The notes under the pieces: generated by a model
Told to the model about the DNA's origin: nothing
The model's database searches: none
The model's input: the letters and a program-made list of their open reading frames with translations, nothing else
Program-made: the position numbers and the translations under genes
Part shown: one piece after another, positions 1-55,053 of the stretch
Numbering within the stretch: the stretch's first letter is position 1
How the letters are laid out: the number at the start of each line of letters is the position of its first letter
Assembly (NCBI GenBank): GCA_903846945.1
Contig: CAINCE010000042.1
Coordinates: forward strand, 1-55,053
Length of the DNA stretch: 55,053 nt
Reading direction: 5' to 3'
Source of the DNA: an uncultured bacterium
GTDB lineage: Bacteria; Patescibacteriota; Minisyncoccia; Phycocordibacterales; PALSA-1337

Positions 1-117
<117 letters not shown>

Positions 118-118
118 A

Positions 119-970
119 TTACTTCGCCTCTTCTATAATTATCTGTGCCTCCGTCAATATTCCCTCCGTCCGTTCAACTTTGATGCCGATATCATTCAAG
201 ACCCCTGGTTTTCCCACGAGATCAATACAGACAAGGATATCTCTAGCTACTAGGTCTTTCTTTTCCTGATGCGTGAGTGTAGTTAAACAGGTGATAGGAT
301 GCAGACCATTTTGCTCGATGATCTCGTGCAGATTGCCCTTGGTAGGATAATTCCATCCGAGAAGATTCAGATGGCTACATTCGCCATACTTTATCGCCTT
401 ATCAGTAAACTTGGTATTGGTCGTCAACCATCTTTCTGTGAGCTTACGCTTTTTACCACCAAAATCAAAAGTGTTCGGAGCGATGTCATCAAACCTCGCC
501 TTGACATATAGGGCAACTTTGAGGTCAGACTTCATACCAAATTCATTGTGGAACTTTGCTTCAACCATCGCCAAACTATCACCCTTCCATGCGACGACAT
601 CGATCTCATGATCTACACAAGTTCCCATGACAGCTTGATCGGTCATAGTTTCATACCCCCACATCCGGAAAATCCTAGCGACAAATCTCTCATAAGGAAA
701 ACCGTCAGGACCGAGTTCCATCATCGCCCGGCGGATAGAATACTTTGCCGCGAGTGGTGCAGAATGCTTGCGTATGAGTGAGAACGCCTTTGTATATATC
801 TCCTTGGTCGTCATACTATCTCGCATGGTTGCCTCGACTTCATCGACTATCTCATCTATTGACTCAGGTTTCACCCCGACACGGCGCAGTGAGTTAGCTA
901 GCTTCTCCTCTTCGAATAATTCCTTGGTACCATCTGACTTTGTGATTGTTATTACATGGTTCATGCACAC
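119..970 (-). CDS. ATP-cone domain fused to a Mrr-type PD-(D/E)xK restriction-endonuclease-like domain
   Basis: The N-terminus (ITKSDGTKELFEEEKL...TKEIY) resembles an ATP-cone. The C-terminus (FERFVARIFRMWGY...DHEIDVVAW...AMVEAKFH) gives a D-x(n)-E-x-K nuclease motif. Confidence 0.65.
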   Translation of the reverse strand: MCMNHVITITKSDGTKELFEEEKLANSLRRVGVKPESIDEIVDEVEATMRDSMTTKEIYTKAFSLIRKHSAPLAAKYSIRRAMMELGPDGFPYERFVARIFRMWGYETMTDQAVMGTCVDHEIDVVAWKGDSLAMVEAKFHNEFGMKSDLKVALYVKARFDDIAPNTFDFGGKKRKLTERWLTTNTKFTDKAIKYGECSHLNLLGWNYPTKGNLHEIIEQNGLHPITCLTTLTHQEKKDLVARDILVCIDLVGKPGVLNDIGIKVERTEGILTEAQIIIEEAK

Positions 971-1132
971 ATTGTAGCGTAACTATTGATAAAAGCTAGG
1001 TAAATATTGGGTATAAATCCCGCGTCAACTTGCATTATTCATTCATTTAGACTATTATAGTCGTATTGATAGGCCGGAACGCAAAGAATCAATGCAGGTT
1101 CCAGACAAAAATCCGCTTCGGCGGATTTTTTG

Positions 1133-2488
1133 TTACGCTATCACTCCCCCTCCCAAACACTCTTCACCGCGACTATCATAGACCACAAGTGACTGTCCCG
1201 ATGTCAGCGTATCTTGCGATTCTTCGAACTCCAACACTGTTTCAGTTATCCCCGTCCTTTTAATGCGTGCCTTTTGAAGTTCTTGACGATAACGACTACG
1301 GACTAGCAATGGGAATTTAATCGTTAATTTTACTTTACCCAACTCGTCACTATCTTTTACTGCATCTACAATTCCATTCGTCGACTTTATACTGGCCGGC
1401 ACAATTTCAAATATAGGTACCTCACCACGTATCCAATTCACATTCTGAATTCGAACTTCGCGAGTCGCACTCGGAAGCGATCTATCTTCATCCTTCCCTC
1501 TGTTCGATACAGTCAGAGTATTATGCTCCACATCTTTGTCTATCACAAAATACGGCGCGTCGTTAGGCGACTTCTTTTCGATAGTAAATCCATGTCTCTC
1601 ACCTATAGTGAAGAATAGTGCACCAGGATGCGAGCCAATGACTTCCCCACCCTCATTCAGGACATTCCCTTTTTCAGATTTAATATAATGTGAGAGAAAG
1701 TCTTTTACATCAACTTTTCCGATAAAGCAAAGTCCTTGACTATCTCTCTTGTCAGCATTCGGTAATTTGAATTTCTTCGCGAGCTTTCTCACCTCTGGTT
1801 TCTCTATCCCACCAACTGGAAATAGTATATGTGCGAGCTGAGACTGCTTCAATGTCCAGATGAAATATGATTGGTCTTTGTTGCGGTCGACTCCCGCAAA
1901 CATCGCGTATTCAGCATTTCCTGAGAATTTGTGTGCAGGGGACTTGCGGTCAACACCCGTGTACAATCCAAGTGAAGTATTTGGAAGATCTGCTGAGGGG
2001 ACTCTCGGAGCCACGAAGGTGGCGAGAGGGAATGCGCGCCTAGCAAGGCGCGACATGTGCCCCGAAGCGGAACTTTCAAATACTTCACTTACTATCCGCG
2101 CATAATGCCCCGTCGCAACATAGTCGGCCCCCTCCTTCATCGCCCAATCATAGAAAGCCCCGAACTTCACAGTCTTGTTGCACATCACATCAGGGTTAGG
2201 AGTTCGCCCTGCTCGATATTCAGCGATCATATAGTCTATAACACCTTGTTTGTATTCCCTTTCACAGTCCAATGTAACGAATGGGATTCCTAGATGTGCA
2301 GCAACCCTCATTGCATCCCTCCTCTCTTCTTGCCAATTGCATTCTATCCAATCTGGTTGCCAAACCTTGATAAATACACCCATAACATCGAAGCCTGCTT
2401 TTTGCAACAAGGCAGCAGAAACAGCACTATCTACCCCGCCAGATAGCCCGACGAACACTCGCTTCTTGGACGATTTGACTTTTACCAT
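1133..2488 (-). CDS. mnmA: tRNA 2-thiouridine(34) synthase MnmA carrying an internal insertion
   Basis: Motifs: PP-loop SGGVDSAV, ATGHYAR, NKDQSYF, DSQGLCFIG. Start taken at MVKVKSS (2488) because the upstream ATG at 2515 lies inside a heptamer repeat. Confidence 0.9.
   Translation of the reverse strand: MVKVKSSKKRVFVGLSGGVDSAVSAALLQKAGFDVMGVFIKVWQPDWIECNWQEERRDAMRVAAHLGIPFVTLDCEREYKQGVIDYMIAEYRAGRTPNPDVMCNKTVKFGAFYDWAMKEGADYVATGHYARIVSEVFESSASGHMSRLARRAFPLATFVAPRVPSADLPNTSLGLYTGVDRKSPAHKFSGNAEYAMFAGVDRNKDQSYFIWTLKQSQLAHILFPVGGIEKPEVRKLAKKFKLPNADKRDSQGLCFIGKVDVKDFLSHYIKSEKGNVLNEGGEVIGSHPGALFFTIGERHGFTIEKKSPNDAPYFVIDKDVEHNTLTVSNRGKDEDRSLPSATREVRIQNVNWIRGEVPIFEIVPASIKSTNGIVDAVKDSDELGKVKLTIKFPLLVRSRYRQELQKARIKRTGITETVLEFEESQDTLTSGQSLVVYDSRGEECLGGGVIA
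1971..2090. repeat. 120-bp GC-rich element with 17-bp terminal inverted repeats, in frame inside mnmA
   Basis: AGTGAAGTATTTGGAAG (1971-1987) is the reverse complement of CTTTCAAATACTTCACT (2074-2090) with 1 mismatch. The interior is visibly GC-richer and has a central hairpin, GCGCGCC-N6-GGCGCG. It is 40 codons with no stop in the mnmA frame. Confidence 0.7.
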
Positions 2489-2507
2489 TTCTGCAATATA
2501 GCATGAA

Positions 2508-2558
2508 CTAGCCACTAGCCACTACTTGCCGGCCGAAGCCTTGGCGAAGGCTTCGGCC
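2508..2558. repeat. Heptamer remnant (CTAGCCA x2.5) followed by a perfect 12-bp stem / 4-nt loop hairpin
   Basis: CTAGCCACTAGCCACTAC at 2508-2525. GGCCGAAGCCTT-GGCG-AAGGCTTCGGCC at 2531-2558. CCACTAC occurs on both sides of the hairpin. Confidence 0.8.
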
Positions 2559-2559
2559 A

Positions 2560-3567
2560 CTACTGAATGTACTTATCCTTGTTCGCTAGGTGCCCCTCAT
2601 GTGACGCGGCATAATGTATCACACCCTTTCTGTCAGCCAAGAAAAATAGGTAATCGGTCTTGGTCGGGTTCACTGTCGCTAAGATAGAGTCTAGACCCGG
2701 ATTGGATATAGGAGTTGGAGGTAAACCCTTATGAGTGTATAGATTGTATGGTGAATCCATCGCCAGATCATTCCTCGTCAACTGAGCAGAACCTTTTCCG
2801 AGAATATAGTAAAAAGGCGGATCTACTTGGAGTGGCATACCAGTCGCGATCCTTTTCCAGAGAACACCAGCGATCAATCTCCTATCTAGAGTACTAGTCG
2901 CCTCTCTCTCAACTATAGAAGCCATCTCCATCACTTCCGACATAGGCTTCCCAAAAGCTTGGATGTCGAGCAATGCGGTCTTGATTCTCTGGGTGAAATT
3001 ATTTCGGAGAGTTTCCAATACCTGTGTTGGAGTAACATTTTCATAAAAGAAATATGTGTCTGGAAATAGATAACCTTCATAAGACTTTGCCATATTGTAA
3101 AAGGTTTCGCTGTCAAAATTTGGAATATTTCCTCTGATCTGTTTACCCATCTCCTTTACAGTCATCCCTTCATACAGAGTCACAGATATCTTCGGTAGAT
3201 CCTGCTCACCATGAGTCATGCGATATGCCACCTTTAGCGCTGACTGTGGTTCTGAAAATAGATAATCCCCAGCTTGCACTTGTCTATGACCACTAGAGAT
3301 CACTGCGTAGATCTTGAAAAGTAGAGGTGACCTAATGATACCATTCTTGTAAAGAGTATCTGCGGCCTGTGAGAGATAAGTGCTCTTCTGAATGGATACT
3401 ATCTTTCGAGCTGGAAAATCATTCGGAGCGATAGAAAATGCCGTTACCACGACGATGACCGCGACGATAAGTACCACAAAGGTGAAGGTTGCATATCTGG
3501 CACGAGGACCCCACAAGGGGTCAACAATACTCTGTAGCCAATTTTTGTTATTGAAATATTTCGTCAT
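2560..3567 (-). CDS. mltG: Endolytic murein transglycosylase MltG (YceG-like)
   Basis: N-terminal TM helix, then the YceG-type motifs MASIVEREAT, GLPPTPISNPG and YLFFLA. Confidence 0.85.
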   Translation of the reverse strand: MTKYFNNKNWLQSIVDPLWGPRARYATFTFVVLIVAVIVVVTAFSIAPNDFPARKIVSIQKSTYLSQAADTLYKNGIIRSPLLFKIYAVISSGHRQVQAGDYLFSEPQSALKVAYRMTHGEQDLPKISVTLYEGMTVKEMGKQIRGNIPNFDSETFYNMAKSYEGYLFPDTYFFYENVTPTQVLETLRNNFTQRIKTALLDIQAFGKPMSEVMEMASIVEREATSTLDRRLIAGVLWKRIATGMPLQVDPPFYYILGKGSAQLTRNDLAMDSPYNLYTHKGLPPTPISNPGLDSILATVNPTKTDYLFFLADRKGVIHYAASHEGHLANKDKYIQ

Positions 3568-3579
3568 TGATACTCTATG

Positions 3580-4866
3580 CTATATTGGTAAATTCGACGG
3601 TGCCTGTGCCTTCTTTGATGGCAACCTCTCCAATGTTGGCGTCTGACTGACTGAACCTGGGAAGTGATAGATAGTAGCGAGTTCTTCTGTATTCAATACC
3701 AGTCTCTTGCTAGAAAATGGTGCATAAAAATACGACCGTCGTTTGTAGGCCATGAGAGCCATACGGCAATGACGATTTTTCCTAATATCCATAAAATCCT
3801 GCCATGGGTAATCAAACTGAAATGACCATTTCTTTCCATTTGGTTTGAAACCATTGAATCCTTCAGCACTAAATTGTTTTAGACTCCCTACAACACCACC
3901 AACACCCATCGGAGTATTGAAAACTTCTTTTTGACCGATGTATATCGCCCGAATACCACAATCAAAAGCAAATTTCGAAACACTTCGTTCTAATGAAGTG
4001 ACGGTTTCCTGTTCACCTTTTGATAAACGAGGGATATCTAGATATTCACCGATATCTCCTTTCTTCTTATTCTCAGCAGCTACGCCCTTTGTTTTCGGAT
4101 CACGAATCATGATCTCGTCTATCAGCTCCTTGGCACTCTCTTTCCACAAATCACCTTTTTTGAATATATGTCCTGGCAAACGCTGATCATCCTTGTGAGC
4201 GATGATAGGTATCTGCAACCAGACTTGCTGGTTAGGGCCGATACTCCCCAAGAACTCTAGAAATGGCAACAATGGATCTACTTTGAATTCTTCTTTTGGA
4301 TCCTTATCAAGTCCATAATCAACATAGGTCTTAATAGGATATGGATCATCTTTGGTAAATTTGAACTCACCCGCCCACATCTTCATGGTTTTAGGATCGA
4401 AATGAACCGATTTTGCATAATCTTCAACATCTCTAACTTCTACATTTGGAAATTGCGAATACATAGCTGACACTAGGTTAGTCTTTCGTCTCTCTTCCAT
4501 CCATATCATGAACTTTACTTGACCTTCGACAGATATGATCTCCAATGAATACCATGGTCTAGTCTCACCCTTCCAATATTGAGCATAAGGAGTACCATCT
4601 GAAGTATTATGTAATGCTGTCAAAAATACTTCCATAGCAGCTGGCGACTTAAATGTATCTTTAGGAAGTTTTATCTCTACGACACAGTATTTTATGGAAA
4701 GAAAGTTCTTTGCCTGAACATAATCTATCCACAAATCCTTGAAAATGATGAGCAGCAAAACTGCCAAGACGACTGGCGACACTGCGATCATGATCTGTAT
4801 AGACTGCGGAAAAACCTCGATGTTGAGAGTCTTGAGTAAAGTTGCCATAACCTGGTCAATGGACAT
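3580..4866 (-). CDS. Hypothetical membrane-anchored protein (one N-terminal TM helix, no recognisable catalytic motif)
   Basis: Long uninterrupted ORF, tightly spaced with mltG (12 nt). Hydrophobic segment IMIAVSPVVLAVLLLIIF. No Walker A or other motif seen. Confidence 0.6.
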   Translation of the reverse strand: MSIDQVMATLLKTLNIEVFPQSIQIMIAVSPVVLAVLLLIIFKDLWIDYVQAKNFLSIKYCVVEIKLPKDTFKSPAAMEVFLTALHNTSDGTPYAQYWKGETRPWYSLEIISVEGQVKFMIWMEERRKTNLVSAMYSQFPNVEVRDVEDYAKSVHFDPKTMKMWAGEFKFTKDDPYPIKTYVDYGLDKDPKEEFKVDPLLPFLEFLGSIGPNQQVWLQIPIIAHKDDQRLPGHIFKKGDLWKESAKELIDEIMIRDPKTKGVAAENKKKGDIGEYLDIPRLSKGEQETVTSLERSVSKFAFDCGIRAIYIGQKEVFNTPMGVGGVVGSLKQFSAEGFNGFKPNGKKWSFQFDYPWQDFMDIRKNRHCRMALMAYKRRSYFYAPFSSKRLVLNTEELATIYHFPGSVSQTPTLERLPSKKAQAPSNLPI

Positions 4867-4898
4867 AGGTTAAGTATAGCAAATCAGTTGGCTAAAAA

Positions 4899-5077
4899 CC
4901 AAGTACAACAAAAAAGGGTGAAGGGGACTTGCGAGCGCGACTGTAAGCCTCACACGAGGAATTTTTCAGCCTACTTCGCCAAGGCTTCGCAGGCCACTTA
5001 TAGGTGCCCTTCCGAAGCTTTAGCGTAGGAGGGCAGAAAAATATCCGTGCCCCTAAACCCTATTTTGTTGTACTTGG
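4899..5077. repeat. 179-bp MITE-like palindromic element with ~27-bp terminal inverted repeats
   Basis: CCAAGTACAACAAAAAAGGGTGAAGGGG (4899-4926) versus the reverse complement of CCCCTAAACCCTATTTTGTTGTACTTGG (5050-5077). The interior is GC-richer and contains CTTCGCCAAGGCTTCG. Confidence 0.7.
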
Positions 5078-5093
5078 TTCCAGCTAAAGTATT

Positions 5094-6137
5094 CTATTTC
5101 GCTCCCATGACCGCATATTTACCATCTCTATCTCTCTTGAAATATTTTGGATTCTGGAGATTGACAACTATAGTATTTTCCTTGACATATCTCTCCTTCA
5201 ACACCTTATCGACGATCTCTTCTTTGGTGAGTGGACCATTTTTCTCGATGACATGTGCGATGACATCACGAACGATCCCTGGTGCATATCCCCACTCTGC
5301 TAGAGCGTATAGTCCTCGTCCAACTAGGACAAACCGAGGGTCTTTGATGAGTTCATTGTGAGTCGTAGCGACATGAGCCTTCTTGTTGAACATCGTTGTG
5401 ATCTGTTTTGCAACATCACGGAAGTGTATAGGAGAACCATGCTTCCTGATAACTAGAAAGGCGTAGTCGCGCATACCCTTGGTCTTTACATTGGATGAAT
5501 TGGAAACTCCCCAATCGCCGAGCGCGTTCTTGCCGATAGCTTTCGAGAGTCCGAGCCAACGCTTTACAACCTCTTGATTCTTGTATTTCTCAGAAACATC
5601 TTCGAGGTGACTGAGGAATCTATTTACCATCTCGGATTCTGGGAGGAGATCTTGGTTACTCAGATTTCCATAAAGCTTCTTTAGTGCTTCCTCAACTTTC
5701 TTTGCGAGCTCTTCATTTACATGCCAGCGATGTCGGAAATCATCATCTTCTTTGAATTTTCGGAATGGTTCACCGACGACGAGTAGGAAGAAGATATGGT
5801 TCTGTAGACTCTTATCTTTGGAGACATGCCCGAGGAAATCATCCTCAACTACGATGCCACCTAGAGAATGGAGCAATGCCTCGATCTCGGCAAAGACAGC
5901 TTTTTCCTCTATATATTCCTCTGACTTTCTGATCTGATTTAGGGCGTAGTTCTCGATCTGGCGAACTCGTTCACGAGTTATACCATATATCTTTCCGATA
6001 GAGTCTAGGGTCATACGCTTTACATCCTTACCTAGTCCATATCTGTATATGATAACCTCACGAGCTCGATCAGGTAGAGATGAGAGAAGTCTCTTCACGG
6101 TCTGCTTTGGTTTGAATGAAATAGTTGCTGTGGCCAT
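5094..6137 (-). CDS. Sigma-70 region-4-like HTH fused to a HARE-HTH domain protein
   Basis: N-terminus YRYGLG...MTLDSIGKIYGITRERVRQIENYALNQIRK (region 4.2-like). C-terminus AFLVIRKHGSPIHFRDVAKQI...FVLVGRGLYALAEWGY (HARE-HTH-like). Confidence 0.7.
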   Translation of the reverse strand: MATATISFKPKQTVKRLLSSLPDRAREVIIYRYGLGKDVKRMTLDSIGKIYGITRERVRQIENYALNQIRKSEEYIEEKAVFAEIEALLHSLGGIVVEDDFLGHVSKDKSLQNHIFFLLVVGEPFRKFKEDDDFRHRWHVNEELAKKVEEALKKLYGNLSNQDLLPESEMVNRFLSHLEDVSEKYKNQEVVKRWLGLSKAIGKNALGDWGVSNSSNVKTKGMRDYAFLVIRKHGSPIHFRDVAKQITTMFNKKAHVATTHNELIKDPRFVLVGRGLYALAEWGYAPGIVRDVIAHVIEKNGPLTKEEIVDKVLKERYVKENTIVVNLQNPKYFKRDRDGKYAVMGAK

Positions 6138-6215
6138 GTTTGTTATAGATGATTAATGAATTTCTATATATAGACATTACCACTACTAGTGTTCTTTTGT
6201 CAACTACGGGGAAAA

Positions 6216-6267
6216 GTTTGAATGATCGCGTTTCAAAATAAGCTCCATCTTCATTAGTCATTCAAAC
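6216..6267 (-). terminator. Possible terminator hairpin downstream of the phosphoesterase gene
   Basis: GTTTGAATGA (6216-6225) pairs perfectly with TCATTCAAAC (6258-6267). On the minus strand it is followed by TTTTCC. The loop is large (32 nt). Confidence 0.3.
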
Positions 6268-6278
6268 AGGACCGACTC

Positions 6279-7592
6279 TTAGTAGCGCAAGAAGTCTTCG
6301 CTCATCTTTGTTATGATGTCATTTTCGAAATTGTAAAGTCTGACATAGGTCTGTGAAGTCGTAGCGGCATCTTGTGGCGTTATAACGACGAAGTTCATAG
6401 TCGTCAATTTTGGATTCTTGTCGATCCATGTCCCGGAATTTGCATAGATGGATTTTTGTCCTTGATAATTGAGAGACGGAATGATTTTTGCTTCATGAGT
6501 ATGTCCGAAAATCACGATCCTTTTGTCAGACTTAGGATTCATGAAATACTGTGCTTTTGCCTGATCATCAGTCTCCTCTGCGACCGAAGCCCTGGCAATA
6601 GCTTGAGCTACAGGAATATTTACAGGCACTTCGTTCAGAATCTGCCTCTCGTTCCAAGTATCCTGAATTCCTTTGTATAGTTTTACATTCAGCTGTCCAC
6701 CAGATTTTTGCTGGTAAGGCAACAGGTCATTGACTGAATATTTCTCTGTGAACCCGTCAACATTCGTTACGATGATCTTCTCATCGAGATTTTCATTTAT
6801 TGGCAGATGATTCATCGCCCATTCCCAGAGTTTCCAATAAGCGAACAACAAACCTTGACTGTTATCGCCAGAAACATTTGGTGTAACTATTTGCATAGGA
6901 TCACCCGGTTGCGTGGCATTTTCTAGCATATGCAGAGCAGCTATCCTTGTAAAGAAGTATCCTGGAGGCATTATCGTCCCAGGCGCAATATCTTGGTTGG
7001 AGATCGGATCCGGTGCACAGAAGAAATTGTAACGATGACCATGCTCGATAGCTATCTTTGGAAATTCAGCCGGTGAGTAAGTGCCCAAACCTTGCTCCTT
7101 ATCTCGCGCCTGATGTATTCCCGGGAGAATGAGGTCTATATTTTCCGCAGCTATCGTTAGATCATGGTTTCCGGGAACATAAGTGACTAGAATCTTTCCA
7201 GACTTGATAATGTCATTAAAATCACTGATTACACCCTTGTTGGTTGTCGCTATACGCTGCACAAAATCACGCTGGTCCTTTCCAGAATAAGTATTTACCG
7301 ATGCTGGTACATACCACTCATCCAGCAAATCTCCAGCGATAACGAGTTCCTTCACATTTGGCGAAACTTTTATCTGTTTAAGCAATTTCTCGAGAGATGG
7401 AGTATTTTTGTTAAATTCGGCATAAGCGAGATCGGCACCAAGGTGAAGATCACTGAGAACAACTACCATATTCCTCTCCTTTCCAGCATTAGTGAAAGGA
7501 TTTGTTAGACTACCCAGATGAGATCTATCGTATATTGCAAATGTAATAATGAACGCCGCAATAATGATGATGATTGTATAAAATATTTTCAT
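6279..7592 (-). CDS. Calcineurin-like metallophosphoesterase with N-terminal signal/anchor
   Basis: Motifs: VVLSDLHLG, AGDLLDEW, PGNHD, FGHTHE. Hydrophobic N-terminus. Confidence 0.8.
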   Translation of the reverse strand: MKIFYTIIIIIAAFIITFAIYDRSHLGSLTNPFTNAGKERNMVVVLSDLHLGADLAYAEFNKNTPSLEKLLKQIKVSPNVKELVIAGDLLDEWYVPASVNTYSGKDQRDFVQRIATTNKGVISDFNDIIKSGKILVTYVPGNHDLTIAAENIDLILPGIHQARDKEQGLGTYSPAEFPKIAIEHGHRYNFFCAPDPISNQDIAPGTIMPPGYFFTRIAALHMLENATQPGDPMQIVTPNVSGDNSQGLLFAYWKLWEWAMNHLPINENLDEKIIVTNVDGFTEKYSVNDLLPYQQKSGGQLNVKLYKGIQDTWNERQILNEVPVNIPVAQAIARASVAEETDDQAKAQYFMNPKSDKRIVIFGHTHEAKIIPSLNYQGQKSIYANSGTWIDKNPKLTTMNFVVITPQDAATTSQTYVRLYNFENDIITKMSEDFLRY

Positions 7593-7687
7593 GATATTAA
7601 GATATCACATTAATTATAAAGCTGATAAATATTAACCTGACAATATCATTATTTGCTTTTACTTACAATATCACTACGACGAAAATG

Positions 7688-8191
7688 TCACCTCGTAACC
7701 GATATCGAAGGAGTCAATTCCCCTGTCGAACTGGCAGTTATACGACCATTTCCGTCCTGGAAAATGTAGTAACCAGTATCATAATCAGTCACATCAGTAA
7801 AATGTGCAACACTTGCCGATGGGTCGTAAGGCAGGGATGAGATGTAATCTGGCACTAGGCAGTATGCGATGTCCCCGACTCCACTATGACTCGCGTCACT
7901 GCTCTTCACAATGACGGAACTCGACGCCATCAATCTCACCGAACCATCGCACACTAGTGTCCCTTTGTGTTCTGCCATATTCTGATGAATGGAATTGAGC
8001 AGTGCATTTACATTACTAGTCCTCTGCGAGTCTCTGGCCAATTTGAATTGGCGAGCGGGATTCACCGCTACTAGCACGACCGTAGCCAATATGGCGATGA
8101 TACCGATGACAACGAGTATCTCGATCAGGGTAAAACCCCTCTTTGTATTTTTCCCACGTTCGTTTTGACTCTGCGATATGTGTTTATGCAT
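7688..8191 (-). CDS. Type IV pilin / pseudopilin-like protein
   Basis: Prepilin-type N-terminal motif KRGFTLIEILVVIGIIAILA. Confidence 0.8.
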   Translation of the reverse strand: MHKHISQSQNERGKNTKRGFTLIEILVVIGIIAILATVVLVAVNPARQFKLARDSQRTSNVNALLNSIHQNMAEHKGTLVCDGSVRLMASSSVIVKSSDASHSGVGDIAYCLVPDYISSLPYDPSASVAHFTDVTDYDTGYYIFQDGNGRITASSTGELTPSISVTR

Positions 8192-8198
8192 ATATTTG

Positions 8199-8285
8199 TT
8201 AGTGATTAGTGGCTAGTTTTTAGTGATTAGTATCCGCCAACCAGAGGAGCGATTTCTAATCACTAGTCACTAACCACTAGCCACT
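8199..8285. repeat. Hairpin element with heptamer-array arms (TAGTGAT/TAGTGGC family) around a GC-rich loop
   Basis: The left arm TTAGTGATTAGTGGCTAGTTTTTAGTGATTAGTA pairs imperfectly with the right arm TAATCACTAGTCACTAACCACTAGCCACT. The 24-nt loop is TCCGCCAACCAGAGGAGCGATTTC. Confidence 0.7.
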
Positions 8286-8341
8286 TGTTACTATTTATCT
8301 ACTTCTAATACTCTCTACTCTACCAAATGACCGATAAAGAA

Positions 8342-8431
8342 CTGATAAAAAATGGTTCAAATTTTGATAAAAAAAGAATGAAGAAATGATAAAAAAAGGT
8401 TCAAATTTTGATAAAATATTTATGAAGGAGA
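8342..8431. repeat. AT-rich tandem ~45-bp motif (GATAAAA...GGTTCAAATTTTGATAAAA...ATGAAGGA), copy set A
   Basis: Two adjacent units. The core AATGATAAAAAAAGGTTCAAATTTTGATAAAATATTTATGAAGGA recurs at 10745-10791 with 2 mismatches. Confidence 0.75.
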
Positions 8432-8498
8432 GATTCACCAAAAAAGCCTTGTGTAGCGTATACTAAATGCACATTACTAATTCTAATATTCAACGAAC

Positions 8499-9116
8499 AT
8501 GAAACAATTTGCAACAAAGTCGTTCAAAATACCTGAGCTCAGAGGTATCTCGACTAAGAATATCGAAGAGCATTTGAAACTTTATGCGGGCTATGTAAAG
8601 AATGCGAACTTGATACTAGAAAATATTGCGGAACTAAAAAAGAATATCGATGTGACGACGAGTGCAGGCGCAGGCAATGTTTACGCACTCGGAGAGATAG
8701 GTCGGCGGTTTGGATTTGAATACAACGGCATGCGCAACCACGAAACATATTTTGCGGCTTTTGAAGGAGGTGCAAAGCCACCGATCGACCGCAGTCCTCT
8801 AATGACGATGATCACTGAAACATGGGGATCATTCGACATGTGGCTAGCCGAATTCAGGACCATAGCGATGACTCGTGGCATAGGTTGGGCGATGCTCTAC
8901 TATGACCGCAAAGACAGTCGTCTACTGAATGCGTGGGTAGACGAACAACACATGGGACAACTCCAAGATTGCACTCTCGTTCTGGCACTCGATATGTGGG
9001 AACACTCATATGTCGCTGACTACCAACCGTCTGGAAAAAAGGCATATGTCGAAGATTTCTTCGTTAATCTTGATTGGGATGTGATCGAAAATAACTATTC
9101 ACAAGCAGGTAAATGA
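8499..9116 (+). CDS. Fe/Mn-family superoxide dismutase-like protein
   Basis: C-terminal DMWEHSYVADYQ and FFVNLDWDVIENNY match the SOD Fe/Mn signature region. N-terminus has HLKLYAGYV. Confidence 0.7.
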   Translation: MKQFATKSFKIPELRGISTKNIEEHLKLYAGYVKNANLILENIAELKKNIDVTTSAGAGNVYALGEIGRRFGFEYNGMRNHETYFAAFEGGAKPPIDRSPLMTMITETWGSFDMWLAEFRTIAMTRGIGWAMLYYDRKDSRLLNAWVDEQHMGQLQDCTLVLALDMWEHSYVADYQPSGKKAYVEDFFVNLDWDVIENNYSQAGK

Positions 9117-10674
9117 CCGTGAAGACTACGTAGAACCCCACAACCCACCACTTTGAGAATGCTGGTAGATGCACCGATGCAAATGGAAATTTTGCAAAGT
9201 TTTCGACCATAAATAGCTCATATGAGAGCAAGAGGTGTGTCCCCCAAGCAAATACTTGCGCAACTGGTAGAGAAATCATCCCCACAGCACCTGTTAGAAA
9301 CACAAACAACATTGTTACGGGTATGAATGGCAGGACGAGGATATTTACTACCATTCCGATTATAGACAAATTTCCCATCATATAGAGGATATATGGCGAG
9401 ACGAATATCTGCGTCGCTATTGTCGCGGATACGATTCCACGCATGCCAAATTTGTCAGGTATAAACTGCAGGCGTTTTTCTATAGGTGATGCCAGCAAGA
9501 TGAGTCCCATCGTCGCGAGGAATGACAATTGGAATGAAGGATCATGAAGCAAGATCATCGGACTCTGGATCAGCATGATGAGCCCAGCAAAGATGAGTGC
9601 GCGAGACACATCATAATCACGACGGATGATGTCGGCAGATAGAGCGATCCCAGCCATAAAGCAGGATCGGACAACTGTTGCACCACCTCCGACCAATATT
9701 CCGAATAGTGCGATACCTATTCCACCTATCGAGATGCCCCACATCCTAGGCAGGAACACGAGCATTCGACGCATCGCGTCACCGACTATGGTGATATTGT
9801 AACCTGAGAGCACGACGATATGGATGAGTCCAACAGTTCTAAAGTCAGCCAATAGTTCATTGCCGAGTGCAGCCTTCTCTCCCACGACTAGTCCAGAAGC
9901 TAATGCGGCATGTGGTTCACCTAGTGTTTTCTGTAGATTGGTTACAAAATGTCTCTTAATTTGGAATAGCTTTGCAGTGATCTGGTTTGAGAGCCATTTG
10001 ATTTTACTGTTGACTATATGGATGGACCCTTGCAGACTCGAATGATCATCTTCCCCCATAATTGCTCCAGTGACCAATCCTTTATTCTCATCAGTAATTG
10101 AACTAAGATAGCTCACATCTCCATCACTTTCAATCAAATCCGGATCACCATGAGGAGTGCGAGCGGTAGCGTCGACCTCGATAGCTGCTTGCTTTGAAAC
10201 CATCGCACTTTTCATTTCATAAAATATGTCACTCTTTGCCAGATATCCCTCATAATCAAATGAGCGTCCAGGATCAGTGATATTTAAGAAGTTCATCGGC
10301 TTTAACAATTTACCTTTGAAAATGATCTGATCGTCATAATTGAACCTAGGATATGGTTTCGTCTTCATGCGAATCAAAACATCTGTTGGGCAGGCGGTCG
10401 AACGACTAGCCGATGAGCTTGCAGATTTATTGGTAGATGTATTGGTAGACGAACCGGCGATCGAGAGCGACTGAACCATGACGACGAGGAATTGGCCCGA
10501 CTCTTTCATCTCTGGTTCTTCACTTACTACACCACTTCCAGTTAGTACCTGTTTAACACACGAACCAATATTTGGCGGCTTGATGTGTAATGTTTGTGCC
10601 ACGCGGAATATAGCAGCCGCAACAAATATGCTCCAAAAGATAAATGGTCCTTTTTTCATTCTGTTCATGTACAC
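9064..10674 (-). CDS. comEC: ComEC/Rec2 competence channel protein
   Basis: Multi-TM protein with the GLIHIVVLSGYNITIV competence-domain motif. Contains a low-complexity S/T insert. Its 3' end overlaps the convergent 8499..9116 gene by 53 nt. Confidence 0.8.
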   Translation of the reverse strand: MYMNRMKKGPFIFWSIFVAAAIFRVAQTLHIKPPNIGSCVKQVLTGSGVVSEEPEMKESGQFLVVMVQSLSIAGSSTNTSTNKSASSSASRSTACPTDVLIRMKTKPYPRFNYDDQIIFKGKLLKPMNFLNITDPGRSFDYEGYLAKSDIFYEMKSAMVSKQAAIEVDATARTPHGDPDLIESDGDVSYLSSITDENKGLVTGAIMGEDDHSSLQGSIHIVNSKIKWLSNQITAKLFQIKRHFVTNLQKTLGEPHAALASGLVVGEKAALGNELLADFRTVGLIHIVVLSGYNITIVGDAMRRMLVFLPRMWGISIGGIGIALFGILVGGGATVVRSCFMAGIALSADIIRRDYDVSRALIFAGLIMLIQSPMILLHDPSFQLSFLATMGLILLASPIEKRLQFIPDKFGMRGIVSATIATQIFVSPYILYMMGNLSIIGMVVNILVLPFIPVTMLFVFLTGAVGMISLPVAQVFAWGTHLLLSYELFMVENFAKFPFASVHLPAFSKWWVVGFYVVFTVIYLLVNSYFRSHPNQD

Positions 10675-10692
10675 CCAATTGTACTCGCACGA

Positions 10693-10808
10693 GATAAAAT
10701 CCTGATAAAAAAAGTATGAAGGAATGATAAAATATTAATGAAGGAATGATAAAAAAAGGTTCAAATTTCGATAAAATAGTTATGAAGGAATGATGAAGGA
10801 AATTAATG
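10693..10808. repeat. AT-rich GATAAAA/ATGAAGGA motif array, copy set B
   Basis: Same orientation and the same 47-bp core as 8384-8430. Confidence 0.75.
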
Positions 10809-11278
10809 TTTAGGTTTCATGCATAAGCCAGGTCTCTACATTATGCATAGGTCTGACCTATACAAGTTATCCACAGGCTAGAAAACTTGCGCTTTGGCAG
10901 GTTTGTGGTACAGTTCCTTACTGCTGCTCTTTCAGGTAACGGACTGAATGAATGGCTTCAAATCAATTCAGATAGTTTACAGAGTTAAATAATATGGTAA
11001 TAACTATTATTGACGGAAAAGTCACGGGAGGTGAAGGTGTCGAAGAACTTTTAGCACTAATGTCGGCAGTCGAGAACAAAACTGCTCCCTCCATCGGTCA
11101 CGTCGATCCGGATACAGGTGATCGTGTCACGGGCAAAGATCTGGACAAGTTACCAAAATTCCTTCTCCACCCATTCGACTTGGCTTGTGCCTCCTTAGCG
11201 AGTCGCGTCCATGCCAGAGCCCCTATAGCTTTCCCGTAAACTGACCCCGCATCTTTTGTTAGATTCGCTTTTCAGTTC

Positions 11279-11317
11279 CCCCGCGTTCCAACCTATGGTA
11301 CGCGGGGTCTTCTATTT
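11279..11317 (+). terminator. Candidate intrinsic terminator ending an unassigned plus-strand transcript
   Basis: CCCCGCG-N15-CGCGGGG followed by TCTTCTATTT. Confidence 0.4.
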
Positions 11318-11322
11318 CCCCC

Positions 11323-11352
11323 TTGACTCCGCCTACCTTTTTGTGCTTTACT
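11323..11352 (+). promoter_or_regulatory. Candidate sigma-70 promoter for typA
   Basis: TTGACT (11323-11328), 18-nt spacer, TTTACT (11347-11352). It lies 35 nt upstream of the typA ATG. Confidence 0.35.
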
Positions 11353-11386
11353 AGATACATCGAGCCAACGGCTCTATTTTCATCTT

Positions 11387-13264
11387 ATGGAAATCCGCAA
11401 CATAGCTATCATCGCACACGTCGACCACGGTAAGACCACTCTTACCGACGCTATCATGACCCAATGTGGTCACGGTGACGAAGGTACCATGGACAGTAAT
11501 GCCCTCGAACAGGAGCGCGGTATCACCATATACGCAAAGAATACATCCGTTAACTACAAAGGTACCAAGATCAACATAGTCGACACCCCAGGCCACGCTG
11601 ACTTCGGTTCAGAAGTTGAGCGAGTGCTCCGTGCCATCGATGCAGTTCTACTCGTCGTCGACGCCCAGGAAGGTCCTATGCCGCAGACTCGCTTCGTCTT
11701 GAAGAAATCCCTTGAACTAGGTCTGAAGCCTATCGTCGTCATCAACAAGATCGACAAGCCAGCAGCCAATCCTGCTCGTGTGCACGACGAAGTCCTCGAG
11801 CTTTTCATGGAACTGGGTGCGCATGATTCTCAGATCGACTTCCCTACTATCTATGCTATCGGTCGCACTGGTGTCGCGAAGAAGTCCCTCACGGACGATT
11901 CGAAAGATCTCACACCACTATTAGATACTATTATTGAGTATGTTCCTGCGGCTAATGCAAAGGGTCTAGGGTTTAGGGTCGAGGGTATAGGAAGCACAAA
12001 GAAATCCGAACAAGGCCCTAAACCCTATACCCTAAACCCTATACCCTCGCTCACTGCGCAAGTATTTAACCTCGGCTATGACAACTTCCTCGGTCGTCTC
12101 GCAGTTTGCCGTATCTATTCTGGTACGATCAGAGATGGTCAAAATATATGGGTAAAGGATGTCAATGGCAAATCATTTACGGGTAAAGTGACGAAACTAT
12201 TTACATTTGAAGGAAAAAAGCGCCTCGAGACAGCGCAAGCTGAGGCGGGTGATATCGTCACCGTTGCTGGTGTTCCAGAAATATTTATTGGCGAAACCAT
12301 CACAGATAACGAGGCCACCGAGCCATTGCCAGCTATCAGTGTAGATGAACCAACCATCTCTCTACAATTCCTCGTAAACAATTCCCCATTTGCTGGAAAA
12401 GAGGGCACTTTCGTCACAGGTAGACAGATCCGCGAGAGACTCGAACGAGAACTAGAGACAAATGTCGGGCTCAAAGTTGATTTCTCCATGAATGAATTTT
12501 TTACCGTTTTTGGCCGAGGTGAACTTCACATCGGCATCTTGCTCGAGAATATGAGACGAGAAGGCTTTGAACTCCAAGTCTCTCAACCAAAGGTCATCAT
12601 CAAAGAAGAAAAAGATGCCGCGGGTAATATTACAAAAACTTTAGAGCCTTTCGAGGAAGTGATCATCGATACACCCCAAGAATTTTCTGGAACCATCATC
12701 GAAACTCTCGGCAAGCGCAAGGGTATCATGTCCAACATGACAACACATGGTAACCAAGTACGCATGGTTTTCGAGATACCAACTCGCGGACTACTAGGTT
12801 ATCGCAATGCATTTACCATCGATACGAAAGGTGAAGGCATCATGTCTAGTCGTGTCATCGGTTTTAGAGACCATGTCGGACTCATCGAGAAGCGCGAAAC
12901 AGGTTCTATGACATCGATGGTTTCTGGCAAGTCATTCGGTTTCTCATTATGGAACCTCCAGGACCGCGGCAGACTATTCATCGTTCCTGCTTCGGATATC
13001 TATGAAGGAATGGTCATCGGTGATACATCAAAGGGTGATGACCTAGAAGTAAACCCATGTAAAGGTAAGCAACTTTCTAACATGCGTTCATCTGGTAAAG
13101 ATGAAGCTCTCACATTGGTTCCACCATTTATCTTGTCGATCGAACGCGGTCTCGAACTCATGCGAGATGATGAGTACCTCGAGATTACTCCGAAAAATAT
13201 CAGACTCCGCAAGAAGTTTTTAACTGAGTTAGATAGAGCTAGGGCGAGGAGGAAGGATTTGTAA
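11387..13264 (+). CDS. typA: Translational GTPase TypA/BipA with an in-frame repeat insertion
   Basis: Motifs: [23 protein letters not shown]-terminal BipA-type region (LVPP...LEITP..IRLRK). Confidence 0.95.
11965..12048. repeat. Heptamer-arm hairpin (TAGGGTN / CCCTAWA) inside the typA reading frame
   Basis: The left arm TCTAGGGTTTAGGGTCGAGGGTATAGG pairs with the right arm CCCTAAACCCTATACCCTAAACCCTATACCCTC. The 24-nt loop is AAGCACAAAGAAATCCGAACAAGG. It is translated as [28 protein letters not shown]. Confidence 0.85.
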
Positions 13265-13276
13265 GTTTGCGCAGGC

Positions 13277-14221
13277 CTACCCTGCGCAGATTTTTGTCCT
13301 CTTTATACTCAATGCAAACGCACCAGTTCCTAGGTCGCGCCCTATTCTATGTGCAAGTGATCGCATATAGGTACCACTGGAGCATTTAACGCGTAATTTG
13401 ATCAAAGCGAATTCAATATGATTCATTTGATTTGCTATTTCTTCCGATGTGTCTGTGTGGTCCCCAGACAATAATCCCTTTTGCATCACTGGCAAAGTTG
13501 ACCAATTTTTAGTCAACTTTTGTACCCACTGCTTCTTTATCTCCTCCTGCCTAAAGTCACCCTTAACTAGATCAATTTTCTGCAATATTTTCGCCAGTAA
13601 TAGATCTGCACCGATCTTCCCACCTGACAACAAATCGATCAAATATATCTCCACTTCCTTGGTCGGCATTTCATCCTGCGTCGGCAATTCCCCGCTCCGT
13701 GCCAACTCGTGAAGCTGTTTTCCATTCACAGTCTTCGAAGAATACGGCGGGTACGGTTGAACAAATTTGCCAGTATATCTTTGAAGCCACTGTTGATTGA
13801 CAGTTTCTATTCCAGCACTGATCGCCAAGTCATTACTCTCGATCGACATCCATCTGACCTTCGATTCGCTTTTCAAATGAATTCCTGACGCGCCGATCTC
13901 ATTCGTCACAATTCCCAAAGCATCATATGTATCAGTTTCCAATCCAATTACGATCTCCACTTCATATTCCTTATCTAGCCATAAATACTTTTCCTTATCC
14001 TTACACTCTTCACCAATCAGGATAAGTAACTTCCCTTCCGCCATCGGGTCCAGTCGGCCTGCATAAGTCAGTGGCACACCTTTCCATGAATGCGTACCTA
14101 AAATCGACGCACCACTATTAGTATCATTTCCATTCTTTTCTGCCTGGATTTTCCCCAAACGAAACCTCTCCAAAGCTTCGAGTGGAGTCTCACCGACCAG
14201 TTTGTCTATGATTTGAAGCAT
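13277..14221 (-). CDS. truB: tRNA pseudouridine(55) synthase TruB
   Basis: AGRLDPMAEGKLLILIGE catalytic-Asp motif. C-terminal SSGTYMRSLAHRIG. Confidence 0.85.
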   Translation of the reverse strand: MLQIIDKLVGETPLEALERFRLGKIQAEKNGNDTNSGASILGTHSWKGVPLTYAGRLDPMAEGKLLILIGEECKDKEKYLWLDKEYEVEIVIGLETDTYDALGIVTNEIGASGIHLKSESKVRWMSIESNDLAISAGIETVNQQWLQRYTGKFVQPYPPYSSKTVNGKQLHELARSGELPTQDEMPTKEVEIYLIDLLSGGKIGADLLLAKILQKIDLVKGDFRQEEIKKQWVQKLTKNWSTLPVMQKGLLSGDHTDTSEEIANQMNHIEFALIKLRVKCSSGTYMRSLAHRIGRDLGTGAFALSIKRTKICAG

Positions 14222-14275
14222 ATTTGAATGCTAACATAACTTCCCGCTTTCCCAACTTCCTGCTATACTTTCCCC

Positions 14276-15595
14276 ATGTCCGATAAATCCAAAAAACTAA
14301 ATACCGAAGCCTACAAAGGTGTGAGGGACTTCTTCCCTGCAGATATGGCAGTGGAAAAGAGTATATTTAGCATCTGGAGAAGTGTTGCAGAAAAGTATGG
14401 TTATGAAGAATATGGCGCATCTGTTCTAGAGCCAGCTGAACTCTATCGCGCCAAGAGCGGTGAAGAGATGGTCAATGAACAGACATATACTTTCATAGAC
14501 AGAGGTGACCGCGAGGTGACACTGCGCCCAGAGATGACACCGACAGTTGCGCGTATGGTCGCAGCAAAAAAACGTGAGCTGACTTTCCCCCTCCGTTGGT
14601 ATTCCATCCCAAATCTATTCCGCTATGAGCAACCTCAGAGAGGTCGCGTACGCGAACATTGGCAGCTAAATGTCGACATCTTCGGTGTGAACTCGATAAA
14701 CGCAGAGATCGAGCTTATCAGTATCGCGTACGACATCATGCGAGCATACGGTCTCAAGGACACTGATTTTGAGATTCGCATCAACAACCGCAAGCTGATG
14801 AACTACATCACACGCGATGTATTTGGCTTGGATGAGGCGACTGCGCAAAAGGTTTCCAAATTGATAGACAAGAAAGACAAGATGAAACCTGATGACTTCA
14901 CTGTTGCTCTCATGGATATCATAAAGCCGACGATACAGGATGCTGCCAAGTTTGAGTCAGTGTTCGATAGTTTCCTCACCGTTCTCAATTCCAAGAACTT
15001 CGAAGAGTTTACCAGCCATCTACCACAAACAAAGGAAGAGCATGTCGGTCTCAAGGAGGTCCGCGAAACTATAGCCGGTCTAGAAAAACTCGGCATTACC
15101 AATGTCCGTTTCGACCAGACTCTGATGCGTGGGTTTGACTACTACACTGGTGTTGTGTTTGAAGTATTTGACCTAAATCCGGCTAACAGACGATCTGTAT
15201 TCGGTGGTGGTCGTTATGATGACCTACTAGCCCTTTTTGGTAATGAAAAGGTATCTGGAGTTGGGTTTGGAGCTGGCGATGTTATAGCGCGAGATATCAT
15301 GGAAACTTACAAAACATTGCCCGCAACAAGTGCACCAGCAGACATCGCTATCTGTGTCGTCGGTGAGCAAAACATTGCATATTCATTGGATGTTGCCCAA
15401 GGACTTCGCGCAAAAAGTACTCGTGTTTCTGTTGATCTATCAGGCAAGAAGCTCGGTGACCAGATAGGTAATGCAGACAAGCGTGGAATACTCAAAGTGA
15501 TCTGCATCGGTGATGAGGAGGTAAAGACGGGTAAATTGAGGGTCAAAGATTTGAAGAGTGGTAACGAGGAGGATATCGACACTGGGAGCTTATAA
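14276..15595 (+). CDS. hisS: Histidine--tRNA ligase
   Basis: Motifs: GVRDFFP, LRPEMTPTVARMV, RYEQPQRGRVREHWQLNVDIFG, GGGRYDDL. Confidence 0.95.
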   Translation: MSDKSKKLNTEAYKGVRDFFPADMAVEKSIFSIWRSVAEKYGYEEYGASVLEPAELYRAKSGEEMVNEQTYTFIDRGDREVTLRPEMTPTVARMVAAKKRELTFPLRWYSIPNLFRYEQPQRGRVREHWQLNVDIFGVNSINAEIELISIAYDIMRAYGLKDTDFEIRINNRKLMNYITRDVFGLDEATAQKVSKLIDKKDKMKPDDFTVALMDIIKPTIQDAAKFESVFDSFLTVLNSKNFEEFTSHLPQTKEEHVGLKEVRETIAGLEKLGITNVRFDQTLMRGFDYYTGVVFEVFDLNPANRRSVFGGGRYDDLLALFGNEKVSGVGFGAGDVIARDIMETYKTLPATSAPADIAICVVGEQNIAYSLDVAQGLRAKSTRVSVDLSGKKLGDQIGNADKRGILKVICIGDEEVKTGKLRVKDLKSGNEEDIDTGSL

Positions 15596-15636
15596 TATAA
15601 CTCTAATTGTAATTGCTTAAGTAATATGTTGAGAAA

Positions 15637-15674
15637 CATTTTCCATTTTGATTTTTCATTTTACATTTTCTATC
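15637..15674. repeat. Tandem heptamer array (CATTTTN)x5 abutting the start codon of the next gene
   Basis: Sequence is CATTTTC CATTTTG ATTTTTC ATTTTAC ATTTTCT ATC, then ATG at 15675. Confidence 0.85.
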
Positions 15675-16250
15675 ATGCGCAAAATCACCTTTGATATCGA
15701 AACGAAAAATCTATTCCAGGATGTCGGTTCCAATAATCCGACTGACCTAGATATATCCGTAGTTTGCATTCACGACTCATCGGACGATAGTTACTCCAGC
15801 TTTCTCGAAGGAGACCTAAAGAAATTATGGCCTATCATAGAGCGTGCAGATATGCTCGTGAGTTGGAATGGGGACCATTTTGATATACCCATTTTAAATA
15901 AATATTATTCTGGTGACCTTACGAAAATAAAGAGTTTAGATCTGATGCGAGAAGTTCAAAATGTACTAGGCCGACGACTTAAATTGGACAGTGTTGGTAA
16001 AACAACTCTCGGAAAGAACAAATCTGGCAACGGTCTGGATGCTGTAGAGTGGTGGAAGAATGGTGAAATAGACAAGATCATCAAATATTGTATCGAGGAT
16101 GTCCGACTCACGAAAGATCTCTACGACTTTGCCATAACGAATGGTCACTTGAAATTTAGCGATTTTGGTAACATAAAAGAGATCAAACTCGATACGACCG
16201 AGTGGGAGGTTCCACAGTCAGCGACGATGACATATACACTGCCGTTCTAG
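15675..16250 (+). CDS. RNase H-fold 3'-5' exonuclease-like protein (DEDD type)
   Basis: FDIET (Exo I), WNGDHFDIPIL (Exo II), KYCIEDV (Exo III). Start placed at MRKITF. Confidence 0.7.
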   Translation: MRKITFDIETKNLFQDVGSNNPTDLDISVVCIHDSSDDSYSSFLEGDLKKLWPIIERADMLVSWNGDHFDIPILNKYYSGDLTKIKSLDLMREVQNVLGRRLKLDSVGKTTLGKNKSGNGLDAVEWWKNGEIDKIIKYCIEDVRLTKDLYDFAITNGHLKFSDFGNIKEIKLDTTEWEVPQSATMTYTLPF

Positions 16251-16339
16251 TAATGTTGATGTTTCAAATTCGGATGTTTTCGTTGAGCATTTCGTTGAGC
16301 ACCCTTTCATGTTTGTCATCTCTAATGTAAAATGTACCC

Positions 16340-17173
16340 ATGGAAACAAAACAAACAAATGTACTCACTATCCCTGCCGCCATCGTCATCGCCGCAGCCA
16401 TAGTCGCGATCGCCATTATATATGTAAAGAGTCCTGTATCAACAGTAGCACCAGTCGCTGAGCAACCTGCTGCACAGGCGATCACAGTCAACCTCTCACC
16501 TATCATTGCAACAGATCATATCCTCGGCAATCCCAATGCACCTATCCGAGTAGTAGAATACTCAGATCCTTCTTGCCCATATTGCAAAACTTTCAATCCA
16601 ACGATGGAGGATGTAATAGCAAAATACGGTCCTACTGGAGATGTCGCATGGGTATACAGAAATTTCCCATTGGACAAGCCCGATGCAAATGGAAATATAT
16701 TACACAAAAATGCAAACCACGAATCACAAGCACTAGAATGTGCCGCTAGTGTAGGTGGTAATGAAAAGTTTTGGGCTTTTGAAAAGAAACTCTACGAGAC
16801 GACTCCATCAGTCACAGGTGCGACGCCGAACGGTCTAGATCAAACTCAATTACCTATCATTGCCAAAGCCGTCGGTATAGATGAAAAGAAGTTCAATGAA
16901 TGCCTATCATCTGGCCAATCTAGAGATGCAGTCGAAAAACAATATCTGGGTGGGGTAAATGCTGGAGTATCAGGAACACCAGCGAGCTTCTTTGTGTTGA
17001 GTAAACCAGCAGGTAAAGCCGTCACAGACTACATAGACAACGCGATCGTCACATACAGGATCCCTGCTCAACTATTCTTCATAACAGATGATAAGAAAAC
17101 CATTTCTATGAACGGTGCCATGCCAAAAGAGATGATCTTAGGACTCATCGCTACGATACAGGGTGAGAAGTAG
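16340..17173 (+). CDS. DsbA-like thiol:disulfide oxidoreductase, membrane anchored
   Basis: N-terminal TM helix and the CPYC thioredoxin-fold active site (SDPSCPYCKTF). Confidence 0.8.
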   Translation: METKQTNVLTIPAAIVIAAAIVAIAIIYVKSPVSTVAPVAEQPAAQAITVNLSPIIATDHILGNPNAPIRVVEYSDPSCPYCKTFNPTMEDVIAKYGPTGDVAWVYRNFPLDKPDANGNILHKNANHESQALECAASVGGNEKFWAFEKKLYETTPSVTGATPNGLDQTQLPIIAKAVGIDEKKFNECLSSGQSRDAVEKQYLGGVNAGVSGTPASFFVLSKPAGKAVTDYIDNAIVTYRIPAQLFFITDDKKTISMNGAMPKEMILGLIATIQGEK

Positions 17174-20100
17174 TTATACCCTTCTCAATCCACACCACTC
17201 ACATTTTGGATCATCGCAGAACGACTTCACTATTTCCCCACTCCAAACTGCATCTACGAGTGATCGAATATTGTCTATGACAGACTTTTCGTCCTGTTCG
17301 GTTATCGGCAATGAAACAGTCGGGCATCTACCTTTCGCGTCTGGTGAGACGAATACTAGAGCAGGATGTATCCGCCTACCTTTCCACCTCTTATCATCAC
17401 CAACCAAGATCTTGTAAAAGACTAGCTGACGGAAATAATTACCATCAGAATTTTTCGTTTCACCCTTTATAGCATTTTCTGACATCGCCAATTTGGTTTT
17501 ATAATCAAACACAGTTACTTCATGCCCATTATCTAATATTGCATCCAGTTTCCCGTGAATAGGAATACTGATGATCTTTTCACTCGACTCCGTATCCCCA
17601 ATCGCCCATTTCATAAATCCTAAATCGTAAATCTTAAATCTCTGTATTGATTCCACCCAACTCTCAGTCAACACCGTACTTTTCTCGTCTTTCAGTGAGA
17701 AATGCGTAGAGAGGGCTCTAGCAACGGCGGGCATATCTTCAGCAAGTTCACTCTTTGCTAGCACCTTTTCTCTAGCCGACAAAAGTGATTTACTAAAATA
17801 CGCACTCACACTATCATCCATGATCTTTTGTATCTCTGATATATCTTCAACGACCTTGCTCGAACTCGCGACAGCCGTCCACACCCTAGACAGTGCCTCG
17901 TGCATCGCAGTACCCTTTTCCGCAGCAACAGAAGGTGCTTGAGGCATCTTCAGTATACTCTGATAGATGAACTGATTTGGGCATTTCAAGAAATGATTTA
18001 GCGAAGTCACAGAAAGACCTTTCTTGGTCAATGAATTCTTCGCAATGTCCAGTATCTTTTCATCAACGATCTTCCTTTGTTTTACCCTTTCGTCTACTAT
18101 TGATTCAGCACCATCAGATTTCGAGTCTCTTCTAAAAGACTTATTCTCACCAACGGAGATGGTCATCTGCCCACCTTCTACACCTTCGATGGTTGATGTT
18201 TCCTTCTCATACAACTTCTCCGCACCAAGGCGATCCAAAGTGACCTTCTTTATATGTTTTTCATCCAATTCATCGATAAATCGTAGAGGCGTCAAAGTCT
18301 TACCATCAGACTCTTCTAATGAAGTCATAACGACAGCGTGTTTCCTAGCGCGTGTCAGAGCAACATAGAATAGTCGTCGGACATCCTTAACCTCTGACTC
18401 TGTCGTCCTCTTTTTTGGCAATACGAACGAAGCCCCCTTCGGTCTCCCTATCCACGCTTCCTCAGTCGCATACGGTATGAAGACATAGTCGAACTCGAGA
18501 CCTTTACTACCATGTGCGGTCATAGCTTGGATAGGTAGATCAGGCGCTCCGACAGAAACCTTTACCGTGCGAGTTTCCGCAGATGTGCGATATGCAAGCA
18601 ATCTTGTAATGAGTTCCGCTGGATCAGAGATCCCTCCATCTCGAGCCAATGATTCTGCCAATGACACTATACCTCTCCAAACATTTATATAGATGGGGTC
18701 ACGATCGATAACCTTCGTATATCCAGACCTTTCTCCCGCATGCACGATGAATGCGATGGGACCATGTGACAATAGTGCCGCCCTGATACTAGAGAGTCCT
18801 GGTATCTTCGTATCAAATTCGTCGAATGTGCCACTGCGAAGCTTCTTCACTATCTCCGTCCCCGTAGCAAAGTCGAGTCCCCACATGCCGACAATGATGG
18901 TGTTAGCGACGAGGTCTACCCTTGTCGGATCAACGATGTACTGTAGTAAGTCGAAAAATATCTTACCAACAGGATGATTGAATATATCTATACTCCTCTC
19001 TGAAGAAATCTTTATGCCATGAAATTCACACAATCTGATAATGCGGTCTAGGTCACGATTTCGCCTTACTATTATTGCAACTGTTGGTCTATTATTCGCC
19101 GTCGATGGATTTGCATGACTGCCAATCGGGCGTTCACCATTGAGATGCATAGTATCACTACCCAACACATCATCACTCTCGTCTCCAGTCGCCATCAATC
19201 GTCTCAATCTTTCAATTAATTGAAATTCAATAGCCGTCGTATTCTCACCAGTAATGATCTCGATCGGTTCAGCTCTCTCCTTACTTCCAGATCTCAATCT
19301 GACACGCAGATCTCGATGTTCATCTTCCTCATAATTCTTTTCGATCATACTGAAACTGCCATCCAGAATACTCTGATGAGAACGATAGTTTTGGTCCAAC
19401 TTTATCACCTCCATATTTGGCCATTTCTTTTGAAGTTTAAGGAAATTCTCTACAGACGCACCTTGGAATCTGTAGATGGCTTGTTTCTCATCTCCGACGA
19501 TAAATACATTTGGTGTGTCGAAGAATTCTGCGATGATAGATAGAATGAAGTTCTGTGCATCATTGGTATCCTGATGTTCGTCGACATGGATGTACAGATA
19601 TCTCTCTTGGATCAGTCGCAGGAGCAACTCGTCTTCTCGCAAAGCCAATAGAAGTTCAATTATAAGGTCATTGAAATCCATTCTCTTCGCTTCGCGCTTA
19701 CCTGACTCGTATGCATCATAAATATCCGCAAAAAGTAGCGTCCTTTCGAGTTTTTCGATCTGCTCCTTTGCGTCAGCTTTCAACTGACCTTTGGTAGCGC
19801 CCCGAGTCGATATGGACTCCTCATCTGTTTGAATACGCTCGATTTCTGACCGTGCAAAAGCTCTAACCATCTCTGGTGTCATCGCCTCTCGTTTTGCCTC
19901 ATCTATACCACGGATAATCCCCGAAACATATACATCCGGTTTACCAGCTGGTCGCAAATCTACAAATTTCTGGTCTTCTATTATCTTTCTGATCAATGAT
20001 TCCTGCTCTATATCCGTCATCTGCTTCACCTCATTCAAATGTAAAAAGTGATCTTGATATTCAGATATTATTGACGATGCGAAACTGTGGAATGTGTGGA

Positions 20101-20365
20101 TGCGAACATCATGTGCTCGGTCACCGATGATTCCCTGCAATTTCGTTCTCATCGCTTTCACCCCAGCATCTGTATATGTGATAGCCAGAATGCCATTTGC
20201 AGGTGTATCCGTCAGTTTCAATATGTTCGCGATGCGCAGCGTCAGGATGGTCGTCTTGCCCGTCCCTGGACCAGCTATGACCATGACAGGACCTTCTATA
20301 GTGTCCACTGCCTTTTTCTGGGCGGAGTTAAGGGACGTATATAGTTGTTCGAATGAAACTTGCAT
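17174..20365 (-). CDS. UvrD/PcrA-family helicase fused to a C-terminal PD-(D/E)xK (Cas4/AddB-like, Cys-cluster) nuclease
   Basis: AGPGTGKTT Walker A, DEHQDTN, QNYRS, helicase motif VI VALTRA. C-terminus has KCPNQF...DYK...CDDPKCEWCG. Confidence 0.85.
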   Translation of the reverse strand: MQVSFEQLYTSLNSAQKKAVDTIEGPVMVIAGPGTGKTTILTLRIANILKLTDTPANGILAITYTDAGVKAMRTKLQGIIGDRAHDVRIHTFHSFASSIISEYQDHFLHLNEVKQMTDIEQESLIRKIIEDQKFVDLRPAGKPDVYVSGIIRGIDEAKREAMTPEMVRAFARSEIERIQTDEESISTRGATKGQLKADAKEQIEKLERTLLFADIYDAYESGKREAKRMDFNDLIIELLLALREDELLLRLIQERYLYIHVDEHQDTNDAQNFILSIIAEFFDTPNVFIVGDEKQAIYRFQGASVENFLKLQKKWPNMEVIKLDQNYRSHQSILDGSFSMIEKNYEEDEHRDLRVRLRSGSKERAEPIEIITGENTTAIEFQLIERLRRLMATGDESDDVLGSDTMHLNGERPIGSHANPSTANNRPTVAIIVRRNRDLDRIIRLCEFHGIKISSERSIDIFNHPVGKIFFDLLQYIVDPTRVDLVANTIIVGMWGLDFATGTEIVKKLRSGTFDEFDTKIPGLSSIRAALLSHGPIAFIVHAGERSGYTKVIDRDPIYINVWRGIVSLAESLARDGGISDPAELITRLLAYRTSAETRTVKVSVGAPDLPIQAMTAHGSKGLEFDYVFIPYATEEAWIGRPKGASFVLPKKRTTESEVKDVRRLFYVALTRARKHAVVMTSLEESDGKTLTPLRFIDELDEKHIKKVTLDRLGAEKLYEKETSTIEGVEGGQMTISVGENKSFRRDSKSDGAESIVDERVKQRKIVDEKILDIAKNSLTKKGLSVTSLNHFLKCPNQFIYQSILKMPQAPSVAAEKGTAMHEALSRVWTAVASSSKVVEDISEIQKIMDDSVSAYFSKSLLSAREKVLAKSELAEDMPAVARALSTHFSLKDEKSTVLTESWVESIQRFKIYDLGFMKWAIGDTESSEKIISIPIHGKLDAILDNGHEVTVFDYKTKLAMSENAIKGETKNSDGNYFRQLVFYKILVGDDKRWKGRRIHPALVFVSPDAKGRCPTVSLPITEQDEKSVIDNIRSLVDAVWSGEIVKSFCDDPKCEWCGLRRV
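17613..17640. repeat. Exact (NTAAATC)x4 heptamer array inside the helicase CDS
   Basis: ATAAATC CTAAATC GTAAATC TTAAATC, translated on the minus strand as RFKIYDLGF. Same motif family as 43574-43605. Confidence 0.8.
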
Positions 20366-20416
20366 TGAGTTAAATTTCTGTTATAATAGTCTTACAAATT
20401 GCCAAACGGCACCCGA

Positions 20417-20443
20417 GGAAACCCCACACTGTGTGGGGTTTCC
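20417..20443 (-). terminator. Perfect 13-bp palindrome, candidate terminator between the rpoD operon and the helicase gene
   Basis: GGAAACCCCACAC-T-GTGTGGGGTTTCC. No clear T-tract on the minus strand. Confidence 0.4.
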
Positions 20444-20575
20444 GATTTATGCAAATAATTTCATATATTCAATAGAAAGCTCTCCAATATTTTTATCAAC
20501 TTCTTCTATCATATACACCAAGTATGACAGAAATAAGTCGTAAATCAATCTGTACACCGAGCGGAATATATTCTA

Positions 20576-21145
20576 TTAAGCTGTAATGGGTGAAGATTCA
20601 GTCACCGGCACCACATTCTCCGAAATATGACTCATGATCTGATTCCTCACTTCGTTCGGGTTGGGTATCTGACGGAAATCAAACTTATTTTCCGTACCAG
20701 CGGTCTGTACTACTAGATCGCCAAATTTCAATATAGACTGGAACAAACCATCAACCTTCACCGAAATATCCTGAACTCGAGATAGGTGGAGTTCTGATAC
20801 AGACCTATTGAAAAATCCGTGCTGTGTACTGTCTATAATCCTCTTGTCAGTCACGACCCATACATCCAATATATACATAGTGACCGAATAAAATAGTACC
20901 TGCCATAACAGTAGACACCACAGACTGTAAACAAGGAGTGCCACCCCAATGAGGTCGTATGATGATAGAAATGAACTGAAAACTGTCGCAATGATGAGTG
21001 GCAAAACTACTAGGATCGCGATGAATATCGTCTTCACGATGATGAAAAATGGATGACGCCTCGTTAGGAGCAATACTTTTTCACCCGGTTCCATCCCTTC
21101 AAATGAATTCTTCGAGTCATTGAGAATTGCGAGGATAGATGCCAT
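20576..21145 (-). CDS. Membrane protein with bacterial PH (YdbS/YdbT-like) domain
   Basis: Two TM helices, then VVTDKRIIDSTQHGFFNRSVSELHLSRVQDISV. Confidence 0.65.
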   Translation of the reverse strand: MASILAILNDSKNSFEGMEPGEKVLLLTRRHPFFIIVKTIFIAILVVLPLIIATVFSSFLSSYDLIGVALLVYSLWCLLLWQVLFYSVTMYILDVWVVTDKRIIDSTQHGFFNRSVSELHLSRVQDISVKVDGLFQSILKFGDLVVQTAGTENKFDFRQIPNPNEVRNQIMSHISENVVPVTESSPITA

Positions 21146-21147
21146 GT

Positions 21148-21411
21148 TTATTTATTTATACTACCTACTAAGGTGATAATGTTGCTCTTGAGAGCCGTCA
21201 TATTGACAGAAGCAAAAAATAGAAAAACCACACAAAAGAATGCCACCGAACCAAATAGGTATATCGAAGCCAACCTCTTCGGTGCCGTCCCTATACCGAA
21301 CCTGATCAAGTGATAGACAACCGTAAATGTAAAAAGCCAGTAGCCGACGAAGACAAACAATACCAATATGTAGAACATCGTATCTGGATTGATGATAGTA
21401 TCCAATGTCAT
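21148..21411 (-). CDS. Small hypothetical membrane protein (3 TM segments)
   Basis: Hydrophobic ORF packed between rpoD (6-nt gap) and the PH-domain gene (2-nt gap). Confidence 0.55.
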   Translation of the reverse strand: MTLDTIINPDTMFYILVLFVFVGYWLFTFTVVYHLIRFGIGTAPKRLASIYLFGSVAFFCVVFLFFASVNMTALKSNIITLVGSINK

Positions 21412-21417
21412 GTTGAT

Positions 21418-22671
21418 TTAATAGTTCTTGAGCCTATTTATCTTGTCATGTTGGCGGATCTTTTCGTGTGCCTTTGCCTCGATCTGACGGATGCGTTCGC
21501 GAGTAACGCCAAATTCGCGACCTACTTCCTCGAGAGTGTGAGTGATACCATCATTCAAACCGTGGCGCATCTCTAGGATCTTGCGCTCTTTTTCCGAAAG
21601 GTCATTTAATATCATATTTACCTGATCACGCAAGATGCGTCGTGAAGACTCCTGATCTGGAGAAAGGATCTTGTCGTCAGCGATAAAGTCCTGGAGTGTA
21701 GACTTGTCATCACCATCATCACCGACTGGCTTTTCGAGAGAAACGACTTCTTGTTCGATCTTTTCTATCTGGTAGATCTTCTCGACATCCATACCCATCT
21801 CCATAGCGATCTCATCTGGCAATGGTTCACGACCTAGGTCATGAGAGAGTCTGCGAACAACTTGTTTGTACTTGGCGATGGTTTCCACCATGTGCACTGG
21901 CACGCGTATCGTTCTAGACTGATCAGCGAGTGCACGAGTTATCGCCTGACGGATCCACCATGTAGCATAAGTTGAAAACTTGTACCCTTTCGTCCAGTCG
22001 AACTTATCAACAGCTCTGAATAGGCCGAGGTTGCCTTCTTGGATGAGGTCGAGTAATGTGAGATCAGGAGAACGACCGACATATTTCTTGGCGATGGAAA
22101 CGACGAGACGGAGGTTGGCTTTTGCTAGCAAACCAACGGCCTCTTTGTCACCTGCCTGGATACGCTTGGCCAACTCCTTTTCCATACTGGCGTTGATGAG
22201 CGGATACTGACCGATCTCCTTTAGATACATCTGGATAGAGTCATATGCAGAATCAGGATTCCTAGAGAGATGCGAAACTGGCTTCTTGTGACTCAGATCC
22301 TCAACTTCGAGAAGTCCCCCACCTTCCAAAACATCCACATTTGCTGTAGTAAACTTTGTATACAGCTCATCTAGAAACAGGACGTCATTCTCGATCTGTG
22401 GAAATTCCTTCAATATCTCATCATAAGTGACGAATCCACGATCCTTGCCTTTTTGTATGAGTTTATTTGCTTTCGTCTCAAATTCACGAGCCTTGCTGAC
22501 AGCGGGCTTCTGGGTGGTATTTCTGGCAGAACCCTTCGATCCACTACTAGAACTCTTGGTAGTTTTTCTAGATGTTGTTTTTACTCGAAAAGACGCCCTT
22601 TTTGTTGGACGCTTCGAACTGTGGCGGGCTCTGAATCCGCCAGCTGGCGGAGTTTTTTTGTTTTTGCGCAT
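21418..22671 (-). CDS. rpoD: Primary RNA polymerase sigma factor (sigma-70)
   Basis: [13 protein letters not shown] (region 2.4), IRVPVHM (region 3), [23 protein letters not shown] (region 4.2). Basic low-complexity N-terminus. Confidence 0.95.
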
Positions 22672-22731
22672 GTAGAGATGTGTTGGTTAACTTGGAGCTA
22701 TTGTATAGTAATAATGAATAATTGGCAAGTG

Positions 22732-24681
22732 TTACCCCCTAACTTTCTTCCCCACCTCCGCCTTCCTGATAGACAATGCGTGGCATTTCTTGGCGAGTTC
22801 TGCTAAGCGTGTCGCATCACCAGCCTTTTCTGCAACTCGGAGTTCCTGCATCGCATCTATCAATTCTTCATTGACGATATCTAGACCAAAATTAGATATC
22901 AGTTCCTTCATATGTATGTCCCATTTTGCCACATCGCTACCATACATCGCCTCAGCTTCGAATGACATATCACCTATCTGATCTGACACCCTCAGAGCCC
23001 GACCAGCGTATGACTCCCCCGCTGTCTTCTCTACCTCGGCTAGATATTCGGAATATTTCTTCTCATCCTGCTTCTTGATCAAATGTAGTAGGCCGAACAT
23101 ACGGCGTTCCACCAGATCATTATGTTTCTGCTTGTATGTATACGCATCAGACTGCACAGAAGTTGCAGATGCATGTAGATTGCTTCCTGCCGAGACACTA
23201 GAATTATTTGTTGAGCCTTTTGTAAGGCTGGCACTAGTAGCAGTCGGTGCCAAAGCTTCCGTTTCCATCTTTTTCCTAACTGCACGCAGATCATCCCATA
23301 TAGCACCTGCGTCAATATTCGCCTTGTCAGCGATCATCTTTACAAAATAGTCCTGATCTGTTCGACTATCGATACTCGCGAGCAATGGAAACACTCTCTC
23401 ACGCAGCATTCGTGGGATCTTGCGTGGGTCCTTTTCATCTCGGAGTACATTCATCAATTCAAATTCAACAACGGGTTTAGTGGTACGCAATATCTCTTTC
23501 CATATTTCTGGATTTTCCTTCACCAAGTCTGCTGGATCCTTGCCACCAACGATGTCTGCCATCTTCACATCCATACCGAGTGAGAGTGCTATGCCTGCTG
23601 CTCGAAATGCGGCTTTACGACCAGCGTTATCAGAGTCGAAAGCTATCACCACATTTGGAGATAGACGACGGATGAGTCCGAGATTGTTCACTGCACCCGC
23701 TTTATTTACCGACTCATCTGACAGAGCTGTACCTGATGCAGCCACGATATTCTTTACCCCTGCCTGATATGACATGATGAGATCCATCTGACCTTCGACC
23801 ATGATGGAATAATTCATCGTGCGAATAGAAGTCTTCGCCTTGTCCAGTCCGAACAATATAGATGACTTGTCATATAGCAATGTATCTGGGCTGTTTAGAT
23901 ACTTTGCTGACCTCTCGTCCTCCTTCAATATGCGACCCGTGAATGCGACTATACGCCCACTGGAGTCAGAGATAGGAAACATCACGCGACCTCGGAATCG
24001 GTCATAGTAGGATGCTGCGAGAGAATGTGGAGAAAGTTGACCAGAAATGGCTTTCGGACCGAGTGAAGACGAGGAAGAACGAGTTGCTTCGCCAGCAGGC
24101 GAAGACAGCGTACGTTTCGGGGCAACTTCCTCCACATTCCTATCTTTCTTCTTTATGAGCCCCGCCTTTTCAATCACTACCTGACCCCATCCCTTTTTCT
24201 TCAGGTATTCAAATAGATGTGTCCAACCCTCTGGCGCCCAACCTATGCGAAATGCTTCTTTCGTTTCTGGCTTTATGCCACGACCCTTCACATACTCTTG
24301 TGCATCCTTCGAACGGGCATATTGGTCTTCAAAGAATTTTGCCGCGTCCTCCATGATGCGGAACAATTGGTCCCTCTCGCTCTCGTCTTTCTGATTCACT
24401 ACCAGAGGCACGCCCGCTCTTTCAGCGAGCACTTTGAGTGCGCCCTTGAAATCGAGTCCTTCGAACTGCTCGACAAAGTTAAATATGTCCCCTTTCGAAT
24501 TACACCCAAAACAGTAATACCCGCCTCTCTCCGGTGATATGAAAAATGACGCCGACTTCTCGTTGTGAAATGGGCACTTGGCTTTGTATGACTTCCCTGC
24601 ACGGTCGATCTTCACATAGGAACCGATGAGGTCTTCTATGGGTATGCGAGCTTTGATCTCTTCGACAGTGGTTCGTGACAT
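22732..24681 (-). CDS. dnaG: DNA primase with an in-frame inserted element
   Basis: Zinc ribbon CPFHNEKSASF...YYCFGC. TOPRIM EGQMDLI and DSDNAGRKAA. Start at MSRTTVEEIK (24681) by similarity to primase N-termini. Confidence 0.92.
   Translation of the reverse strand: MSRTTVEEIKARIPIEDLIGSYVKIDRAGKSYKAKCPFHNEKSASFFISPERGGYYCFGCNSKGDIFNFVEQFEGLDFKGALKVLAERAGVPLVVNQKDESERDQLFRIMEDAAKFFEDQYARSKDAQEYVKGRGIKPETKEAFRIGWAPEGWTHLFEYLKKKGWGQVVIEKAGLIKKKDRNVEEVAPKRTLSSPAGEATRSSSSSLGPKAISGQLSPHSLAASYYDRFRGRVMFPISDSSGRIVAFTGRILKEDERSAKYLNSPDTLLYDKSSILFGLDKAKTSIRTMNYSIMVEGQMDLIMSYQAGVKNIVAASGTALSDESVNKAGAVNNLGLIRRLSPNVVIAFDSDNAGRKAAFRAAGIALSLGMDVKMADIVGGKDPADLVKENPEIWKEILRTTKPVVEFELMNVLRDEKDPRKIPRMLRERVFPLLASIDSRTDQDYFVKMIADKANIDAGAIWDDLRAVRKKMETEALAPTATSASLTKGSTNNSSVSAGSNLHASATSVQSDAYTYKQKHNDLVERRMFGLLHLIKKQDEKKYSEYLAEVEKTAGESYAGRALRVSDQIGDMSFEAEAMYGSDVAKWDIHMKELISNFGLDIVNEELIDAMQELRVAEKAGDATRLAELAKKCHALSIRKAEVGKKVRG
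24023..24139. repeat. 117-bp GC-rich element with 19-bp terminal inverted repeats, in frame inside dnaG
   Basis: GAATGTGGAGAAAGTTGACC (24023-24042) versus the reverse complement of GGCAACTTCCTCCACATTC (24121-24139). Central hairpin CTTCGCC-AGCA-GGCGAAG. It is 39 codons (NVEEVAPKRT...GQLSPHS). Confidence 0.75.
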
Positions 24682-24726
24682 GTGTGTAGTATAGGGTATT
24701 GAAGGCAAAGTATAAAGGGTGGTGCA

Positions 24727-24745
24727 ATGTGCATAACTTGCACAT
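24727..24745. promoter_or_regulatory. Operator-like palindrome ATGTGCA-N5-TGCACAT (copy 1)
   Basis: Perfect inverted half-sites within the 10-bp-stem hairpin 24724-24748. It lies 46 nt upstream of the dnaG start. Confidence 0.45.
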
Positions 24746-24782
24746 TGCTTTCAAAAGCAACTGTCAAATATTCTTTGACAGT

Positions 24783-24801
24783 ATGTGCAAAATTTGCACA
24801 T
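24783..24801. promoter_or_regulatory. Operator-like palindrome ATGTGCA-N5-TGCACAT (copy 2)
   Basis: Identical half-sites and spacing. Its centre is 56 bp from the centre of copy 1. Confidence 0.45.
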
Positions 24802-24850
24802 ACTGAACTCTGAACTTGTTTCAAAATGGAACAAGTTGCCGTTTCTGACA

Positions 24851-24873
24851 GTTATCCGGAAATTCCGGATAAC
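24851..24873 (-). terminator. Perfect palindrome GTTATCCGGAA-A-TTCCGGATAAC just downstream of rhuM (terminator or protein-binding site)
   Basis: 11-bp arms, 10 nt after the rhuM stop, no T-tract. A near-identical palindrome sits inside rhuM at 25183-25207. Confidence 0.3.
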
Positions 24874-24882
24874 TGAGTATAA

Positions 24883-25473
24883 CTAATCTGCTTCCAAGTT
24901 CTTCGTCAATTTGACTATGATCTTGCCTTTTAACTTACCCGGATTGTCAGTTGATTCTATAAGAGCAATAGCTTCTTGTAGACCTTCAATCTTTTCAGGC
25001 GATTTGGCAACTACTGATCTATTTAGGCTATAACCACTGACAACGTAGTCTCGCAATACACTTGTTGCCCAAATACGAAACTGGGTAGCCATTTTAGAAT
25101 TAACTCTATAACCAACTGCAATTATCGCGTCAAGATTGTACACATTTGTGATGCGACTGATCTTACGACCCCCTTCACTTTGAACTATCCGGAATTTCCG
25201 GATAGTTGAGTCTGTTTTTAACTCATTTGTTATATATATGTTATTAAGATGCTCGTTAACAGTACGAACATTAACATCAAATAATTGAGCGATCTGTAAC
25301 TGGGTTGCCCATATAGTTTCTCCCTCAACATCCGCCCTCAACTCTGTATTTCCTTTATCATCAGTATAAATGATGATTTTGTCACTCTTGTCAGCAGTTT
25401 TATTTTTTGCAATAACTAAATCCTTCTTACTAGTTGAATTCTCGTTACTCTTACCTGATTTCTTTTTTTTCAT
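24883..25473 (-). CDS. rhuM: RhuM-family (virulence-associated, Fic/DOC-neighbourhood type) protein
   Basis: WATQLQIAQLFDVNVRTVNEHL...NLDAIIAVGYRVNSKMATQFRIWATSVLRDY matches my recollection of the RhuM family consensus. Confidence 0.75.
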   Translation of the reverse strand: MKKKKSGKSNENSTSKKDLVIAKNKTADKSDKIIIYTDDKGNTELRADVEGETIWATQLQIAQLFDVNVRTVNEHLNNIYITNELKTDSTIRKFRIVQSEGGRKISRITNVYNLDAIIAVGYRVNSKMATQFRIWATSVLRDYVVSGYSLNRSVVAKSPEKIEGLQEAIALIESTDNPGKLKGKIIVKLTKNLEAD

Positions 25474-25757
25474 AAATTTGTAGTTAAAATATTAATTATT
25501 AATCCCATACAAAAAATACTGCCTGCAGGTGGCTAGTTTTCTTTACCTCACTAAGTCATCACAACCTCAGAGACGAACTGGTTGTGACTAATATAGGTGA
25601 ATTATAGCGTCAAACGAGGGTTTGTGGAAGCCTCGCTTGCACGAAACCCGAGTGAAGACGATATATGAGCGAAGCGAATATACTACGATTGAGATTTGTG
25701 GCAATAACTAGAGACTGTAAAATGTATTATGACCTGCCATCAATAGAATATCTAATA

Positions 25758-25789
25758 CCAGAAAACCCCGTAAACACGAGGCTTTCTGG
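25758..25789 (-). terminator. Candidate hairpin terminator downstream of rpoC
   Basis: CCAGAAA...TTTCTGG with inner GC pairs, about 100 nt past the rpoC stop. Confidence 0.3.
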
Positions 25790-25885
25790 TTATAACCAAT
25801 CGACGCTATCTGGTTACTTGATCTTGGATAATATTGTTTGACCAATTCTTGGGTTAATTAGACCAATTAGAAATTAGGTCAATTA

Positions 25886-28800
25886 TTACACCTCCCCCAA
25901 CGCGGCATCCCTCTTTGCTGACATAGCATCGATCATCGCTTTCTTCGGAGATCCTTCGAAGCCTGTACCAGCTGGAACGAGGCGTCCGATGATGACATTT
26001 TCCATTAGACCTGTGAGATCATCATCAGCACCACGGACGGCATTAGCGATAAGGACGCGTGTAGTATGCTGGAACGAAGCAGCTGACAAGAAACTCTTAC
26101 GGGTTAGAGAAGTCTCTGTGATACCCATCACCAGCTTCTCAACCTTCGCAGGCTCACCTCCAGCTTCCTTAGCAGCTGCATTCTCTTCGCCGAGCTGTAT
26201 ATCATCGACAACCATGCCATCCGTAAGGTTCGTATTACCACCTTCCAAGACGCGGCGTCGACTGAACATCTGCTTCACGATGAGCTCGATGTGCTTTCGT
26301 GACACAGTCTCACCCTGCAGCTCATAGATCTTTCCAACTTCGGTGATGACATAATCCTTTGCTTTCTCTTCACCACCGTATTCGAAGACCTCATCGATAT
26401 CGGCAGATCCGTCCGTTAAGAGCTGTCCTTTCGTGACTCGATCCCCAACTCTCACTGTAGTAGCACGACGATATGGGAATAGATACTCAACTTCAGAACC
26501 TTTCTTTGCGGAACCCTTGGCCTTGTCCTCAATATCTGGAATAACATAGATCGCCTTTTCCTTACCCATATCTTTGAATCCTGTAACGACTCCATCTACT
26601 GTAGCAACTACGGCTGGATTCTTAGGTCGTCGCTTCTCAAAGACTTCCTCGACGCGAGGCAAACCTTGTGTGATGTCACCACCTAGTCCTGCTGCACCTC
26701 CCTGGTGGAATGTACGCATCGTGAGCTGAGTTCCAGGTTCTCCGATAGCTTGGGCAGCGACCGTTCCTACAGCTTCACCTAGTGCGATGAGAGAGTTCTT
26801 TCCTAGGTCGAGTCCATAACACATCGAACATACTCCACGAACAGTTTTACATGATAGAGGAGATCGAACATGAACATCAGTTATACCAGCCTCCTCGACT
26901 TTCGAAGCATCGGCCTTGGAAAGCAGGTGTCCTTTTTTAAATAGAACTACATCGTCTGCTGTTTTAATGTCTTGAGCAATGATACGACCTCGGATGTTCT
27001 TTGATAGAGGGATATTCATACCAGAGGCTGTCTGCTTGTGAATGACGATGCTGTCCTTGGTTCCACAGTCTTCCTCTGAGACAACGACGTCCTGAGCAAC
27101 CACGAACAACTTACGAGTTAGATATCCAGCTTTGGCAGTGTTTAGAGCCGTATCTGTGAGACCTTTACGAGAACCGTGAGTAGTGATGAAGTATTCGATA
27201 GGAGTCAAACCTTCCTTCGCACAGGATAGAATAGGAAACTCGATCGTCTCTCCAGAAACTGATGAGATGAGACCTTTCATACCTGCCATCTGTGTGATCT
27301 GTGATAGGGATCCGCGAGCACCTGATGTGATCATGTCATAAACGGAACCCATCTTGTCGAGAGATGCGGGAATAGCTTTCTCAACCTCACCCTTGGCTTT
27401 CTGCCAAATCTCGATATGTTTCCTGATGCGCTCTTCCTCTGTGAGGAGTCCTTCGTCAAATTGCTTGGAAACGATATCAGCTGAACGCTTGCCTCGTGCA
27501 ACTATCTCGCCCTTGGCTGCTGGAACCATGATGTCATCGATACCCCATGTAGTTCCTGAAAATGTAGCATAGCTAAATCCAAATGTTTTTATCTTGTCCA
27601 AGATAGGTGCGACATTCACTGCGCCGTGCAATGTGATCATGTCATCGATGATAGCGGCGATACGCTTGCGCCCAATCTCTTCATTGATGAATGGATAGTC
27701 TTCTGGAAGCATGTTGTTAAACAATATACGACCAACAGTTGTCTCGAACATCTGCTCCTGGAGCGCAGCATATTTCATGGTCTTTGGTGCGATCACGCGG
27801 ACCAACTCACGAAGGTCGATATCATCAAAATTGTACGCCAACTCTGCAGCTTGTGGGGACTCGAAGTATTTTAGATCAGTCTTAAAGTCCTTAAAGTCTG
27901 AAAGTCCTCCTGCGCTTGACTTTCGACTTTCGTCCGCCGGCTGGCGGATCGACTTTTCTTTTATTTTCGTCACCCAGAAACAGCCAAGGACGATATCCAA
28001 CATCTTTGCGACGACTGTAGGATCATTGTTACCTGGTTTCAATATGTTCTTGTCAGCCGCCATGATCTCTCGAGCTTCCATCTGTGCTTCATCAGAGAGT
28101 GGGACATGGACTGCCATCTGGTCACCGTCAAAGTCAGCATTAAAGGCTGTACATACTAGTGGGTGAACATGGATAGCATTACCCTCGATCAAAACCGGTT
28201 TGAAAGCTTGGATACCGAGTCTGTGTAGAGTAGGTGCACGGTTTAACAATACATATTTGCCTTTGATGACTTCTTCCAATATCTCCCAAACTTCCTTGGC
28301 ATCATCATCGATAAATCTGTTTGCCCCGCGTATGTTATATGCCAACTCTTTCTTGAGTAGTCCTCCAATGACAAATGGACGGAATAGTTCTAGTGCCATA
28401 TGCTTTGGCAGACCACACTCATCTATCTTCAATTCTGGACCAACGACGATCACGGATCGACCTGAATAGTCGACGCGCTTTCCGAGGAGGTTCTGACGGA
28501 AGAGACCTCTCTTTGATTTCAAACTATCTGAGAGTGACTTGAGTGCTCTCTTCTGGGCGGCGATAGCAGCCGCACCAGCGGATGAACTGTGACGGATAGA
28601 GTTGTCTATGAGAGCGTCTACTGCCTCCTGCAATATTCTTTTTTCATTTCTCAAAATAACTTCTGGAGCATTGATCTCCTTTAGTTTCAATAGGCGGTTG
28701 TTGCGGTTGATGACACGACGATAGAGATCGTTCACATCTGATGTAGCATAACGACCACCATCCAATGCAACCATAGGTCGGATACCTGGTGGGATGACTG

Positions 28801-29638
28801 GGATACGGACCAAGAACATCCATTCTGGACGGACCTTGGCTTTGATCATCTGCTTCACGAGGGAAAGCCTCTTTGCGAGCTTGTCGCTGTCAGCGGAGCT
28901 AGCAACATCATATTCCTTTTCTAGCTCTGTCTGGAGTTTGGCGAGGTCGATCTTCTTCAATAGTTCATAGACGACTTCTGCACCGATACCAGCTTCAAAT
29001 AGTGAACCATATTTCACGGCGTATTTGTGATAAGTTGCTTCATCCATGACAAACCCAGCATTCAGGCTCTCGATCTCTCTTCGTGCATTCAAGACTAGTT
29101 CTTTCAATGCTTCCTTGGTCTTATCATCCTGTGCACTCTTCACCTTACTCTTGAATTCACTATCCAAATCCTTGAGGAATTGAGCTTTCTCGGCTTCATG
29201 AACTTTGGTGACGATGTAACCAGCGAAGTAGACTACCTTCTCGAGATCAGATGTCGTCATGCCTAGAATGAGTCCGATACGAGAAGGAACGCTGCGTAGG
29301 AACCAGATATGAGAAACTGGTGTAGCTAGCTCGATGTGACCCATGCGATCACGGCGAACTATGGAGCGAGTGATCTCCACTCCGCATTTCTCACAGACGA
29401 TACCTTTGTATCTGATACCGCGGTATTTTCCACAATAACATTCGAAGTCGCGGTCTGGTCCAAAGATGCGTTCGTCGAAGAGACCTGATTTCTCACTGCG
29501 CTGTGTGCGGTAGTTGATCGTCTCAGGCTTCGTGACTTCTCCATATGACCACTCGAGGATCTTGTCAGGAGATGCCAATGTGAGTCGCACTAGGTCGAAC
29601 TGTGTAGGATCATTTTGCTTTTTTATTGGTGTTTGCAT
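25886..29638 (-). CDS. rpoC: DNA-directed RNA polymerase subunit beta'
   Basis: NADFDGDQMAVH active site, zinc-binding CxC...CxxC near the N-terminus, conserved trigger-loop and bridge-helix regions. Confidence 0.98.
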   Translation of the reverse strand: MQTPIKKQNDPTQFDLVRLTLASPDKILEWSYGEVTKPETINYRTQRSEKSGLFDERIFGPDRDFECYCGKYRGIRYKGIVCEKCGVEITRSIVRRDRMGHIELATPVSHIWFLRSVPSRIGLILGMTTSDLEKVVYFAGYIVTKVHEAEKAQFLKDLDSEFKSKVKSAQDDKTKEALKELVLNARREIESLNAGFVMDEATYHKYAVKYGSLFEAGIGAEVVYELLKKIDLAKLQTELEKEYDVASSADSDKLAKRLSLVKQMIKAKVRPEWMFLVRIPVIPPGIRPMVALDGGRYATSDVNDLYRRVINRNNRLLKLKEINAPEVILRNEKRILQEAVDALIDNSIRHSSSAGAAAIAAQKRALKSLSDSLKSKRGLFRQNLLGKRVDYSGRSVIVVGPELKIDECGLPKHMALELFRPFVIGGLLKKELAYNIRGANRFIDDDAKEVWEILEEVIKGKYVLLNRAPTLHRLGIQAFKPVLIEGNAIHVHPLVCTAFNADFDGDQMAVHVPLSDEAQMEAREIMAADKNILKPGNNDPTVVAKMLDIVLGCFWVTKIKEKSIRQPADESRKSSAGGLSDFKDFKTDLKYFESPQAAELAYNFDDIDLRELVRVIAPKTMKYAALQEQMFETTVGRILFNNMLPEDYPFINEEIGRKRIAAIIDDMITLHGAVNVAPILDKIKTFGFSYATFSGTTWGIDDIMVPAAKGEIVARGKRSADIVSKQFDEGLLTEEERIRKHIEIWQKAKGEVEKAIPASLDKMGSVYDMITSGARGSLSQITQMAGMKGLISSVSGETIEFPILSCAKEGLTPIEYFITTHGSRKGLTDTALNTAKAGYLTRKLFVVAQDVVVSEEDCGTKDSIVIHKQTASGMNIPLSKNIRGRIIAQDIKTADDVVLFKKGHLLSKADASKVEEAGITDVHVRSPLSCKTVRGVCSMCYGLDLGKNSLIALGEAVGTVAAQAIGEPGTQLTMRTFHQGGAAGLGGDITQGLPRVEEVFEKRRPKNPAVVATVDGVVTGFKDMGKEKAIYVIPDIEDKAKGSAKKGSEVEYLFPYRRATTVRVGDRVTKGQLLTDGSADIDEVFEYGGEEKAKDYVITEVGKIYELQGETVSRKHIELIVKQMFSRRRVLEGGNTNLTDGMVVDDIQLGEENAAAKEAGGEPAKVEKLVMGITETSLTRKSFLSAASFQHTTRVLIANAVRGADDDLTGLMENVIIGRLVPAGTGFEGSPKKAMIDAMSAKRDAALGEV
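27875..27960. repeat. AAAGTC-family hairpin element inside the rpoC reading frame
   Basis: Left arm AGTCTTAAAGTCCTTAAAGTCTGAAAGTCC. Right arm GACTTTCGACTTTCGTC plus GATCGACTTTTC. Inner hairpin CCGCCGG-CTGGCGG. Translated as EKSIRQPADESRKSSAGGLSDFKDFKTDL. Confidence 0.75.
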
Positions 29639-29677
29639 GGGGGTTTTATAAATTGAATAATTGAATGAATAATGCGG

Positions 29678-30571
29678 TTAAATTGAGCATAAACTAAACT
29701 TAGACGAGCCAGACTTATTTCCATTTGCATCAATCAATGCAAAACTATTAAAAAGTATAGGGTTATCTATCACATATACCATGTCAATATTACAACTCTT
29801 AAGCACAACCCAGACTGACTTATTTGTTGTGCCGGAGCCAGCGTCACCTACAAAAAGGTAATCCCATCTGACAACACGTAGACCGCGCTCGTTAAATTCA
29901 GATTTCTTCGTTTTATCTGAGTCAACTCCACCGACAACTGGTCCATCCTTCAAAATAGAACTTACTTCACTCTGATCATTTGAGAACAGTACGGACGATC
30001 TTTTATTTGTGTTGTCATTAAAAACAATCGCGGTAAAATACGGTTTACTATCTAGCGTTGACATAGTCCAATCTCTAGAATAATCAACACTAAATCCATT
30101 ACCTGTATAATTCTTTAATGAAGTTTTAGACGTTGTAGAAGTCGGACATGCCCTAAATGCACAAGATGGAGCGACCCTACTCACAGTCGAACCGTCTGGA
30201 CACATTTTTGCATCCTTTGTGCAAGAAGCCGTATCATTAGTCGAACTTGCATTCTCTTCCCAAGGTCTCACACACTGCTGCTTTTGTTCACTCCACAAAT
30301 ATCCAGCAGATCCGATACATCCATGAGAGTCACGGTCGCCGCCAACTACGGCAGAGCTTGTAGACACTGGAATACTCCCATCACCGAATTGTCTCTCACA
30401 CTTTTGAAGGCCTTCACTCCAGATTTCGCCTGCTGACGGATAACATCCACGTGAATCTTTCCCTCCTATTTTCATTGGCTTCTGAAAGAAATACACGCCA
30501 CCCGCAATCGCCAAAACAACGATTGCAATCACCAGTGGAACGACATAACCTTTTTGAAAATTTGTTTTCAT
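29678..30571 (-). CDS. Membrane-anchored/exported Cys-rich repeat protein
   Basis: N-terminal TM helix. Duplicated module GG(K/D)DS(R/H)GC..SAG..WSE....C.R. Further Cys pairs (CTKDAKMCPDGS...CAFRACP). Confidence 0.6.
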   Translation of the reverse strand: MKTNFQKGYVVPLVIAIVVLAIAGGVYFFQKPMKIGGKDSRGCYPSAGEIWSEGLQKCERQFGDGSIPVSTSSAVVGGDRDSHGCIGSAGYLWSEQKQQCVRPWEENASSTNDTASCTKDAKMCPDGSTVSRVAPSCAFRACPTSTTSKTSLKNYTGNGFSVDYSRDWTMSTLDSKPYFTAIVFNDNTNKRSSVLFSNDQSEVSSILKDGPVVGGVDSDKTKKSEFNERGLRVVRWDYLFVGDAGSGTTNKSVWVVLKSCNIDMVYVIDNPILFNSFALIDANGNKSGSSKFSLCSI

Positions 30572-30592
30572 GTTGATAATTTGATTTGATAA

Positions 30593-30847
30593 TTAATATA
30601 GGTTGCTGTGACTGTCTATATCCAAGAAACGAACCCCATTCTCTCTAACTTCATACACTGCTCGCAAGTCGCCCGTCACATTGATACTCCGACATCCTAT
30701 GTATTTCCCATGAAGCCCGTGATTACTCAACTCCGGGGCAAATGAATCAATAATGAATGTCCGTAATCGTTCGTCAAACTTATTCTGAATCTTAATCTGT
30801 AATTTCTTGTACTTCTTTTTAAAGTCTTTATGGAGTTCGATCTGCAT
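30593..30847 (-). CDS. Type II toxin, RelE/YafQ-family mRNA interferase
   Basis: 84 aa. FKKKYKKL...HGLHGKYIGCRSINVTGDLRAVY...DIDSHSNLY resembles YafQ/RelE. It is 12 nt downstream of the antitoxin gene. Confidence 0.75.
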   Translation of the reverse strand: MQIELHKDFKKKYKKLQIKIQNKFDERLRTFIIDSFAPELSNHGLHGKYIGCRSINVTGDLRAVYEVRENGVRFLDIDSHSNLY

Positions 30848-30859
30848 ACGGTATAGATG

Positions 30860-31132
30860 TTAAGACCTTAATGATTTAATCACTTCCTCAGCCGTGTAAA
30901 AAGGACCGATAAAGTTCCTGTTTGCTCGCGAATCGGCCAATAATCTATCAAGAACTTTCATTGTTCGCTTATTAGGCATCGGGTGATCAGCAAAAGTCAC
31001 TTTCCTTTCGGAAATAAACTCCTTGATGTAACCATTCACAACTGCATTTAGAGATACACCCAAAATATGAGATAACTCTTGAGCTTGCTCTTTGACAGAT
31101 TTATTTATCTTGATACTTAACATCGTTTGCAT
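30860..31132 (-). CDS. Type II antitoxin, RelB/DinJ family
   Basis: 90 aa. The N-terminus, IKINKSVKEQAQELSHILGVSLNAVVNGYIKEFI, looks like a ribbon-helix-helix. Confidence 0.7.
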   Translation of the reverse strand: MQTMLSIKINKSVKEQAQELSHILGVSLNAVVNGYIKEFISERKVTFADHPMPNKRTMKVLDRLLADSRANRNFIGPFYTAEEVIKSLRS

Positions 31133-31195
31133 AGTAGTATTGTAATGAGGTGATAATATCTAAAGTATATCGTTTAGATAGATACTGTCAATGCC

Positions 31196-34100
31196 CTATT
31201 CCTCTAGAACCTTAGGTCTACTAACGAGTTCGATATTTAGAGCCAATCCTCTCATCGTCTTCAACAACACATTGAACGATGCTGGCAAGTTCGGCGCACG
31301 GAGCTTCTCACCTTTTACTATGGCATCAAATGTCTGTGAACGACCTAGGATATCATCTGACTTGACTGTCAATATCTCACGCAAAGTATGCGCAGCACCG
31401 TGACCCAAGAGTGCCCAGACTTCCATTTCTCCAAAACGCTGACCTCCGCCCTGAGCTTTACCTCCGAGTGGCTGTTGCGTGATGAGAGAGTAAGGACCGA
31501 TAGAACGCATATGTATCTTGTCCTCCACCATGTGATGCAACTTCATGATATACATAAATCCTACTGCGACAGGCTGATCAAAATGTTGACCAGTTCGTCC
31601 ATCGCGGAGCATCATCTTGCCCGATGCATCAAAGCCAGCCTTCACGAGCTCAGCCTTGATCTCGGCATCTGTCGCACCTACGAATGGCGGGACGATAGCT
31701 TGATAGCCGAGCGAGTTTGCGGCGAGACCTAGGTGGAGTTCGAGTATCTGACCGAGGTTCATACGAGATGGCACACCGAGAGGTGTCAATATAACATCGA
31801 CTGGGCGACCGTCTTCCATGTATGGCATATCTTCTTCTGGGAGAATCTTGGAGATAACTCCTTTGTTTCCGTGACGCCCTGCCATCTTGTCACCGACTGA
31901 GATATTTCTAACCTGTGCGACCTCTATATAGATTTTCTTGATGATACCAGACTCTAGTTTATCTCCCTTCTCTCGTGAAAATATCTTTACGGAGATAACG
32001 CGACCCTGCTTACCATTTTCCATGCGCTTGGATGTATCTTTCACATCGCGAGCTTTCTCGCCGAAGATCGAACGGAGCAGGCGCTCTTCTGGTGTGAGTT
32101 GTGTCTCGCCTTTTGGTGAGATCTTTCCGACAAGGATATCTCCTGGACGAACTTCTGCACCGATGCGGACGATACCTTCCTCTGTGAGGTTTTTGAGTTT
32201 GATCTCTCCTACATTAGGAATATCGCATGTCGTCACTTCTGGACCTAGCTTGGTATCGCGGACATTCACGACGAACTCTTCGATATGGATGGAACTCCAC
32301 TTACTCTCTTTCACTATGCGTTGTGACAAGATGATGGCGTCCTCGTAGTTATTACCTGACCATGACATAAATGCAACGAGCGCATTGTGTCCTAGGGCTA
32401 TCTCTCCATGATCGGATGTAGAAGTGTCTACCAATATATCACCCTTCTTCACTGTCTGACCTAGAGTGACGATAGGTCGCTGATGGAATGCTGTAAAACC
32501 GTTCGTTCGAGAAAATAGAACCAAATTATAATCATGTGTTTTACCGGTCTTCTTGGATTTGAATGTGACCTTCTTCGCATCAACATGAGTGATCTCACCG
32601 TCTTCTGGAGCAACAACGACACGACCAGTATCGATGACCGCCTTTCTCTCGATACCTGTTGCGACAAATGGTGCCTCAGGAACTAGACAAGGCGTTGCCT
32701 GTTTCTGCATGTTCGATCCCATCAATGCTCGGTTAGCGTCATCATGGTTAAGGAATGGAATGAGTGATGTTGCGATAGAAAAGGCTTGGTTGGTATCAAC
32801 ATCGATGTAGTCGATCTCATCTTTCTTGGCCATAGCTGGCTTTCCATTTTGACGAACTTCGGCTTCATCATCTGTGATGTTACCTTCTGCATCATATGGA
32901 GTAGCGGCGTGAGCGATGCGGAAATTTTCTTCTTCTAGGGCATTCAGATATACGACTTCCTTCGTAACCTTACCCTTCACGACCTTGGCATATGGAGTTT
33001 CGATCATGCCAAAATGGTTGATGCGAGCATAGTTCGAGAGACGCAAGATGAGACCGATATTCGGACCTTCTGGTGTATGGATAGGACATAGGCGACCATA
33101 GTGAGATGGATGCACATCACGGACTTCGAATCCTGCACGCTCACGAGATAGTCCACCGGGACCTAAAGCTGTTAGTTGGCGCAGGTTCTCAATCTCAGCT
33201 AGAACATTCTCCTGTTGCATGAATTGGGACAATTGGTTCGTAGTGAAAAATTCCTTGATACGAGCCTGGAGCGGTCTTGGGTAGATGAACGAAACAGGCA
33301 TAGTGATATCTGGCTCAACTGTAGACATCTTGTCCTGGATATTGCGTCTCATCTGGGTCAAACCTAGTCTGATGCGCTGTTCTAGGAGTTCACCAACATA
33401 TCGAACTCGGCGAGAACCTAGGTGGTCGATGTCGTCAGCCTGCATATCAGGCGTAACAGAAAGTGCAACAATATGAGCTATCGTAGTAGCAATATCATCT
33501 AGAGATAGTGTGCGTCGATCCAACTCCTTCTCTTCCATAGATTTCTTGAATCTCTTGTTGAAACGGAATCGTCCGACGCGAGACAGGTCATACCTATCTG
33601 CTGCGAGCAGTGCCTTTACAAATGACCGTGCATTGTCAGCAGTTGCCAAGTCTCCATCACGGAGTCTCTTGTGTATCTCTATATACGCATCATCTATAGT
33701 CTTGGCATGATCTTTCCCTAAAGTTGTCATGATGACTTTCTTGGCATCCTCATTCTTTGCGAATAGTTCAACTATCTTCTCATTGGTATCGGCTCCGAGT
33801 ATGCGTAGGAGGGATGTCACTGGGAACTTTCTCTTGCGATCGATACGGCAATAGACCGTGCCATCAGCATCAGTCTCTATCTCCATCCAAACTCCGCGAG
33901 CTGGGATGACCTTGGCACCAAAATAGCTCTTACCTTTTAGCTCCGATGCTGTAAAGAATATACCGAATGAACGAGCGAGTTGCGGGACGATGACACGCTC
34001 AACACCGTTTATTATAAATGTTCCATGATCGGTCATGAGTGGGAAATCTGCCAAGAACATCTCCTGTTCTTTCACGACATTCAATGACTTGTTCTTCAGT

Positions 34101-34423
34101 GTGACCTTGACCTTGATCTGACCTTCGTAGTTTTGCTTGTTGTTCTTTGCGAAATGCTCATCATACTTTGGTCGTGCGAGCTCCATATGACTAAATGAAA
34201 GCTCGAACTTCTTTCCTGCATAGTCGGAAATTGGTGAAAACTCCTTCAAAAGCTCAGGTAGACCCCTCTCCATAAGATCAGCAAAGGAGATGAGCTGCGA
34301 CTCCACGAGATGCGGCATCTCTGCGAGTGGCACTTTGTATCTAGAAAAATATTTCTTCGGACGGTTGGTTGCTGAGGTTATCGGGACGGAAGCACCTTTG
34401 ACTAGCGTAGTGGATGTAGGCAT
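31196..34423 (-). CDS. rpoB: DNA-directed RNA polymerase subunit beta
   Basis: GDKMAGRHGNKGV, PFMQSNMQ-like MGSNMQKQA, GGQRFGEMEVWAL. Confidence 0.98.
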   Translation of the reverse strand: MPTSTTLVKGASVPITSATNRPKKYFSRYKVPLAEMPHLVESQLISFADLMERGLPELLKEFSPISDYAGKKFELSFSHMELARPKYDEHFAKNNKQNYEGQIKVKVTLKNKSLNVVKEQEMFLADFPLMTDHGTFIINGVERVIVPQLARSFGIFFTASELKGKSYFGAKVIPARGVWMEIETDADGTVYCRIDRKRKFPVTSLLRILGADTNEKIVELFAKNEDAKKVIMTTLGKDHAKTIDDAYIEIHKRLRDGDLATADNARSFVKALLAADRYDLSRVGRFRFNKRFKKSMEEKELDRRTLSLDDIATTIAHIVALSVTPDMQADDIDHLGSRRVRYVGELLEQRIRLGLTQMRRNIQDKMSTVEPDITMPVSFIYPRPLQARIKEFFTTNQLSQFMQQENVLAEIENLRQLTALGPGGLSRERAGFEVRDVHPSHYGRLCPIHTPEGPNIGLILRLSNYARINHFGMIETPYAKVVKGKVTKEVVYLNALEEENFRIAHAATPYDAEGNITDDEAEVRQNGKPAMAKKDEIDYIDVDTNQAFSIATSLIPFLNHDDANRALMGSNMQKQATPCLVPEAPFVATGIERKAVIDTGRVVVAPEDGEITHVDAKKVTFKSKKTGKTHDYNLVLFSRTNGFTAFHQRPIVTLGQTVKKGDILVDTSTSDHGEIALGHNALVAFMSWSGNNYEDAIILSQRIVKESKWSSIHIEEFVVNVRDTKLGPEVTTCDIPNVGEIKLKNLTEEGIVRIGAEVRPGDILVGKISPKGETQLTPEERLLRSIFGEKARDVKDTSKRMENGKQGRVISVKIFSREKGDKLESGIIKKIYIEVAQVRNISVGDKMAGRHGNKGVISKILPEEDMPYMEDGRPVDVILTPLGVPSRMNLGQILELHLGLAANSLGYQAIVPPFVGATDAEIKAELVKAGFDASGKMMLRDGRTGQHFDQPVAVGFMYIMKLHHMVEDKIHMRSIGPYSLITQQPLGGKAQGGGQRFGEMEVWALLGHGAAHTLREILTVKSDDILGRSQTFDAIVKGEKLRAPNLPASFNVLLKTMRGLALNIELVSRPKVLEE

Positions 34424-34461
34424 TTTGAATTTATTAAAATGTTAATAATGATGTTCTAAGC

Positions 34462-34585
34462 GAGATTTACGATTTCCATGCCTGACGGCAGGCAGGAGGA
34501 TTTAAGATTTAAGATTTATGAATCGTCGCAAGCTCACCGAGAAATTGCATCATTCGTAAATATTAAATCTATATTCGTAAATCTT
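34462..34585. repeat. GATTTAN-family composite hairpin in the rpoB 5' region
   Basis: GGATTTAAGATTTAAGATTTATGAATCG pairs imperfectly with CATTCGTAAATATTAAATCTATATTCGTAAATC. There is an outer GATTTACGATTT copy and a small GCCTG-ACGG-CAGGC hairpin. Confidence 0.7.
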
Positions 34586-34766
34586 TGTACTAACACGCGG
34601 GACGCAAAACTAGCCGTCTATGAATAACGGTTTAATTTTCGACTACCTTATAAGGAGATAATCACTTGTAGGATTAATGATAAACCTTTCTAATCCTCCG
34701 CTTGTATACCCTTCTTCGTTCACACTACGAAGGGCACGGCAGAACACAATCTGCGAAGTTGCGTCA

Positions 34767-34795
34767 ACCCTAGCATGCCCCATTTATGAAGTCAA
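34767..34795 (-). promoter_or_regulatory. Candidate promoter for rpoB
   Basis: On the minus strand: TTGACT, 17-nt spacer, TAGGGT. This implies a ~340-nt leader. Confidence 0.3.
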
Positions 34796-34870
34796 GGGGC
34801 TTTTGCCCTATATTCGGGGATAAGTCACCTATAACGGGTTGATTATAGGTTGAAAAGTGCCAATAGCTAT

Positions 34871-35563
34871 CTATTTGGCTATCTTTCTAGTTTTTTTCCA
34901 CTCATCCATCTTTGCATGGTGGCCACTAAGTAGTATTTTCGGTACCCTGTATTTCTTCCCTTTGAATTCTATAGTTTCAGGCCTTGTGTAGACATCTGGA
35001 CTAGCTACCCTAGACTCTTCTACTGACAACTCGTCGCCTAGTACTCCTTTTATCCTGCGAGAAATCGCATCTATGACGATCATCGCTGGTAATTCTCCAC
35101 CCGTCAGAACATATGGGCCAACCGATATGTCCACCATCGGGAACGCCTTCTTTACACGCGCATCGATGCCCTCATATCTTCCGCAAACCAATATGATATT
35201 AGTGTACTTTTTGAACTTATCAGCAACCGCGTTCGAAAACTGCTCACCAGATGGACTGAAGAAGATGATTTTCGACTTTCCTTTCTTTGTACCCTTCAAT
35301 ACGGCCTCGACCGCTCTCATGACCGGCAAGGCTTCCATCACCATTCCAGGACCGCCGCCGTATGGCCTGTCATCAACTCGTCTCTCTGCATAAGTCATCC
35401 TTCCGTCCGCCTTCGCCAATTCCTCGACAGACATAGCAAAATCACGCGGATTGTAGTACTTCACCGCGATCTTCCCATCTGCCTGTGCACGCTTCAATAT
35501 TGAGGCCTGTAAATAGGACTCGAGGCTCTCTGGAAATAGGGTTACTATATGGAATGTGGTCAT
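34871..35563 (-). CDS. trmD: tRNA (guanine37-N1)-methyltransferase
   Basis: FHIVTLFPE, DDRPYGGGPGMVM, CGRYEGIDARV, VLTGGELPAMIVIDA. Start set at MTTFHIV. Confidence 0.92.
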   Translation of the reverse strand: MTTFHIVTLFPESLESYLQASILKRAQADGKIAVKYYNPRDFAMSVEELAKADGRMTYAERRVDDRPYGGGPGMVMEALPVMRAVEAVLKGTKKGKSKIIFFSPSGEQFSNAVADKFKKYTNIILVCGRYEGIDARVKKAFPMVDISVGPYVLTGGELPAMIVIDAISRRIKGVLGDELSVEESRVASPDVYTRPETIEFKGKKYRVPKILLSGHHAKMDEWKKTRKIAK

Positions 35564-35585
35564 CTGCTGTGTTTTGATCATGTTA

Positions 35586-35614
35586 TTGACTATACTAGAA
35601 AAGTGTTGTAAGTT
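35586..35614 (+). promoter_or_regulatory. Candidate promoter for the plus-strand orphan gene
   Basis: TTGACT (35586-35591), 17-nt spacer, TAAGTT (35609-35614). It lies 30 nt upstream of the ATG at 35644. Confidence 0.4.
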
Positions 35615-35643
35615 CAAGCAAGACACAACAACTGAACACTCTT

Positions 35644-36009
35644 ATGACAATTAAAGACAAGTCTATTTGGTGCACGACTATCATCATTTTCGCAATAAAT
35701 CGTTTACACACTAAAGATCGGATCGTCATGGTAAAGTCTACCATTCAGGACCACGATCAGGAACAAAGGATGTGCGCACGGTTCAAAATGTTGCGATTAT
35801 TGAATCGAAAAAATGTGACACTATTTATGAAATGGTATAAAGAATCGGGAGACACTTTACCAAAACTTCCCTTGAGCAACATTGAACTCACTGACCTCGA
35901 ACGAATCTGGGTAATGTTTGCTCTGAACGATCATCTCGACTTCATTGCAAGTCACAAATTAACAGTAGTTCACGGATATTTCATCCCCATGATCTATCCG
36001 CCCAAATGA
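35644..36009 (+). CDS. Orphan hypothetical protein on the opposite strand inside the rpsP-trmD cluster
   Basis: 121-aa ORF flanked by a promoter-like TTGACT-17-TAAGTT and a strong intrinsic terminator. No family recognised. Confidence 0.5.
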   Translation: MTIKDKSIWCTTIIIFAINRLHTKDRIVMVKSTIQDHDQEQRMCARFKMLRLLNRKNVTLFMKWYKESGDTLPKLPLSNIELTDLERIWVMFALNDHLDFIASHKLTVVHGYFIPMIYPPK

Positions 36010-36050
36010 CCACAACCTGCGACTAAAAAACCTTATCTCGAATTCCCTAC

Positions 36051-36076
36051 TCCACGCTCCACAGCGTGGATTTTTT
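36051..36076 (+). terminator. Intrinsic terminator of the orphan gene
   Basis: TCCACGCT-CCAC-AGCGTGGA followed by TTTTTT. Confidence 0.65.
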
Positions 36077-36185
36077 ATATCTGAAACAAGGGTAGACCTT
36101 GTAAACAAAAAATCGAGCTTTCACCCGACTTTTTGTCTTTGTTTATTCTTCTAGTCTCAAGTATCTAGTCTCTAATTTCCGTCTC

Positions 36186-36548
36186 CTATCCCAACTTCAG
36201 ATCTGCCATCGCTTCATCCACCGTCTTTGAGTTTGGAGTGACAAGTGGAACTGTCGGAGCTGACGAGCCCTCTTGTGCCATGCGTTCTGGTGAACGGAGC
36301 CCACCGATTGGCTCATTGATCTTTAGGTTAACGCGAGAGTTGTTCTTCATGCCGACGACACGGAGCAATGTTCGGATGGCCTTGGCAGTGTTGCCCTGAC
36401 GACCGATGATCTTACCCATATCTGCAGCACCACACTCGAGTGTGAGTAGTACTCCCATCTCATCTACTGTACGAGTTGTTTTTACTTCTGCGGGACTGTC
36501 GACTAACGCCTTGATAACATAATCTAGAAATTCTTGATCTTTCTGCAT
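36186..36548 (-). CDS. KH-domain RNA-binding protein (YlqC/KhpA-like) with C-terminal extension
   Basis: GKIIGRQGNTAKAIRTLLRVVG (GXXG KH motif). Conserved position next to rpsP. Confidence 0.8.
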   Translation of the reverse strand: MQKDQEFLDYVIKALVDSPAEVKTTRTVDEMGVLLTLECGAADMGKIIGRQGNTAKAIRTLLRVVGMKNNSRVNLKINEPIGGLRSPERMAQEGSSAPTVPLVTPNSKTVDEAMADLKLG

Positions 36549-36665
36549 AAAATCTTTTTTATTAATTCATAATGGCGTACAGATAACTTACTGTACTGGT
36601 AAACAGTGTACCAAATCAACTATTTACTAGCAATCACACAAAACCCTATATCAATGCCTAAATGT

Positions 36666-37058
36666 TTAAGCGGCTGGAGTAGCTGCTGGAGTTACGGCTT
36701 CTGCAACTGGAGCTTCTGTAGCCGGTGCTGCATCAATTTTCTTTGTCTCTTCTTTTTTTACTTCCTCTTTCTTTATAGGAGACTTCTTAGGTAATGCGTT
36801 CAACTTCTTGCCTTCTATGATCTTCTGACCAACGAGGAAATTGTGAAGTGTTAGTGACAACTTGGCACCCTGTGACATCCACTTCTTTATAGCTTCTGTA
36901 TCCAACTGCTTCTTCGCATCGTTCTTGAGGCGTGTATCATACCATCCTAGGTTCTTCAGGTATTTACCGCTCTTTGGTCCATTCTTCGAATCTGTCAAAA
37001 CTACACGAAAAGTTGGTTCGTGCTTGCGTCCTGTGCGCTGTAATCTGATCATTAACAT
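36666..37058 (-). CDS. rpsP: 30S ribosomal protein S16 with Lys/Glu-rich tail
   Basis: MIRLQRTGRKHEPTFRVVLTDS...GWYD. Confidence 0.9.
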   Translation of the reverse strand: MLMIRLQRTGRKHEPTFRVVLTDSKNGPKSGKYLKNLGWYDTRLKNDAKKQLDTEAIKKWMSQGAKLSLTLHNFLVGQKIIEGKKLNALPKKSPIKKEEVKKEETKKIDAAPATEAPVAEAVTPAATPAA

Positions 37059-37101
37059 GTGGAGAGATACTATCAGAATGTTAGATAACAGTCAACTTCA
37101 A

Positions 37102-37464
37102 TCATTTCCCTACCACCCATTTCTTCACCTTTATCATCTCCTGGAGCATGGCCTGGAGCTTCACACTATCATCGCTAGAAACATCCGAATCCACCAGGAA
37201 ATGTGACAATCTCTTCATGAATACTCCGTATAGATCATAGAAATATTCCTGCAATATCTTGAATTCTGTTTCACTCAACTCAGTTCGCTTGCCTAGCCTC
37301 TTATTACTTTTCCTTTCTGATTCTCTGCCTTTCGACGAAGGTCCGTCTAATATACGCAATATCTCGAGTGGCCTCTTTATCCCGTCGTACAGCAACGAAT
37401 CATGGTTCAAAACACCTTCCAATGAAGGCGACGCTATTTGGTAATCTCGCATAGGATCAGTCAA
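37102..37464 (-). CDS. Hypothetical protein
   Basis: 120-aa ORF co-oriented with rpsP and 43 nt upstream of it. No recognisable motif. Confidence 0.45.
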   Translation of the reverse strand: MTDPMRDYQIASPSLEGVLNHDSLLYDGIKRPLEILRILDGPSSKGRESERKSNKRLGKRTELSETEFKILQEYFYDLYGVFMKRLSHFLVDSDVSSDDSVKLQAMLQEMIKVKKWVVGK

Positions 37465-37472
37465 AAGTCCTT

Positions 37473-37635
37473 AGAGCCCATCCACCATCTCGTGGTACCC
37501 TACCAGGAAAGCTTTATTTTTAGGCGAAAAACAAGCTGGAGTTCGAGCCATAATGAATTATGGCGAGAACGAAGCGCAGTTTTGTAGCCAAAAATAAGGC
37601 TTTATATGGTAGGGGGAAGATGGTGGATGGGCTCT
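37473..37635. repeat. 163-bp long-hairpin / MITE-like element with an 18-bp perfect terminal inverted repeat
   Basis: AGAGCCCATCCACCATCT (37473-37490) is the exact reverse complement of AGATGGTGGATGGGCTCT (37618-37635). Inner arms pair partially. The apex is GCCATAAT-GAA-TTATGGC. Confidence 0.8.
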
Positions 37636-37706
37636 TAAAGTCTTTAAAGTCCGTAAAGTCATGACTACGACTTTATAGACTTTCCAACTTTATGGACTTT
37701 ATGGAC
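37634..37706. repeat. AAAGTC-family hairpin abutting the radC stop codon
   Basis: CTTAAAGTCTTTAAAGTCCGTAAAGTC / GACTTTATAGACTTTCCAACTTTATGGACTTTATGGAC around an 8-nt centre. Confidence 0.8.
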
Positions 37707-38437
37707 TATTTTATAATACTTACAAATCTATCTTTCGTGATGATGACATGGTCGAGAACAGTGATGCCCAAGATCTTCCCGGCTTGGACCAACTGTTTCG
37801 ATATCTCGACGTCCTGGTCACTAGGAGTAACTTCGCCTGATGGATGGTTGTGTGCCAATACTACCGCGGCGGCGTTGCACTCGATACCAGCGCGAAATAC
37901 TTCTCTAGGATGGATGATATTCGAATTGACTGTACCTATGGATATGACCTCATCTCGGATAATCTTGCTGTGACTATTTAGAAACAGTCCGCGAAGGTGC
38001 TCCTTGGGCAGATTCCTCATATCCTGCAAATAGTTGTATACATCTTCGGCATTTCTGATGGTGGTAAAACCAGACTGATTCTTCTCACCATACCTCCTAG
38101 CTATCTCACCTACGGCCACGATGATGCAGGCCTTGCCTATAGGGATATCCAGGTCACTCGAGAGATGCTCGGGATCAGTCTCAGACAATATGGTCTTTTC
38201 CCCATACTCCTTCATGATCCTGTTGGACAGCTCGATAACGTCTTCCTTGACCGAACCAGTATTCAAGATAACCGCTATAAGCTCACGCATAGTGAGCGAC
38301 TGGGGTCCTTGAGACATGAGTTTTTGTCGAGGCTTTTCTTCACTCGGCAAATCATGGATCGTGATCAGATAATCACGACTACTGGAGCCGTCTAGAAACA
38401 GCGAGTTGTCCAATATTTTGTATGCACTTTTTTGCAT
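37706..38437 (-). CDS. radC: RadC-like JAB/MPN domain protein
   Basis: HNHPSGEVTPSDQD JAMM-type motif. Start set at MQKSAYKIL, because the longer ORF would overlap the pyk 3' end. Confidence 0.85.
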   Translation of the reverse strand: MQKSAYKILDNSLFLDGSSSRDYLITIHDLPSEEKPRQKLMSQGPQSLTMRELIAVILNTGSVKEDVIELSNRIMKEYGEKTILSETDPEHLSSDLDIPIGKACIIVAVGEIARRYGEKNQSGFTTIRNAEDVYNYLQDMRNLPKEHLRGLFLNSHSKIIRDEVISIGTVNSNIIHPREVFRAGIECNAAAVVLAHNHPSGEVTPSDQDVEISKQLVQAGKILGITVLDHVIITKDRFVSIIK

Positions 38438-38519
38438 GTAATAAGTATAGCGAGAAGTGAGGAAAAATGAAAGCGTGGCCTTCATTTGTTCCGAACGCCG
38501 AAGATATATGAGCGAAGCA

Positions 38520-39938
38520 TCACAACACCTCCACCAATATGAGGTTCGTCTCTCCTCCAGGCATACCAAATGGCATACCAGCCACGATGATGACCTTGTC
38601 ACCCTTCTTCGCTAACTTTCTTTCCATCGTAACCTTTCGTACTATGTCCATGATCTCATCATTTGACTTAAATGTCGGTGCCAACATCGGGAAGCAACCA
38701 AAGGTCAACATCATCTTATTCACATTCTCTGGGGCGTCAGAAAGGGCCAGGATGGCCTCAGCAGGCTTATATCGAGCTATCATCCTCGCTGTGCGTCCAG
38801 ACCGTGTGAGAGCCACTATGAGCTTGGCATTCACTGCATGAGCCATGCGGACCGCTGACTGTGAAACAACATCCGAAACACCGTGAGATTCCTCGTATTC
38901 GGCGATAGTATCTCGTGTATAGACCTCCTTTTCTATCCTGTTCGCTACTCTGGTCATGATCTCTACCGCCTCGATCGGAAACTTACCGAGAGTCGTCTCT
39001 TCGGAAAGCATGATAGCGTCTGTACCATCGATGATGGCGTTCGCTATATCAGAAACTTCGGCTCGAGTAGGAACAGGGCTCTCGAGCATCGACTCTAGCA
39101 TCTGCGTGGCTGTAATAACTGGCTTACCTATAGAATTACACTTGTGAATGATCATCTTTTGAACCAATGGCACTTCCTCGGCAGGAATCTCGATAGCCAG
39201 GTCGCCGCGAGCAACCATGATACCATCTGAAACACTGATGATGTCGTCTATATTACCTAGCGCCTCTGGAGTCTCTATCTTCGCAATGATACGAGCCGTT
39301 GATCCAGCTTCCTTGAGGAGTGCGCGCAGCTCTACGATGTCCTCTGCTCTGCGCACAAATGAGAGTGCCACATAGTCAACATGATTCTTGATACCAAATT
39401 CGAGATCTGCCTTGTCCTTATCTGTCAATGAACTTATCGAGAGGCTCGCCCCGGGGACATTTACCCCCCTATGATCACCGAGAGTGCCGCCGACTTTGAC
39501 CGTAGTGATGATGTCATTTCCTCTAACTTCGACTATTTCCAGCCGCTTCGTACCATCTTGGAGCATGATCGTACCACCAGCCTTAACCTCCTTTGGTAGA
39601 TTTGCATAATTGATGAAGACTCGTGTCTCATCTCCGACACAATCATCAGTCGTCAATGTAAATGTCTGATCTTTTTTCAACACTATTTTTCCGTCTTTGA
39701 ATTTACCTATGCGGATCTTTGGTCCAGAGAGGTCTTGGAGGATGGCTACTGTCTTTCCTGTATCTGCCATGATCTTTCTAGTCGCATCAACCACACCCTG
39801 ATGTGTCGCAAAGTCACCATGCGAAAAGTTGAGGCGCACGACATTCATACCCGCACTGATGAGCTTTTCCAGCATCTCAGCTGACTTTGTAACGGGTCCT
39901 ATAGTACAGACGATCTTTGTTTTTTTGCCGAGGGTCAT
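38520..39938 (-). CDS. pyk: Pyruvate kinase
   Basis: KIVCTIGP, RLNFSHG, MVARGDLAIEIP, ATQMLESM. Confidence 0.95.
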   Translation of the reverse strand: MTLGKKTKIVCTIGPVTKSAEMLEKLISAGMNVVRLNFSHGDFATHQGVVDATRKIMADTGKTVAILQDLSGPKIRIGKFKDGKIVLKKDQTFTLTTDDCVGDETRVFINYANLPKEVKAGGTIMLQDGTKRLEIVEVRGNDIITTVKVGGTLGDHRGVNVPGASLSISSLTDKDKADLEFGIKNHVDYVALSFVRRAEDIVELRALLKEAGSTARIIAKIETPEALGNIDDIISVSDGIMVARGDLAIEIPAEEVPLVQKMIIHKCNSIGKPVITATQMLESMLESPVPTRAEVSDIANAIIDGTDAIMLSEETTLGKFPIEAVEIMTRVANRIEKEVYTRDTIAEYEESHGVSDVVSQSAVRMAHAVNAKLIVALTRSGRTARMIARYKPAEAILALSDAPENVNKMMLTFGCFPMLAPTFKSNDEIMDIVRKVTMERKLAKKGDKVIIVAGMPFGMPGGETNLILVEVL

Positions 39939-39939
39939 A

Positions 39940-39973
39940 TTTTTAGTGGTTAGTTATTAGTGGTTAATGATCA
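39940..39973. repeat. Heptamer array (TAGTNNT)x4 directly upstream of the pyk start
   Basis: Sequence is TTTT TAGTGGT TAGTTAT TAGTGGT TAATGAT CAG. Confidence 0.75.
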
Positions 39974-40024
39974 GAATAATGGGTAAAATTTAAATATTAA
40001 AATAAAAAATGATTTGATTGCTAT

Positions 40025-40990
40025 TTATTGGTTATTCTTAATCAGCGGGTACAACTTCGGGTCTATAGTGCGTTCGAAACATACATGACCGGAATCGTGA
40101 GTCCAACTATTGTAACCGATTTCTGGAGTAGGTATAGGATAGCTCAATGGTACATCGGATTTCACTGAAGGAAGATCGAATGTTGCACACAGCCCAAAAG
40201 CATGCGGATCCTTGTTCAGAGAAATGTACTCATATGGTTTTCCCGTCTCTGGATCGGCTGGTATCTGGAAATTTGATATAGGATCATTCAATGCTTCCAA
40301 GCTTGGAGGTAACGCGCCGACACGCTGCCAATAATTGATGATCTGATACTGGATATTATTGAGGTCACTAATCCTCTGTTGGTCGAACCGTAGAGAACGT
40401 TGGGTACTCGGCGAACCAACGATGACAAATCCAGCCACTATTCCCGCGAGGACTAGTACGATACCAGAAATGACCAAAATCGCAAGCCATGTCTTCTTTG
40501 AATTTGAAGCGATCATTGAAGGTGCGTTAATACCGATATTCTTGGCTAAAATATAATAGGCAAATATAACCGCGGAGACGATGAGTACAACTACGACTTT
40601 CCAGATGAATCTGCTAGAGATCTCCCCATTTAGATAAGTATTGACGAGAACGATGATATCTACTGCTATAGTTACGCCGGTCAAGAACAATGTGAGATAG
40701 ATACGCCACTTCCTGATCCAGATATCTCTCTTTTCGGGCATTTTAATGAGGTCGCGGTTTATCAGTATTTCGAGCACATAGAGAATCGGTGTGATAACTA
40801 CCAGCATCGAGATAGGCCAGACTACGGAGCTAGAACTAAAATAGTTTGCCAATGTATCCGGCATCGACCTATTCAGTATCTCAAAAGCTAGGTTGATAAG
40901 TGCGATCGTCGTCGCATATAGTGCGATGGTCGCTCCTAAATGCAAGAAAAAGTCCTTTGGACTCATGCGGGTGTTTGTATTCATGACCAT
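40025..40990 (-). CDS. Multi-TM protein (DUF5671-like N-terminal half, pseudopilin-like C-terminal half)
   Basis: PKDFFLHLGATIALYATTIALINL plus 5-6 TM helices. C-terminal ISDLNNIQYQIINYW...LPPSL...DPETGKPYEY. Confidence 0.6.
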   Translation of the reverse strand: MVMNTNTRMSPKDFFLHLGATIALYATTIALINLAFEILNRSMPDTLANYFSSSSVVWPISMLVVITPILYVLEILINRDLIKMPEKRDIWIRKWRIYLTLFLTGVTIAVDIIVLVNTYLNGEISSRFIWKVVVVLIVSAVIFAYYILAKNIGINAPSMIASNSKKTWLAILVISGIVLVLAGIVAGFVIVGSPSTQRSLRFDQQRISDLNNIQYQIINYWQRVGALPPSLEALNDPISNFQIPADPETGKPYEYISLNKDPHAFGLCATFDLPSVKSDVPLSYPIPTPEIGYNSWTHDSGHVCFERTIDPKLYPLIKNNQ

Positions 40991-40996
40991 ATTGTA

Positions 40997-41563
40997 TCAC
41001 TTTTTTCGGCATTTATATATGAATGCCGGTGGAAAATTCCTCAACTCCAGTCCGATAATCTTTGCCTTGAATGATCTGCGTACATGCAACCAACTCGTCA
41101 AAAGATACTGAAACTGTATGTATGCCCCATCATCTCGCATACTTTCTGTAATGGCACGAAATAGCCTCTCTCGCCCGGCATGATCAAAATTGGCTATCGG
41201 CAATCCAGATATCACATAGTGAACTGGTGGAATATTCAAACTCTTTAGATGTAATGGTAATTTTGCCGCATCATCTTCTATGAGAAATACTCTTCCTCTT
41301 CGAATATTCGTTTGCAAATCCTGTCGAAGTCTTTTGGCCAAATTTCTATTATTCTCAAAAACAATTAACCTGCAATCTTCAGGAAATTTCGATAGAATTT
41401 GCTTCGTTATTATCCCCGTACCAGCACCGAGCTCCACGATCGTCATACCTGGCGAAACCTTTAGGGGCTCTAACATCCTCCGACTCAAAGCCGACGTGCT
41501 CGGTAGCAATGAGCCTTGTGTTTTCCAATTTTTTAGGGCTTCTTTGACAAAGGTGAGAGACAT
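40997..41563 (-). CDS. Class I SAM-dependent methyltransferase
   Basis: Motif I VELGAGTGIIT. Start set at MSLTFVKEAL. The 57-aa Arg-rich N-terminal extension of the tracked ORF runs through a repeat and is judged spurious. Confidence 0.75.
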   Translation of the reverse strand: MSLTFVKEALKNWKTQGSLLPSTSALSRRMLEPLKVSPGMTIVELGAGTGIITKQILSKFPEDCRLIVFENNRNLAKRLRQDLQTNIRRGRVFLIEDDAAKLPLHLKSLNIPPVHYVISGLPIANFDHAGRERLFRAITESMRDDGAYIQFQYLLTSWLHVRRSFKAKIIGLELRNFPPAFIYKCRKK

Positions 41564-41570
41564 TGTGGTA

Positions 41571-41611
41571 CACATTGCTAGGGGTATTCGGATTCGGTGC
41601 GCGCGCCAGGA
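41571..41611. repeat. 41-bp perfect direct repeat, copy 1 (contains a duplicate of the last 14 nt of tRNA-Ile)
   Basis: CACATTGCTAGGGGTATTCGGATTCGGTGCGCGCGCCAGGA is identical to 41730-41770. Confidence 0.95.
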
Positions 41612-41729
41612 GTTTCTCCCTCGGCTCTCACTCACTACCCGTTCGTTCGGCCTGGGCACCGCCTCGCCACCTCGCCTACTGGCTCGGTATGGCTCCGGCG
41701 TTCGAATCCTGATTCGCAATGTGCGCAGG

Positions 41730-41770
41730 CACATTGCTAGGGGTATTCGGATTCGGTGCGCGCGCCAGGA
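41730..41770. repeat. 41-bp perfect direct repeat, copy 2 (overlaps the genuine 3' end of tRNA-Ile)
   Basis: Identical to 41571-41611. The two copies bracket a 118-bp GC-rich segment. Confidence 0.95.
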
Positions 41771-41829
41771 TTCGAACCTGGGACCCCGCCAGTATCAGTG
41801 GCGTGCTCTACCAACTGAGCTACGCGCGC
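41757..41829 (-). tRNA. tRNA-Ile (anticodon GAU)
   Basis: Manual cloverleaf: GCGCGCG acceptor, D-arm GCTCAGTTGGTAGAGC, anticodon arm CGCCA-CTGATAC-TGGCG, T-arm CCAGG-TTCGAAT-CCTGG. No encoded CCA. Confidence 0.9.
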
Positions 41830-41938
41830 ATTTACGGAGAGAGATATTTTGCTCAGAGAATAGGGAGAGCTGATACCTCAAACCAGTGAATATAGACTAG
41901 CAAAATACGCGGAGAATTGCAAAAAGACTTCCTATTTG

Positions 41939-42020
41939 TGGGCACGGGGAGAGTCGAACTCCCATGGATTACTCCACACGCTCCTGAAGCGTGCGCGGCT
42001 ACCAGTTACGCCACGTGCCC
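41939..42020 (-). tRNA. tRNA-Leu (anticodon CAG), class II with long variable arm
   Basis: Manual cloverleaf: GGGCACG acceptor, anticodon arm CACGC-TTCAGGA-GCGTG, variable arm TGGA-GTAA-TCCA, T-arm GGGAG-TTCGACT-CTCCC. Confidence 0.9.
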
Positions 42021-42165
42021 ATTCCTTACAAGGCGAGGCCTTGTCGGTGTCGGTTAACTATAATTCAATATTTGAAATGCTGCAAAGATGTGTGGATCAA
42101 TATCGGGCATGAATTTAGCGCCGCTGGGAATTTCCCAAACGGCGCTTTAACAAAACATCTTTACC

Positions 42166-42468
42166 TCACTTATTGGAGGTGTCAACCGCATGGTCGACTT
42201 GGACAGACCCATAGGTCTGCCGCAGGAAGGCATCGTGCGGTTTAATGTAGTATTTGTTCCACATGGCCATGCCCTCGCTCAGAAGGACGATGGCGACAAG
42301 TGCAACCAACACCGACCGGAACAATAACCTCCGGTCGAGGTCATTCCTCAACCGCAGCTCCTCCAGCGGCTCACTGGGCAGACGTGGCCGACCACCGGCC
42401 AAGTCATTCATCTGCTCACACTTATTCTTCATAGTTTTTTTCTTTGCGGCTAATACAATTAGCCACAT
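42166..42468 (-). CDS. Hypothetical small single-TM protein in a GC-richer patch
   Basis: 100-aa ORF preceded by TTGACT-17-TATGAT. One TM helix (LLFRSVLVALVAIVLL). Confidence 0.4.
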   Translation of the reverse strand: MWLIVLAAKKKTMKNKCEQMNDLAGGRPRLPSEPLEELRLRNDLDRRLLFRSVLVALVAIVLLSEGMAMWNKYYIKPHDAFLRQTYGSVQVDHAVDTSNK

Positions 42469-42486
42469 TGTTTGTGCACTGTCAAT

Positions 42487-42515
42487 ATCATAGCACTATT
42501 CGACTAGAAAGTCAA
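42487..42515 (-). promoter_or_regulatory. Candidate sigma-70 promoter
   Basis: On the minus strand: TTGACT, 17-nt spacer, TATGAT. It ends 18 nt before the ATG at 42468. Confidence 0.45.
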
Positions 42516-42531
42516 GGGGGACAAATAGAAG

Positions 42532-42558
42532 AGACCGCAGTGGAATGCACTGCGGTCT
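42532..42558 (-). terminator. Intrinsic terminator (11-bp perfect stem)
   Basis: AGACCGCAGTG-GAATG-CACTGCGGTCT, followed on the minus strand by CTTCTATTT. Confidence 0.5.
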
Positions 42559-42575
42559 GATGAGAAGCGAAACAC

Positions 42576-42773
42576 TCAATCGTGGCTACTAGCCTCAGTG
42601 AATTGAGACTCTTGATCACATTCGCTGATGATCGCTAAAAAGTCGGCATTTGGAGTCGACTCGTATATGTAACATTCCCTCCCGTGCATCACATGGACTG
42701 TCCCCGAAACATCCTGTGATCCTTGCGCGCCGGTCTGTGTCTGACCCAGAAATATCTTTACATTTCCGTTCAT
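42576..42773 (-). CDS. Hypothetical 65-aa protein
   Basis: ORF sits between the rplE terminator and the 42532-42558 terminator. No family recognised. Confidence 0.35.
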   Translation of the reverse strand: MNGNVKIFLGQTQTGAQGSQDVSGTVHVMHGRECYIYESTPNADFLAIISECDQESQFTEASSHD

Positions 42774-42882
42774 AATATTTGGGTTTGTCGTTACTGTTGC
42801 ACTACGCTTGTACTACGCTATTACTTTCTGCACTGACGAAATCTGCTAAATGACGCCATCGCAGACCCAGACAACTATACCC

Positions 42883-42923
42883 AAAAAAACATCCTGCGTC
42901 AAAAAATAACTTTTGCGCAGATG
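42883..42923 (-). terminator. Intrinsic terminator ending the ribosomal-protein block after rplE
   Basis: On the minus strand: CATCTGCGCAAAAG-TTAT-TTTTTGACGCAGGATG (two bulges) followed by TTTTTTT. Confidence 0.55.
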
Positions 42924-42939
42924 TTAGTCCCAAAAATAT

Positions 42940-43518
42940 CTATTTCTTTCCTTCTACTATCTCTGCTTTCTTGAGAGGCAATCCCAAGTATTCTAGAAAA
43001 GCTAGAGTGGACTTTTGGTTATCCGAGGTTGTGACGATAGTTATAGCAAAACCAAAAACATCCTTAAGGTCTTCATCTGAAGTCTCGGCAAAGATGGTGT
43101 GCTCTTTGATACCCATAGTATAGTTCCCCATAGCATCGACAGATGTACGAGAGAGCCCACGGAAGTCTTTTGTACGAGGGAGTGAGATGTGGATGAGTCG
43201 ATCTAGAAACTCACACATGCGCTTGCCACGGAGAGTTACCTGATAACCGATAGGGTCACCAACACGAGTCTTGAATGTTGCAATAGCTTTCTTGGTAGCA
43301 CGCACAGCTGGCTTTTGACCAGTGATGCGGGCGAGTCTCTCAGACATGAGCTCAATCTTTTTCTTGTCTTTGACAGATCCGAAACCACTAGAGATAACCA
43401 CCTTGACGAGGCGAGGTGACTGCATCGGGTTCTTCAAATTCAATGGGACTTTCAGGGTCTTGAATGAATCTTTATTTAGTTCGTATGTTGATGTGTATGC
43501 CATAGATTTATTACTCAA
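42940..43518 (-). CDS. rplE: 50S ribosomal protein L5
   Basis: PRLVKVVISSGFG...RGKRMCEFLDRLI...LPRTKDFRGL. Confidence 0.95.
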   Translation of the reverse strand: MSNKSMAYTSTYELNKDSFKTLKVPLNLKNPMQSPRLVKVVISSGFGSVKDKKKIELMSERLARITGQKPAVRATKKAIATFKTRVGDPIGYQVTLRGKRMCEFLDRLIHISLPRTKDFRGLSRTSVDAMGNYTMGIKEHTIFAETSDEDLKDVFGFAITIVTTSDNQKSTLAFLEYLGLPLKKAEIVEGKK

Positions 43519-43521
43519 ATC

Positions 43522-43605
43522 GATTTACGATTTAAGATTTATGATTTAAGAATGGCGCGACTTCTAGGTGACTATTCTTAAATCCTAAATCCTAAATCTT
43601 AAATC
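43522..43605. repeat. Hairpin element: (GATTTAN)x4 arm, 20-nt GC-rich loop, (NTAAATC)x4 arm
   Basis: The 32-nt arms are complementary at 29/32 positions. The loop is GGCGCGACTTCTAGGTGACT. It fills the rplX-rplE spacer. Confidence 0.9.
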
Positions 43606-43607
43606 AT

Positions 43608-43826
43608 TTAACTGGTTTTCTTCGCCTTACTAGCATCGAATGGCATCGCAACTTCGACAGTCTGACCTTTCTGTCCTTCCTTTCGTGCTCTCTCATGCTT
43701 CTTTACGGTATTAATACCTTCGACTACGACTTTATTGATCGCAGGAAAAGCCTTGACAACCTTGCCGGTCTTGCCCTTATCGTCTCCTGAAAGCATCTTG
43801 ATTGTGTCTCCTTTTTTGATATGCAT
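43608..43826 (-). CDS. rplX: 50S ribosomal protein L24 (short form)
   Basis: KOW motif KKGDTIKMLSGDDKGKTGKV. Confidence 0.9.
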   Translation of the reverse strand: MHIKKGDTIKMLSGDDKGKTGKVVKAFPAINKVVVEGINTVKKHERARKEGQKGQTVEVAMPFDASKAKKTS

Positions 43827-43836
43827 TGTAGTTTAG

Positions 43837-43870
43837 TTGAAAGTCTGTAAAGTCTTAAAGTCCATAAAGC
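43837..43870. repeat. AAAGTC-family tandem array (single arm)
   Basis: Sequence is TTGAAAGTC TGTAAAGTC TTAAAGTC CATAAAGC. Confidence 0.8.
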
Positions 43871-43871
43871 A

Positions 43872-44243
43872 CTAGACAATCTCGGAGGCCTTTGAAGCTA
43901 TCGTCTTGAATCCTGCCTCAGCGACTTCACGAGGGATAGGACCAAAGATGCGACCAGCGATCGGCTCTTTCTTGTCCTTTTCGATGATAACTACTGCATT
44001 CTCATCAAATCGGATGTATGAACCATCCTTCCGACGAGTAGGCTTGACCTGACGAACGACGACAGCATGCAGGACATCTTTCTTCTTTACCGCCTTTCGA
44101 GGTTCCGCCTTCTGTACTGACAAGACTACGATTTCACCGATCTCCGCATATCGCTTGCGTGTCGCACCGAGCACCTTGAATATACGACCGACTTTTGCTC
44201 CGGAGTTATCAGCTATTTTTACAATTGTTCTTGGTTGAATCAT
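43872..44243 (-). CDS. rplN: 50S ribosomal protein L14
   Basis: MIQPRTIVKIADNSGAK... Confidence 0.95.
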   Translation of the reverse strand: MIQPRTIVKIADNSGAKVGRIFKVLGATRKRYAEIGEIVVLSVQKAEPRKAVKKKDVLHAVVVRQVKPTRRKDGSYIRFDENAVVIIEKDKKEPIAGRIFGPIPREVAEAGFKTIASKASEIV

Positions 44244-44255
44244 TGAAGTTAGATT

Positions 44256-44329
44256 GAATTATGAAATATGATATATGAATTATGATTTATGGATTTTTCG
44301 TATCTCATATTTCTTATCTCATATCTCAT
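44256..44329. repeat. ATGANNT-family heptamer arms forming an imperfect hairpin
   Basis: ATGAAAT ATGATAT ATGAATT ATGATTT ATGG / CGTATCT CATATTT CTTATCT CATATCT CAT. The right arm ends on the rpsQ stop codon. Confidence 0.7.
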
Positions 44330-44583
44330 GCGATCACTTTGAATGCCTTCATCTTCGATATCGGTCTGCAAGCCTCTACTGTTGCCTTGTCACCGATCTT
44401 CTTTGTATTACCTACATCATGTGCCATGATCCTCGTCCTCTTGGTCATGAACTTGTGGTACTTGGCATGCTTCACATATCTCTCGACGACGACGACTGAT
44501 GTGTCCTTCATCTTGTCAGATACAACAACACCGGAAAAAGTCTGGCGTTTTGGTTCTAGTTGAGTTGTTTGTGTTGTGGTCAT
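44326..44583 (-). CDS. rpsQ: 30S ribosomal protein S17
   Basis: FSGVVVSDKMKDTSVVVVERYVKHAKYHK. Confidence 0.93.
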   Translation of the reverse strand: MTTTQTTQLEPKRQTFSGVVVSDKMKDTSVVVVERYVKHAKYHKFMTKRTRIMAHDVGNTKKIGDKATVEACRPISKMKAFKVIA

Positions 44584-44629
44584 GTGATGGTTGATACTAC
44601 TTGAAATCTTCTGAAATGTCCAGTTTCTG

Positions 44630-44709
44630 GAGCTAAGAGCTTGGAGGTAAGAGATAAGATTTTGAATATATGAGTTTTGCGATTAATCTTATCTCTAAGC
44701 TCTTAACTC
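44630..44709. repeat. GAGNTAA-family heptamer arms forming a hairpin
   Basis: GAGCTAAGAGCTTGGAGGTAAGAGATAAGATT versus the reverse complement of AATCTTATCTCTAAGCTCTTAACTC. The right arm overlaps the last codons of rpmC. Confidence 0.8.
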
Positions 44710-44891
44710 TTGTGCTTCTGCATCTCCGTCATTATCCTCGCTATGTCCTTTCTAAGGTTCCGGCCTTCCTTTACGTTCTTGGCCTTGGCACCAGCAGAAC
44801 CGAATCGGAATGCTCGTAGAGCCTCCCTCTTCTCTGTGATGAGTCTCGTAAGGTCAGCGACTGGTTTATTTGTTATTTCTTTGAATTTCAT
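44703..44891 (-). CDS. rpmC: 50S ribosomal protein L29
   Basis: 62 aa. LRAFRFGSAGAKAKNV...LRKDIARIMT. Confidence 0.9.
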   Translation of the reverse strand: MKFKEITNKPVADLTRLITEKREALRAFRFGSAGAKAKNVKEGRNLRKDIARIMTEMQKHKS

Positions 44892-44900
44892 GGGATATTA

Positions 44901-44998
44901 GTCGAAAGTCTTAAAGTCTATAAAGTCATAAAGTCCAGCGCTTTCATTATTCATTTTTGCATCGTAATTTTTCATTTTGATGTTTACATTTTCAATTA
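44901..44998. repeat. Two juxtaposed arrays: AAAGTC family (44901-44936), then CATTTTN family (44941-44998)
   Basis: GTCGAAAGTC TTAAAGTC TATAAAGTC ATAAAGTCC, then TTCATTATTCATTTTTGCATCGTAATTTTTCATTTTGATGTTTACATTTTCAATTA. Confidence 0.8.
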
Positions 44999-45421
44999 TG
45001 TTCTACTGACCACCTTGGTCTTTACTGGTAGCTTCGTTCCTGCCTTGCGCAGTGCCTCTGCGGCGACGACAGCATCGACCCCGTCGATCTCGAACATGAT
45101 GCGACCAGGCTTCACCTCAGCTATAAAGCCGACTGGATCTCCTTTTCCTTTTCCCATTTTTACTTCGGCCGGCTTCTGTGTAAATGGATGATCTGGGAAA
45201 ATGCGGATCCAAACCTTGCCTGACTTCGTCGCATAACGAGCCATAACCTTTCGTGCCGCCTCAATCTGGTTTGAAGTGATGCGAGCATACTTCATGGCTT
45301 TCAGTCCATATGAACCAAAGGCAATCTTAACGCCACGAGTGTCTGCGTGTGACTGTTCTTTGTCCGGATGCGTACGCATCGTGAACCACTTGCGATGTTT
45401 TACTTTTTTGGGGAATAACAT
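44996..45421 (-). CDS. rplP: 50S ribosomal protein L16
   Basis: MLFPKKVKHRK...RMGKGKG-like KMGKGKGDPVGF. Confidence 0.95.
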   Translation of the reverse strand: MLFPKKVKHRKWFTMRTHPDKEQSHADTRGVKIAFGSYGLKAMKYARITSNQIEAARKVMARYATKSGKVWIRIFPDHPFTQKPAEVKMGKGKGDPVGFIAEVKPGRIMFEIDGVDAVVAAEALRKAGTKLPVKTKVVSRT

Positions 45422-45431
45422 GGTAGTAATT

Positions 45432-45462
45432 TAATGTAAAATGGAAAAGTTAAAATGGAAAA
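45432..45462. repeat. NAAAATG-family array, complementary to the CATTTTN array on the other side of rplP
   Basis: Sequence is TAATGTAAAATGGAAAAGTTAAAATGGAAAA. Confidence 0.8.
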
Positions 45463-46140
45463 TTATTTTGCCGTAACCTGATCCTTCTTGAATATCTCGC
45501 CCTTGTAGATCCAGACCTTGATACCGATATCGCCGTATGTCATATGCGCCTTCTCACGGGCAAAATCGATGTCGGCACGCAATGTCTGTAGAGGTATCTG
45601 GCCTTTCTTGAGCTCCTCTGTTCTAGCGATCTCAGCGCCACCTAGGCGGCCTCCTAGACGAACACGGATACCCTTTACATCTCTGTTAGCCATAACCTTC
45701 TCTATAGTCTGTTTCATAACACGGCGAAATGGTAGACGCTTCTCAAGTGACTCTGCGACCATCATCGCTGCTATAGCTGCATTGGATTCTGGGCTCCTGA
45801 CTTCCTCGATATCAACCTTTAACTCTTGACCTGCAACTTCGACTTTGTTCTTACGGAGTATCTTTAGGATCTTCTCGCGTAACTTCACAACACCGTCACC
45901 AGATTTGCCTATGAGCATACCTGGGCGAGAAGTTTTGATGATGACACGGAAAACTTTCTGACTGCGTTCGATATCCAAGCCACCGATATAATTTGCACGC
46001 AACTCCTTCTGTAGGAATTCACGGATGATAAGGTCACCTTTTAGGGCGATTCGGTAAGGCTTGTCCACCAAAAACCAGCGACTCTTCCAATCGCGAATGA
46101 TGCCTAGTCTGTGTGAATATGGATGTACGGTGTGGGACAT
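45463..46140 (-). CDS. rpsC: 30S ribosomal protein S3
   Basis: HPYSHRLGIIRDWKSRWF. KH and S3-C regions. Confidence 0.95.
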   Translation of the reverse strand: MSHTVHPYSHRLGIIRDWKSRWFLVDKPYRIALKGDLIIREFLQKELRANYIGGLDIERSQKVFRVIIKTSRPGMLIGKSGDGVVKLREKILKILRKNKVEVAGQELKVDIEEVRSPESNAAIAAMMVAESLEKRLPFRRVMKQTIEKVMANRDVKGIRVRLGGRLGGAEIARTEELKKGQIPLQTLRADIDFAREKAHMTYGDIGIKVWIYKGEIFKKDQVTAK

Positions 46141-46153
46141 GGTATTAGTTAAT

Positions 46154-46278
46154 AGTCTATAAAGTCTTTAAAGTCTTTAAAGTCATAAAGTCCATAAAGT
46201 TATTTGTTTTTCTCTACCTTTTCCGTTTTCGACTTTACGGACTTTATGGACTTCTCTGACTTTGGACTTTTAGACTTC
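46154..46278. repeat. AAAGTC-family hairpin whose second arm is the coding sequence of the L22 C-terminal tail
   Basis: The arm at 46154-46200 (TATAAAGTC TTTAAAGTC TTTAAAGTC ATAAAGTCC ATAAAGT) is complementary in motif to 46231-46278 (GACTTTAC GGACTTTAT GGACTTCT CTGACTTT GGACTTTT AGACTTC), which lies inside rplV. Confidence 0.8.
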
Positions 46279-46619
46279 TTCGCCTTCGCTTCGATAGGTG
46301 CCAATGTGATCGATACATGACTCGTCCTCTTCTTTATGGGAAAAGCTGACCCTCGTGCCATCGGCTGACTGCGTTTCAAGACATATCCCTGATCGACGCG
46401 GATCTCCTTTACAAAAAGCGCATCCTTGCCAATCTGGTGATTGTGAGATGCGTTTGCGACTGCTGAAGCCAGAAGGTCACCTAGAGGACTAGTTGCCTTC
46501 TTGACTGCACCCATCAAAATATTCTCAGCTACCACAACACTCTTGCCGCGGATCATGTTTGCGACTAGGCGGACTTTGCGTGGTGATATTCGGTAGTTTT
46601 TGAGTGAGGCGGTGATCAT
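46200..46619 (-). CDS. rplV: 50S ribosomal protein L22 with Lys/Ser-rich tail
   Basis: RISPRKVRLVANMIRGK...RSQPMARGSAFPIKKRTSH. The tail is KSKSPKSEKSIKSVKSKTEKVEKNK. Confidence 0.93.
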   Translation of the reverse strand: MITASLKNYRISPRKVRLVANMIRGKSVVVAENILMGAVKKATSPLGDLLASAVANASHNHQIGKDALFVKEIRVDQGYVLKRSQPMARGSAFPIKKRTSHVSITLAPIEAKAKKSKSPKSEKSIKSVKSKTEKVEKNK

Positions 46620-46620
46620 A

Positions 46621-46655
46621 TAAATTTAAAATGTAAAAATCAAAATTGAAAATGG
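46621..46655. repeat. NAAAATG-family array in the rpsS-rplV spacer
   Basis: Sequence is TAAATTTAAAATGTAAAAATCAAAATTGAAAATGG. Confidence 0.75.
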
Positions 46656-46661
46656 TGGGAA

Positions 46662-47015
46662 TTATGCTTTCTTTGCAACTACGGCTGTAGCGGCTTCCTT
46701 GGCGGACTTGGCTGCGTTCATCTCGGCTTCCTTGGCCTTCATCTCGAGTTCCTTTTGCATCTTTCCTCCATGTCTCACGAACTTACGAGTCGGTGAGAAT
46801 TCACCGAGGCGATGTCCTACCATGTCCTCAGTAACGAAAACGTCCACATGTATCTTGCCATTATGGACGCCAAAAGTAAAACCAACCATCTCTGGAGAAA
46901 TCTGTGAGCGGCGTGCCCATGTCTTTATGGTTCCGGCTGTTGCAGGCTTCTTGCCCTCGATCTTCCGAAGGAGTCGCTCTTCAACATATGGTCCTTTTTT
47001 TAGTGATCGTGACAT
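46662..47015 (-). CDS. rpsS: 30S ribosomal protein S19 with Ala/Lys-rich tail
   Basis: [15 protein letters not shown]...[17 protein letters not shown]. Confidence 0.95.
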
Positions 47016-47211
47016 TGGAAATTGTTTACTTCGAAATCTAGCAAATCAATCATTCGAAACGGGATGACTGATTCTCTTCAGTCATTCATGAATTCAATGA
47101 TGAAAATAAAGGGTAATACCCTTTTATCCGACTTCGACTCGCATGTTGTGAATGTAAACCACATTCACACATACTCGCTTGTCGGAATAAGCCCTCATGA
47201 GCTTGTATGCT

Positions 47212-47240
47212 ATGTTAACAGAGCCATGCTTTGAAGTCAA
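47212..47240 (-). promoter_or_regulatory. Candidate promoter for the rpsS-rplE block
   Basis: On the minus strand: TTGACT (47240-47235), 17-nt spacer, TAACAT (47217-47212). This implies a ~190-nt hairpin-rich leader. Confidence 0.45.
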
Positions 47241-47268
47241 GGACGCTTAAATATCGCGTTCCTAACTC

Positions 47269-48516
47269 TCAAAATTTCCCAACTTTTTTGACTTTTTTTC
47301 CTTTGATCAATACCATTTGGTTGTCTGTAATCGGCATAACTGGACATTTGGCTTTCTCCTCAAACTCATCAACTTCACCTTTGAGAATAGTTTTGAAATG
47401 AGGAAAAACGGCAACATCTGTCAAACCAAGTCCTGAAAGATTCATTAATCCAACAACATTTACATCACCCTCTGTACCCCACCCTGCAATCTCTATGCTA
47501 TTGCCAGCAATAATGCTTCCTGCGGATACTCCGATGTACATCGTTCCACTATTTACTGAATCAATAATATACTTGTCTATGTTAGTTTCCCTTATTTTTT
47601 GCAAGATAGCATAAGTATTTCCGCCACAGACATATATTATGTCAGCATACTCCGGTTTGAATGGCTTATGTAAGTTGAGCATACTGATCTCTTTGAAACC
47701 GATAGACTCCAATTGTTTTCTTGAAGCCATGACATAAGACTCTTCTTCCTTTGTTTTGGTATAGCTCACCATCAAAACCTTACACCATTCAACTTGCTTT
47801 GGAGTCTCTTTCAGCAATACTTCTACCGTTTCAGGGTTGATAAAGCCACCAGAAGTTAGGAGCAACTTCTTTATAGTGAACTTGCGAAGCTCGCTCTCAA
47901 CTAGAGTCCTTTGAACATCCGTCTTCTGAATCAATGATAACAATGGTTTGGTCGAATTCCTCTCATCTTCCGAATCTGGAATGGAAAATCCGACATATTC
48001 GACTTTCTTCTTGGTTCGATACCGCACCCAATCAATAGCAGGTATAAGGTCAGCGTCAGAGCTGACTACGATGGCCGTGTCATAGCGATCATCTATCGCT
48101 GCTGTTATAAGGTCGGTTGCCATCTTAACATCTATTCCTTTCTCACGAAGTCTTTCAAATGTAATCTTCTTGATGCCTGCTTTCAATAACTTCTTGTGAT
48201 CCTTGACTCTACCATCAATAATCAACTCTTCTTCACGAACTTTCAGAGTACTAGTCTTTATTTCCCAATTATCTGATTTTAATCTCGAAAATAGTGCCGT
48301 TTGACGCGACATAGCAAAAACGCTTTTAGGATTTCCTTCTCGTTCCCTAACTGAACCAACATACAGACGCTTTCCCATATTTGAAATAGCCCTATCACCT
48401 GCTAAGAAACTCGCAAATGCATCGTAATCAAATTGCACATCCCTAAGACCGAGCTTTTTGAGAGCCAAGTGATAGAAGTTGCTACCATCTATAAATATCT
48501 GCACTCTTTCTGACAT
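47269..48516 (-). CDS. Fusion protein: N-terminal NYN/LabA-like (PIN-fold) domain + C-terminal peptidase S51 (PepE/cyanophycinase-like) domain
   Basis: N-terminus VQIFIDGSNFYH...VVSSDADLIPA (NYN Asp residues). C-terminus IYVCGGNTYAILQKI...MYIGVSAGSIIAG...VFPHF (S51 Ser/His context). Confidence 0.65.
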   Translation of the reverse strand: MSERVQIFIDGSNFYHLALKKLGLRDVQFDYDAFASFLAGDRAISNMGKRLYVGSVREREGNPKSVFAMSRQTALFSRLKSDNWEIKTSTLKVREEELIIDGRVKDHKKLLKAGIKKITFERLREKGIDVKMATDLITAAIDDRYDTAIVVSSDADLIPAIDWVRYRTKKKVEYVGFSIPDSEDERNSTKPLLSLIQKTDVQRTLVESELRKFTIKKLLLTSGGFINPETVEVLLKETPKQVEWCKVLMVSYTKTKEEESYVMASRKQLESIGFKEISMLNLHKPFKPEYADIIYVCGGNTYAILQKIRETNIDKYIIDSVNSGTMYIGVSAGSIIAGNSIEIAGWGTEGDVNVVGLMNLSGLGLTDVAVFPHFKTILKGEVDEFEEKAKCPVMPITDNQMVLIKGKKVKKVGKF

Positions 48517-48543
48517 AGACCCGATTATACACCCAAACGAATA

Positions 48544-48574
48544 GCCCGCACAGTGCCATACGGCACGCGCGGGC
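48544..48574 (-). terminator. Candidate hairpin terminator after the 48614..49054 gene
   Basis: On the minus strand: GCCCGCGCGTGCC-GTAT-GGCACTGTGCGGGC, then TATTCGTTT. Confidence 0.35.
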
Positions 48575-48613
48575 GACTTCCATATCTAAAGTATACTCAC
48601 ATTTATCCTGCCG

Positions 48614-49054
48614 TCAAGGACGCCTATTCCTAGGCTTTTTCCTCTTGTAATAATTCTTCGATTCCCTAGTGATAGCCAGGATACTGACCATGGCAATGTA
48701 TGATGCACTAACTTCTGACGGTAGATGATAAGTGATGCCGTATATCTCTGGTCCTATGATGAGAAATAACACCAGTACGGTCCAAATGATCGCATAAAGT
48801 TCGCCAGGATGAATAGACTTGTGCATATGATGCCAACGACGGAATTCTTTCTCTGCACTATATATCGCCAATGTGGCAGCATAGATCCCTGCGACACCGA
48901 GGAGAATCTCACCCTTGGATAAGACATTGTCATTATAGAAATCAAATATGATCGCTGCAAAAAATACCATGGTCCAGAAATTGACTATCAACCTCCACGC
49001 ATTGAACGAGCCAACTTTCTGCAGACGGTCGATCAAAGATATCTTATCGGACAT
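48614..49054 (-). CDS. Hypothetical 4-TM membrane protein
   Basis: Start set at MSDKISLIDRLQK because a paralogous fragment at 53517-53645 aligns from that Met. Confidence 0.6.
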   Translation of the reverse strand: MSDKISLIDRLQKVGSFNAWRLIVNFWTMVFFAAIIFDFYNDNVLSKGEILLGVAGIYAATLAIYSAEKEFRRWHHMHKSIHPGELYAIIWTVLVLFLIIGPEIYGITYHLPSEVSASYIAMVSILAITRESKNYYKRKKPRNRRP

Positions 49055-49083
49055 ATCATCATTGTAACACAAGTGTTACCTCC
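48972..49083. repeat. Direct repeat copy A (5' end plus ~25 nt leader of the membrane-protein gene)
   Basis: About 110 bp with roughly 80 percent identity by eye to 53562-53672, in the same orientation. Confidence 0.75.
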
Positions 49084-49326
49084 CCTGTATCAATCTCAAC
49101 ATGTAGGCAACTGTTCCCCTGCCCATTTTTACGAATAATTTGAACATCGTCGTGATAATTAGATTAAACGGATTGAATGGATTGAAATATAAATACTTGT
49201 CCTCACGAATCCGCCAACTGACGAAGGTGATCAAATTCGGGTCGATCTAACGATGAGGTAATTGTAGCATAAAAAAATATTTACAGAGCAATGAATATAG
49301 AAACTAAAAAAGCGCTATCTCTAAGC

Positions 49327-52300
49327 CTATTTCATATGCTTCGCTCGGAGATATGTAATGACTGCAGCAGCACTCCTGGATTCTATAGGATCCAAAACAC
49401 GACCTGAAACATCAAACACTTTTTCCAAAACATCTAATGCCTCATCTTTGCCATGAACATTCCTATCTTTCTCAAATCGTCCCGTAAACTCTATCATCAA
49501 ATTAAATAGGTCTTCACCACGACGCTCGCGGACATCATGTGTTATGGTTTTTTCCTTATATATCTCCTCTTCCAAAAACTTCCTAAACTCGACCTCATCT
49601 TCGATATTGCCTCGTGTCATTTCAAGAATATCAAAACCTGCATATCTAGATGCGTTCAATACCCTACTCATCACATCGACATGTGACTGTTTTACACCGT
49701 AGAGAATATGATTGAGGGTATTTTCAAGTTTACCATTCTCGAGTTGTCTTATCGTATGGACATCCATCGTTTTCAAGACTCTCTCGAGTCCTGCCAGCTC
49801 CTTTTCCGCATCAACTGTCAATGCAACCATTATTTCTGCTGCTTTGTGTTCTTGCTCAACTATTTTTGGCGTGATAGACGAGGGTGTACCGTCAACGATG
49901 ATGAGATCTGGTTTACCGTCCTTGTTCTGTGGATTGGGCCAGAGGACATATGATGTTGCGTGGGCACGATCAGTCTTCACCACAGTACTGTCGGCTTCGG
50001 ACACATAACCACTGGCTATGCCCGAGACAAATCCTGCCTTACGGAGCATAGCTGTCGTAAGTGTCGCGAAGTCAGTACAAATACCTGCATATTTCTTACT
50101 AGCCAGATTGGAATCTGTCGCTCTGAGTTCATCCATGCGACCCTCCATGATAGCTAAACGCTCATCAAAGCTATCTGTATCTCTCGGCTGATCATCGAGA
50201 TTGTAATAGCCGTATTCATAGCAAAATTCTTGAATCGCTATAACTTTTTCTCGTGGTGTCTTATCTGCCAAACTGGCAATAAATATGTCTATTTCATCTC
50301 CAACATCTCCTATCTCTTTAGTCATCACATCACCGAAACTTCTTTCAAAATCCGTCCTGAACCTATCATAGTCTCGTTCTGATATTTCCGCCATCGTTTT
50401 CGGAGCTTCACTATAACTGGTCGAGTATGCTATGTGTTTAGCTTCCGTTCCTTTATCGACTCTGACCTCACCGAGATTATTCTTCTCAATTATCGAGATC
50501 GGCATCTCCTGTCCCTTCGAATCAATTCCCTTCAATCGCTCTGTGACGATTCTCCCATTAGCGACTCTCGGAAGATTTACTTTCTGGCTAGCATTTTCGT
50601 CAACGAATTCAAATGTCGCCTCCTTTGCAGGATCGGTGACTTCCTGCGATATGGGCACATTGACCTTCGCCCAACCTTTTCCAGTATAGTTGCCAAACAA
50701 TCCTTGCGTTATGAATGTAGATGGTGGTAACGGTTCACGAAGCTTCAATACCTCACGGTTGGCGCGCACCATCTCGTAATAACCCGCTTCATCAACGGAT
50801 GCCAAATGGTCCATTCCAGGGTCATAGTCAACATATCCACCTCTTCCTCCCTCTTGCCCCGAGCCTGTCGAGGAACCACCGCCAAATATATTCGCCGAAC
50901 TTCTCTTCTTTCCTCTTTCTCCTTCGATCGCTCTCTCTCTATTGGCTTGTGCTTCAGGAAACATATAATAGAACATCTGTGTCATCAGATACTCCGTCGG
51001 CTTGTCGTCTTTTGCTCGCAATGTGTCCAAGAATAGTTCAGGCGCTTCTTTGATAGTCTGATTCACTGCACCAACAAATCGGCCGGATTGCGCAAGCATC
51101 TTTTTGATGCCCGCCTTGACTGTTTTGCGCCACTCTTCCTTGGTTCTAAGTGGATAATACTTCTCAAAGTAAACTTGTGTCGTCGACAGATCCTCCTTGG
51201 CAACAGCATTAGCAAGGTCAAGGTCTCTTTGTTCCTGTTCGTTCAACTTAAATTCACCCGCCTCTGAATATTGCCAAACGCGCTTTTTGTCGGGCAATGA
51301 TTCGATAATGAAAAGTTTGCCACCGGAGTTTACTACTTCAACAGTGCCATCAAAGGTTAGTTCGTTAAACTTGGTTTCGCCGTATTTGAGAGATAGGATA
51401 CGCTTACTATCAGTTATAAATACTTGATCTTGAAAGCCAACAGCTTTACTTTTTTGATAATCATCCAATATGATTGGAAATTTATTTCCTCCCCAAGACA
51501 ACATTATTTGCCCGCCGCGTGTTTTGGTCAAATAAAACATATGACCATTTATCTCTAAAAAATTAGAGTAGGGATTATTATTTTGGCCACGGAAAGTATC
51601 CTCTTTATCAAACATTGCCCACCAATTTCCATCAGTGTGTTCTAAAAGAAGAAAAACTTCATCGCCTGTTGACAGTATTCCGCTACACTTATAGAAATGT
51701 GGATTTGAAAGCTTCTTTTCTTCTCCATCCACATAAACAAAATGCTCATCACCTTTTTTGGCATAAAAAATCAACTTATCCGTTGAATTTTCACAGAGTT
51801 TAATATCTTCATACGGACCAAAACGCTCATTACCAAAATTGACAAATTTGTCCAGCCCAGCAACCACCGACCCACTGTCCACTATTATATATACCAGCTT
51901 CCCACTTATCACATGGAGACCATCCGGCAATCTTTGATCTCTTAAAAACTCTCGATATATCCTGTCATCCTTGACTAACATTAGATGTCCGCGCGCTTCA
52001 TACCCCAACCAGTAGATATTGCCCCCCAGTTCCACGCAGTTATCATCATGACTACCCAATATCACCGTGTGCTCCTCACACTTCAGTGGTATACCATCAA
52101 CTACGAGTTGAGGAAGATCTTCACCAGATCGCACTTCAATTACCTTATGATTCCCAACCTGTCGGAGACTACTTGCTCCCGTATACGAATCAATAGTATT
52201 ACCACTATTATCTAACAATACACTCCCCTTGCCTCCATATAGTCCCCTATACAATTTATTTACTTCTCCATTCAATATTTTTAACTCTCTGATTTCATAA

Positions 52301-53490
52301 TCCTGACCTCGATATTTCATCTCATCAGGTACAACTTCCACCTCTTTGAATTTCTCTTTGCCACTTTCCGCCTTCGATCCCTTCTTCGCTGAAGCTTCGG
52401 AGGCCGAGAAAGCTTCGAATGGCACGCCATCTTTACCTGCTTCTTTTTCTATTTTTATTACAACATACTCCCCCTTCTCCTCATCAAACCTTATCTCAAA
52501 CTCATCTTCTCTAAAGCCACGGGCGATGAGAGACTGCTCGATACCTGAAATGGATTTGGTGTACGGCTTGCCTTCAAATATGCCCTCCTGCTTCCTACCT
52601 TCAAGCAAACCCTTTATAGCTTCTCTCTTCCTCTGATCAAAAAGTTCGCGCGATGGAGCGTAGCGGGCGCGACGAAGTTCTGATCTGTCCTCATCGTTTA
52701 ATTCAATACTCTCCATCATGATGATGGCATCAAAGTCTCCCTTACTTATAAGATTACTGCGCAGTGACCACTTTACTCTATCAACGCCTTCTTCGTAAGC
52801 GTACCGTTTGACCCCTGAAAAACGTTCCCGCTCAAGTTCTTCTTCCGTTTCAACCCCAAGGAACTTTCTAATCGGTCCAGTATAATAGCTTTCTTCGAGC
52901 ACCGCTTCGGCACTCAAGAGATGATCTTCGGCCGTCACTTCTACCTGTGAGCGCGTATCAGCAGGGACTTCAGGACTCTTCAAACGACGGTTGCGGATGA
53001 AGTGAGCGTAATGGGAATCAATTTTATCCAAATCAAAAGTCTTCTCGCGTTCTTCCTGTTCAACAGCCAAACCGACTGCACGCCTGCTCAAAAAGAATTG
53101 TAAAGATGAAGCTAGGTTGACATTAGATGAATCTGGATCATCTTTTCTCCTTGGTGTATTTGAAAGATAACCTACATTTCTTCCTACAAAATCAGAAAAT
53201 TTTTTTGCAAAATCAGCGTGTTTCTGAATGAAATCTTCTTGTCCCAATGACTCTGTAATCGAAAGAGTTGGAACGCCCAACCTTCGAGCAATCTCAAATC
53301 CATCCTTAATTGAATGTTCAAATATACGGGATACAACTAAAAACTTTTCTCTGGTGGATAATTTTAATGTGTTTTCCTCAATCTCCTTGAACAACCTCCC
53401 CTTCTCTGCCTGAAGTTCGGCAAAATCCAGTGGTTTTTCAGCTGGTGACGCACCCGTTTCGATAAGTTCTCTTGACCTGTGTGATGGCAT
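49327..53490 (-). CDS. Giant (1387 aa) cytoplasmic protein with repetitive beta-rich middle region and a C-terminal-half transglutaminase-like Cys-His-Asp core
   Basis: GICTDFATLTTAMLRKAGF (Cys), RAHATSYVLW (His), IIVDGTP (Asp). The middle region has recurring hydrophobic-G-(D/E/G) strand-like repeats. No signal peptide. Confidence 0.6.
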   Translation of the reverse strand: MPSHRSRELIETGASPAEKPLDFAELQAEKGRLFKEIEENTLKLSTREKFLVVSRIFEHSIKDGFEIARRLGVPTLSITESLGQEDFIQKHADFAKKFSDFVGRNVGYLSNTPRRKDDPDSSNVNLASSLQFFLSRRAVGLAVEQEEREKTFDLDKIDSHYAHFIRNRRLKSPEVPADTRSQVEVTAEDHLLSAEAVLEESYYTGPIRKFLGVETEEELERERFSGVKRYAYEEGVDRVKWSLRSNLISKGDFDAIIMMESIELNDEDRSELRRARYAPSRELFDQRKREAIKGLLEGRKQEGIFEGKPYTKSISGIEQSLIARGFREDEFEIRFDEEKGEYVVIKIEKEAGKDGVPFEAFSASEASAKKGSKAESGKEKFKEVEVVPDEMKYRGQDYEIRELKILNGEVNKLYRGLYGGKGSVLLDNSGNTIDSYTGASSLRQVGNHKVIEVRSGEDLPQLVVDGIPLKCEEHTVILGSHDDNCVELGGNIYWLGYEARGHLMLVKDDRIYREFLRDQRLPDGLHVISGKLVYIIVDSGSVVAGLDKFVNFGNERFGPYEDIKLCENSTDKLIFYAKKGDEHFVYVDGEEKKLSNPHFYKCSGILSTGDEVFLLLEHTDGNWWAMFDKEDTFRGQNNNPYSNFLEINGHMFYLTKTRGGQIMLSWGGNKFPIILDDYQKSKAVGFQDQVFITDSKRILSLKYGETKFNELTFDGTVEVVNSGGKLFIIESLPDKKRVWQYSEAGEFKLNEQEQRDLDLANAVAKEDLSTTQVYFEKYYPLRTKEEWRKTVKAGIKKMLAQSGRFVGAVNQTIKEAPELFLDTLRAKDDKPTEYLMTQMFYYMFPEAQANRERAIEGERGKKRSSANIFGGGSSTGSGQEGGRGGYVDYDPGMDHLASVDEAGYYEMVRANREVLKLREPLPPSTFITQGLFGNYTGKGWAKVNVPISQEVTDPAKEATFEFVDENASQKVNLPRVANGRIVTERLKGIDSKGQEMPISIIEKNNLGEVRVDKGTEAKHIAYSTSYSEAPKTMAEISERDYDRFRTDFERSFGDVMTKEIGDVGDEIDIFIASLADKTPREKVIAIQEFCYEYGYYNLDDQPRDTDSFDERLAIMEGRMDELRATDSNLASKKYAGICTDFATLTTAMLRKAGFVSGIASGYVSEADSTVVKTDRAHATSYVLWPNPQNKDGKPDLIIVDGTPSSITPKIVEQEHKAAEIMVALTVDAEKELAGLERVLKTMDVHTIRQLENGKLENTLNHILYGVKQSHVDVMSRVLNASRYAGFDILEMTRGNIEDEVEFRKFLEEEIYKEKTITHDVRERRGEDLFNLMIEFTGRFEKDRNVHGKDEALDVLEKVFDVSGRVLDPIESRSAAAVITYLRAKHMK

Positions 53491-53516
53491 GGTTATCTAT
53501 ATTATATGTCACTTCT

Positions 53517-53645
53517 TCATCTTCCTTTTCCTCTTGTAGAAATTCTTTGATAGAAAGTGACAGTCCAAAAATTAACTATCCATCTCCACACATTGAACGA
53601 CCCAGCTTTCTGTAAACGATCGACCAGAGATACTTTGTTAACCAT
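53517..53645 (-). pseudogene. Truncated paralog (N-terminal 27 aa) of the 48614..49054 membrane-protein gene
   Basis: Translates MVNKVSLVDRLQKAGSFNVWRWIVNFWT, compared with MSDKISLIDRLQKVGSFNAWRLIVNFWT. It then diverges and stops after 42 codons. Confidence 0.7.
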
Positions 53646-53672
53646 ATCTCAATTCTACCAGCAAGTCGGGAT
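53562..53672. repeat. Direct repeat copy B
   Basis: See 48972-49083. Confidence 0.75.
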
Positions 53673-53689
53673 TTACGCATTCACCGAGC

Positions 53690-55053
53690 TAAAATGACAC
53701 CGAAGGCCTACTGGTTCTCTGAAATAAATAGACACCGAAAACCGTGGTACGGTGATGAGATTACTAGCCATAATCTACACCACCAACATGGATACGGAAT
53801 CTACCAAACAATATATGAAAACATTACAGGAGGAATACCTCCAAGCTGACAGAAAGAAGAAAGGCGAGATACTAGATGAATTTTGCAAGAATACCAAACA
53901 AGAACGCAAGTATGCAATCAAGAAGTTTAGAAACATAGTGAAGTTGAAGAAAGAGGGAGAAAAACGCAAACCAAGGAAACAATACTACAATGGATTGGTA
54001 AAAGCAGCTTTAGCTAAGATGTGGAAGATATTTGACTACCCTTGTGGACAGAGATTGGCACCCCTCCTCGAAACAGAGACCGATCGTATGAGGAAACTTG
54101 GTGAACTAGTTTGCTCCGATGAAACAGCAGAGAAATTGAAGACTATCGTCCCATCGACTATTGATGAGAAACTGAAGCATGAAAAGGAAGTCGAGATGCA
54201 GAAGCACAAATACAAGAAGAAGTGTGACTCGCTTCTTTGCTCTAAGGTTCCTACTAAAACCAGTGCTGAATTAGATCGAGAAAACCCAGGAGTCGCACAG
54301 ATCGATTTCGTCGAACATTGCGGAGCATCAGCTGCTGGAGAATATGTGAATTCGCTCTCAACCGTCGACATATTCTCTGGTTGGTGGGAAGGAGATGGAG
54401 TAATGGGAAAAGGTCAGGAAAGAGCACTGAAAGCCATAGATGAGGCTAGAAAGCGGTCACCAATACCTTGGAGGGAGATGCATCCAGACAATGGTGGTAA
54501 CATCATGAATTACCATGTGTATGAGTATGCAATGACAAATGGTATCGACTACTCTCGTTCTAGACCTTACAAGAAGAATGATAACTGCTTTGTGGAGCAG
54601 AAGAACTCGACACACGTGAGACAAATAGTGGGACACCTTAGACACGATACCGAGGAAGAAAGAAGGATCATTTCTGATCTGTATCGAAACGAACTACGAC
54701 TTTACAAGAACTTCTTTCAACCAGTACTGAAGCTCGTAGAGAAAGTTAGAATCAAAGGTAAGATCAAGAAGAAGTATGACAAGGCAAAAACACCATATCT
54801 CCGACTCATGGAGTCAGACAAGATTAGCAAGGAGACAAAGATTGAATTGAAGAAAACCTATGACTCGCTGAACCCAGCGGAACTGAAAAGGAAGATTGAC
54901 ACGAAACTAAAGTTACTCCACAAAGAATATCAGAAAAGCAAAAACTCAAAAAAATCCGAGAAAAGTTACAAGAAACTAACACCAACCATAGTGTCTACTT
55001 TAATCGGTCAACCAGTGTAGCTTCGGTGTCATTATTAAATCGGTTGACACGGA
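53690..55053 (+). mobile_element. IS-like element: DDE transposase gene flanked by inverted AATGACACCGAAG repeats; right boundary may lie beyond the window
   Basis: AATGACACCGAAG (53693-53705) is the exact reverse complement of CTTCGGTGTCATT (55021-55033). A second GACACCGAA lies at 53731-53739. Confidence 0.7.
53752..55020 (+). CDS. DDE (rve/integrase-core type) transposase
   Basis: Candidate catalytic triad contexts: QIDFVEH, MHPDNGGNIMN, CFVEQKNSTHVRQ. Basic HTH-like N-terminus. I cannot assign a family with confidence. Confidence 0.7.
   Translation: MMRLLAIIYTTNMDTESTKQYMKTLQEEYLQADRKKKGEILDEFCKNTKQERKYAIKKFRNIVKLKKEGEKRKPRKQYYNGLVKAALAKMWKIFDYPCGQRLAPLLETETDRMRKLGELVCSDETAEKLKTIVPSTIDEKLKHEKEVEMQKHKYKKKCDSLLCSKVPTKTSAELDRENPGVAQIDFVEHCGASAAGEYVNSLSTVDIFSGWWEGDGVMGKGQERALKAIDEARKRSPIPWREMHPDNGGNIMNYHVYEYAMTNGIDYSRSRPYKKNDNCFVEQKNSTHVRQIVGHLRHDTEEERRIISDLYRNELRLYKNFFQPVLKLVEKVRIKGKIKKKYDKAKTPYLRLMESDKISKETKIELKKTYDSLNPAELKRKIDTKLKLLHKEYQKSKNSKKSEKSYKKLTPTIVSTLIGQPV

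Follow-up and report, generated by a model that had tools for sequence, protein, structure and literature searches.

How did a long, GC-rich and self-complementary segment come to lie in frame within a housekeeping gene of a small-genome bacterium? The question is raised by mnmA, the gene for the tRNA 2-thiouridine synthase, in the 55,053-nucleotide stretch of DNA analysed here (the window). Its product has the Pfam tRNA_Me_trans HUP, PRC-barrel and C-terminal domains, and its homologues are named MnmA. The real start is probably an ATG nine codons downstream (MVKVK...), which matches relatives. Between the TGHYA and NKDQ blocks the protein has 72 residues, against 12-13 in the shortest relatives and 6 between the same aligned blocks of the solved S. 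pneumoniae MnmA (2HMA), which bears out the loop expansion noticed in an earlier, sequence-only reading of this DNA. That reading proposed a discrete element with terminal inverted repeats. The gene and the parts of the segment are as follows.

1133..2515, reverse strand: mnmA (tRNA 2-thiouridine synthase), the host gene; a 460-residue ORF whose frame is open across the element, as had been claimed
1971..2089, reverse strand: element copy 1, a 119-bp coding palindrome that encodes SEVFESSASGHMSRLARRAFPLATFVAPRVPSADLPNTS; its core runs forward on the mnmA sense strand ("S" orientation)
1970..2000: one arm of the outer stem P1, 31 nt, which takes in an inner GGGG/CCCC helix (from inverted-repeat searches and covariation)
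2060..2090: the partner arm of P1 (from inverted-repeat searches and covariation)
2032..2056: core hairpin P2, ATGCGCGCC-TAGCAA-GGCGCGACAT, with the stem ATG(T)CGCGCC / GGCGCGCAT and a 6-nt loop
2002..2028: core hairpin P3/P4, CTCTCG-CCRCC-TTCG-GYGG-CTC-CGAGAG (from folds and covariation)

The proposed 17-nt terminal inverted repeats are present with a single mismatch (1971-1987, AGTGAAGTATTTGGAAG, and 2073-2089); 0.00 such pairs are expected by chance (100 dinucleotide shuffles), and the complementarity reaches further, into 31-nt arms that match at 84%. The length, given earlier as 120 bp and an exact multiple of three, is 119 bp, or 121 bp with an extra A-T pair; divisibility by three holds instead for the net gain over alleles with an empty site, which is +39 codons for the common form of mnmA and +40 for dnaG. 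The first base of the element lies at codon phase 0. Computed GC contents agree with the claim of a GC-richer interior, the 86 bp between the repeats having 65% against 45% in the rest of mnmA and 44% in the window, and the central hairpin recognized earlier corresponds to P2, the most conserved part of the element, besides which a second hairpin (P3/P4) is present. Folded as DNA, the whole element reaches -34.8 kcal/mol (z = -8.0), a stability equalled by none of 200 shuffles. The element copies share one fold (-55 to -73 kcal/mol) and are 113-123 bp long, and each is thus an imperfect palindrome with a long hairpin within the 100-150-bp range of the Rickettsia palindromic elements (RPEs).

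Other copies do exist, which upholds the notion of a discrete in-frame element. A covariance model (R1) scores copy 1 at 134 bits (E = 1e-30) and finds a second copy in the 55-kb window, in dnaG (55 bits, E = 3.5e-11), that was missed by BLASTN-short, whose matches of the element to the window did not go past 9-14-mers.

22732..24708, reverse strand: dnaG (primase), the second host gene, in which the insert splits the Pfam DNAG_N domain
24020..24142, reverse strand: element copy 2, diverged, in frame in dnaG and in sense orientation; it encodes RNVEEVAPKRTLSSPAGEATRSSSSSLGPKAISGQLSPHSL
24023..24047 and 24115..24139: the arms of copy 2, a 25-nt inverted repeat of 88%

Diverged as it is, the dnaG copy retains the loop sequences YTGCTRG and TCCGAAAG, and its P2 stem is compensated (CTTCGCC/GGCGAAG). 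The same core is found in frame in a third gene, tgt of a related Taylorbacteria MAG (L009), and the element is accordingly dispersed over three unrelated genes. An exact-core DNA pattern, which misses copies as diverged as that in dnaG, gave three matches in 185,579 species genomes (one per genome), three in the metagenome set and none in the viral collection. Identical or near-identical copies come from independent sources, namely NCBI GCA_037146795, three ENA ERZ273000xx samples and JGI Ga0194053/60/63. No intergenic copy was found with the model in the ~230 kb scanned, that is, the window and about 180 kb of related loci. A likeness to the segment beside tRNA-Ile (41612-41729), suggested earlier, did not hold: it amounts to a single 10-mer (score 10, reached or exceeded in 393 of 500 shuffles), with a blastn-short E of 11 and 8.6 bits (E = 8.6) under the covariance model. 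The peptide route gave no host range because the query is too short; a profile of the sense frame yielded 12 word candidates, none of them scored, among 5.8 billion proteins, and only a truncated MnmA and two low-complexity false positives among 1.84 billion representatives. The 55-kb window contains no transposase, invertase, recombinase or RAYT that we could find, and its sole candidate enzyme is a sub-threshold rve ORF (53752-55020) without sequence similarity to the element. Rfam 15 gave no match at the gathering threshold (best permissive hit 16.4 bits, gathering score 70); the idea of a ribozyme or other known RNA with a three-way junction was set aside, given this lack of Rfam support and the fact that the mRNA can contain the element either way round.

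Comparison of the copies shows how the fold is maintained. In eight copies, 94.9% of the cells are paired, against 35-53% in slid controls, and 28 pairs have changed on both sides, a number matched by none of 500 shuffles. Such changes affect 22 of the 26 pairs of P1, three pairs of P2 (97.5% of cells paired) and three of P4 (100% paired). The arm sequences vary among the nine copies with Watson-Crick complementarity retained, and G-T wobble is nearly missing from the paired positions; this points to complementarity that is strand-symmetric and at the level of DNA. Mean identity between copies is 89% over the 59-nt core and 53% over the arms, the flanking coding sequences having 82% and 73%, and their third codon positions 58% and 47%.

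All nine distinct DNA copies lie within intact ORFs, and each of the seven close copies begins at codon phase 0. On either strand the element has just one stop-free frame; these two frames are flip partners, and stops are usual in the remaining four. Flipping about the centre of the palindrome introduces no stop in any of the eight copies tested and swaps two natural peptide types. The element can therefore be read through in either orientation. This flip-openness is not shared by the unrelated palindrome that L017 has at the dnaG loop. In-frame palindromes of at least two other types are present in typA and the dnaG loop.

Both the mnmA and the dnaG site occur among relatives in empty, sense and reverse-complemented states. 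P0003/P0004 (L007; 70% amino-acid identity) have no element at the mnmA site, unlike the more distant MnmA P0080 (54%), which has it, and the dnaG site is empty in P0122/L015 (83%). Because relatives show the empty, same-orientation and reverse-complemented states at one site, the segment is not ancestral coding sequence, in line with the earlier reading. With both orientations present at the same orthologous site, a single element provides either of two loop peptides. The mnmA genes of L001 and L004 are 99.7% identical upstream, and their elements can be aligned only as reverse complements (90%). A simple recent flip between these two was ruled out by the 10% difference between the elements and by an additional inverted 48-nt module in L004; they seem to be older, recombined alleles. 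When dnaG of the window is compared with that of L016, an inverted element lies between collinear flanks. More generally, oppositely oriented alleles come from distinct strains, and they differ by 10-20% within the element and by extra modules. The DNA for P0016 (L010) has a compound copy that is read in a third frame, and putative decay remnants are seen in the mnmA-loop proteins P0010 ("AYAPPKVPS") and P0011 ("PYAEHGDTSLH"). Comparison of filled with empty alleles, which are 16-30% diverged, brings out no direct repeat at the element borders that might represent a target-site duplication. An origin from a diversity-generating retroelement (DGR), prompted by the RT and bAvd adjoining mnmA in L001, was ruled out because L002, otherwise identical, lacks the RT-bAvd cassette and because the element has no adenine-specific variation.

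The mnmA allele of the window is itself mosaic, as seen at two segments next to the element.

1943..1970, reverse strand: L006-like tail after the element (LGLYTGVDRK), where high identity to L006 stops
1880..1942, reverse strand: loop module SPAHKFSGNAEYAMFAGVDRN, which resembles the "empty-site" loop of L007/P0003 and has the second GVDR copy

Identity to the mnmA of L006 is 96.9% over gene positions 28-572, a stretch that ends 27 nt beyond the element, and drops to 75% thereafter, the 3' half being akin to the empty-site L007 type. The loop module is present in L004 in reverse-complemented form, as AAFPEDLGEGDLRA. A duplicated GVDR segment had been taken earlier as a hint of local rearrangement, and it is found as a 16-nt direct repeat of 88% (1881-1896 and 1944-1959). 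The alignments account for this duplication by a recombinant mnmA allele, in which an L006-like part is joined to an L007-like 3' half.

At the protein level, the insertion can be placed on a structural model. In the AF2 model of MnmA, residues 146-199 have a pLDDT below 50 and lie between strands E140-143 and E203-206, and the rest of the model is confident (pTM 0.78). The insert, whose modelling on a structure had been called for, is thus predicted to form a disordered surface loop at the tip of a β-hairpin, compatible with the protein fold; that of Tgt likewise falls in a loop gap relative to the solved Z. mobilis TGT. Loop length is hypervariable across Paceibacteria (12-80 residues in MnmA, 18-69 in DnaG), and many of the inserts are unrelated to the element. 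A second variable segment of MnmA (residues ~365-400) was ruled out as a hairpin (z = +0.9).

Based on these data, we consider it probable that the segment belongs to a low-copy, selfish and non-autonomous family of coding palindromes, RPE-like or MITE-like, in Taylorbacteria/Paceibacteria (Patescibacteria, CPR). Each copy consists of an asymmetric, conserved and GC-rich core of ~60 nt that contains two small hairpins, and of an outer stem of 20-30 bp that closes it and in which complementarity rather than sequence is conserved. Only in-frame insertions into loop-coding stretches of a gene would persist, and read-through in either orientation would produce a disordered surface loop rich in Ala, Gly, Ser, Pro and Arg. 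The element would be translated as part of the host protein, and it is likely to be selectively near-neutral. We infer transposition as its mode of spread, no enzyme having been found for it in the window. A resident element may flip via recombination or template switching between its arms, and the two orientations would stem from such flipping and not from independent re-insertion. Travel between strains on homologous-recombination tracts would turn host alleles into mosaics whose breakpoints fall at the element. A second insertion into a resident element could have given the compound copy of L010, and decay by deletion could have given the lineage-specific loop remnants. A point against this reading is that the same mnmA and dnaG loops may recur as sites because each gene received a single old insertion, which later flipped or was lost; actual transposition events would then be few, into at least three genes plus the compound L010 copy.

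Several of these observations would also be expected of a programmed recoding inverton, in which the arms serve as invertase sites and give phase-variable loops in MnmA, DnaG and Tgt. A segment of 60-65 nt that lies wholly within a gene is enclosed by inverted repeats (20-31 nt), close relatives show both orientations at the same site in two genes, the frame is open in both states in eight of eight copies, unlike that of the unrelated coding palindrome, and recoding intragenic invertons are already known (PMC10028968). Nevertheless, we judge this explanation improbable. With 53% identity, the least conserved part of the element is its arms, the very stretches that a recombinase would have to recognize, opposite alleles are not plain flips given their 10-20% difference and extra modules, the window is without invertase or recombinase, and the hosts are housekeeping enzymes, with the segment predicted to form a disordered loop. 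Conservation of the core is strong, above that of the surrounding enzyme-coding DNA and far above that of synonymous sites, and could speak for a host function rather than for pure selfishness. One such possibility is a functional structured nucleic acid within the coding sequence, be it a cis-acting mRNA structure, a small RNA or a protein-bound cruciform, with the peptide as a by-product; the loops YTGCTRG and TCCGAAAG kept in the dnaG copy, the strong covariation, and the fact that two of the three hosts (MnmA and Tgt) modify tRNA position 34 are all consistent with it. It appears just as improbable, however, for host mRNAs contain the element in one direction or the other, a state incompatible with a cis-acting mRNA structure, G-U pairs are close to zero, which is atypical of RNA helices, Rfam gives no match, and close relatives live without the element.

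Unlikely, too, though worth stating, is that the family is more than tolerated DNA, namely a new class of hairpin-recognized mobile or invertible module, its two-hairpin core being the putative recognition site of a dedicated enzyme that inserts and flips it in the loops of essential genes. It would then be a self-contained "loop cassette", translatable in both directions, by which surface loops of CPR housekeeping enzymes are recoded, and an apparent bias towards nucleic-acid enzymes (MnmA, Tgt and DnaG) could come from the Arg-rich peptides encoded on both strands. By contrast, an ordinary lineage-specific loop expansion, ancestral or locally duplicated and self-complementary by accident, has very little left to commend it. 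The MnmA and DnaG loops of Paceibacteria do vary greatly in length, but a single 59-nt core recurs in three non-homologous genes, the fold (z of -8) and the covariation exceed all controls, and the same site is found with reverse-complement copies and cleanly empty; the tgt and dnaG copies effectively refute this explanation. An artefact of assembly or binning (a chimeric contig, for example, or a palindrome put together wrongly) can be almost entirely discounted: palindromes are prone to assembly errors and all data are metagenome assemblies, but near-identical copies come from independent assemblies and projects, and the host frames are intact throughout.

The probable assignment to a selfish family of coding palindromes places the element beside several known systems. 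RPE-1 to RPE-10 of Rickettsia are 100-150-bp palindromes found in frame in unrelated housekeeping genes (PMC10969869 and PMC1779305, through which the original reports of Ogata et al. 2000 Science 290:347 and Ogata et al. 2002 Genome Res are cited). The element resembles them in lacking transposase coding capacity, in residing in a small-genome bacterium, in adding a read-through peptide at fold-compatible positions, in its presence or absence between related genomes, and in old copies that decay to lineage-specific inserts, as with PheT/RPE-7. RPEs belong to Alphaproteobacteria and the element to Patescibacteria, and the likeness is one of lifestyle, in which sequence homology is not expected. 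[quoted passage not shown] RPEs number tens per genome, intergenic copies included, whereas the element is apparently low-copy, with a copy number here that is a lower bound, and shows no intergenic copies in ~230 kb. Its arms are free to evolve under complementarity around a highly conserved core, and it is distinguished by both orientations at one orthologous site and by two stop-free flip-partner frames; to our knowledge, neither of these last two properties has been described for RPEs.

Intragenic MITEs with ORFs include ERIC, BOX, QMITE1 of Coxiella and Anabaena MITEs (Delihas 2007, as cited in PMC10969869). MITEs are small, non-autonomous, bounded by terminal inverted repeats and capable of in-frame fusion with host ORFs, all of which is true of the element, but they are mainly intergenic with the occasional copy inside a gene, have termini related to a parent IS and make target-site duplications. 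For the element, no duplication could be made out between filled and empty alleles of 16-30% divergence, and no cognate autonomous IS with matching ends was found within the 55-kb window. With the recoding invertons of Chanin et al. ("Intragenic DNA inversions expand bacterial coding capacity", PMC10028968) it shares an intragenic segment between inverted repeats whose inversion recodes amino acids and leaves the gene coding. Invertons, however, are switched by an enzyme acting on conserved repeats in a clonal population, whereas here the differences are fixed between strains, the repeats are not conserved in sequence, and the element is a dispersed repeat in several genes. REP/BIME sequences with their RAYT (Y1 HUH) and the hairpin ends of IS200/IS605 offer another parallel: they are non-autonomous, and the hairpin outweighs the arm sequence. 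By analogy, the strict Watson-Crick symmetry of the element suggests recognition as folded single-stranded DNA. REPs, however, are 20-40 nt long and extragenic, and RAYT/TnpA was not detected with the element in the 55-kb window. Like inteins and homing introns, the element is a selfish in-gene insertion with patchy presence, at fixed sites of conserved housekeeping genes and flanked by recombination tracts. It differs from them in having no splicing domain or endonuclease, for which its 39-40 codons are far too few, and, unlike inteins, it is presumably kept in the mature protein.

Protein-coding palindromes have reportedly been called "a unique but recurrent feature in Rickettsia". That Patescibacteria have an unrelated family of like lifestyle suggests that selfish DNA hidden within genes, as translatable surface loops, has evolved time and again in small and gene-dense genomes, a view of recurrent evolution supported by the in-frame palindromes of other types in typA and the dnaG loop. 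With its new features, the two stop-free flip-partner frames and the two orientations at one orthologous site, the family bridges the RPE phenomenon and recoding intragenic inversions. In practical terms, such inserts inflate and fragment marker-gene alignments, make recombination breakpoints within core genes and could mislead strain-level analyses of CPR metagenomes. Lastly, the family provides a concrete source for the numerous lineage-specific insertions in CPR proteins.

The element in the window mnmA is bounded by 17-nt inverted repeats. A sequence-only reading had described a 120-bp element on the basis of these repeats, which hold; its length is 119 bp, or 121 bp counting one further A-T pair. 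The 86-bp interior is indeed richer in GC than the remainder of mnmA (65% vs 45%), and the central hairpin proposed for it corresponds to P2, alongside P3/P4. Folded as single-stranded DNA, the element reaches -34.8 kcal/mol (shuffles, -13.1 +/- 2.7; z = -8.0), with a long outer stem (P1), an inner GGGG/CCCC helix and the two core hairpins.

Features of the window
1133..2515, minus: mnmA, 460-aa ORF with three MnmA Pfam domains
1881-1896 / 1944-1959: GVDR direct repeat beside the element
1970-2000 / 2060-2090: element arms, 31 nt, 84% complementary
1971-1987 / 2073-2089: terminal inverted repeat, 17 nt, 1 mismatch (chance expectation: none)
2002-2028: core hairpin P3/P4
2032-2056: core hairpin P2
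24020-24142, minus: diverged element copy (covariance model R1, 55 bits, E ~ 1e-11)
41755-41829, minus: tRNA-Ile(GAT), the only tRNA called there by ARAGORN
43522-43605, 8193-8293, 44630-44711, 44255-44321, 46154-46252, 37639-37707, 34505-34570: AT-rich intergenic hairpins
53752-55020, plus: 422-aa ORF, weak integrase-core (rve) match (28.8 bits; Pfam cut-off, 32.6)

As relatives begin at MVKVK/MVNVK, mnmA probably starts 9 codons downstream of its annotated GTG (2515). Between mnmA and a yceG-like gene, a GC-rich hairpin (GCCGAAGCCTT-GGCG-AAGGCTTCGGC, 2520-2570), preceded by CTAGCCA repeats, is probably a terminator.

The nearest MnmA homologues belong to Candidatus Taylorbacteria / Paceibacterota (Patescibacteria or CPR) and measure 349 to 604 aa, with a length hotspot in their alignment from ATGHYAR to NKDQSYF. 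The basal loop there is 12-13 aa and lengths of 17-80 aa are also present, in keeping with the remark that the window protein has about 66 residues where E. coli MnmA has about 13. The element peptide appears in the window frame (S-type, …SGHMSRLARRAF…APPKVP…) in P0002, P0005, P0007/8, P0074, P0080 and P0116, from the opposite strand (A-type, …FGGAKAPRRNARLARRDMCP…) in P0012, P0014 and P0015, and in a second sense frame in P0016; P0010 and P0011 retain only remnants. It is absent from P0003/P0004 (70% identical) and present in P0080 (54%). At the DNA level, the mnmA site is empty at locus L007, and L006 carries the element in the window orientation. Together with the copies in tgt and dnaG described below, these empty sites substantiate the proposal of a discrete in-frame insertion.

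Loci L001 and L004 share 99.7% identity over the 934 nt that precede the hotspot and 94% beyond it, and their elements can be aligned only as reverse complements (90%). The window matches L006 at 96.9% identity through 27 nt beyond the element and at 75% thereafter, and the 3' half of its allele is nearer L007 (82%), so the window allele is a recombinant, in which an L006-like 5' part, the element and '…GVDRK' are fused to an L007-like loop, 'SPAHKFSGNAEYAMFAGVDRN…'. This make-up accounts for the duplicated GVDR segment that had been noticed beside the element. The L007-like loop module is found reverse-complemented in L004 (AAFPEDLGEGDLRA); the rearranged region can therefore be larger than the palindrome. 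Three kilobases upstream of mnmA, L001 holds a DGR-like cassette of reverse transcriptase (RVT_1) and bAvd (5907-7290), which other small ORFs replace in L002 (5578-7491), the two loci having identical mnmA; the target of this DGR might be an adjoining 613-aa protein, which has no Pfam hits.

The element begins at codon phase 0 in all seven close copies, including the independent tgt insertion. In all 8 copies tested, the element stays free of stops when flipped about its centre, and the flip interconverts S-type and A-type peptides, recreating naturally occurring forms; the four remaining frames of these copies usually contain stops. Such openness is not automatic, since flipping an unrelated palindrome in the dnaG of L017 would give a stop. 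An AlphaFold2 model of the window MnmA is confident (pTM 0.78) except at residues 146-199 (pLDDT < 50), which it places at a beta-hairpin tip between E140-143 and E203-206; solved MnmA has 6 residues at this tip.

A degenerate exact core pattern, AYRTGTYGCGCNNTGCTNNNCGCRCAYT, was scanned over 185,579 species genomes, a metagenome set and viral contigs. It matched 3 loci in the species genomes and 3 in the metagenome set, all Taylorbacteria-like, and none in the viral contigs. Five of the six correspond to the mnmA hotspot, and the remaining one, L009, falls in frame within a tRNA-guanine transglycosylase (Pfam TGT, E = 7e-131), whose host loop has 49 residues vs 13 in solved Tgt. Compared with solved Tgt structures, this protein (tgt 4934-6250) also has a second insertion of ~28 aa (…KLAQVKDEPTSDDTNDEPTARLA…) at residues ~110-141.

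The covariance model R1, built on eight element copies, locates the diverged window copy, which interrupts the DNAG_N domain of dnaG while keeping its reading frame. The dnaG orthologues show the same picture as mnmA: a clean empty site, GLIKKKEGANTYYDRFRGR, in P0122/L015 (83% identical), a sense form in P0124/P0125 and a flipped form in P0123/L016 (78%). The insertion in the window dnaG amounts to exactly 40 codons relative to L015, which lies in the same assembly as the empty mnmA locus L007. Between the window and L016 the dnaG flanks are collinear, and the element is alignable only reverse-complemented (79-81%). Immediately upstream of the window dnaG, two copies of a 19-bp palindrome, ATGTGCAnAAnTTGCACAT, 37 bp apart (24727-24745 and 24783-24801), look like operator sites. 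The DnaG homologue P0128 (1026 aa) has a LAGLIDADG domain (PF14528), probably an intein, which would be another type of selfish in-frame insertion in this family.

All copies share the P1/P2/P3 architecture (MFE -55 to -73 kcal/mol). In the 8-copy alignment, Watson-Crick or wobble pairs make up 94.9% of pair cells (35-53% with slid partners), and both sides have changed in 28 of 46 pairs, a value matched by 0/500 shuffles; 22 of 26 P1 pairs covary. The dnaG copy has a compensated P2 (CTTCGCC/GGCGAAG vs CGCGCC/GGCGCG in the others) and keeps the loop motifs. This covariation is accompanied by a near-absence of wobble intermediates across copies, a pattern for which strand-symmetric DNA complementarity is a better fit than an RNA helix formed by one strand. 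The 59-nt core has a mean identity between lineages of 89%, against 82% upstream and 73% downstream for the flanking catalytic-domain CDS (58% and 47% at third codon positions) and only 53% for the arms, so the core is either constrained at the nucleotide level or spreading horizontally, and the arms need only pair. No Rfam family matches the element.

The sequence-only reading was largely confirmed, and its main interpretation supported and extended, except for the likeness to a segment adjoining tRNA-Ile. This is rejected: it amounts to a single 10-mer at chance level (393/500 shuffles score at least as high; blastn-short E = 11; covariance model 8.6 bits). That 118-bp segment (63% GC, not significantly structured) is bracketed by a perfect 41-nt direct repeat (41571-41611 and 41730-41770) comprising the tRNA 3' end and 25 nt downstream. 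Within it lies an inverted T-arm-like copy (41691-41711 vs 41766-41786). An upstream methyltransferase ORF (40997-41734) extends into the segment, and the region resembles a scar left at the 3' end of the tRNA by an integration or a rearrangement.

Other palindromes were also observed. In typA/bipA (ORF 11327-13261, plus), an 87-bp palindrome (11961-12047) is the third in-frame hairpin in a housekeeping gene, with 31-nt arms of GGGTTTAGGGT-like units (87% complementary; DNA fold z = -5.8); it encodes 29 aa in the linker from GTPase domain to domain 2 and is of a family other than the mnmA/dnaG element. The L017 palindrome (dnaG 10001-11968, Paceibacterota MAG; also P0139, P0177, P0231 and P0237) occupies the same dnaG loop, its arms TGTCATTCCCGCGAAGGCGGG / CCCGCCTTCGCGGGAATGACA reading VIPAKAGIQ … LDPRLRGND (z = -9.1), and a further insert type, '…SLSGAERLMARG…', is found there in P0214, P0225, P0228 and P0231. 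The many AT-rich intergenic hairpins, several between ribosomal-protein genes, have arms of tandem heptamers (GATTTAA, TAGTGAT, TAAAGTC …) and possibly form a family of palindromes resembling terminators or REPs. A TruB_N Pfam match split in two stretches in a truB-like ORF (13277-14221, minus) hints at another insertion in a tRNA-modification enzyme.

The best-supported reading is that of a selfish, RPE-like coding palindrome. It would persist only when inserted in frame and stop-free in loop-coding DNA, where the host would read it through as a disordered surface loop. Inversion could proceed by recombination or template switching between the arms. Since sequence identity falls off at the element in each of two independent allele pairs, it apparently moves between strains on homologous-recombination tracts; it also decays to lineage-specific loop remnants. 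At locus L010, an old arm and the first 11 nt of a core precede a complete copy in another phase, as though a second copy had inserted into an older one or recombined with it. In E. coli, long palindromes are known to cause breakage and recombination (SbcCD-dependent processing), and by analogy such processes may act on the element here. No mobilising enzyme was identified in the window, which is housekeeping apart from the sub-threshold rve ORF, its sole transposase-like gene, close to the window end.

The closest known kind is the RPEs, palindromes of 100-150 bp lying in frame in unrelated genes at fold-compatible positions (PMC10969869, PMC1779305). The element differs in host phylum, in what looks like a low copy number, none of the copies in the available DNA being intergenic, in occupying one orthologous site in both orientations with both flip-partner frames open, and in its free arms and strongly conserved core. 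Its flip behaviour resembles that of recoding intragenic invertons (PMC10028968); these, however, are defined by within-population switching and a dedicated invertase, whereas the orientations here are known between strains and no invertase was found in the window, so the element is filed with the RPE/intragenic-MITE kind. The literature searched revealed no CPR family that combines flip-symmetric coding with repeated use of the same loops in essential genes and with companion palindrome families in typA and dnaG. The coding-palindrome phenomenon in general is already known from Rickettsia, and the element is a variant of the RPE/intragenic-MITE kind rather than a member of any named family.

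Follow-up and report, generated by a model that had tools for sequence, protein, structure and literature searches.

Hairpin repeats that are tolerated in coding sequence include the ERIC, BOX and Correia-type elements and the GC-rich palindromic clusters or mitochondrial 'byp' elements. Ribosomes skip the mitochondrial byps, whose frame need not be open. The STRR heptamer arrays of heterocystous cyanobacteria are said to be dispersed direct arrays in intergenic DNA, reportedly with small dispersed repeats nested within them. The Rickettsia palindromic elements (RPEs; Ogata et al. 2000, 2002), summarised in PMC10969869, are palindromes of about 100-150 bp that sit in frame in housekeeping genes with no relation to one another, where they are translated into additional peptide stretches that the protein fold accommodates; they are also found in intergenic DNA and are described as encoding no transposase. 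REPINs are REP doublets that form extragenic hairpins, with compensatory changes preserving the pairing (PMC3116915).

The locus described here lies in a stretch of 55,053 nucleotides (the window), analysed over its whole length. The typA (bipA) gene, located from the ORF list, the TypA matches and a match to BipA in the PDB, occupies positions 11387 to 13264 of the forward strand and encodes a translational GTPase of 625 amino acids that carries the insert. A protein search with the window TypA gave 8000 matches, the best being 96% identical, and their precomputed annotation shows the Pfam sets PF00009, PF03144, PF00679 and PF21018. Assignment to TypA/BipA follows from the GTP_EFTU, domain II, EFG_C and BipA_C domains together with full-length similarity to solved BipA (PDB code 8ewh, E = 5.9e-174, residues 3-622 in two blocks). 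The matches point to Candidatus Taylorbacteria/Paceibacterota, in agreement with the CPR host proposed in an earlier reading of the DNA from its letters alone (the sequence-only reading). The gene had also been labelled essential in that reading; E. coli bipA/typA null mutants are viable and cold-sensitive.

The two aligned blocks, pairing TypA residues 3-190 with BipA 5-198 and residues 222-622 with BipA 205-602, are separated by 31 residues in the window protein compared with 6 in BipA, close to the 32 and approximately 7 residues given in the sequence-only reading. The structure alignment places the insert at the boundary of the G domain and domain II. The alignment, the site lengths in 120 relatives and per-locus extraction define a hypervariable linker segment after VPAAN (positions 11957 to 12058, forward strand) of 34 codons here compared with 9-11 in the basal state. 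The site is 9 or 11 residues long in 80 of the 117 scorable relatives and about 31-34 in the window. In an AlphaFold2 model of TypA, residues 193-218 have a pLDDT below 50 and lack secondary structure, with the flanking blocks at 79-85; the model derives from a shallow 30-sequence alignment and is poor overall (mean pLDDT 52.8), and only the difference between the insert and its immediate surroundings is used. The insert would add about 23-25 residues of probably disordered linker.

The inverted-repeat search defines the insert as a hairpin of 87 nt with two 31-nt arms, 87% complementary, separated by 25 nt. The 5' arm (11961 to 11991, forward strand) is an array of the heptamers AGGGTCT, AGGGTTT, AGGGTCG and AGGGTAT closed by AGG. 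The 25-nt loop (11992 to 12016, forward strand), delimited by the inverted-repeat search and folding, is non-repetitive and encodes approximately STKKSEQG. The 3' arm (12017 to 12047, forward strand) is the inverted heptamer array CCTAAA, CCCTATA, CCCTAAA, CCCTATA, CCCT, and like the 5' arm is supported by the inverted-repeat search, TRF and frame analysis. TRF assigns a period of 7 to both arms, with 4.4 copies of AGGGTCT in the 5' arm and 4.6 copies of CCCTAAA in the 3' arm, the latter also forming a perfect 14-nt doublet, CCCTAAACCCTATA, in 2.3 copies. Allowing at most one mismatch, TAGGGTNTAGGGT occurs nine times in the window compared with 0.11 expected, and seven of the nine occurrences are inside the typA hairpin. 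Folded as RNA, positions 11957-12052 reach -45.2 kcal/mol compared with -23.6 ± 3.2 kcal/mol for shuffles (z = -6.8, none of 200 equally good), and folded as DNA they reach -23.5 kcal/mol (z = -6.5). These dimensions are near the stem of about 25 bp with three mismatches and the 24-nt loop reported in the sequence-only reading. Its description of a palindromic repeat element, as opposed to ordinary coding sequence, is borne out by the arms, the period-7 arrays, the folding scores and a near-identical arm in the dnaG gene of another genome; the stronger wording, that the extra DNA is exactly a repeat element, holds for the architecture and for this one cross-genome copy, but sits less well with the low copy number of the AGGGTNT family.

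No stop codon is present in the insert in the typA frame and the downstream frame is intact, with one to four stops in each of the other five frames; the stop-free, in-frame insert noticed earlier is therefore open in one frame of six, that of typA. In the 5' arm, the heptamers lying in frame begin with the triplets AAG (11960) and GAG (11981), and the out-of-frame units retain TAG. The unit at 11981 has GAG instead of the consensus TAG, which would be an in-frame stop, and the CG/AT mismatch of the stem is precisely the change that abolishes an in-frame TAG. In the 3' arm the triplet in frame, at 12026, is TAT; TAA stands at 12019 and 12033, both out of frame. The typA frame is kept open at the expense of pairing. 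All 12 tabulated typA alleles have a length that is a multiple of 3 and are stop-free in the gene frame, compared with 15 open among the 60 other frames, and further alleles extracted later likewise read through. The open frame of every tabulated allele is a difference from the mitochondrial byps. With a period of 7, heptamers beginning with TAA or TAG would put a stop in each of the three frames; stop-bearing heptamers are given no weight as evidence because AT-rich 7-mers often contain stop triplets.

Another Taylorbacteria contig (locus L169) has, in its dnaG gene, the sequence AGGGTCTAGGGGATAGGGTCGAGGGTATA, which is identical to the typA 5' arm at about 27 of 30 positions, including the TCGAG variant. 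It is a solo arm read in the frame of the typA arm as GLGDRVEGI, so that the common peptide is GLGxRVEGI. One full copy of the AGGGTNT family is present in the 55-kb window, and across 1.17 Mb of related loci only the typA and dnaG sites carry it. The near-identity of the arms in these two genes, on comparison of their sequences, marks the AGGGTNT arm as a dispersed element. A protein search with the typA insert peptide joined to the dnaG variant gave three word-sharing candidates, none of them significant; non-coding copies lie outside the scope of such a search.

The window contains further hairpins, of which two lie in frame on the reverse strand and belong to a family termed 'core'. That in mnmA (ORF 1133..2515) spans positions 1971 to 2090, folds with -72.4 kcal/mol per 120 nt and splits the Pfam tRNA_Me_trans match in two, and that in dnaG (ORF 22732..24708) spans 24021 to 24140 and folds with -52 kcal/mol. 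Both inserts fall inside Pfam domains and not between them. The dnaG site is as hypervariable in relatives as the typA site, with 'core', IPAKAGIQ/RGND-type and AGGGTNT-array families all found there, and 'core' and RGND-type sequences occur in typA, dnaG, mnmA and intergenic DNA. The 'core' family of the window's mnmA hairpin also sits at the typA site of relatives. A candidate insertion is an array-armed hairpin of 9-nt/7-nt units (CTTAAAGTC ... GACTTTC) at 27881 to 27932 (reverse strand), in frame in a variable beta' stretch of rpoC (ORF 25886..29638). TRF also detects a solo heptamer array of four TAAATCN units at 17614 to 17641 (reverse strand), in frame at an indel-variable site of an addA-like helicase gene; counted by hand, it is identical at 26 of 27 positions to the arm at 43579-43605. 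This arm belongs to the best intergenic array-armed hairpin found in the repeat searches (43521 to 43605), which has four GATTTAN units, a loop and four NTAAATC units, with 32-nt arms that are 91% complementary. Other intergenic examples from these searches are at 8200-8293, 34499-34570, 37634-37707, 44255-44329, 44630-44711 and 46154-46253, and the window holds about nine array-armed hairpins, mostly intergenic. An (AGCCACT)x16.6 array is located at the contig end. In 1.17 Mb of Paceibacteria loci, a period histogram shows 7 to be the commonest tandem-repeat period of at least 5 nt; two quick scripts for array-armed hairpins in all loci gave 0 and 7 matches and missed known cases, and the histogram was kept without their counts.

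The typA site of relatives is occupied by at least eight unrelated hairpins of -28 to -86 kcal/mol (L001, L003, L004, L005, L007, L008, L011, L015, L122, L165 and L084), and 80 of 117 relatives have no hairpin there. The presence/absence polymorphism that the sequence-only reading had looked to relatives for is thus seen. Every long allele forms a strong hairpin, the sequences being unrelated, and relatives do not have one homologous non-palindromic segment in common. A homologous hairpin of the same length is present at the same site in L081-L083, L086 and L087, whose typA genes share only about 81-82% of their nucleotides with that of the window; protein of this type (P0002) is found in 16 contigs from ENA, NCBI and JGI assemblies. 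The L081 hairpin is much weaker than that of the window (-33.5 compared with -46.1 kcal/mol). L003 and L081 are 96-99% identical in both flanks with unrelated inserts that have no detectable common remnant, the alignment breaking exactly at the typA site, and the window and L084 likewise carry unrelated inserts with the alignment broken at the site. The exact allele of the window is seen in the window only; other alleles turn up again in independent samples (L001 = L088, L084 = L085). Several typA and dnaG alleles come from ERZ27300037. Decay is apparent in L166, which equals L004 less 42 nt, and in L167, which equals L001 less 72 nt, both deletions being in frame; these two typA alleles and the L169 dnaG allele have lost one arm and the gene is intact. 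'Core' is found at typA in both orientations, forward in L001 and reverse in L004, L008, L011 and L165. Several alleles have a common stem base 'xxG ... ACC' (first codons xxG, ...AGGT; 3' end ...ACC), and four 'core' alleles have double-sided changes in 28 of 43 pairs with pairing retained. The typA linker is a recurrent hairpin hot spot, beyond the single event noticed earlier.

Searches for a mobilizing activity covered about 40 ORFs of the window with Pfam and NCBIfam and gave, for a transposase, only a weak DDE rve/IS481-like ORF at 53752..55020, which has no adjoining heptamer arrays and no link to the hairpins. Pfam gave no match to Y1_Tnp or RAYT among the window ORFs scanned, the 55 kb yielded neither a parent insertion sequence nor a transposase whose ends match, and no terminal motif common to the typA hairpin and an insertion sequence was found. 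No target-site duplication was found at the typA insert, and no closely related empty site defines its ends. An 18-nt direct repeat (72% identity) flanks the insert within conserved coding sequence and is probably due to chance. An Rfam gathering scan of the window gave a tRNA only and no hairpin family, and in E-value scans the segments 1900-2150 and 11900-12110 had no matches other than sub-threshold ones resembling miRNA precursors, that is, generic hairpins; a known structured RNA or ribozyme is rejected on the lack of any Rfam family match. Contamination by plant-type telomere DNA (CCCTAAA is the Arabidopsis-type unit) is likewise rejected, the arrays being short, inverted, in frame, alternating with CCCTATA and found at the identical codon in CPR genomes assembled independently. 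The literature searched contained nothing relevant on MITEs or palindromic elements lying in frame in genes of CPR/Parcubacteria.

The typA element resembles the RPEs in being a short palindrome that forms a long hairpin, in lying stop-free and in frame in a protein gene, where it is presumably translated, in having related hairpins in intergenic DNA and in encoding no transposase. It differs in its host, which is CPR/Paceibacteria compared with Alphaproteobacteria, in its arms, which are 7-nt tandem arrays compared with the unique conserved sequence of RPEs, and in its apparently low copy number (one copy in 55 kb, with a typA homologue in L081 and the solo arm in L169 dnaG). A further difference is that unrelated hairpin families here replace one another at one codon-level site, even within species, a behavior that to our knowledge has not been reported for RPEs. 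Homology to RPE-1..10 of Rickettsia is unlikely because the host is CPR. The typA element has the terminal inverted repeats, the small size and the absence of coding capacity of its own that mark a MITE, and small, non-autonomous, dispersed hairpin inverted repeats with compensatory changes are shared with MITEs and REPINs. In contrast to these, the hairpins here have no target-site duplication and no GTAG/CGTC-type REP head that could be found, and no RAYT or parent insertion sequence within the 55-kb window; unlike REPINs they are in frame in genes, with arms that are internally repetitive (period 7 or 9) and not a REP. STRRs are likewise reported to be tandem arrays of heptanucleotides, dispersed and with several families of unit in each genome, whereas the arrays here are inverted pairs that form hairpins, some in coding frames, in an unrelated host phylum.

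The typA segment is probably a small non-autonomous palindromic element of the MITE/RPE kind that is translated into a disordered linker, and the anatomy, the frame, the polymorphism and the dnaG copy all support the earlier proposal of an in-frame palindromic element as in Rickettsia. It is unlikely that the palindrome was instead generated in place, seeded in the linker and growing by 7-nt slippage with template switching to keep the arms complementary, without transposed copies; one old insertion would then be turning over, as recombination of its arms with each other or with other hairpins exchanges, inverts or removes its interior. This would fit the window's own clade, in which 11 of 11 members have an enlarged typA site (15-54 aa) and none is at the basal 9-11 aa, and would fit the stem base common to many alleles, the recurrence at one narrow site and the double-sided changes between the arms. 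Both orientations of 'core' are expected from inversion between inverted arms, and the (AGCCACT)x16.6 array shows array expansion. However, the near-identical arm, variant units included, is in two genes of different genomes, and 'core' and RGND-type sequences are shared by three genes and intergenic DNA; the same sequences at different loci need copying between loci. The lack of a common remnant in L003 and L081 also argues against a single old insertion. Selection on the RNA or DNA structure itself would let the sequence vary freely provided pairing stays; the structure might make ribosomes pause at the domain boundary so that the nascent protein folds, serve as an RNase element or one for mRNA stability, bind a protein or be a signal for DNA uptake. 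Such selection is consistent with strong pairing in every long allele despite unrelated sequences and with the position at a domain boundary. With ComEC and a protein resembling type IV pilin among the products of the genome, DNA uptake is plausible. Such selection is nonetheless improbable given the 80 of 117 relatives without a hairpin, the loss of one arm in L166, L167 and L169 with the gene intact, the much weaker L081 hairpin, the interruption of Pfam domains by the mnmA and dnaG inserts and the lack of an Rfam family match. The covariation in 28 of 43 pairs of the 'core' alleles would be expected of a selected structure, but REPINs, mobile hairpins without host function, also covary (PMC3116915).

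Removal of the segment before or during translation, as an intron, an intein or a bypass like that of T4 gene 60 or the mitochondrial byps, would leave it absent from TypA. A stable hairpin at the start of the skipped region is typical of programmed bypassing, and the presence of one here is all that was found in favor of a process that is otherwise highly improbable: the 12 tabulated alleles are all in frame and open, the stem mismatches fall exactly where perfect pairing would make an in-frame stop, and the 42- and 72-nt deletion derivatives stay in frame. About 25-30 amino acids is far below the size of an intein and no group I/II intron model matches, and intein, intron and bypass are rejected on these grounds. 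That the hairpin is an assembly or amplification artefact, a fold-back chimera in a metagenome contig, is scarcely credible when the ORF is intact, a homologous hairpin occupies the same codon in the independent ENA, NCBI and JGI assemblies (P0002; L086, L087) and other alleles recur in independent samples, even though the exact allele was seen in the window only, repeats can be wrongly joined in metagenome assembly and a repeat array opens the contig.

For the preferred reading, a translated palindromic element, the proposed course is that an element with inverted 7-nt tandem arrays as arms entered the short linker, presumably exposed to solvent, that joins the G domain of TypA to its domain II, arriving by transposition or copying, and that ribosomes would read through it. 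It would persist because its orientation and phase give the one stop-free frame of six. Its arms would grow by slippage, and their pairing may be maintained by repair in which one arm of the hairpin serves as template for the other, or by selection that favors mobility. The linker would be one of few permissive sites, possibly a preferred target, which hairpins of several families repeatedly enter, displacing each other and shrinking by in-frame deletion, so that the outcome in this clade would be lineage-specific linker peptides. The insert appears to have no function for the host, no sign of service having been seen. A more speculative and doubtful extension is that a hairpin at a fixed site acts as a landing pad, recognized by a hairpin-directed process that swaps in another hairpin. 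One possible agent is a transposase acting on single strands, like those of IS200/IS605 or RAYT; another is a switch of template from one hairpin to another where a fork has stalled. The heptamer arrays would be multi-site recognition ends. If true, cassette-like in-frame turnover of linkers would occur at fixed sites (typA, dnaG and others) across Paceibacteria, a previously undescribed way of diversifying protein linkers in ultra-small genomes.

In practical terms, such sites inflate protein-length variation, can cause errors when the genes of CPR MAGs are called, aligned or assigned to orthologues, and mark insertion-tolerant loops of TypA and DnaG. The 'protein-coding palindrome' phenomenon, known so far mainly from Rickettsia, is extended to a very different lineage with two new features, namely arms of 7-nt tandem arrays translatable only via specific variant units and hairpin-for-hairpin replacement at one codon-level site, rapid enough to be polymorphic between contigs that are 96-99% identical. 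CPR/Patescibacteria genomes are small and usually regarded as streamlined, yet hairpin DNA lies inside core information-processing genes, with typA, dnaG and mnmA altered by in-frame hairpins and rpoC a candidate, and apparently selfish hairpin DNA repeatedly rewrites one loop of the conserved TypA.

The typA/bipA gene (11387..13264, forward strand) encodes a TypA/BipA protein of 625 amino acids, and the 120 best database relatives of the protein place the host in Candidatus Taylorbacteria/Paceibacterota, i.e. the CPR. Alignment to solved BipA structures pairs residues 3-190 with BipA 5-198 and residues 222-622 with BipA 205-602, leaving an insert of 31 residues, compared with 6 in the solved structures, at the boundary of the G domain with domain II. 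The alignment of relatives that the sequence-only reading had called for confirms that the length of the site varies: among the best 120 relatives the stretch from VPxAN to QVFNL is 9 or 11 residues long in 80 of the 117 that can be scored, compared with 34 in the window. An AlphaFold2 model built from a shallow alignment, and poor overall (mean pLDDT 52.8), has residues 193-218 below pLDDT 50 and lacking secondary structure, whereas the blocks on either side, G-domain helix 176-185 and the first strand of domain II, reach 85 and 79, respectively. This contrast is weak evidence, compatible with a disordered linker extension. More small lineage-specific indel sites occur in the TypA alignment (A1) at columns 470-485 and 421-433, examples of TypA indels being KRANGEIITASSDSAKSGDD in the related proteins P0014, P0016, and P0020 and PADTTIEG in P0027.

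The DNA encoding the insert contains inverted arms at 11961-11991 and 12017-12047, each of 31 nt, 87% complementary and separated by 25 nt, which Tandem Repeats Finder resolves into period-7 arrays of AGGGTCT (4.4 copies) and CCCTAAA (4.6 copies). The second arm is a 14-nt doublet without mismatch, CCCTAAACCCTATA. Allowing at most one mismatch, TAGGGTNTAGGGT occurs 9 times in the window compared with 0.11 expected, with 7 of the 9 inside the typA hairpin. Folded alone as RNA, positions 11957-12052 give -45.2 kcal/mol compared with -23.6 ± 3.2 for shuffled sequences (z = -6.8), a value equalled by none of 200 shuffles, and folded as DNA -23.5 kcal/mol (z = -6.5). When the entire window is scanned in sliding 120-nt segments (mean -22.9, S.D. 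7.1), the region reaches -50.4. The hairpin proposed from sequence alone is therefore real, with arms slightly longer than had been estimated, and its interpretation as an in-frame palindromic element in a CPR host is supported.

Of the six frames through the hairpin, that of typA alone lacks a stop codon; each of the other five has 1-4. Because the unit is 7 nt long, its TAG passes through all three phases; the out-of-phase units at 11967, 11974, and 11988 retain TAG, and the units with an in-phase first triplet carry AAG (11960) and GAG (11981). Within the 3' arm, TAT (12026) stands at the in-phase TAN position and TAA at the out-of-phase ones (12019 and 12033). The CG-versus-AT mismatch of the stem is precisely the change that abolishes an in-frame TAG, and the frame stays open at the cost of pairing. 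The homologous hairpin in L081 typA and the L169 dnaG copy (L081 and L169 being related Paceibacteria loci) carry the TCGAG variant too, which is therefore a trait of the element family rather than a recent local fix. All 12 tabulated typA alleles are in frame and open, compared with only 15 of 60 alternative frames, and additional extracted alleles likewise read through, which argues for translation of the segment and against splicing or bypass.

The main new result is that the typA linker, as judged by comparison of related loci, appears to be a hot spot with fast hairpin turnover. Related Taylorbacteria carry in-frame inserts of 28-63 amino acids at the same site with mutually unrelated sequences, and nearly all of the long inserts are predicted to fold as very strong hairpins (in kcal/mol, L001 -64.6, L003 -58.6, L004 -62.4, L005 -85.8, L008 -79.1, L011 -74.8, L015 -67.7, L165 -55.7, and L122 -48.5). 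The exception is the 28-residue insert of L006 (-11.9 kcal/mol), which is left out of the hairpin-type count. A conserved core of ~65 nt, distinct from the AGGGTNT array, is common to the inserts of L001, L004, L008, L011, and L165 and in part to that of L084; it lies in either orientation within long, lineage-specific outer stems. The inserts of L015 and L168 are of a GTCATTCCCGC...GCGGGAATGAC type (peptides IPAKAGIQ/RGND) that recurs elsewhere in these two loci. In a neighbor-joining tree of TypA built with the insert site masked, the site is enlarged in all members of the window's clade (P0001-P0010), and the insert types do not track the tree. Between L003 and L081, identity is 98-99% in typA and 96-96.6% across the 3.5-4.2 kb to either side, yet the inserts (162 versus 102 nt of sequence at the site) are unrelated, and the alignment is interrupted exactly there. 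The window and L084 similarly have unrelated inserts in typA genes that are 93-98% identical. The heptamer hairpin is found in both the window and L081, whose lineages are more distant. On the simplest reading, the heptamer hairpin would be the older allele and would have been replaced twice. Decay by in-frame deletion is also visible: the L166 insert is that of L004 less an internal 42 nt, the L167 insert is the final 49 nt of that of L001 (a 72-nt loss), and L169 retains a single heptamer arm in dnaG, all three in frame.

Arrays of the form (AGGGTNN)x3 occur at only three places in 1.17 Mb of related loci, namely the window typA hairpin, the homologous typA hairpin of L081-L083/L086/L087, and dnaG of L169. 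The L081-type hairpin matches that of the window in length and position within typA DNA that is only 81-82% identical. The L169 copy, AGGGTCTAGGGGATAGGGTCGAGGGTATA, is identical to the typA 5' arm at about 27 of 30 positions and shares its frame (GLGDRVEGI compared with GLGFRVEGI in typA). From these copies the heptamer hairpin appears to be a dispersed element. A protein search with the peptide encoded by the typA insert returned no further match, and the family is therefore rare, at least within coding sequence. The L169 DnaG (P0128, 491-3571, 1026 amino acids) is ~400 amino acids longer and, besides carrying the solo heptamer arm, has a faint LAGLIDADG match that suggests an intein.

In-frame hairpins extend beyond typA. 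The ~65-nt core shared with the typA inserts of relatives is present in frame in the window's mnmA (1971-2090, -72.4 kcal/mol per 120 nt) and dnaG (24021-24140, -52 kcal/mol per 120 nt), where each hairpin divides a Pfam domain in two. The core resembles a three-way junction in which one sub-hairpin is conserved and another covaries, and the core hairpins match no Rfam family. Relatives show the same hypervariability at the DnaG site flanked by AGLI and YYDRF (basal length 7-9 amino acids, otherwise up to 57), which hosts the same families as typA: the core (SPSPSLGPK), IPAKAGIQ/RGND, and the AGGGTNT array. A candidate array-armed hairpin lies in frame in rpoC (27881-27932, reverse strand, ORF 25886..29638), with CTTAAAGTC/GACTTTC unit arms and the peptide ...GGLSDFKDFKTDLKYF... 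in a variable stretch of β'; its AAAGTC unit family is also found in the spacers 37634-37707, 43840-43869, 44905-44935, and 46154-46253. An addA-like helicase (ORF 17174..20365, reverse strand) contains a solo in-frame array of four TAAATCN units (17614-17641), translated as FKIYDLGF and identical at 26 of 27 positions, counted manually, to an intergenic hairpin arm at 43579-43605. At this site L167 has a 25-residue gap and L081 a different sequence, and the gene has at least four indel-variable sites among three close relatives.

The window contains about nine hairpins with arms of 7- or 9-nt tandem units (families AGCCACT, GATTTAN, AAAGTCNNN, and others), most of them intergenic. The first 116 nt of the contig (1-116) are a perfect (AGCCACT)x16.6 array, which shows that heptamer arrays are capable of long growth and within which the assembly probably broke; the unit is also found at 2507-2524, adjoining a perfect GC-rich hairpin (~2531-2558), and in the 3' arm (8256-8293) of the array hairpin 8200-8293. 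Among tandem repeats with a period of at least 5 nt and at least 2.8 copies in the 1.17 Mb of Paceibacteria loci compared, period 7 is the commonest, with 48 arrays compared with 19 of period 6 and 15 of period 9, suggesting that Paceibacteria carry heptamer arrays in general. Ribosomal protein genes are tightly packed in most bacteria; in the ribosomal operon at 43500-46700 (L5, L14, L16, S3, L22, and S19) nearly all spacers hold arrays or array-armed hairpins with units of 7, 8, or 9 nt. Two related intergenic 22-nt tandem repeats, TGATAAAAAAAGGTTCAAATTT (3.4 copies, 8343-8416) and TGATAAAAAAAGAATGAAGGAA (2.5 copies, 10703-10758), are located one upstream of a Sod-like gene and one between comEC and typA, and may be regulatory. 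Between dnaG and a RhuM-family gene, the spacer (24721-24880) has four consecutive near-perfect short hairpins; one pair among them, ATGTGCATAACTTGCACAT/ATGTGCAAAATTTGCACAT, resembles a repeated palindrome of operator type. A region of ~1 kb (41870-42940) without an ORF of at least 110 amino acids contains several strong local hairpins and adjoins tRNA-Ile and tRNA-Leu, both called by ARAGORN and only the former at the Rfam gathering threshold.

The typA hairpin is probably a non-autonomous MITE/RPE-like palindrome (RPE, Rickettsia palindromic element) that would be moved in trans by some enzyme. Inside genes it would persist only after landing in a permissive loop in its one open frame, would be translated as a disordered linker, and would later decay via in-frame deletion. 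Counting against mobility, neither a target-site duplication of the typA element nor, within the window, a parent insertion sequence or a Y1/RAYT transposase was found. The sole candidate is an ORF at the window edge (53752-55020, forward strand) with weak likeness to DDE (rve) integrases/IS481-family transposases, below curated cut-offs, and no heptamer arrays are seen in its upstream flank. The main rival, that one old palindrome grew and was remodelled in place by slippage, template switching, and arm-to-arm recombination, draws on the stem base common to several typA alleles (xxG/AGGT...ACC), on the core being found in both orientations at a single site, and on double-sided changes at 28 of 43 stem pairs in four core alleles. 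Remodelling alone is nevertheless unlikely, as it cannot account for arms that are nearly identical yet lie in separate genes and genomes; it and the mobile element may each hold in part.

A selected RNA or DNA structure, such as a translational pause at the domain boundary, is quite improbable: most relatives have no hairpin at the site, hairpins decay while the gene stays intact, the L081 copy is far weaker, and the mnmA and dnaG inserts interrupt domains. Covariation like that of the stems is reported in REPINs without host function (PMC3116915). The 12 open, in-frame alleles make an intron, intein, or bypass scarcely credible, and an assembly artefact is equally so, given that the L081-type TypA protein is present on 16 contigs from ENA, NCBI, and JGI assemblies.

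RPEs are elements of ~150 bp in ten families with many integrations in unrelated genes, mostly in frame, that encode a conserved peptide (PMC10969869). They are the nearest analogue of the mobile palindrome proposed for typA, which is not classed as an RPE because the host phylum differs, the likeness seen is one of way of working, and the copies seen are few. The typA hairpin differs from RPEs, MITEs, and REPINs in its arms of heptamer arrays, in its apparently low-copy family, and in codon-level hot spots where one hairpin takes the place of an unrelated one, even between contigs 96-99% identical. The arms recall cyanobacterial STRR arrays, but here they are inverted and translated. The literature searched yielded no account of MITEs or in-frame palindromic elements from CPR/Parcubacteria. 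That surface loops tolerate in-frame selfish palindromes is an established general principle; hot-spot replacement and translatable heptamer arrays are notable to specialists in bacterial genome evolution.

Follow-up and report, generated by a model that had tools for sequence, protein, structure and literature searches.

The dnaG locus and its insertion site

The window (the whole 55,053-nt stretch of DNA analysed) possessed a dnaG gene encoding DNA primase on its reverse strand (Table 1); an alternative start of the ORF, a TTG at position 24708, lies upstream and would extend the protein to 658 aa. The closest dnaG ortholog (P0002/L001; 89% amino acid identity over the aligned part) encodes a DnaG reading KKEG-ANTYYDRF at the insert point, where the gene of the window showed a clean addition of 120 nt (40 codons). 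The edges of this block are ambiguous by a few nucleotides; it runs from NVEEV to SPHSL and its translation is NVEEVAPKRTLSSPAGEATRSSSSSLGPKAISGQLSPHSL. The in-frame inverted-repeat element that the original prediction had placed in dnaG was recovered as a 117-bp hairpin, the insertion itself measuring 120 bp. In a strain variant (P0001), a single P-to-T difference was observed within the dnaG arm, and the P0008 dnaG ortholog possessed a true intein elsewhere in the gene.

The dnaG loci were located by tblastn, and the anchors on both sides of the insertion site were identified through a three-frame motif search, independent of gene calls. In most of the 87 dnaG loci, the EKAGL and YDRFRGR motifs were spaced by 24-33 nt, in agreement with the spacing of about 8 residues in E. 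coli primase. The alignment to Aquifex DnaG (2au3) broke at query 173/223 versus chain 171/179, and residues 191-231 of the AlphaFold2 model (numbered on the 658-aa ORF) had a pLDDT of ~30 and were without secondary structure. The dnaG site is a surface loop in the N-terminal part of the RNA-polymerase domain. A location in the inter-domain linker, between the zinc-binding and polymerase domains, was also considered and was overturned by the PDB alignment.

Distinct inserts of at least 60 nt at this site (site 1) kept the frame and were free of stops in 27 of 27 cases, most of them being unrelated sequences, which upholds the claim that such elements are tolerated only in frame. Among the distinct site-1 regions of at least 100 nt, 13 of 16 folded with z <= -3.6; a long DnaG linker without inverted repeats, named beforehand as the observation that would speak against an inserted element, was thus not what these relatives presented. 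Long, unrelated hairpins devoid of the core described below were observed at the same dnaG loop in many relatives. In a neighbour-joining DnaG tree, a single ancestral gain followed by losses was not separable from repeated gains or allelic exchange.

Structure of the dnaG element

The two arms of the element (25 nt each) were complementary at 22 of 25 positions without gaps and had 67 nt between them. The same repeat had been described as matching at 18 of 19 positions with one indel, which corresponds to a gapped reading of these arms. The sequence of the closing stem (P1) arm in dnaG was locus-specific and co-varied with its partner arm across orthologs. The core enclosed by the arms contained, in order, the junction GTACGCTGTC, the hairpin H1, the motif GCAACTC, a degenerate hairpin H2, and TCCGAAAGCC. 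H1 corresponded to the predicted central hairpin CTTCGCC-AGCA-GGCGAAG and possessed an invariant CTGCTG loop, a co-varying stem, and a TGTC tag before the stem.

Seven inverted repeats scoring at least 16 were found in the window, whereas 30 dinucleotide shuffles gave 0.03 on average. The GC content of the dnaG element (0.53) exceeded that of dnaG (0.474) and of the window (0.439), so that the raised GC reported earlier was confirmed, although the increase was modest.

Table 1. Coordinates of the dnaG element, its host gene and the other related features in the 55,053-nt window.
Feature	Position	Strand	Description
Scar adjoining the mnmA element	1942..1969	(-)	28 nt; encodes GLYTGVDRKS
mnmA sister element	1970..2090	(-)	121-nt hairpin, in frame; covariance-model match 1976-2084, 86.2 bits
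Intergenic hairpin (probable relative)	4897..5079	(-)	183 nt; match 4902-5074, 25.2 bits, E 1.3e-4
dnaG (DNA primase), host gene	22732..24681	(-)	649 aa from ATG (MSRTT)
Block missing from the nearest relative's dnaG	24019..24138	(-)	120 nt; nucleotide alignment vs L001 and L008
Full dnaG hairpin element	24023..24139	(-)	117 nt; inverted repeat and fold; core oriented as the coding strand
Closing stem P1, 3' arm (coding sense)	24023..24047	(-)	TTTCTGGTCAACTTTCTCCACATTC; encodes ISGQLSPHS
Family core in dnaG	24044..24118	(-)	Invariant columns of alignment A3
Hairpin H1	24087..24104	(-)	CTTCGCC-TGCT-GGCGAAG, coding sense
Closing stem P1, 5' arm (coding sense)	24115..24139	(-)	GAATGTGGAGGAAGTTGCCCCGAAA; encodes (R)NVEEVAPK

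A dispersed family of palindromic repeats

A covariance model (R1) was built on 10 sequences, and alignments A4 and A5 were fitted to it. Over the window and 19 other loci, with flanks of at most 10 kb in the relatives, R1 detected 24 copies at E < 1e-6. Long ORFs contained 15 of these copies, and the other 9 were intergenic or in short ORFs; two copies were present on a single contig in each of L082, L084 and L089. The dnaG element was matched at 24025-24137 on the reverse strand with 103.7 bits (E 8.6e-27). The inserts of dnaG and mnmA possessed a homologous core in common and were matched by this one model (103.7 and 86.2 bits, respectively), confirming that they form one class, as had been proposed.

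Each copy was composed of a conserved ~70-nt two-hairpin core, with H1 (YGTC tag and invariant CTGCTG loop) and a more variable H2, closed by a stem of 20-30 bp whose sequence differed per locus while its two sides stayed complementary. The family hairpins measured 105-183 nt. The terminal repeats do differ by locus, as anticipated, but they are not the defining feature, the internal core being conserved instead.

The coding contexts of the family included dnaG loop 1, dnaG linker 2, mnmA, dnaE and comF, and at least 8 sites were intergenic, with copies at unlinked positions in several Paceibacteria genomes. A core-pattern scan of metagenomes returned five loci outside dnaG, in which the same core was closed by perfect stems of unrelated sequence, and the scan of viral contigs gave 0 matches. 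The in-frame copy in comF was recovered through a peptide search, in which element peptides from several frames were joined as one query against a set of 5.8 billion proteins; with this query of low power (short and low-complexity), 5 matches were obtained at E <= 1, and ComF was the sole new host. The two copies of L084 had cores ~95% identical and unrelated arms; core identity is unusable as a clock, given that conservation of the core greatly exceeds the neutral rate. At gathering thresholds, the Rfam search of the window returned only tRNA, and the best match of the canonical copy L091 (E <= 10) reached 14.8 bits, compared to a cut-off of 72. The element belongs to a previously undescribed dispersed palindromic repeat family of Paceibacteria (CPR).

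Among mnmA orthologs, a copy was present in the same orientation in L096 and L097 and in the opposite one in L095, and the site was empty in L094. The mnmA element of the window was positioned exactly at the junction where sister-strain identity fell from ~99% to ~75%. This copy is at a recombination junction between diverged lineages, which supports the recombinogenic character attributed to the class. The scar peptide GLYTGVDRKS next to it duplicates the downstream AGVDRNKD segment, and the recombination junction falls at the scar.

The intergenic hairpin at 4897-5079 followed the three-way plan of the dnaG and mnmA elements, its H1 being extended by 65 nt. It had a DNA fold z of -9.7 and no frame open across it, and is a probable weak, divergent relative of the family. 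Of the two intergenic examples put forward originally, 4899-5077 was thus retained as a weak, divergent member (25 bits), whereas 37473-37635, an unbranched 163-nt hairpin that scored only 11.5 bits, was rejected.

Reading frame and orientation of the copies

None of the coding copies contained a frameshift or a stop. In their best frame, 4 of the 9 intergenic or short-ORF copies had a stop within or beside the element, and a fifth was without an open frame, in line with the expectation that intergenic copies are unconstrained. Based on the conservation of the frame in the coding copies, transcription and translation of the dnaG copy together with its gene are most likely, and would add ~40 residues, predicted to be disordered, to the primase.

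Opposite orientations at the same site were found among the dnaG, mnmA and dnaE orthologs, always with an open frame, and an in-silico flip of the dnaG or mnmA hairpin likewise left the ORF open. In GCA_964817355.1, the nearest relative genome, the site was empty in both dnaG and mnmA. Because of these opposite orientations at the same sites and of the empty sites in this genome, the element behaves as tolerated selfish DNA and not as a selected protein segment.

Pairing and conservation of the copies

In alignment A5, paired cells represented 91.2%, compared to 58.7% when shuffled and ~42% when slid, and doubly changed cells numbered 309 versus 92. For the hairpin H1, helix 3 was 97.3% paired, with two-sided changes at 10 of its 11 pairs. 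Among the 463 pairs of the coding-copy arms, read in mRNA sense, there were 9 G·U, 12 A·C and 49 other mismatches, and helices 1-3 contained ~6 G·U cells among ~760. Because G·U pairs are almost absent, we infer that the complementarity is maintained at the DNA level. The arms of L092 and L093 differed by matched indels, and H2 showed a compensated double change between strains that were ~99% identical upstream.

Between copies, identity ranged from 0.17 to 0.70 in the arms, which is near the neutral level, and from 0.5 to 0.93 in the core. Between the core of the dnaG element in the window and its orthologous dnaG copies, identity was 0.67-0.75, compared to 0.34-0.44 at 4-fold degenerate sites of these genes. 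Across orthologous dnaG positions, core identity was 0.67-0.84 compared to 0.34-0.53 at synonymous sites, and a 34-nt core block was 100% identical among mnmA orthologs, compared to 0.33-0.39 at synonymous sites. Conservation of the core above the synonymous level implies either a function at the sequence level or repeated horizontal replacement, and is unlike decaying junk DNA.

Mobility and proposed mechanism

Direct repeats flanking the element and flanking motifs were absent from the 24 copies inspected, and the comparison of empty and filled dnaG sites revealed no target-site duplication. No conserved termini were found among the family copies, and no second copy of the dnaG arm in the window (up to 3 mismatches allowed). 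A Pfam scan of the 36 ORFs of the window revealed no transposase, RAYT (Y1) included. As neither a transposase, nor a target-site duplication, nor a conserved terminus was found, we infer mobility between loci only from the distribution of the copies. The mobile class of the original prediction accordingly holds for the presence of the family at unlinked places in several genomes, but no transposition mechanism was identified. Two other candidates were rejected: copying of the arms from the target was ruled out for dnaG and mnmA, the arms being missing in the empty alleles, and the ends, compared by eye, did not match the RYYYAAC/GTTRRRY of an integron attC-like site.

Our main reading, to which we assign a probability of about 0.7, is that the 117-bp segment represents a single copy of a translated and selfish palindromic repeat of the RPE/REP-like type, dispersed and non-autonomous. 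Template switching is known to homogenise the arms of inverted repeats and to invert spacers (PMC8604942, PMC8794818). The element is probably maintained and flipped by exchanges between its two arms, either polymerase template switching or gene conversion; such exchanges would explain the compensated changes, including indels, the in-place inversion, and the outward growth of the stem. Between lineages, copies would spread via homologous recombination of the flanking gene, as shown once, at mnmA, and they may be lost cleanly. Relocation to new loci must also have occurred, because five coding contexts and many intergenic sites carry copies. The leading candidate for this step, admittedly speculative, would be a Y1/RAYT-type transposase that acts on single-strand DNA, recognises hairpins and is encoded elsewhere.

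A bolder reading, which we regard as unlikely, is that the family represents a new structure-defined class of DNA element, with a conserved three-way-junction core and a closing stem of free sequence, in which a dedicated protein would recognise the extruded hairpin or cruciform. Purifying selection at orthologous sites in either orientation, inversion, recombination and allelic spread would all follow from this recognition.

Alternative explanations

It is unlikely that the core is a functional DNA site to which a host or element protein binds (for example a recombinase, invertase or nucleoid protein), and that purifying selection retains it at every locus, so that it would be more than selfish DNA. 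Such a site would account for the core identity at orthologous sites, which greatly exceeds the neutral level whatever the orientation, for the strand-symmetric pairing, for the in-place inversion, and for the copy at a recombination junction. Against it, no candidate protein was found within the window and the closest genome lacks the element at both sites; moreover, horizontal replacement by recombination, as at mnmA, could give the same conservation.

It is improbable that the hairpin acts primarily as a cis-acting mRNA structure in dnaG expression, whether by pausing ribosomes between folding units, by offering an RNase III site or by stabilising the mRNA, with the peptide being incidental. 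The RNA fold of 24013-24149 was indeed very stable (-48.5 kcal/mol; z = -3.65, and down to z -9.8 in relatives), covariation was strong, and the core was conserved above synonymous sites. However, both orientations occurred at one site in three genes, G·U pairs were not in excess over A·C on the mRNA strand, and other copies of the family were intergenic or belonged to unrelated genes. In addition, the nearest relative had no element in dnaG and mnmA, and no Rfam family was matched.

Equally improbable is an origin of the palindromes in place, without any mobile element, where replication template switching would build or enlarge them wherever extra residues are tolerated. The locus-unique arms, the lack of target-site duplication, and the unrelated core-less hairpins at the same dnaG loop in many relatives are compatible with this scenario, and hairpins can be created and enlarged through template switching (PMC8794818, PMC13100816). 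The ~70-nt core with invariant junction and loop bases was nevertheless common to different genes, intergenic DNA and genomes, and independent origins are contradicted because such a shared core cannot arise that way. Template switching in place probably explains the arms and the core-less hairpins.

Finally, that the block is an intervening sequence outside the mature protein (a mini-intron, translational bypass element or mini-intein) is highly improbable: the block is indeed compact, structured and set in an essential gene, and the P0008 dnaG does have a true intein elsewhere, but every coding copy is in frame and stop-free, which a removed sequence would not need to be, its 40 low-complexity residues are too short for an intein and without splicing motifs, and no intron or ribozyme family was matched.

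Relation to known repeat systems

Rickettsia palindromic elements (RPE) and the Paceibacteria family are both 100-150-bp palindromic interspersed repeats of small-genome bacteria, located in intergenic and coding DNA and forming in-frame fusions in unrelated housekeeping genes (PMC10969869; PMC1779305). The hosts of RPE are Rickettsiales, whereas those described here are Paceibacteria (CPR), assigned to Paceibacteria/Taylorbacteria by their source names, and the likeness is one of analogy, with no sequence relation apparent. RPE are assigned to families from their similarity over the length of the element, by HMMs (PMC1779305), whereas only the internal core is conserved in the Paceibacteria family. 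Also unlike RPE, the closing arms of the latter are locus-specific and co-varying, and orthologous copies are present in both orientations.

The CGTC/GTAG-tagged REPs partly resemble the Paceibacteria element in being short tagged hairpins with variable stems and few loop types (PMC3733652). The H1 tag was TGTC, or CGTC in L019, L020, L034 and L045, and the CGTC of REPs, an unpaired tag at one end, is often TGTC (PMC3733652). Larger hairpins are formed by REP dimers, REPs inside genes are in frame and often belong to replication or repair genes, including dnaE, and CGTC REPs are without a known transposase (PMC3733652). The two systems differ in the stem (6-7 bp, GC-rich, with a 4-nt loop in H1; 8-9 bp beginning from A/T pairs, with a 4-5-nt loop in the CGTC REP) and in the tail (GCA(C)C versus CCA). 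Moreover, a REP dimer consists of like units, whereas the Paceibacteria element combines P1, H1 and a dissimilar H2 in a three-way structure.

Translated perfect inverted repeats have been described in the mitochondrial genes of Nematomorpha (PMC6649704), where the arms encode conserved regions, versus a dispensable loop here. Quasipalindrome hairpins likewise show arm homogenisation, spacer inversion and arm expansion (PMC8604942, PMC8794818, PMC13100816), but in place and without a dispersed core. Classical MITEs (Correia, ERIC, Nezha and others) are comparable as small, dispersed elements that are non-coding and able to form hairpins, some of their insertions into genes being in frame (PMC10969869). 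The conserved terminal inverted repeats and target-site duplications that define MITEs were, on testing, absent from the Paceibacteria family.

Significance for CPR bacteria

The genomes of CPR/Patescibacteria are tiny, and additional, unexplained segments are a known trait of their proteins. The family provides a DNA-level source for some of these segments, in the form of hairpins in permissive loops of essential gene products (primase, Pol III alpha, MnmA and ComF). The elements persist and flip in place, and each orientation gives a different peptide. If a dedicated protein does recognise the hairpin, the element would be more than passive junk: it would actively reshape loops in essential CPR proteins and act as a seed for recombination breakpoints.

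The covariance model and the search pattern allow such inserts to be flagged in CPR annotation, structure prediction and phylogenomics. The family is also a natural test system for the concerted evolution of inverted-repeat arms and for the question whether palindromes are hot spots of recombination in uncultured bacteria. Replication genes with palindromic repeats in frame were known earlier from Rickettsia and other Proteobacteria, and the phenomenon is now extended to a distant phylum.

Inverted-repeat element within dnaG

The in-frame inverted repeat predicted within dnaG was confirmed, with two largely complementary arms (see table). The coding strand at 24013-24149 folded as RNA at -48.5 kcal/mol (z = -3.65 relative to dinucleotide shuffles), and the window contained seven inverted repeats reaching the score of the dnaG element, whereas shuffled windows averaged 0.03. 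The closest DnaG ortholog (P0002, locus L001; 89% identity over the aligned part) lacked the segment, which at the nucleotide level formed a clean excess of 120 nt, i.e. 40 codons (24019-24138, NVEEV...SPHSL). Based on the source names of close homologs, the organism belonged to the Paceibacteria/Taylorbacteria (CPR). The predicted central hairpin was also present, and the GC content was modestly raised (0.53 in the element, compared to 0.474 in the gene and 0.439 in the window). The spacing between the flanking anchors EKAGL and YDRFRGR (site 1) was 24-33 nt in most of the 87 dnaG loci, in agreement with the approximately eight residues that the original prediction gave for E. coli.

The insert occupied a loop within the N-terminal part of the RNA-polymerase domain; the alignment with Aquifex DnaG (2au3) broke exactly at this point, which ruled out an inter-domain linker. 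In the AlphaFold2 model (mean pLDDT 67.9), residues 191-231 had a pLDDT of ~30 and no secondary structure.

Elsewhere around dnaG, a perfect 19-nt palindrome, TATCCGGAA(A/T)TTCCGGATA, occurred twice, once within the neighbouring rhuM-like ORF and once just downstream of it, and these copies may be operator-like sites. In L008, an RVT_1 (reverse-transcriptase) ORF and a rhuM-like ORF lay just upstream of an empty-site dnaG. The 1026-aa DnaG ortholog P0008 carried a ~390-aa insert with a LAGLIDADG domain (PF14528) within the zinc-ribbon CFGC motif, an intein.

Coordinates of the described features (window positions unless a fetched locus of a relative, L, or the DnaG alignment A1 is named)
Feature	Position	Strand	Remarks
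dnaG (DNA primase), host ORF	22732-24681	minus	
dnaG inverted-repeat arms	24023-24047 and 24115-24139		25 nt each, 22/25 complementary ungapped, spacing 67 nt
dnaG element central hairpin	24087-24104		CTTCGCC-AGCA-GGCGAAG
mnmA insert with the same core	1970-2090		
Second mnmA insert	~1315-1420		aa ~365-400
Intergenic hairpin, divergent relative	4902-5074		
Intergenic unbranched hairpin	37473-37635		163 nt
Intergenic tandem-unit hairpins	8200-8293, 11961-12047, 37637-37701, 43522-43605, 44255-44321, 44630-44711, 46184-46248		
19-nt palindromes	24853-24871 and 25186-25204		333 nt apart
rve-like ORF	53752-55020		422 aa, at the window end
Core-less site 1, plain long hairpins	L015, L026, L027/L035		
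Core-less site 1, heptamer-repeat hairpin	L034		
Core-less site 1, GTCATTCCCGCGAAGGCGGGAATC palindrome	L007 3596-3617, L028 3662-3683, L033 3659-3680		in frame
Copies with extra H1-like hairpin	L003 3545-3684, L082 6226-6362, L045 4334-4471		
RVT_1 ORF and rhuM-like ORF	L008 1330-2217		
P0008 insert	A1 columns 115-506		

A family defined by its core

The dnaG inserts of L002 and L005 were homologous to that of the window in the same orientation, and that of L003 once reverse-complemented (local alignment scores of 61-65 versus 15-36). Among these orthologous inserts, the outer arms were unlike in sequence yet complementary in every case, and the central hairpin kept its TGCT loop with a stem altered on both sides. 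A pattern drawn from the conserved interior (GWACGSTGTC-N5-CTGCTG-N6-CAMCTC) retrieved five metagenomic loci, none of them dnaG, all with the same ~70-nt core (hairpins H1 and H2) within their own perfect 20-30-bp stem; none of the viral contigs scanned carried the pattern. A covariance model built from ten copies (R1) scored the dnaG copy of the window at 103.7 bits and its mnmA copy at 86.2 bits. The two elements, predicted to form one class, are true relatives through this core, and Rfam contained no matching family.

Further family copies were found in a second variable dnaG linker at the boundary of the catalytic and C-terminal domains (six species), inside a 1140-aa ORF encoding DnaE, and in intergenic regions of the fetched loci (two per contig in L082, L084 and L089). 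A peptide search added ComF as a host (P0241 and P0242, 256 aa), with an in-frame copy at residues ~102-124 whose core encodes GRFGGREGGREPAATSAEVDGVS, nearly identical to the peptide of the second dnaG linker of L019. Three genomes harbored, at unrelated loci, a subfamily in which a further H1-like hairpin (GATTC-TGCT-GAATC) separates H1 from H2.

Two intergenic hairpins of the window had also been proposed as copies. That at 4902-5074 (R1 25.2 bits, E ~1e-4), with an H1 bearing a 65-nt extension, is probably a divergent relative, and that at 37473-37635 was rejected at only 11.5 bits. The latter, located between a 120-aa ORF and radC, had an 18-nt perfect outer repeat, a DNA fold z of -11.4 and no Rfam match.

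In the structural alignment of 24 copies (A5), which is biased toward structure as it was fitted to the model, 91.2% of cells were paired, compared to 58.7% after shuffling and ~42% with partners slid, and 309 cells were doubly changed versus 92. An independent MAFFT/RNAalifold analysis agreed with these statistics.

Reading frame and insert diversity

A tblastn search supplied the dnaG loci and a three-frame motif search placed the anchors, with no reliance on gene calls. Both anchors shared one frame in 87/87 loci, and all 27 distinct site-1 inserts of at least 60 nt, mostly unrelated in sequence, were stop-free. All family copies within long ORFs were open, whereas of the nine copies that were intergenic or in short ORFs, four had a stop inside or directly next to the element in the best frame and one had no open frame. 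These results argue that the inserts are translated, not removed, and support the proposed tolerance in frame only. The peptide itself is not the selected object, since the two orientations encode unrelated peptides, disorder is predicted, and the nearest relative (GCA_964817355.1, the source of both empty loci, L001 for dnaG and L094 for mnmA) lacks the segment in both genes.

Among the 16 distinct site-1 regions of at least 100 nt, 13 folded at z <= -3.6, nine of them without the family core. The GTCATTCCCGCGAAGGCGGGAATC palindrome, one of the core-less types, translates as VIPAKAGIQ or LDSRFRGNDN. In clades farther removed, the inserts were shorter (66-96 nt) and unstructured. As structured inserts with and without the core share this site, several kinds of hairpin-forming DNA colonise one permissive dnaG loop in this clade.

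The window also contained intergenic hairpins of ~7-nt tandem units (e.g. AGGGTNT facing its complement), several of them between ribosomal-protein genes; the dnaG loop of L034 contained a hairpin of this type in frame.

Arm pairing, inversion and core conservation

In the mRNA sense, the arms of coding copies contained 9 G·U, 12 A·C and 49 other mismatches in 463 pairs, and only ~6 of the roughly 760 cells making up helices 1-3 in A5 were G·U. Because G·U did not exceed A·C and was scarce in these helices, pairing of the locus-specific arms appears to be preserved in the DNA rather than in the mRNA. The dnaE copies (L092, L093) showed matched indels in both arms. The mnmA elements of the window and L097 differed at ~8/121 positions, despite 98-100% identity over 1.6 kb upstream of mnmA, with one of the differences a compensated change in H2 (CCACC/GGTGG versus CCGCC/GGCGG). 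The two arms thus seem to evolve in concert.

Orthologous copies also differed in orientation. At mnmA, the element followed the orientation of the gene in L096 and L097 and was inverted at the same site in L095, and L094 was empty; the two dnaE copies occupied one site in opposite orientations. The inner 20 nt of the dnaG arm were common to the window and L003, and arm mismatches travelled with the core. Flipping either window hairpin in silico left the ORF open, with peptides resembling those of naturally inverted orthologs. Inversion in place is the most likely reading. Polymerase template switching between inverted-repeat arms, which homogenises arms, inverts the spacer and expands arms (PMC8604942, PMC8794818, PMC13100816), would account for all three element behaviours.

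The identity of the dnaG core at orthologous positions was 0.67-0.84, compared to 0.34-0.53 at 4-fold sites, and at mnmA a 34-nt block with H1 was identical across four lineages with 4-fold sites 0.33-0.39 identical. The core is therefore more conserved than neutral sites, and either it has a sequence-level function (e.g. as a protein-binding site) or recombination keeps replacing its copies, as at mnmA. In the DnaG neighbour-joining tree, a single old gain followed by losses could not be told apart from recurrent gains or allelic exchange.

Comparison with known repeats

The family does not belong to the classical MITEs, as it has neither conserved terminal repeats nor target-site duplications, the two features that define them. 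H1 resembled CGTC/TGTC-tagged REPs, which are reported within genes for replication and repair, dnaE among them, and have no known transposase (PMC3733652), but it departed from their stem and tail rules. The closest functional analogue is the Rickettsia palindromic elements, 100-150-bp palindromic repeats found in intergenic and coding regions, where they fuse in frame with unrelated housekeeping genes (PMC10969869, PMC1779305). Unlike in all three, conservation here lies in the core while the arms vary freely (a reversed pattern), orthologous copies occur in both orientations, and the host phylum is different. A literature search, with most subscription journals beyond its reach, found no description of such elements in CPR bacteria.

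Mobility and recombination at mnmA

Family copies showed neither target-site duplications nor conserved termini or flanking motifs, and the window contained no Y1/RAYT transposase. At the window end, a 422-aa ORF gave a sub-threshold rve (integrase-core) match (28.8 bits, cut-off 32.6) and may encode an IS transposase. A second mnmA insert of ~30 aa near the C-terminal domain, EIVPASIKSTNGIVDAVKDSDELGKVKLTIKF, was shared with P0122 and absent from P0123 and P0124; the repeat scan revealed no strong inverted repeat in it.

The window was about 99% identical to L097 from yceG through the mnmA element (98-100% from 3600 down to ~1990), and directly 3' of the element identity fell to 0.7-0.8. At the junction, bordering the palindrome (window 1930-1990), lay a duplicated scar of 28 nt (GLYTGVDRKS), past which the empty-type linker of the L094 lineage resumed. 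Together, the identity drop, scar and linker indicate that the segment bearing the element was fused with a diverged allele no more than 28 nt from the palindrome, the window mnmA being a mosaic of two diverged lineages. The junction thereby shows spread by allelic recombination. It is consistent with a recombinogenic hairpin, as a single case that is no proof that the hairpin was the cause.

Overall, the results support the original prediction that the inserts form a mobile or recombinogenic class of elements, tolerated solely when in frame; the reading as a whole has a probability of about 0.7, with far lower confidence in any specific mobility mechanism. Window genes for ComEC, an AddA-like helicase-nuclease and RadC make DNA uptake and recombination plausible in this organism.

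Follow-up and report, generated by a model that had tools for sequence, protein, structure and literature searches.

The window, by which we mean the whole 55,053-nt stretch of DNA that was analysed, belongs to a Candidatus Taylorbacteria-like Patescibacterium and carries on its minus strand an rpoC gene (Table 1), whose orthologs bear the names of beta-prime subunits of Ca. Taylorbacteria / Paceibacterota. The encoded beta-prime is catalytically complete, with the NADFDGD motif present and an ordinary rpoB neighbourhood. The stretch between WVTK and FESP is 33 residues long in the window, compared to 11 residues in most orthologs, a net gain of ~22 residues within a variable loop of 31 residues. 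The site lies in Pfam Rpb1 domain 3 and corresponds to a position immediately behind residue 515 of E. coli beta-prime. In an AlphaFold fragment model, residues 565-586 had a pLDDT below 50 and the flanks on both sides were confident, and the insert is predicted to form a disordered surface loop of the pore-1 domain.

The DNA encoding this loop contains an element (27878-27958) made up of units of the form (N2-3)AAAGTC and their inverse, GACTTT, three of each, together with a nested GC palindrome of 16 nt. It is in frame with rpoC, has no stop codon and reads ...VTKIKEKSIRQPADESRKSSAGGLSDFKDFKTDLKYFESP.... A first-pass annotation, made from the sequence alone, had described an AAAGTC-family hairpin in frame inside rpoC, and its coordinates and sequence match what we found; the in-frame AAAGTC-type repeat hairpin inside rpoC is real and confirmed. 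Arm 1 and arm 2 pair with each other in minimum-free-energy folds of the element, and mismatches between the arms occur only at linker positions and are not of the wobble type. TRF detected tandem repeats with a period of 7-9 between 27878 and 27932, as well as in ~20 other places in the window. The element is flanked by AAAATA repeats, which are native Lys-Ile and Lys-Tyr codons. The protein occurs in identical form on 5 contigs, and the DNA of an independent Logan assembly of 4.6 kb shows 100% identity, so the element is not an assembly artefact.

Table 1. Positions of rpoC, its repeat element and related repeats in the window
Feature	Position	Strand	Remarks
rpoC (beta-prime, 1250 aa)	25886..29638	minus	ORF and translation; five Rpb1 Pfam domains
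Variable loop I559-L589 of beta-prime	27872..27964	minus	Alignment of 120 orthologs and AlphaFold
Arm 1 of rpoC element: AGTC + CTTAAAGTC / CTTAAAGTC / TGAAAGTC	27878..27906	plus	Spacings 9 and 8; mRNA reading L-S-D-F-K-D-F-K-T
Loop of rpoC element	between arm 1 (to 27906) and arm 2 (from 27918)		11 nt
Arm 2 of rpoC element: GACTTTC GACTTTC	27918..27931	plus	Inverse units, period 7; mRNA reading E-S-R-K-S
Nested 16-nt GC palindrome TCCGCCGGCTGGCGGA	27933..27948	plus	rpoC reading I-R-Q-P-A-D
Third inverse unit GACTTT	27951..27956	plus	Closes outer stem; T-run TTTTCTTTTATTTT next on plus strand
AAAGTC / GACTTT hairpin, spacer downstream of radC	37634..37707		
One-armed AAAGTC array filling L14-L24 spacer	43840..43869	plus	
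One-armed AAAGTC array, L16-L29 spacer	44905..44935	plus	Ends 13 nt upstream of L29 start codon
AAAGTC array in L22-S3 spacer with inverse arm in rplV 3' end	46149..46277		
GC palindrome, rpoD codons 7-12	22636..22651	minus	+4 codons, absent from 5/5 relatives examined
GC palindrome, dnaG	24087..24104		
In-frame hairpin in typA, tandem arms AGGGTNN x4 / NNACCCT x4	11961..12047	plus	z -6.35
In-frame 123-nt hairpin in dnaG with nested GC palindrome	24018..24140	minus	dG -47.9, z -5.7
In-frame composite hairpin in mnmA-like ORF, 121 nt	1975..2095	minus	dG -50, z -5.9

The AAAGTC hexamer occurs 73 times in the window, compared to 34.8 ± 6.0 times in shuffled sequences (maximum 49), and the excess consists of five clusters, one of which is the rpoC element. 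Elsewhere the unit is found in four spacers, three of them between ribosomal-protein genes, and in the L22 tail, which is encoded by the inverse arm in the rplV 3' end (KSKSPKSEKSIKSVKSK). The suggestion that the rpoC element shares its unit with the ribosomal-protein spacers was borne out, and an exact 11-mer, GTCTTAAAGTC, of the element recurs in two spacers (at 43852 and 44908). An alignment of the five loci gave a mean column identity of 47%, with the core alone invariant and the encoded peptides unrelated; what they have in common is a 6-nt core with variable linkers of 1-3 nt, and there is no common full-length consensus, end or loop. Only one arm is present in two of these five arrays, and the label 'hairpin element' makes the family look more uniform than it is. 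The discrete unit of about 29 codons that had been suggested did not stand either, since loop lengths are continuous (10-38 residues at the rpoC site and 9-63 at the typA site) and the hairpin elements in the window span ~67-123 nt. We also considered DNA-uptake sequences and rejected this idea, because AAAGTC outside the arrays occurs at about chance frequency.

The window is rich in arrays of 7-9-nt units in general. With 5-mer cores there are 22, versus 1.4 expected from shuffles (~16-fold), and with 6-mer cores 12, versus 0.03 expected (several-hundred-fold). Non-coding DNA makes up 14% of the window and holds 13 of the 22 arrays, and all eight spacers from S19 to L5 contain arrays or array-derived sequence. 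The window itself begins inside a 16-copy array.

Whether the segment behaves as a nucleic-acid structure or as a protein was one of the questions raised by the first-pass annotation. In the rpoC element, the GACTTT units are translated as L-S, D-F-K and D-F-K, and the GAAAGTC units as E-S-R-K-S. The units are read in all three frames, which marks the repetition as a property of the DNA and not of the peptide. Amino-acid conservation of the segment across distant lineages, which would have spoken against the proposal, was looked for in the orthologs and was not found: in an alignment of 120 Parcubacteria beta-prime sequences, 85 have an 11-residue loop at the site, and the seven closest relatives (beta-prime 89-92% identical) each have a different insert, in line with the view that the region after LGCFWVT tolerates lineage-specific inserts. 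The identity of these inserts to that of the window was 0.32-0.56, no better than shuffled (0.46 ± 0.03), and their flanks are 73-87% identical. Third-codon positions between the relatives are only ~60% identical, hence the 'different inserts' could be one old diverged insert and not repeated new insertions. In several relatives the insert is short or without a fold. Alleles differing only in unit number, or empty sites, were not recovered, and the single extra copy was identical; a metagenome scan with an ADFDGDQM peptide pattern gave, among the matches listed, rpoC relatives of at most 56% identity and no allele information.

Lineage-specific insertions in beta-prime, such as SI3, are folded domains that are conserved within large lineages. 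The rpoC insert resembles SI3 in being additional beta-prime sequence at the surface, in a place that varies from lineage to lineage, but it comprises only ~22 residues, is predicted to be disordered (pLDDT <50) and is different in every close relative, so it does not behave as a conserved insertion domain. A site that differs in every close relative might also be an adaptive loop on the beta-prime surface that diversifies quickly, for instance as an escape from phage or host factors binding RNA polymerase, with the repeats as raw material only, and comparable hypervariable loops are present in typA, trmD, dnaG and a UvrD-like helicase. However, the same AAAGTC units fill non-coding spacers, disorder is predicted for the peptide, the units are read in shifting frames, and unrelated housekeeping proteins show the same behaviour, which argues for mutation supply and tolerance instead of targeted selection. 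We therefore consider an adaptive loop highly improbable.

Folding of the mRNA-sense 96-mer of the rpoC element gave -29 kcal/mol (z -3.1), and none of 200 shuffled sequences was as good. The plus strand folded as DNA gave a z of -5.05, and the loop-coding 102-nt segment of rpoC a z of -4.2. As a qualification, the rpoC hairpin is moderate, weaker than the hairpins of typA, dnaG, mnmA and several spacers. The 16-nt GC palindrome forms a second small repeat family of three copies, versus 0.14 expected, all three within genes of the window, and its frame differs, with I-R-Q-P-A-D in rpoC versus (P/S)-P-A-G in rpoD and dnaG. Hypervariability in relatives was also seen at the sites of typA and dnaG, with most variants of typA again forming hairpins. 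The notion that all lineage-specific inserts are hairpins was rejected, since three window-specific helicase inserts have z values near 0; in relatives, the trmD inserts are direct arrays without hairpins.

The significant fold of the rpoC element, and the fact that the typA and dnaG sites of relatives again contain hairpins despite unrelated sequences, would be in accordance with a hairpin kept for a function in RNA or DNA, such as ribosome pausing after the catalytic domain, mRNA stabilisation or processing, or antisense termination. In the antisense direction, T-runs follow the GC palindromes of rpoC and rpoD, both of which score as terminator-like, and in a plus-strand scan the rpoC site scored terminator-like on this strand only. 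An intrinsic terminator would have a GC-rich stem and, behind it, a U-tract on the transcribed strand at an operon end; the element lies inside an ORF and has no U-tract on the sense strand. The dnaG palindrome has no T-run, and the genome already has canonical terminators, one of them at 25757-25790 in the window. The linker mismatches between the arms are not wobble-type, the homologous typA hairpin of one relative (L127) is degraded without compensation, several relatives have short or unfolded inserts at the rpoC site, and 85 of the 120 orthologs have no insert at all. Conservation for such a function thus seems quite improbable. The spacer hairpins were rejected as terminators because they are operon-internal and without U-tracts, with canonical terminators elsewhere, and a search of the whole window against Rfam 15 at the gathering score matched only one tRNA.

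Array copy number and sequence differ among close relatives, as was found for the spacers of the window and relative L211, for the array after the rpoC stop codon and for trmD. The post-rpoC array is orthologous in the window and relative L001, and is thus inherited and evolving in place. In trmD, L001 has (AGTCGAA)x3 at the position of a single GAAAGTCG in the window, an instance of growth in place, and relative L002 has an in-frame ATTGAA array in this gene. A relative with a 97% identical S3 has ATTGAA/TTCAAT arrays in the corresponding operon spacers. Two other CPR loci with large arrays (L070 and L055) have housekeeping neighbours (smpB, infC, trmD) and no association with mobile genes. 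The arm order 5'-(AAAGTC)n-loop-(GACTTT)n-3' was found at 14 loci, versus the opposite order at 1. A genome collection of 596 Gb was scanned with the pattern AAAGTCN{2,3}AAAGTCN{2,3}AAAGTC, and, among the matches listed, true AAAGTC hairpins with tandem arms in this order were present in several phyla; with ~70 chance matches expected by our estimate, such a listing cannot show AAAGTC as special. As a control, viral contigs were scanned for a pattern of 4 units, with at least 120 matches, nearly all strict 9-nt coding repeats, and inverse arms were present in 2 of the 120 matches listed, so a pattern match alone does not make an element.

These distributions bear on the possibility that the rpoC element is a mobile non-autonomous element (MITE, REPIN or RPE-like), inserted by an enzyme that acts in trans through recognition of the hairpin or of the repeated unit. 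The AAAGTC unit at five loci and the identical 11-mer in the element and two spacers, the GC palindrome in three genes and two frames, with a clean addition of four codons in rpoD that is absent from the relatives examined, the different dominant units of closely related genomes, and the tandem-arm hairpins with the same arm order in several phyla all fit with mobility, and in-frame insertion has a precedent in the Rickettsia palindromic elements (RPEs) (PMC10969869). However, the copies have no common length, end, loop or full-length consensus, two of the five loci are one-armed, and the array after the rpoC stop codon as well as the trmD expansion evolved in place. Target-site duplications were looked for at the element and none were found, the flanking AAAATA being native codons, and there was no transposase or RAYT-like gene among the window ORFs scanned. 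Mobility is therefore unlikely to account for the rpoC element.

Long simple sequence repeats (LSSRs) with 5-11-nt units, mainly heptamers, include cyanobacterial STRR, Xanthomonas (GGGANTN)n and Beggiatoaceae TAACTGA (PMC4679880, PMC4692102). Heptamer repeats are over-represented in bacteria, with slippage proposed as their origin, and TAACTGA arrays are on record from three settings: ahead of start codons that have no Shine-Dalgarno sequence, within ribosomal-protein operons, and in a beta-prime-like ORF, at a surface loop (PMC4679880, PMC4692102). Such heptamer arrays, one of them in the beta-prime-like ORF, together with the in-frame RPEs, are the closest precedents for the rpoC element. 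The arrays in the window agree with LSSR/STRR-like repeats in unit length and above-chance number, in their mostly intergenic position, and in the wide variation in length and sequence among close relatives. They likewise consist of tandem units of 7-9 nt in which a core is conserved and other positions vary, occasionally form inverted pairs with stem-loop potential, lie immediately upstream of start codons without Shine-Dalgarno sequence, also in ribosomal-protein operons, and have rare in-frame copies in variable protein regions. Unlike the published heptamer arrays, they reside in a Patescibacterium (CPR), with several unit families in one genome, and an inverse array often accompanies them in a fixed order, so that long hairpins result; moreover, the copy described here is located in the pore-1 domain of a complete beta-prime and is joined with a GC palindrome. 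We found no literature on such repeats in CPR bacteria.

RPEs are palindromic repeat DNA found in frame in many unrelated housekeeping genes and translated where the fold tolerates it (PMC10969869). In-frame palindromic repeats are likewise present here in rpoC, typA, dnaG and mnmA, but RPEs are ~100-150 bp with a family consensus and a conserved peptide, whereas our elements have only a 6-nt unit in common, with variable length and arm number and no conserved peptide. PARCEL repeats were rejected because of their coding unit of 25 residues (PMC2996958). REPs and REPINs, which RAYT transposases mobilise, are similar in their short GC-rich palindromes, hairpin doublets and many copies in genome-specific families; however, REPs are extragenic whereas all three 16-nt palindromes in the window are intragenic, REPIN arms are not tandem arrays, and a RAYT gene was absent from the window ORFs scanned. 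The AAAGTC loci also lack the fixed terminal inverted repeats, defined length and target-site duplications of MITEs. Eukaryotic foldback elements have inverted arms of short tandem repeats, and are kilobase-scale and transposase-associated; the likeness in arm structure does not imply homology.

Taken together, family membership, absence from orthologs, hypervariability of the site and the shifting frames point to a DNA-level repeat that is tolerated in a predicted disordered loop. The rpoC element does not represent a conserved feature of the protein or a discrete module of 29 codons, and probably it is repeat DNA from the genome's population of 7-9-nt arrays; its peptide has no specific role in this explanation. 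In such a scenario, replication slippage would multiply the units, as has been proposed for heptamer repeats, after which the nascent repeat strand may fold back and copy itself to produce the inverse arm, which would explain the constant arm order, and existing arrays may be copied to seed new loci, by which each genome would acquire its own dominant unit. The arrays, often paired with an inverse copy into a hairpin with tandem-repeat arms, to which in rpoC a small GC palindrome was added, would fill operon spacers and gene ends and occasionally become fixed inside a gene, provided that the insertion adds nucleotides in multiples of three, no stop codon is in frame, and a permissive disordered surface loop receives it.

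Slippage alone does not explain the conserved 6-nt cores with variable linkers, the linker-only mismatches, the presence at five loci and the polarity of the arm order. A bolder reading, which we regard as unlikely, is that these repeats propagate themselves and constitute a class not described so far, 'tandem-arm foldback' repeats, made by a specific mechanism. They would then have a core of 5-6 nt with 1-3 linker bases in a fixed order of core array, loop and inverse array, and would originate from reiterative fold-back copying during repair or from a hairpin-specific enzyme. Their spread would be unit-specific, with YRTAAAGTC shared by Patescibacteria, Bacteroidota, Acidobacteriota and Nitrospirota, and in CPR bacteria they would continually supply essential proteins (beta-prime, sigma-70, DnaG, TypA, MnmA and L22) with hypervariable in-frame inserts.

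Core information-processing proteins are usually regarded as frozen. With tolerated repeat DNA as the preferred explanation, beta-prime, sigma-70, primase, TypA and MnmA appear here to carry young, strain-specific inserts derived from the repeat DNA of operon spacers, and, as spacer-type repeats are found in frame in beta-prime, repeat DNA lengthens core proteins of this tiny-genome CPR bacterium. This would extend the Rickettsia picture, in which palindromic repeats are raw material for proteins, to the Candidate Phyla Radiation, and link it to the poorly understood heptamer-repeat phenomenon. The inserts alter the length and alignment of markers used for CPR phylogeny and binning, including rpoC, genes of the rpoB neighbourhood and ribosomal proteins, and long arrays break assemblies, as at the start of the window. 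The fixed arm order and the pattern of conserved cores and variable linkers provide testable clues to how these repeats are formed.

The AAAGTC/GACTTT repeat hairpin that the first-pass annotation placed in frame inside rpoC (the rpoC element, window positions 27878-27958) was found there as described, with its parts as listed in the table below. The window contains 73 copies of AAAGTC, versus 34.8 +/- 6.0 in dinucleotide shuffles, and the surplus lies mainly in five clusters. The mRNA-sense 96-mer of the element folds at -29 kcal/mol, matched by none of 200 shuffles, with a z of -3.1 (folding energy relative to shuffled sequences, more negative being stabler than chance); the plus strand as DNA gave z -5.05, and the 102-nt segment coding the rpoC loop z -4.2. 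Set against a background of 235 windows, each 100 nt long and taken from the rpoC, rpoB, typA and helicase genes, which have a mean z of -0.09 with an sd of 1.09, this fold is an outlier, though a moderate one. The element is no assembly artefact, since the identical beta-prime protein was found on five contigs and an independent Logan assembly showed 100% identity across 4,620 nt including the element.

Repeat elements and their host features in the window
Feature	Position	Strand	Description
rpoC	25886-29638	minus	1250 aa; hosts the element
rpoC element, arm 1	27878-27906	plus	AGTC + CTTAAAGTC + CTTAAAGTC + TGAAAGTC
rpoC element, loop between arms		plus	11 nt
rpoC element, arm 2	27918-27931	plus	GACTTTC GACTTTC
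rpoC element, palindrome	27933-27948	plus	TCCGCCGGCTGGCGGA, 16 nt
rpoC element, additional GACTTT	27951-27956	plus	
typA tandem-arm hairpin	11961-12047		-45.2 kcal/mol, z -6.35; linker after G domain
dnaG in-frame hairpin	24018-24140		123 nt, -47.9 kcal/mol, z -5.7; nested palindrome CTTCGCCAGCAGGCGAAG
In-frame composite hairpin, mnmA-like ORF (1133-2515)	1975-2095		121 nt, dG -50, z -5.9; two nested GC stems
rpoD palindrome	22636-22651		TCCGCCAGCTGGCGGA, 16 nt; start of rpoD
GATTTA unit	43522-43605, 34499-34570, 17614-17641		last in frame in helicase gene
CCACTAG unit	1-116, 2507-2524, 8193-8293		perfect (AGCCACT)x16.6 array at contig start
AGGGT unit			in typA
CTAATT unit			3' of rpoC stop codon

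All five Rpb1 Pfam domains were found in the beta-prime protein of the window, its catalytic NADFDGD motif is intact, and its closest orthologs are annotated as beta-prime of Candidatus Taylorbacteria, Paceibacterota or Patescibacteria. The element lies in domain 3 (residues 531-703), and alignment to solved structures puts the insert site directly after E. coli beta-prime residue 515. In an AlphaFold model of residues 420-780, based on a 41-sequence alignment, residues 565-586 lack secondary structure and stay below a pLDDT of 50, with a helix (547-557) on one side and a domain at pLDDT 93-96 on the other; as the N-terminal part of this fragment is poor out of context, only the local pLDDT contrast was used. 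The rpoB-rpoC interval (29678-31132) contains a toxin-antitoxin pair, relBE, and an ORF of 297 aa whose function is unknown, and the same spot in relatives carries 23S_rRNA_IVP-family genes, ORFs of 352 aa or 512 aa, or nothing, thus this junction is a variable insertion site. In L001, a relative, a reverse-transcriptase gene (RVT_1; L001 positions 15708-16595) lies downstream of rpoC.

The proposal that the site after LGCFWVT varies between lineages was confirmed. Among the best 120 orthologs the WVTK-to-FESP stretch ranges continuously from 10 to 38 residues; it is 11 residues long in 85 of them, typically IVxxAxGEGKx, exceeds 13 residues in 30, and is 33 residues in the window. The seven closest relatives (89-92% identical) all differ, each with its own insert of its own length exactly at this site, and AAAGTC repeats were found there in none of the six whose DNA was compared. 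Identity in the flanks is 79-87% on the upstream side and 73-80% on the downstream side; the global identity of the relatives' inserts to the window insert is 0.32-0.56, versus 0.46 +/- 0.03 for a shuffled insert. Inserts of three relatives do fold (L003, z -3.95; L001, z -2.5; L005, z -2.0), and the short ones have no structure. Since third codon positions are only ~60% identical between the window and these relatives, an old, neutrally diverged insert is indistinguishable from repeated new insertions. Whatever the age of the insert, the near-perfect AAAGTC units must be young.

Comparable in-frame elements occur in other genes. Among 120 orthologs, the typA linker mostly has 9-11 residues but can reach 63; at this site L127 (93% identical) has a degraded homologue (z -3.5), L128 (96% identical) an unrelated hairpin of 87 nt, L129 a hairpin of 132 nt (z -6.1) in which CGCCCGCTGGCG is nested, and L006 no fold. 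The insert of L128, the closest typA relative, contains GGAGGGACTTTCAGACT, a near match to GGAGGACTTTCAGACT of the rpoC element that may be due to chance. The dnaG site holds other inserts or none in relatives; the DnaG of L002 is 1087 aa long (L002 positions 13764-17027) with a faint LAGLIDADG match, possibly an intein. The mnmA-like hairpin lies within an apparent insert 3' of the ATGHYAR motif. Further copies of the rpoC element's 16-nt palindrome lie at the beginning of rpoD and in the dnaG element, and its pattern CGCCNNNNGGCG occurs three times in the window versus 0.14 expected. The rpoD copy adds four codons (T-P-P-A) that are missing in all five relatives examined; GTTTTTTTGTTTTTG follows it on the antisense strand, where it looks like a textbook terminator. 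The UvrD/PD-(D/E)XK helicase gene (17174-20365) has three lineage-variable insert sites, and its (GATTTAN)x4 array, coding KIYDLGF, is also present in L001. That all lineage-specific inserts are hairpins was rejected, as z is near 0 in three helicase inserts, two inserts specific to the window in that gene have no fold, and the trmD inserts of relatives are direct arrays. A discrete unit of ~29 codons, as suggested earlier, did not hold up either, because hairpins in the window span ~67-123 nt and ortholog loop lengths are continuous. The net gain is ~22 codons in rpoC and ~23-25 in typA, and the agreement of both elements at 86-87 nt is best read as coincidence.

The rpoC motif is indeed the unit of the r-protein spacers: AAAGTC is present in the L22-S3, L16-L29 and L14-L24 spacers, and the 11-mer GTCTTAAAGTC of the rpoC element recurs exactly in spacers, at 43852 and 44908. 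AAAGTC units also occur in the spacer 37634-37707 and at the 3' end of rplV (coding tail KSKSPKSEKSIKSVKSK). The five AAAGTC loci have the core alone in common, and differ in linkers, loops, lengths and arm numbers. When arrays were defined as a 5-mer (or 6-mer) present at least three times at a spacing of 6-10, the window contained 22 5-mer arrays versus 1.4 +/- 1.1 in shuffles, and 12 6-mer arrays versus 0.03. Non-coding DNA, 14% of the window, holds 13 of the 22, and all eight S19-to-L5 spacers consist of arrays or array-derived sequence. Long arrays probably break assemblies; the contig begins within one. In L211, a relative with a 97%-identical S3, the operon spacers are also arrays and hairpins, with ATTGAA/TTCAAT as the dominant unit and some spacer sequences swapped between spacers relative to the window, and trmD of L002 contains an in-frame ATTGAA array, thus each genome has its own proliferating units. 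No arrays were found in 23 kb each of L003-L006, where they are much rarer than in the window. The r-protein genes at 42940-47015, like those of L211, lack a Shine-Dalgarno sequence, and their leaders are G-poor arrays ending in ACC before the ATG. Upstream of S19, in the place expected for rplB (L2), lies an NYN-domain/peptidase S51 fusion ORF (47269-48516); in L211, what lies between L2 and S19 is a histidine-kinase gene plus an ORF of 144 aa. Intergenic arrays of 22-bp repeats with a common TGATAAAAAAAG (8343-8416 and 10703-10758) are of a different kind from the 7-9-mers, and very stable intergenic hairpins were seen at 24766-24875, 37501-37610, 4951-5060 and 42526-42635 (e.g., -46 kcal/mol in 110 nt, 36-39% GC).

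A codon-position check favoured evolution of the rpoC repeats as DNA rather than as peptide. With periods of 9, 8 and 7, successive repeat units are read in different frames (L-S, D-F-K, D-F-K; E-S-R-K-S), and the only peptide-level repetition is DFKDFK. The palindrome is translated as I-R-Q-P-A-D in rpoC and as (P/S)-P-A-G in rpoD and dnaG, thus its DNA is used in two frames. In the typA, GATTTA and 37634 hairpins, arm-to-arm mismatches are all at linker positions and none is of the wobble type, and the typA homologue of L127 has lost pairing without compensating changes. Together these patterns argue against peptide selection, and nothing in them speaks positively for selection on RNA pairing. 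On the antisense strand, T-runs from lysine codons follow the rpoC and rpoD palindromes, which score as terminator-like, but the dnaG copy lacks a T-run, and we consider a functional role for the rpoC hairpin very improbable.

The units may have multiplied by slippage, already proposed as the reason why heptamer repeats are over-represented in general (Mrazek et al. 2007, summarised in PMC4679880 and PMC4692102). Growth in place is seen in trmD, with a single GAAAGTCG in the window versus (AGTCGAA)x3 in L001. The inverse arm may stem from fold-back copying of the nascent repeat strand. Among the listed matches that pair an AAAGTC array with an inverse arm, 27 observations at 14 loci from several phyla show the arms arranged as 5'-(AAAGTC)n-loop-(GACTTT)n-3', and the opposite order was seen at one locus (L072); because the arm order is identical on both strands, this asymmetry is real. 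In the viral-contig control, the listed matches to the bare pattern were mostly coding 9-nt repeats. Slippage leaves unexplained how one unit spreads to new loci and why conserved cores have variable linkers, so that an enzyme-mediated, mobile-element origin of the rpoC element is still considered, although we regard this as unlikely.

Rfam returned no family match for the rpoC element, and among described repeats it comes closest to the long simple sequence repeats of the heptamer type. The (GGGANTN)n repeats of Xanthomonas combine conserved and variable positions, occasionally form inverted pairs and vary strongly between close relatives (PMC4692102). TAACTGA arrays of Beggiatoaceae, also known from Cyanobacteria and Bacteroidetes, are situated immediately 5' of start codons that have no Shine-Dalgarno sequence, also within ribosomal-protein operons; one such array is in frame in a beta-prime-like ORF, where it falls in a variable surface loop (PMC4679880). 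Rickettsia palindromic elements are inserted in frame in many housekeeping genes (PMC10969869); the window elements resemble them in this effect, but have neither a family consensus nor a conserved encoded peptide, and so fall outside their definition. The rpoC element consists of repeat DNA from a family specific to this genome, and has become fixed in frame in a loop that is permissive and predicted to be disordered. New here are the CPR host, the tandem-arm hairpins of fixed polarity, the addition of a small GC palindrome, and the many essential genes hit within 55 kb.
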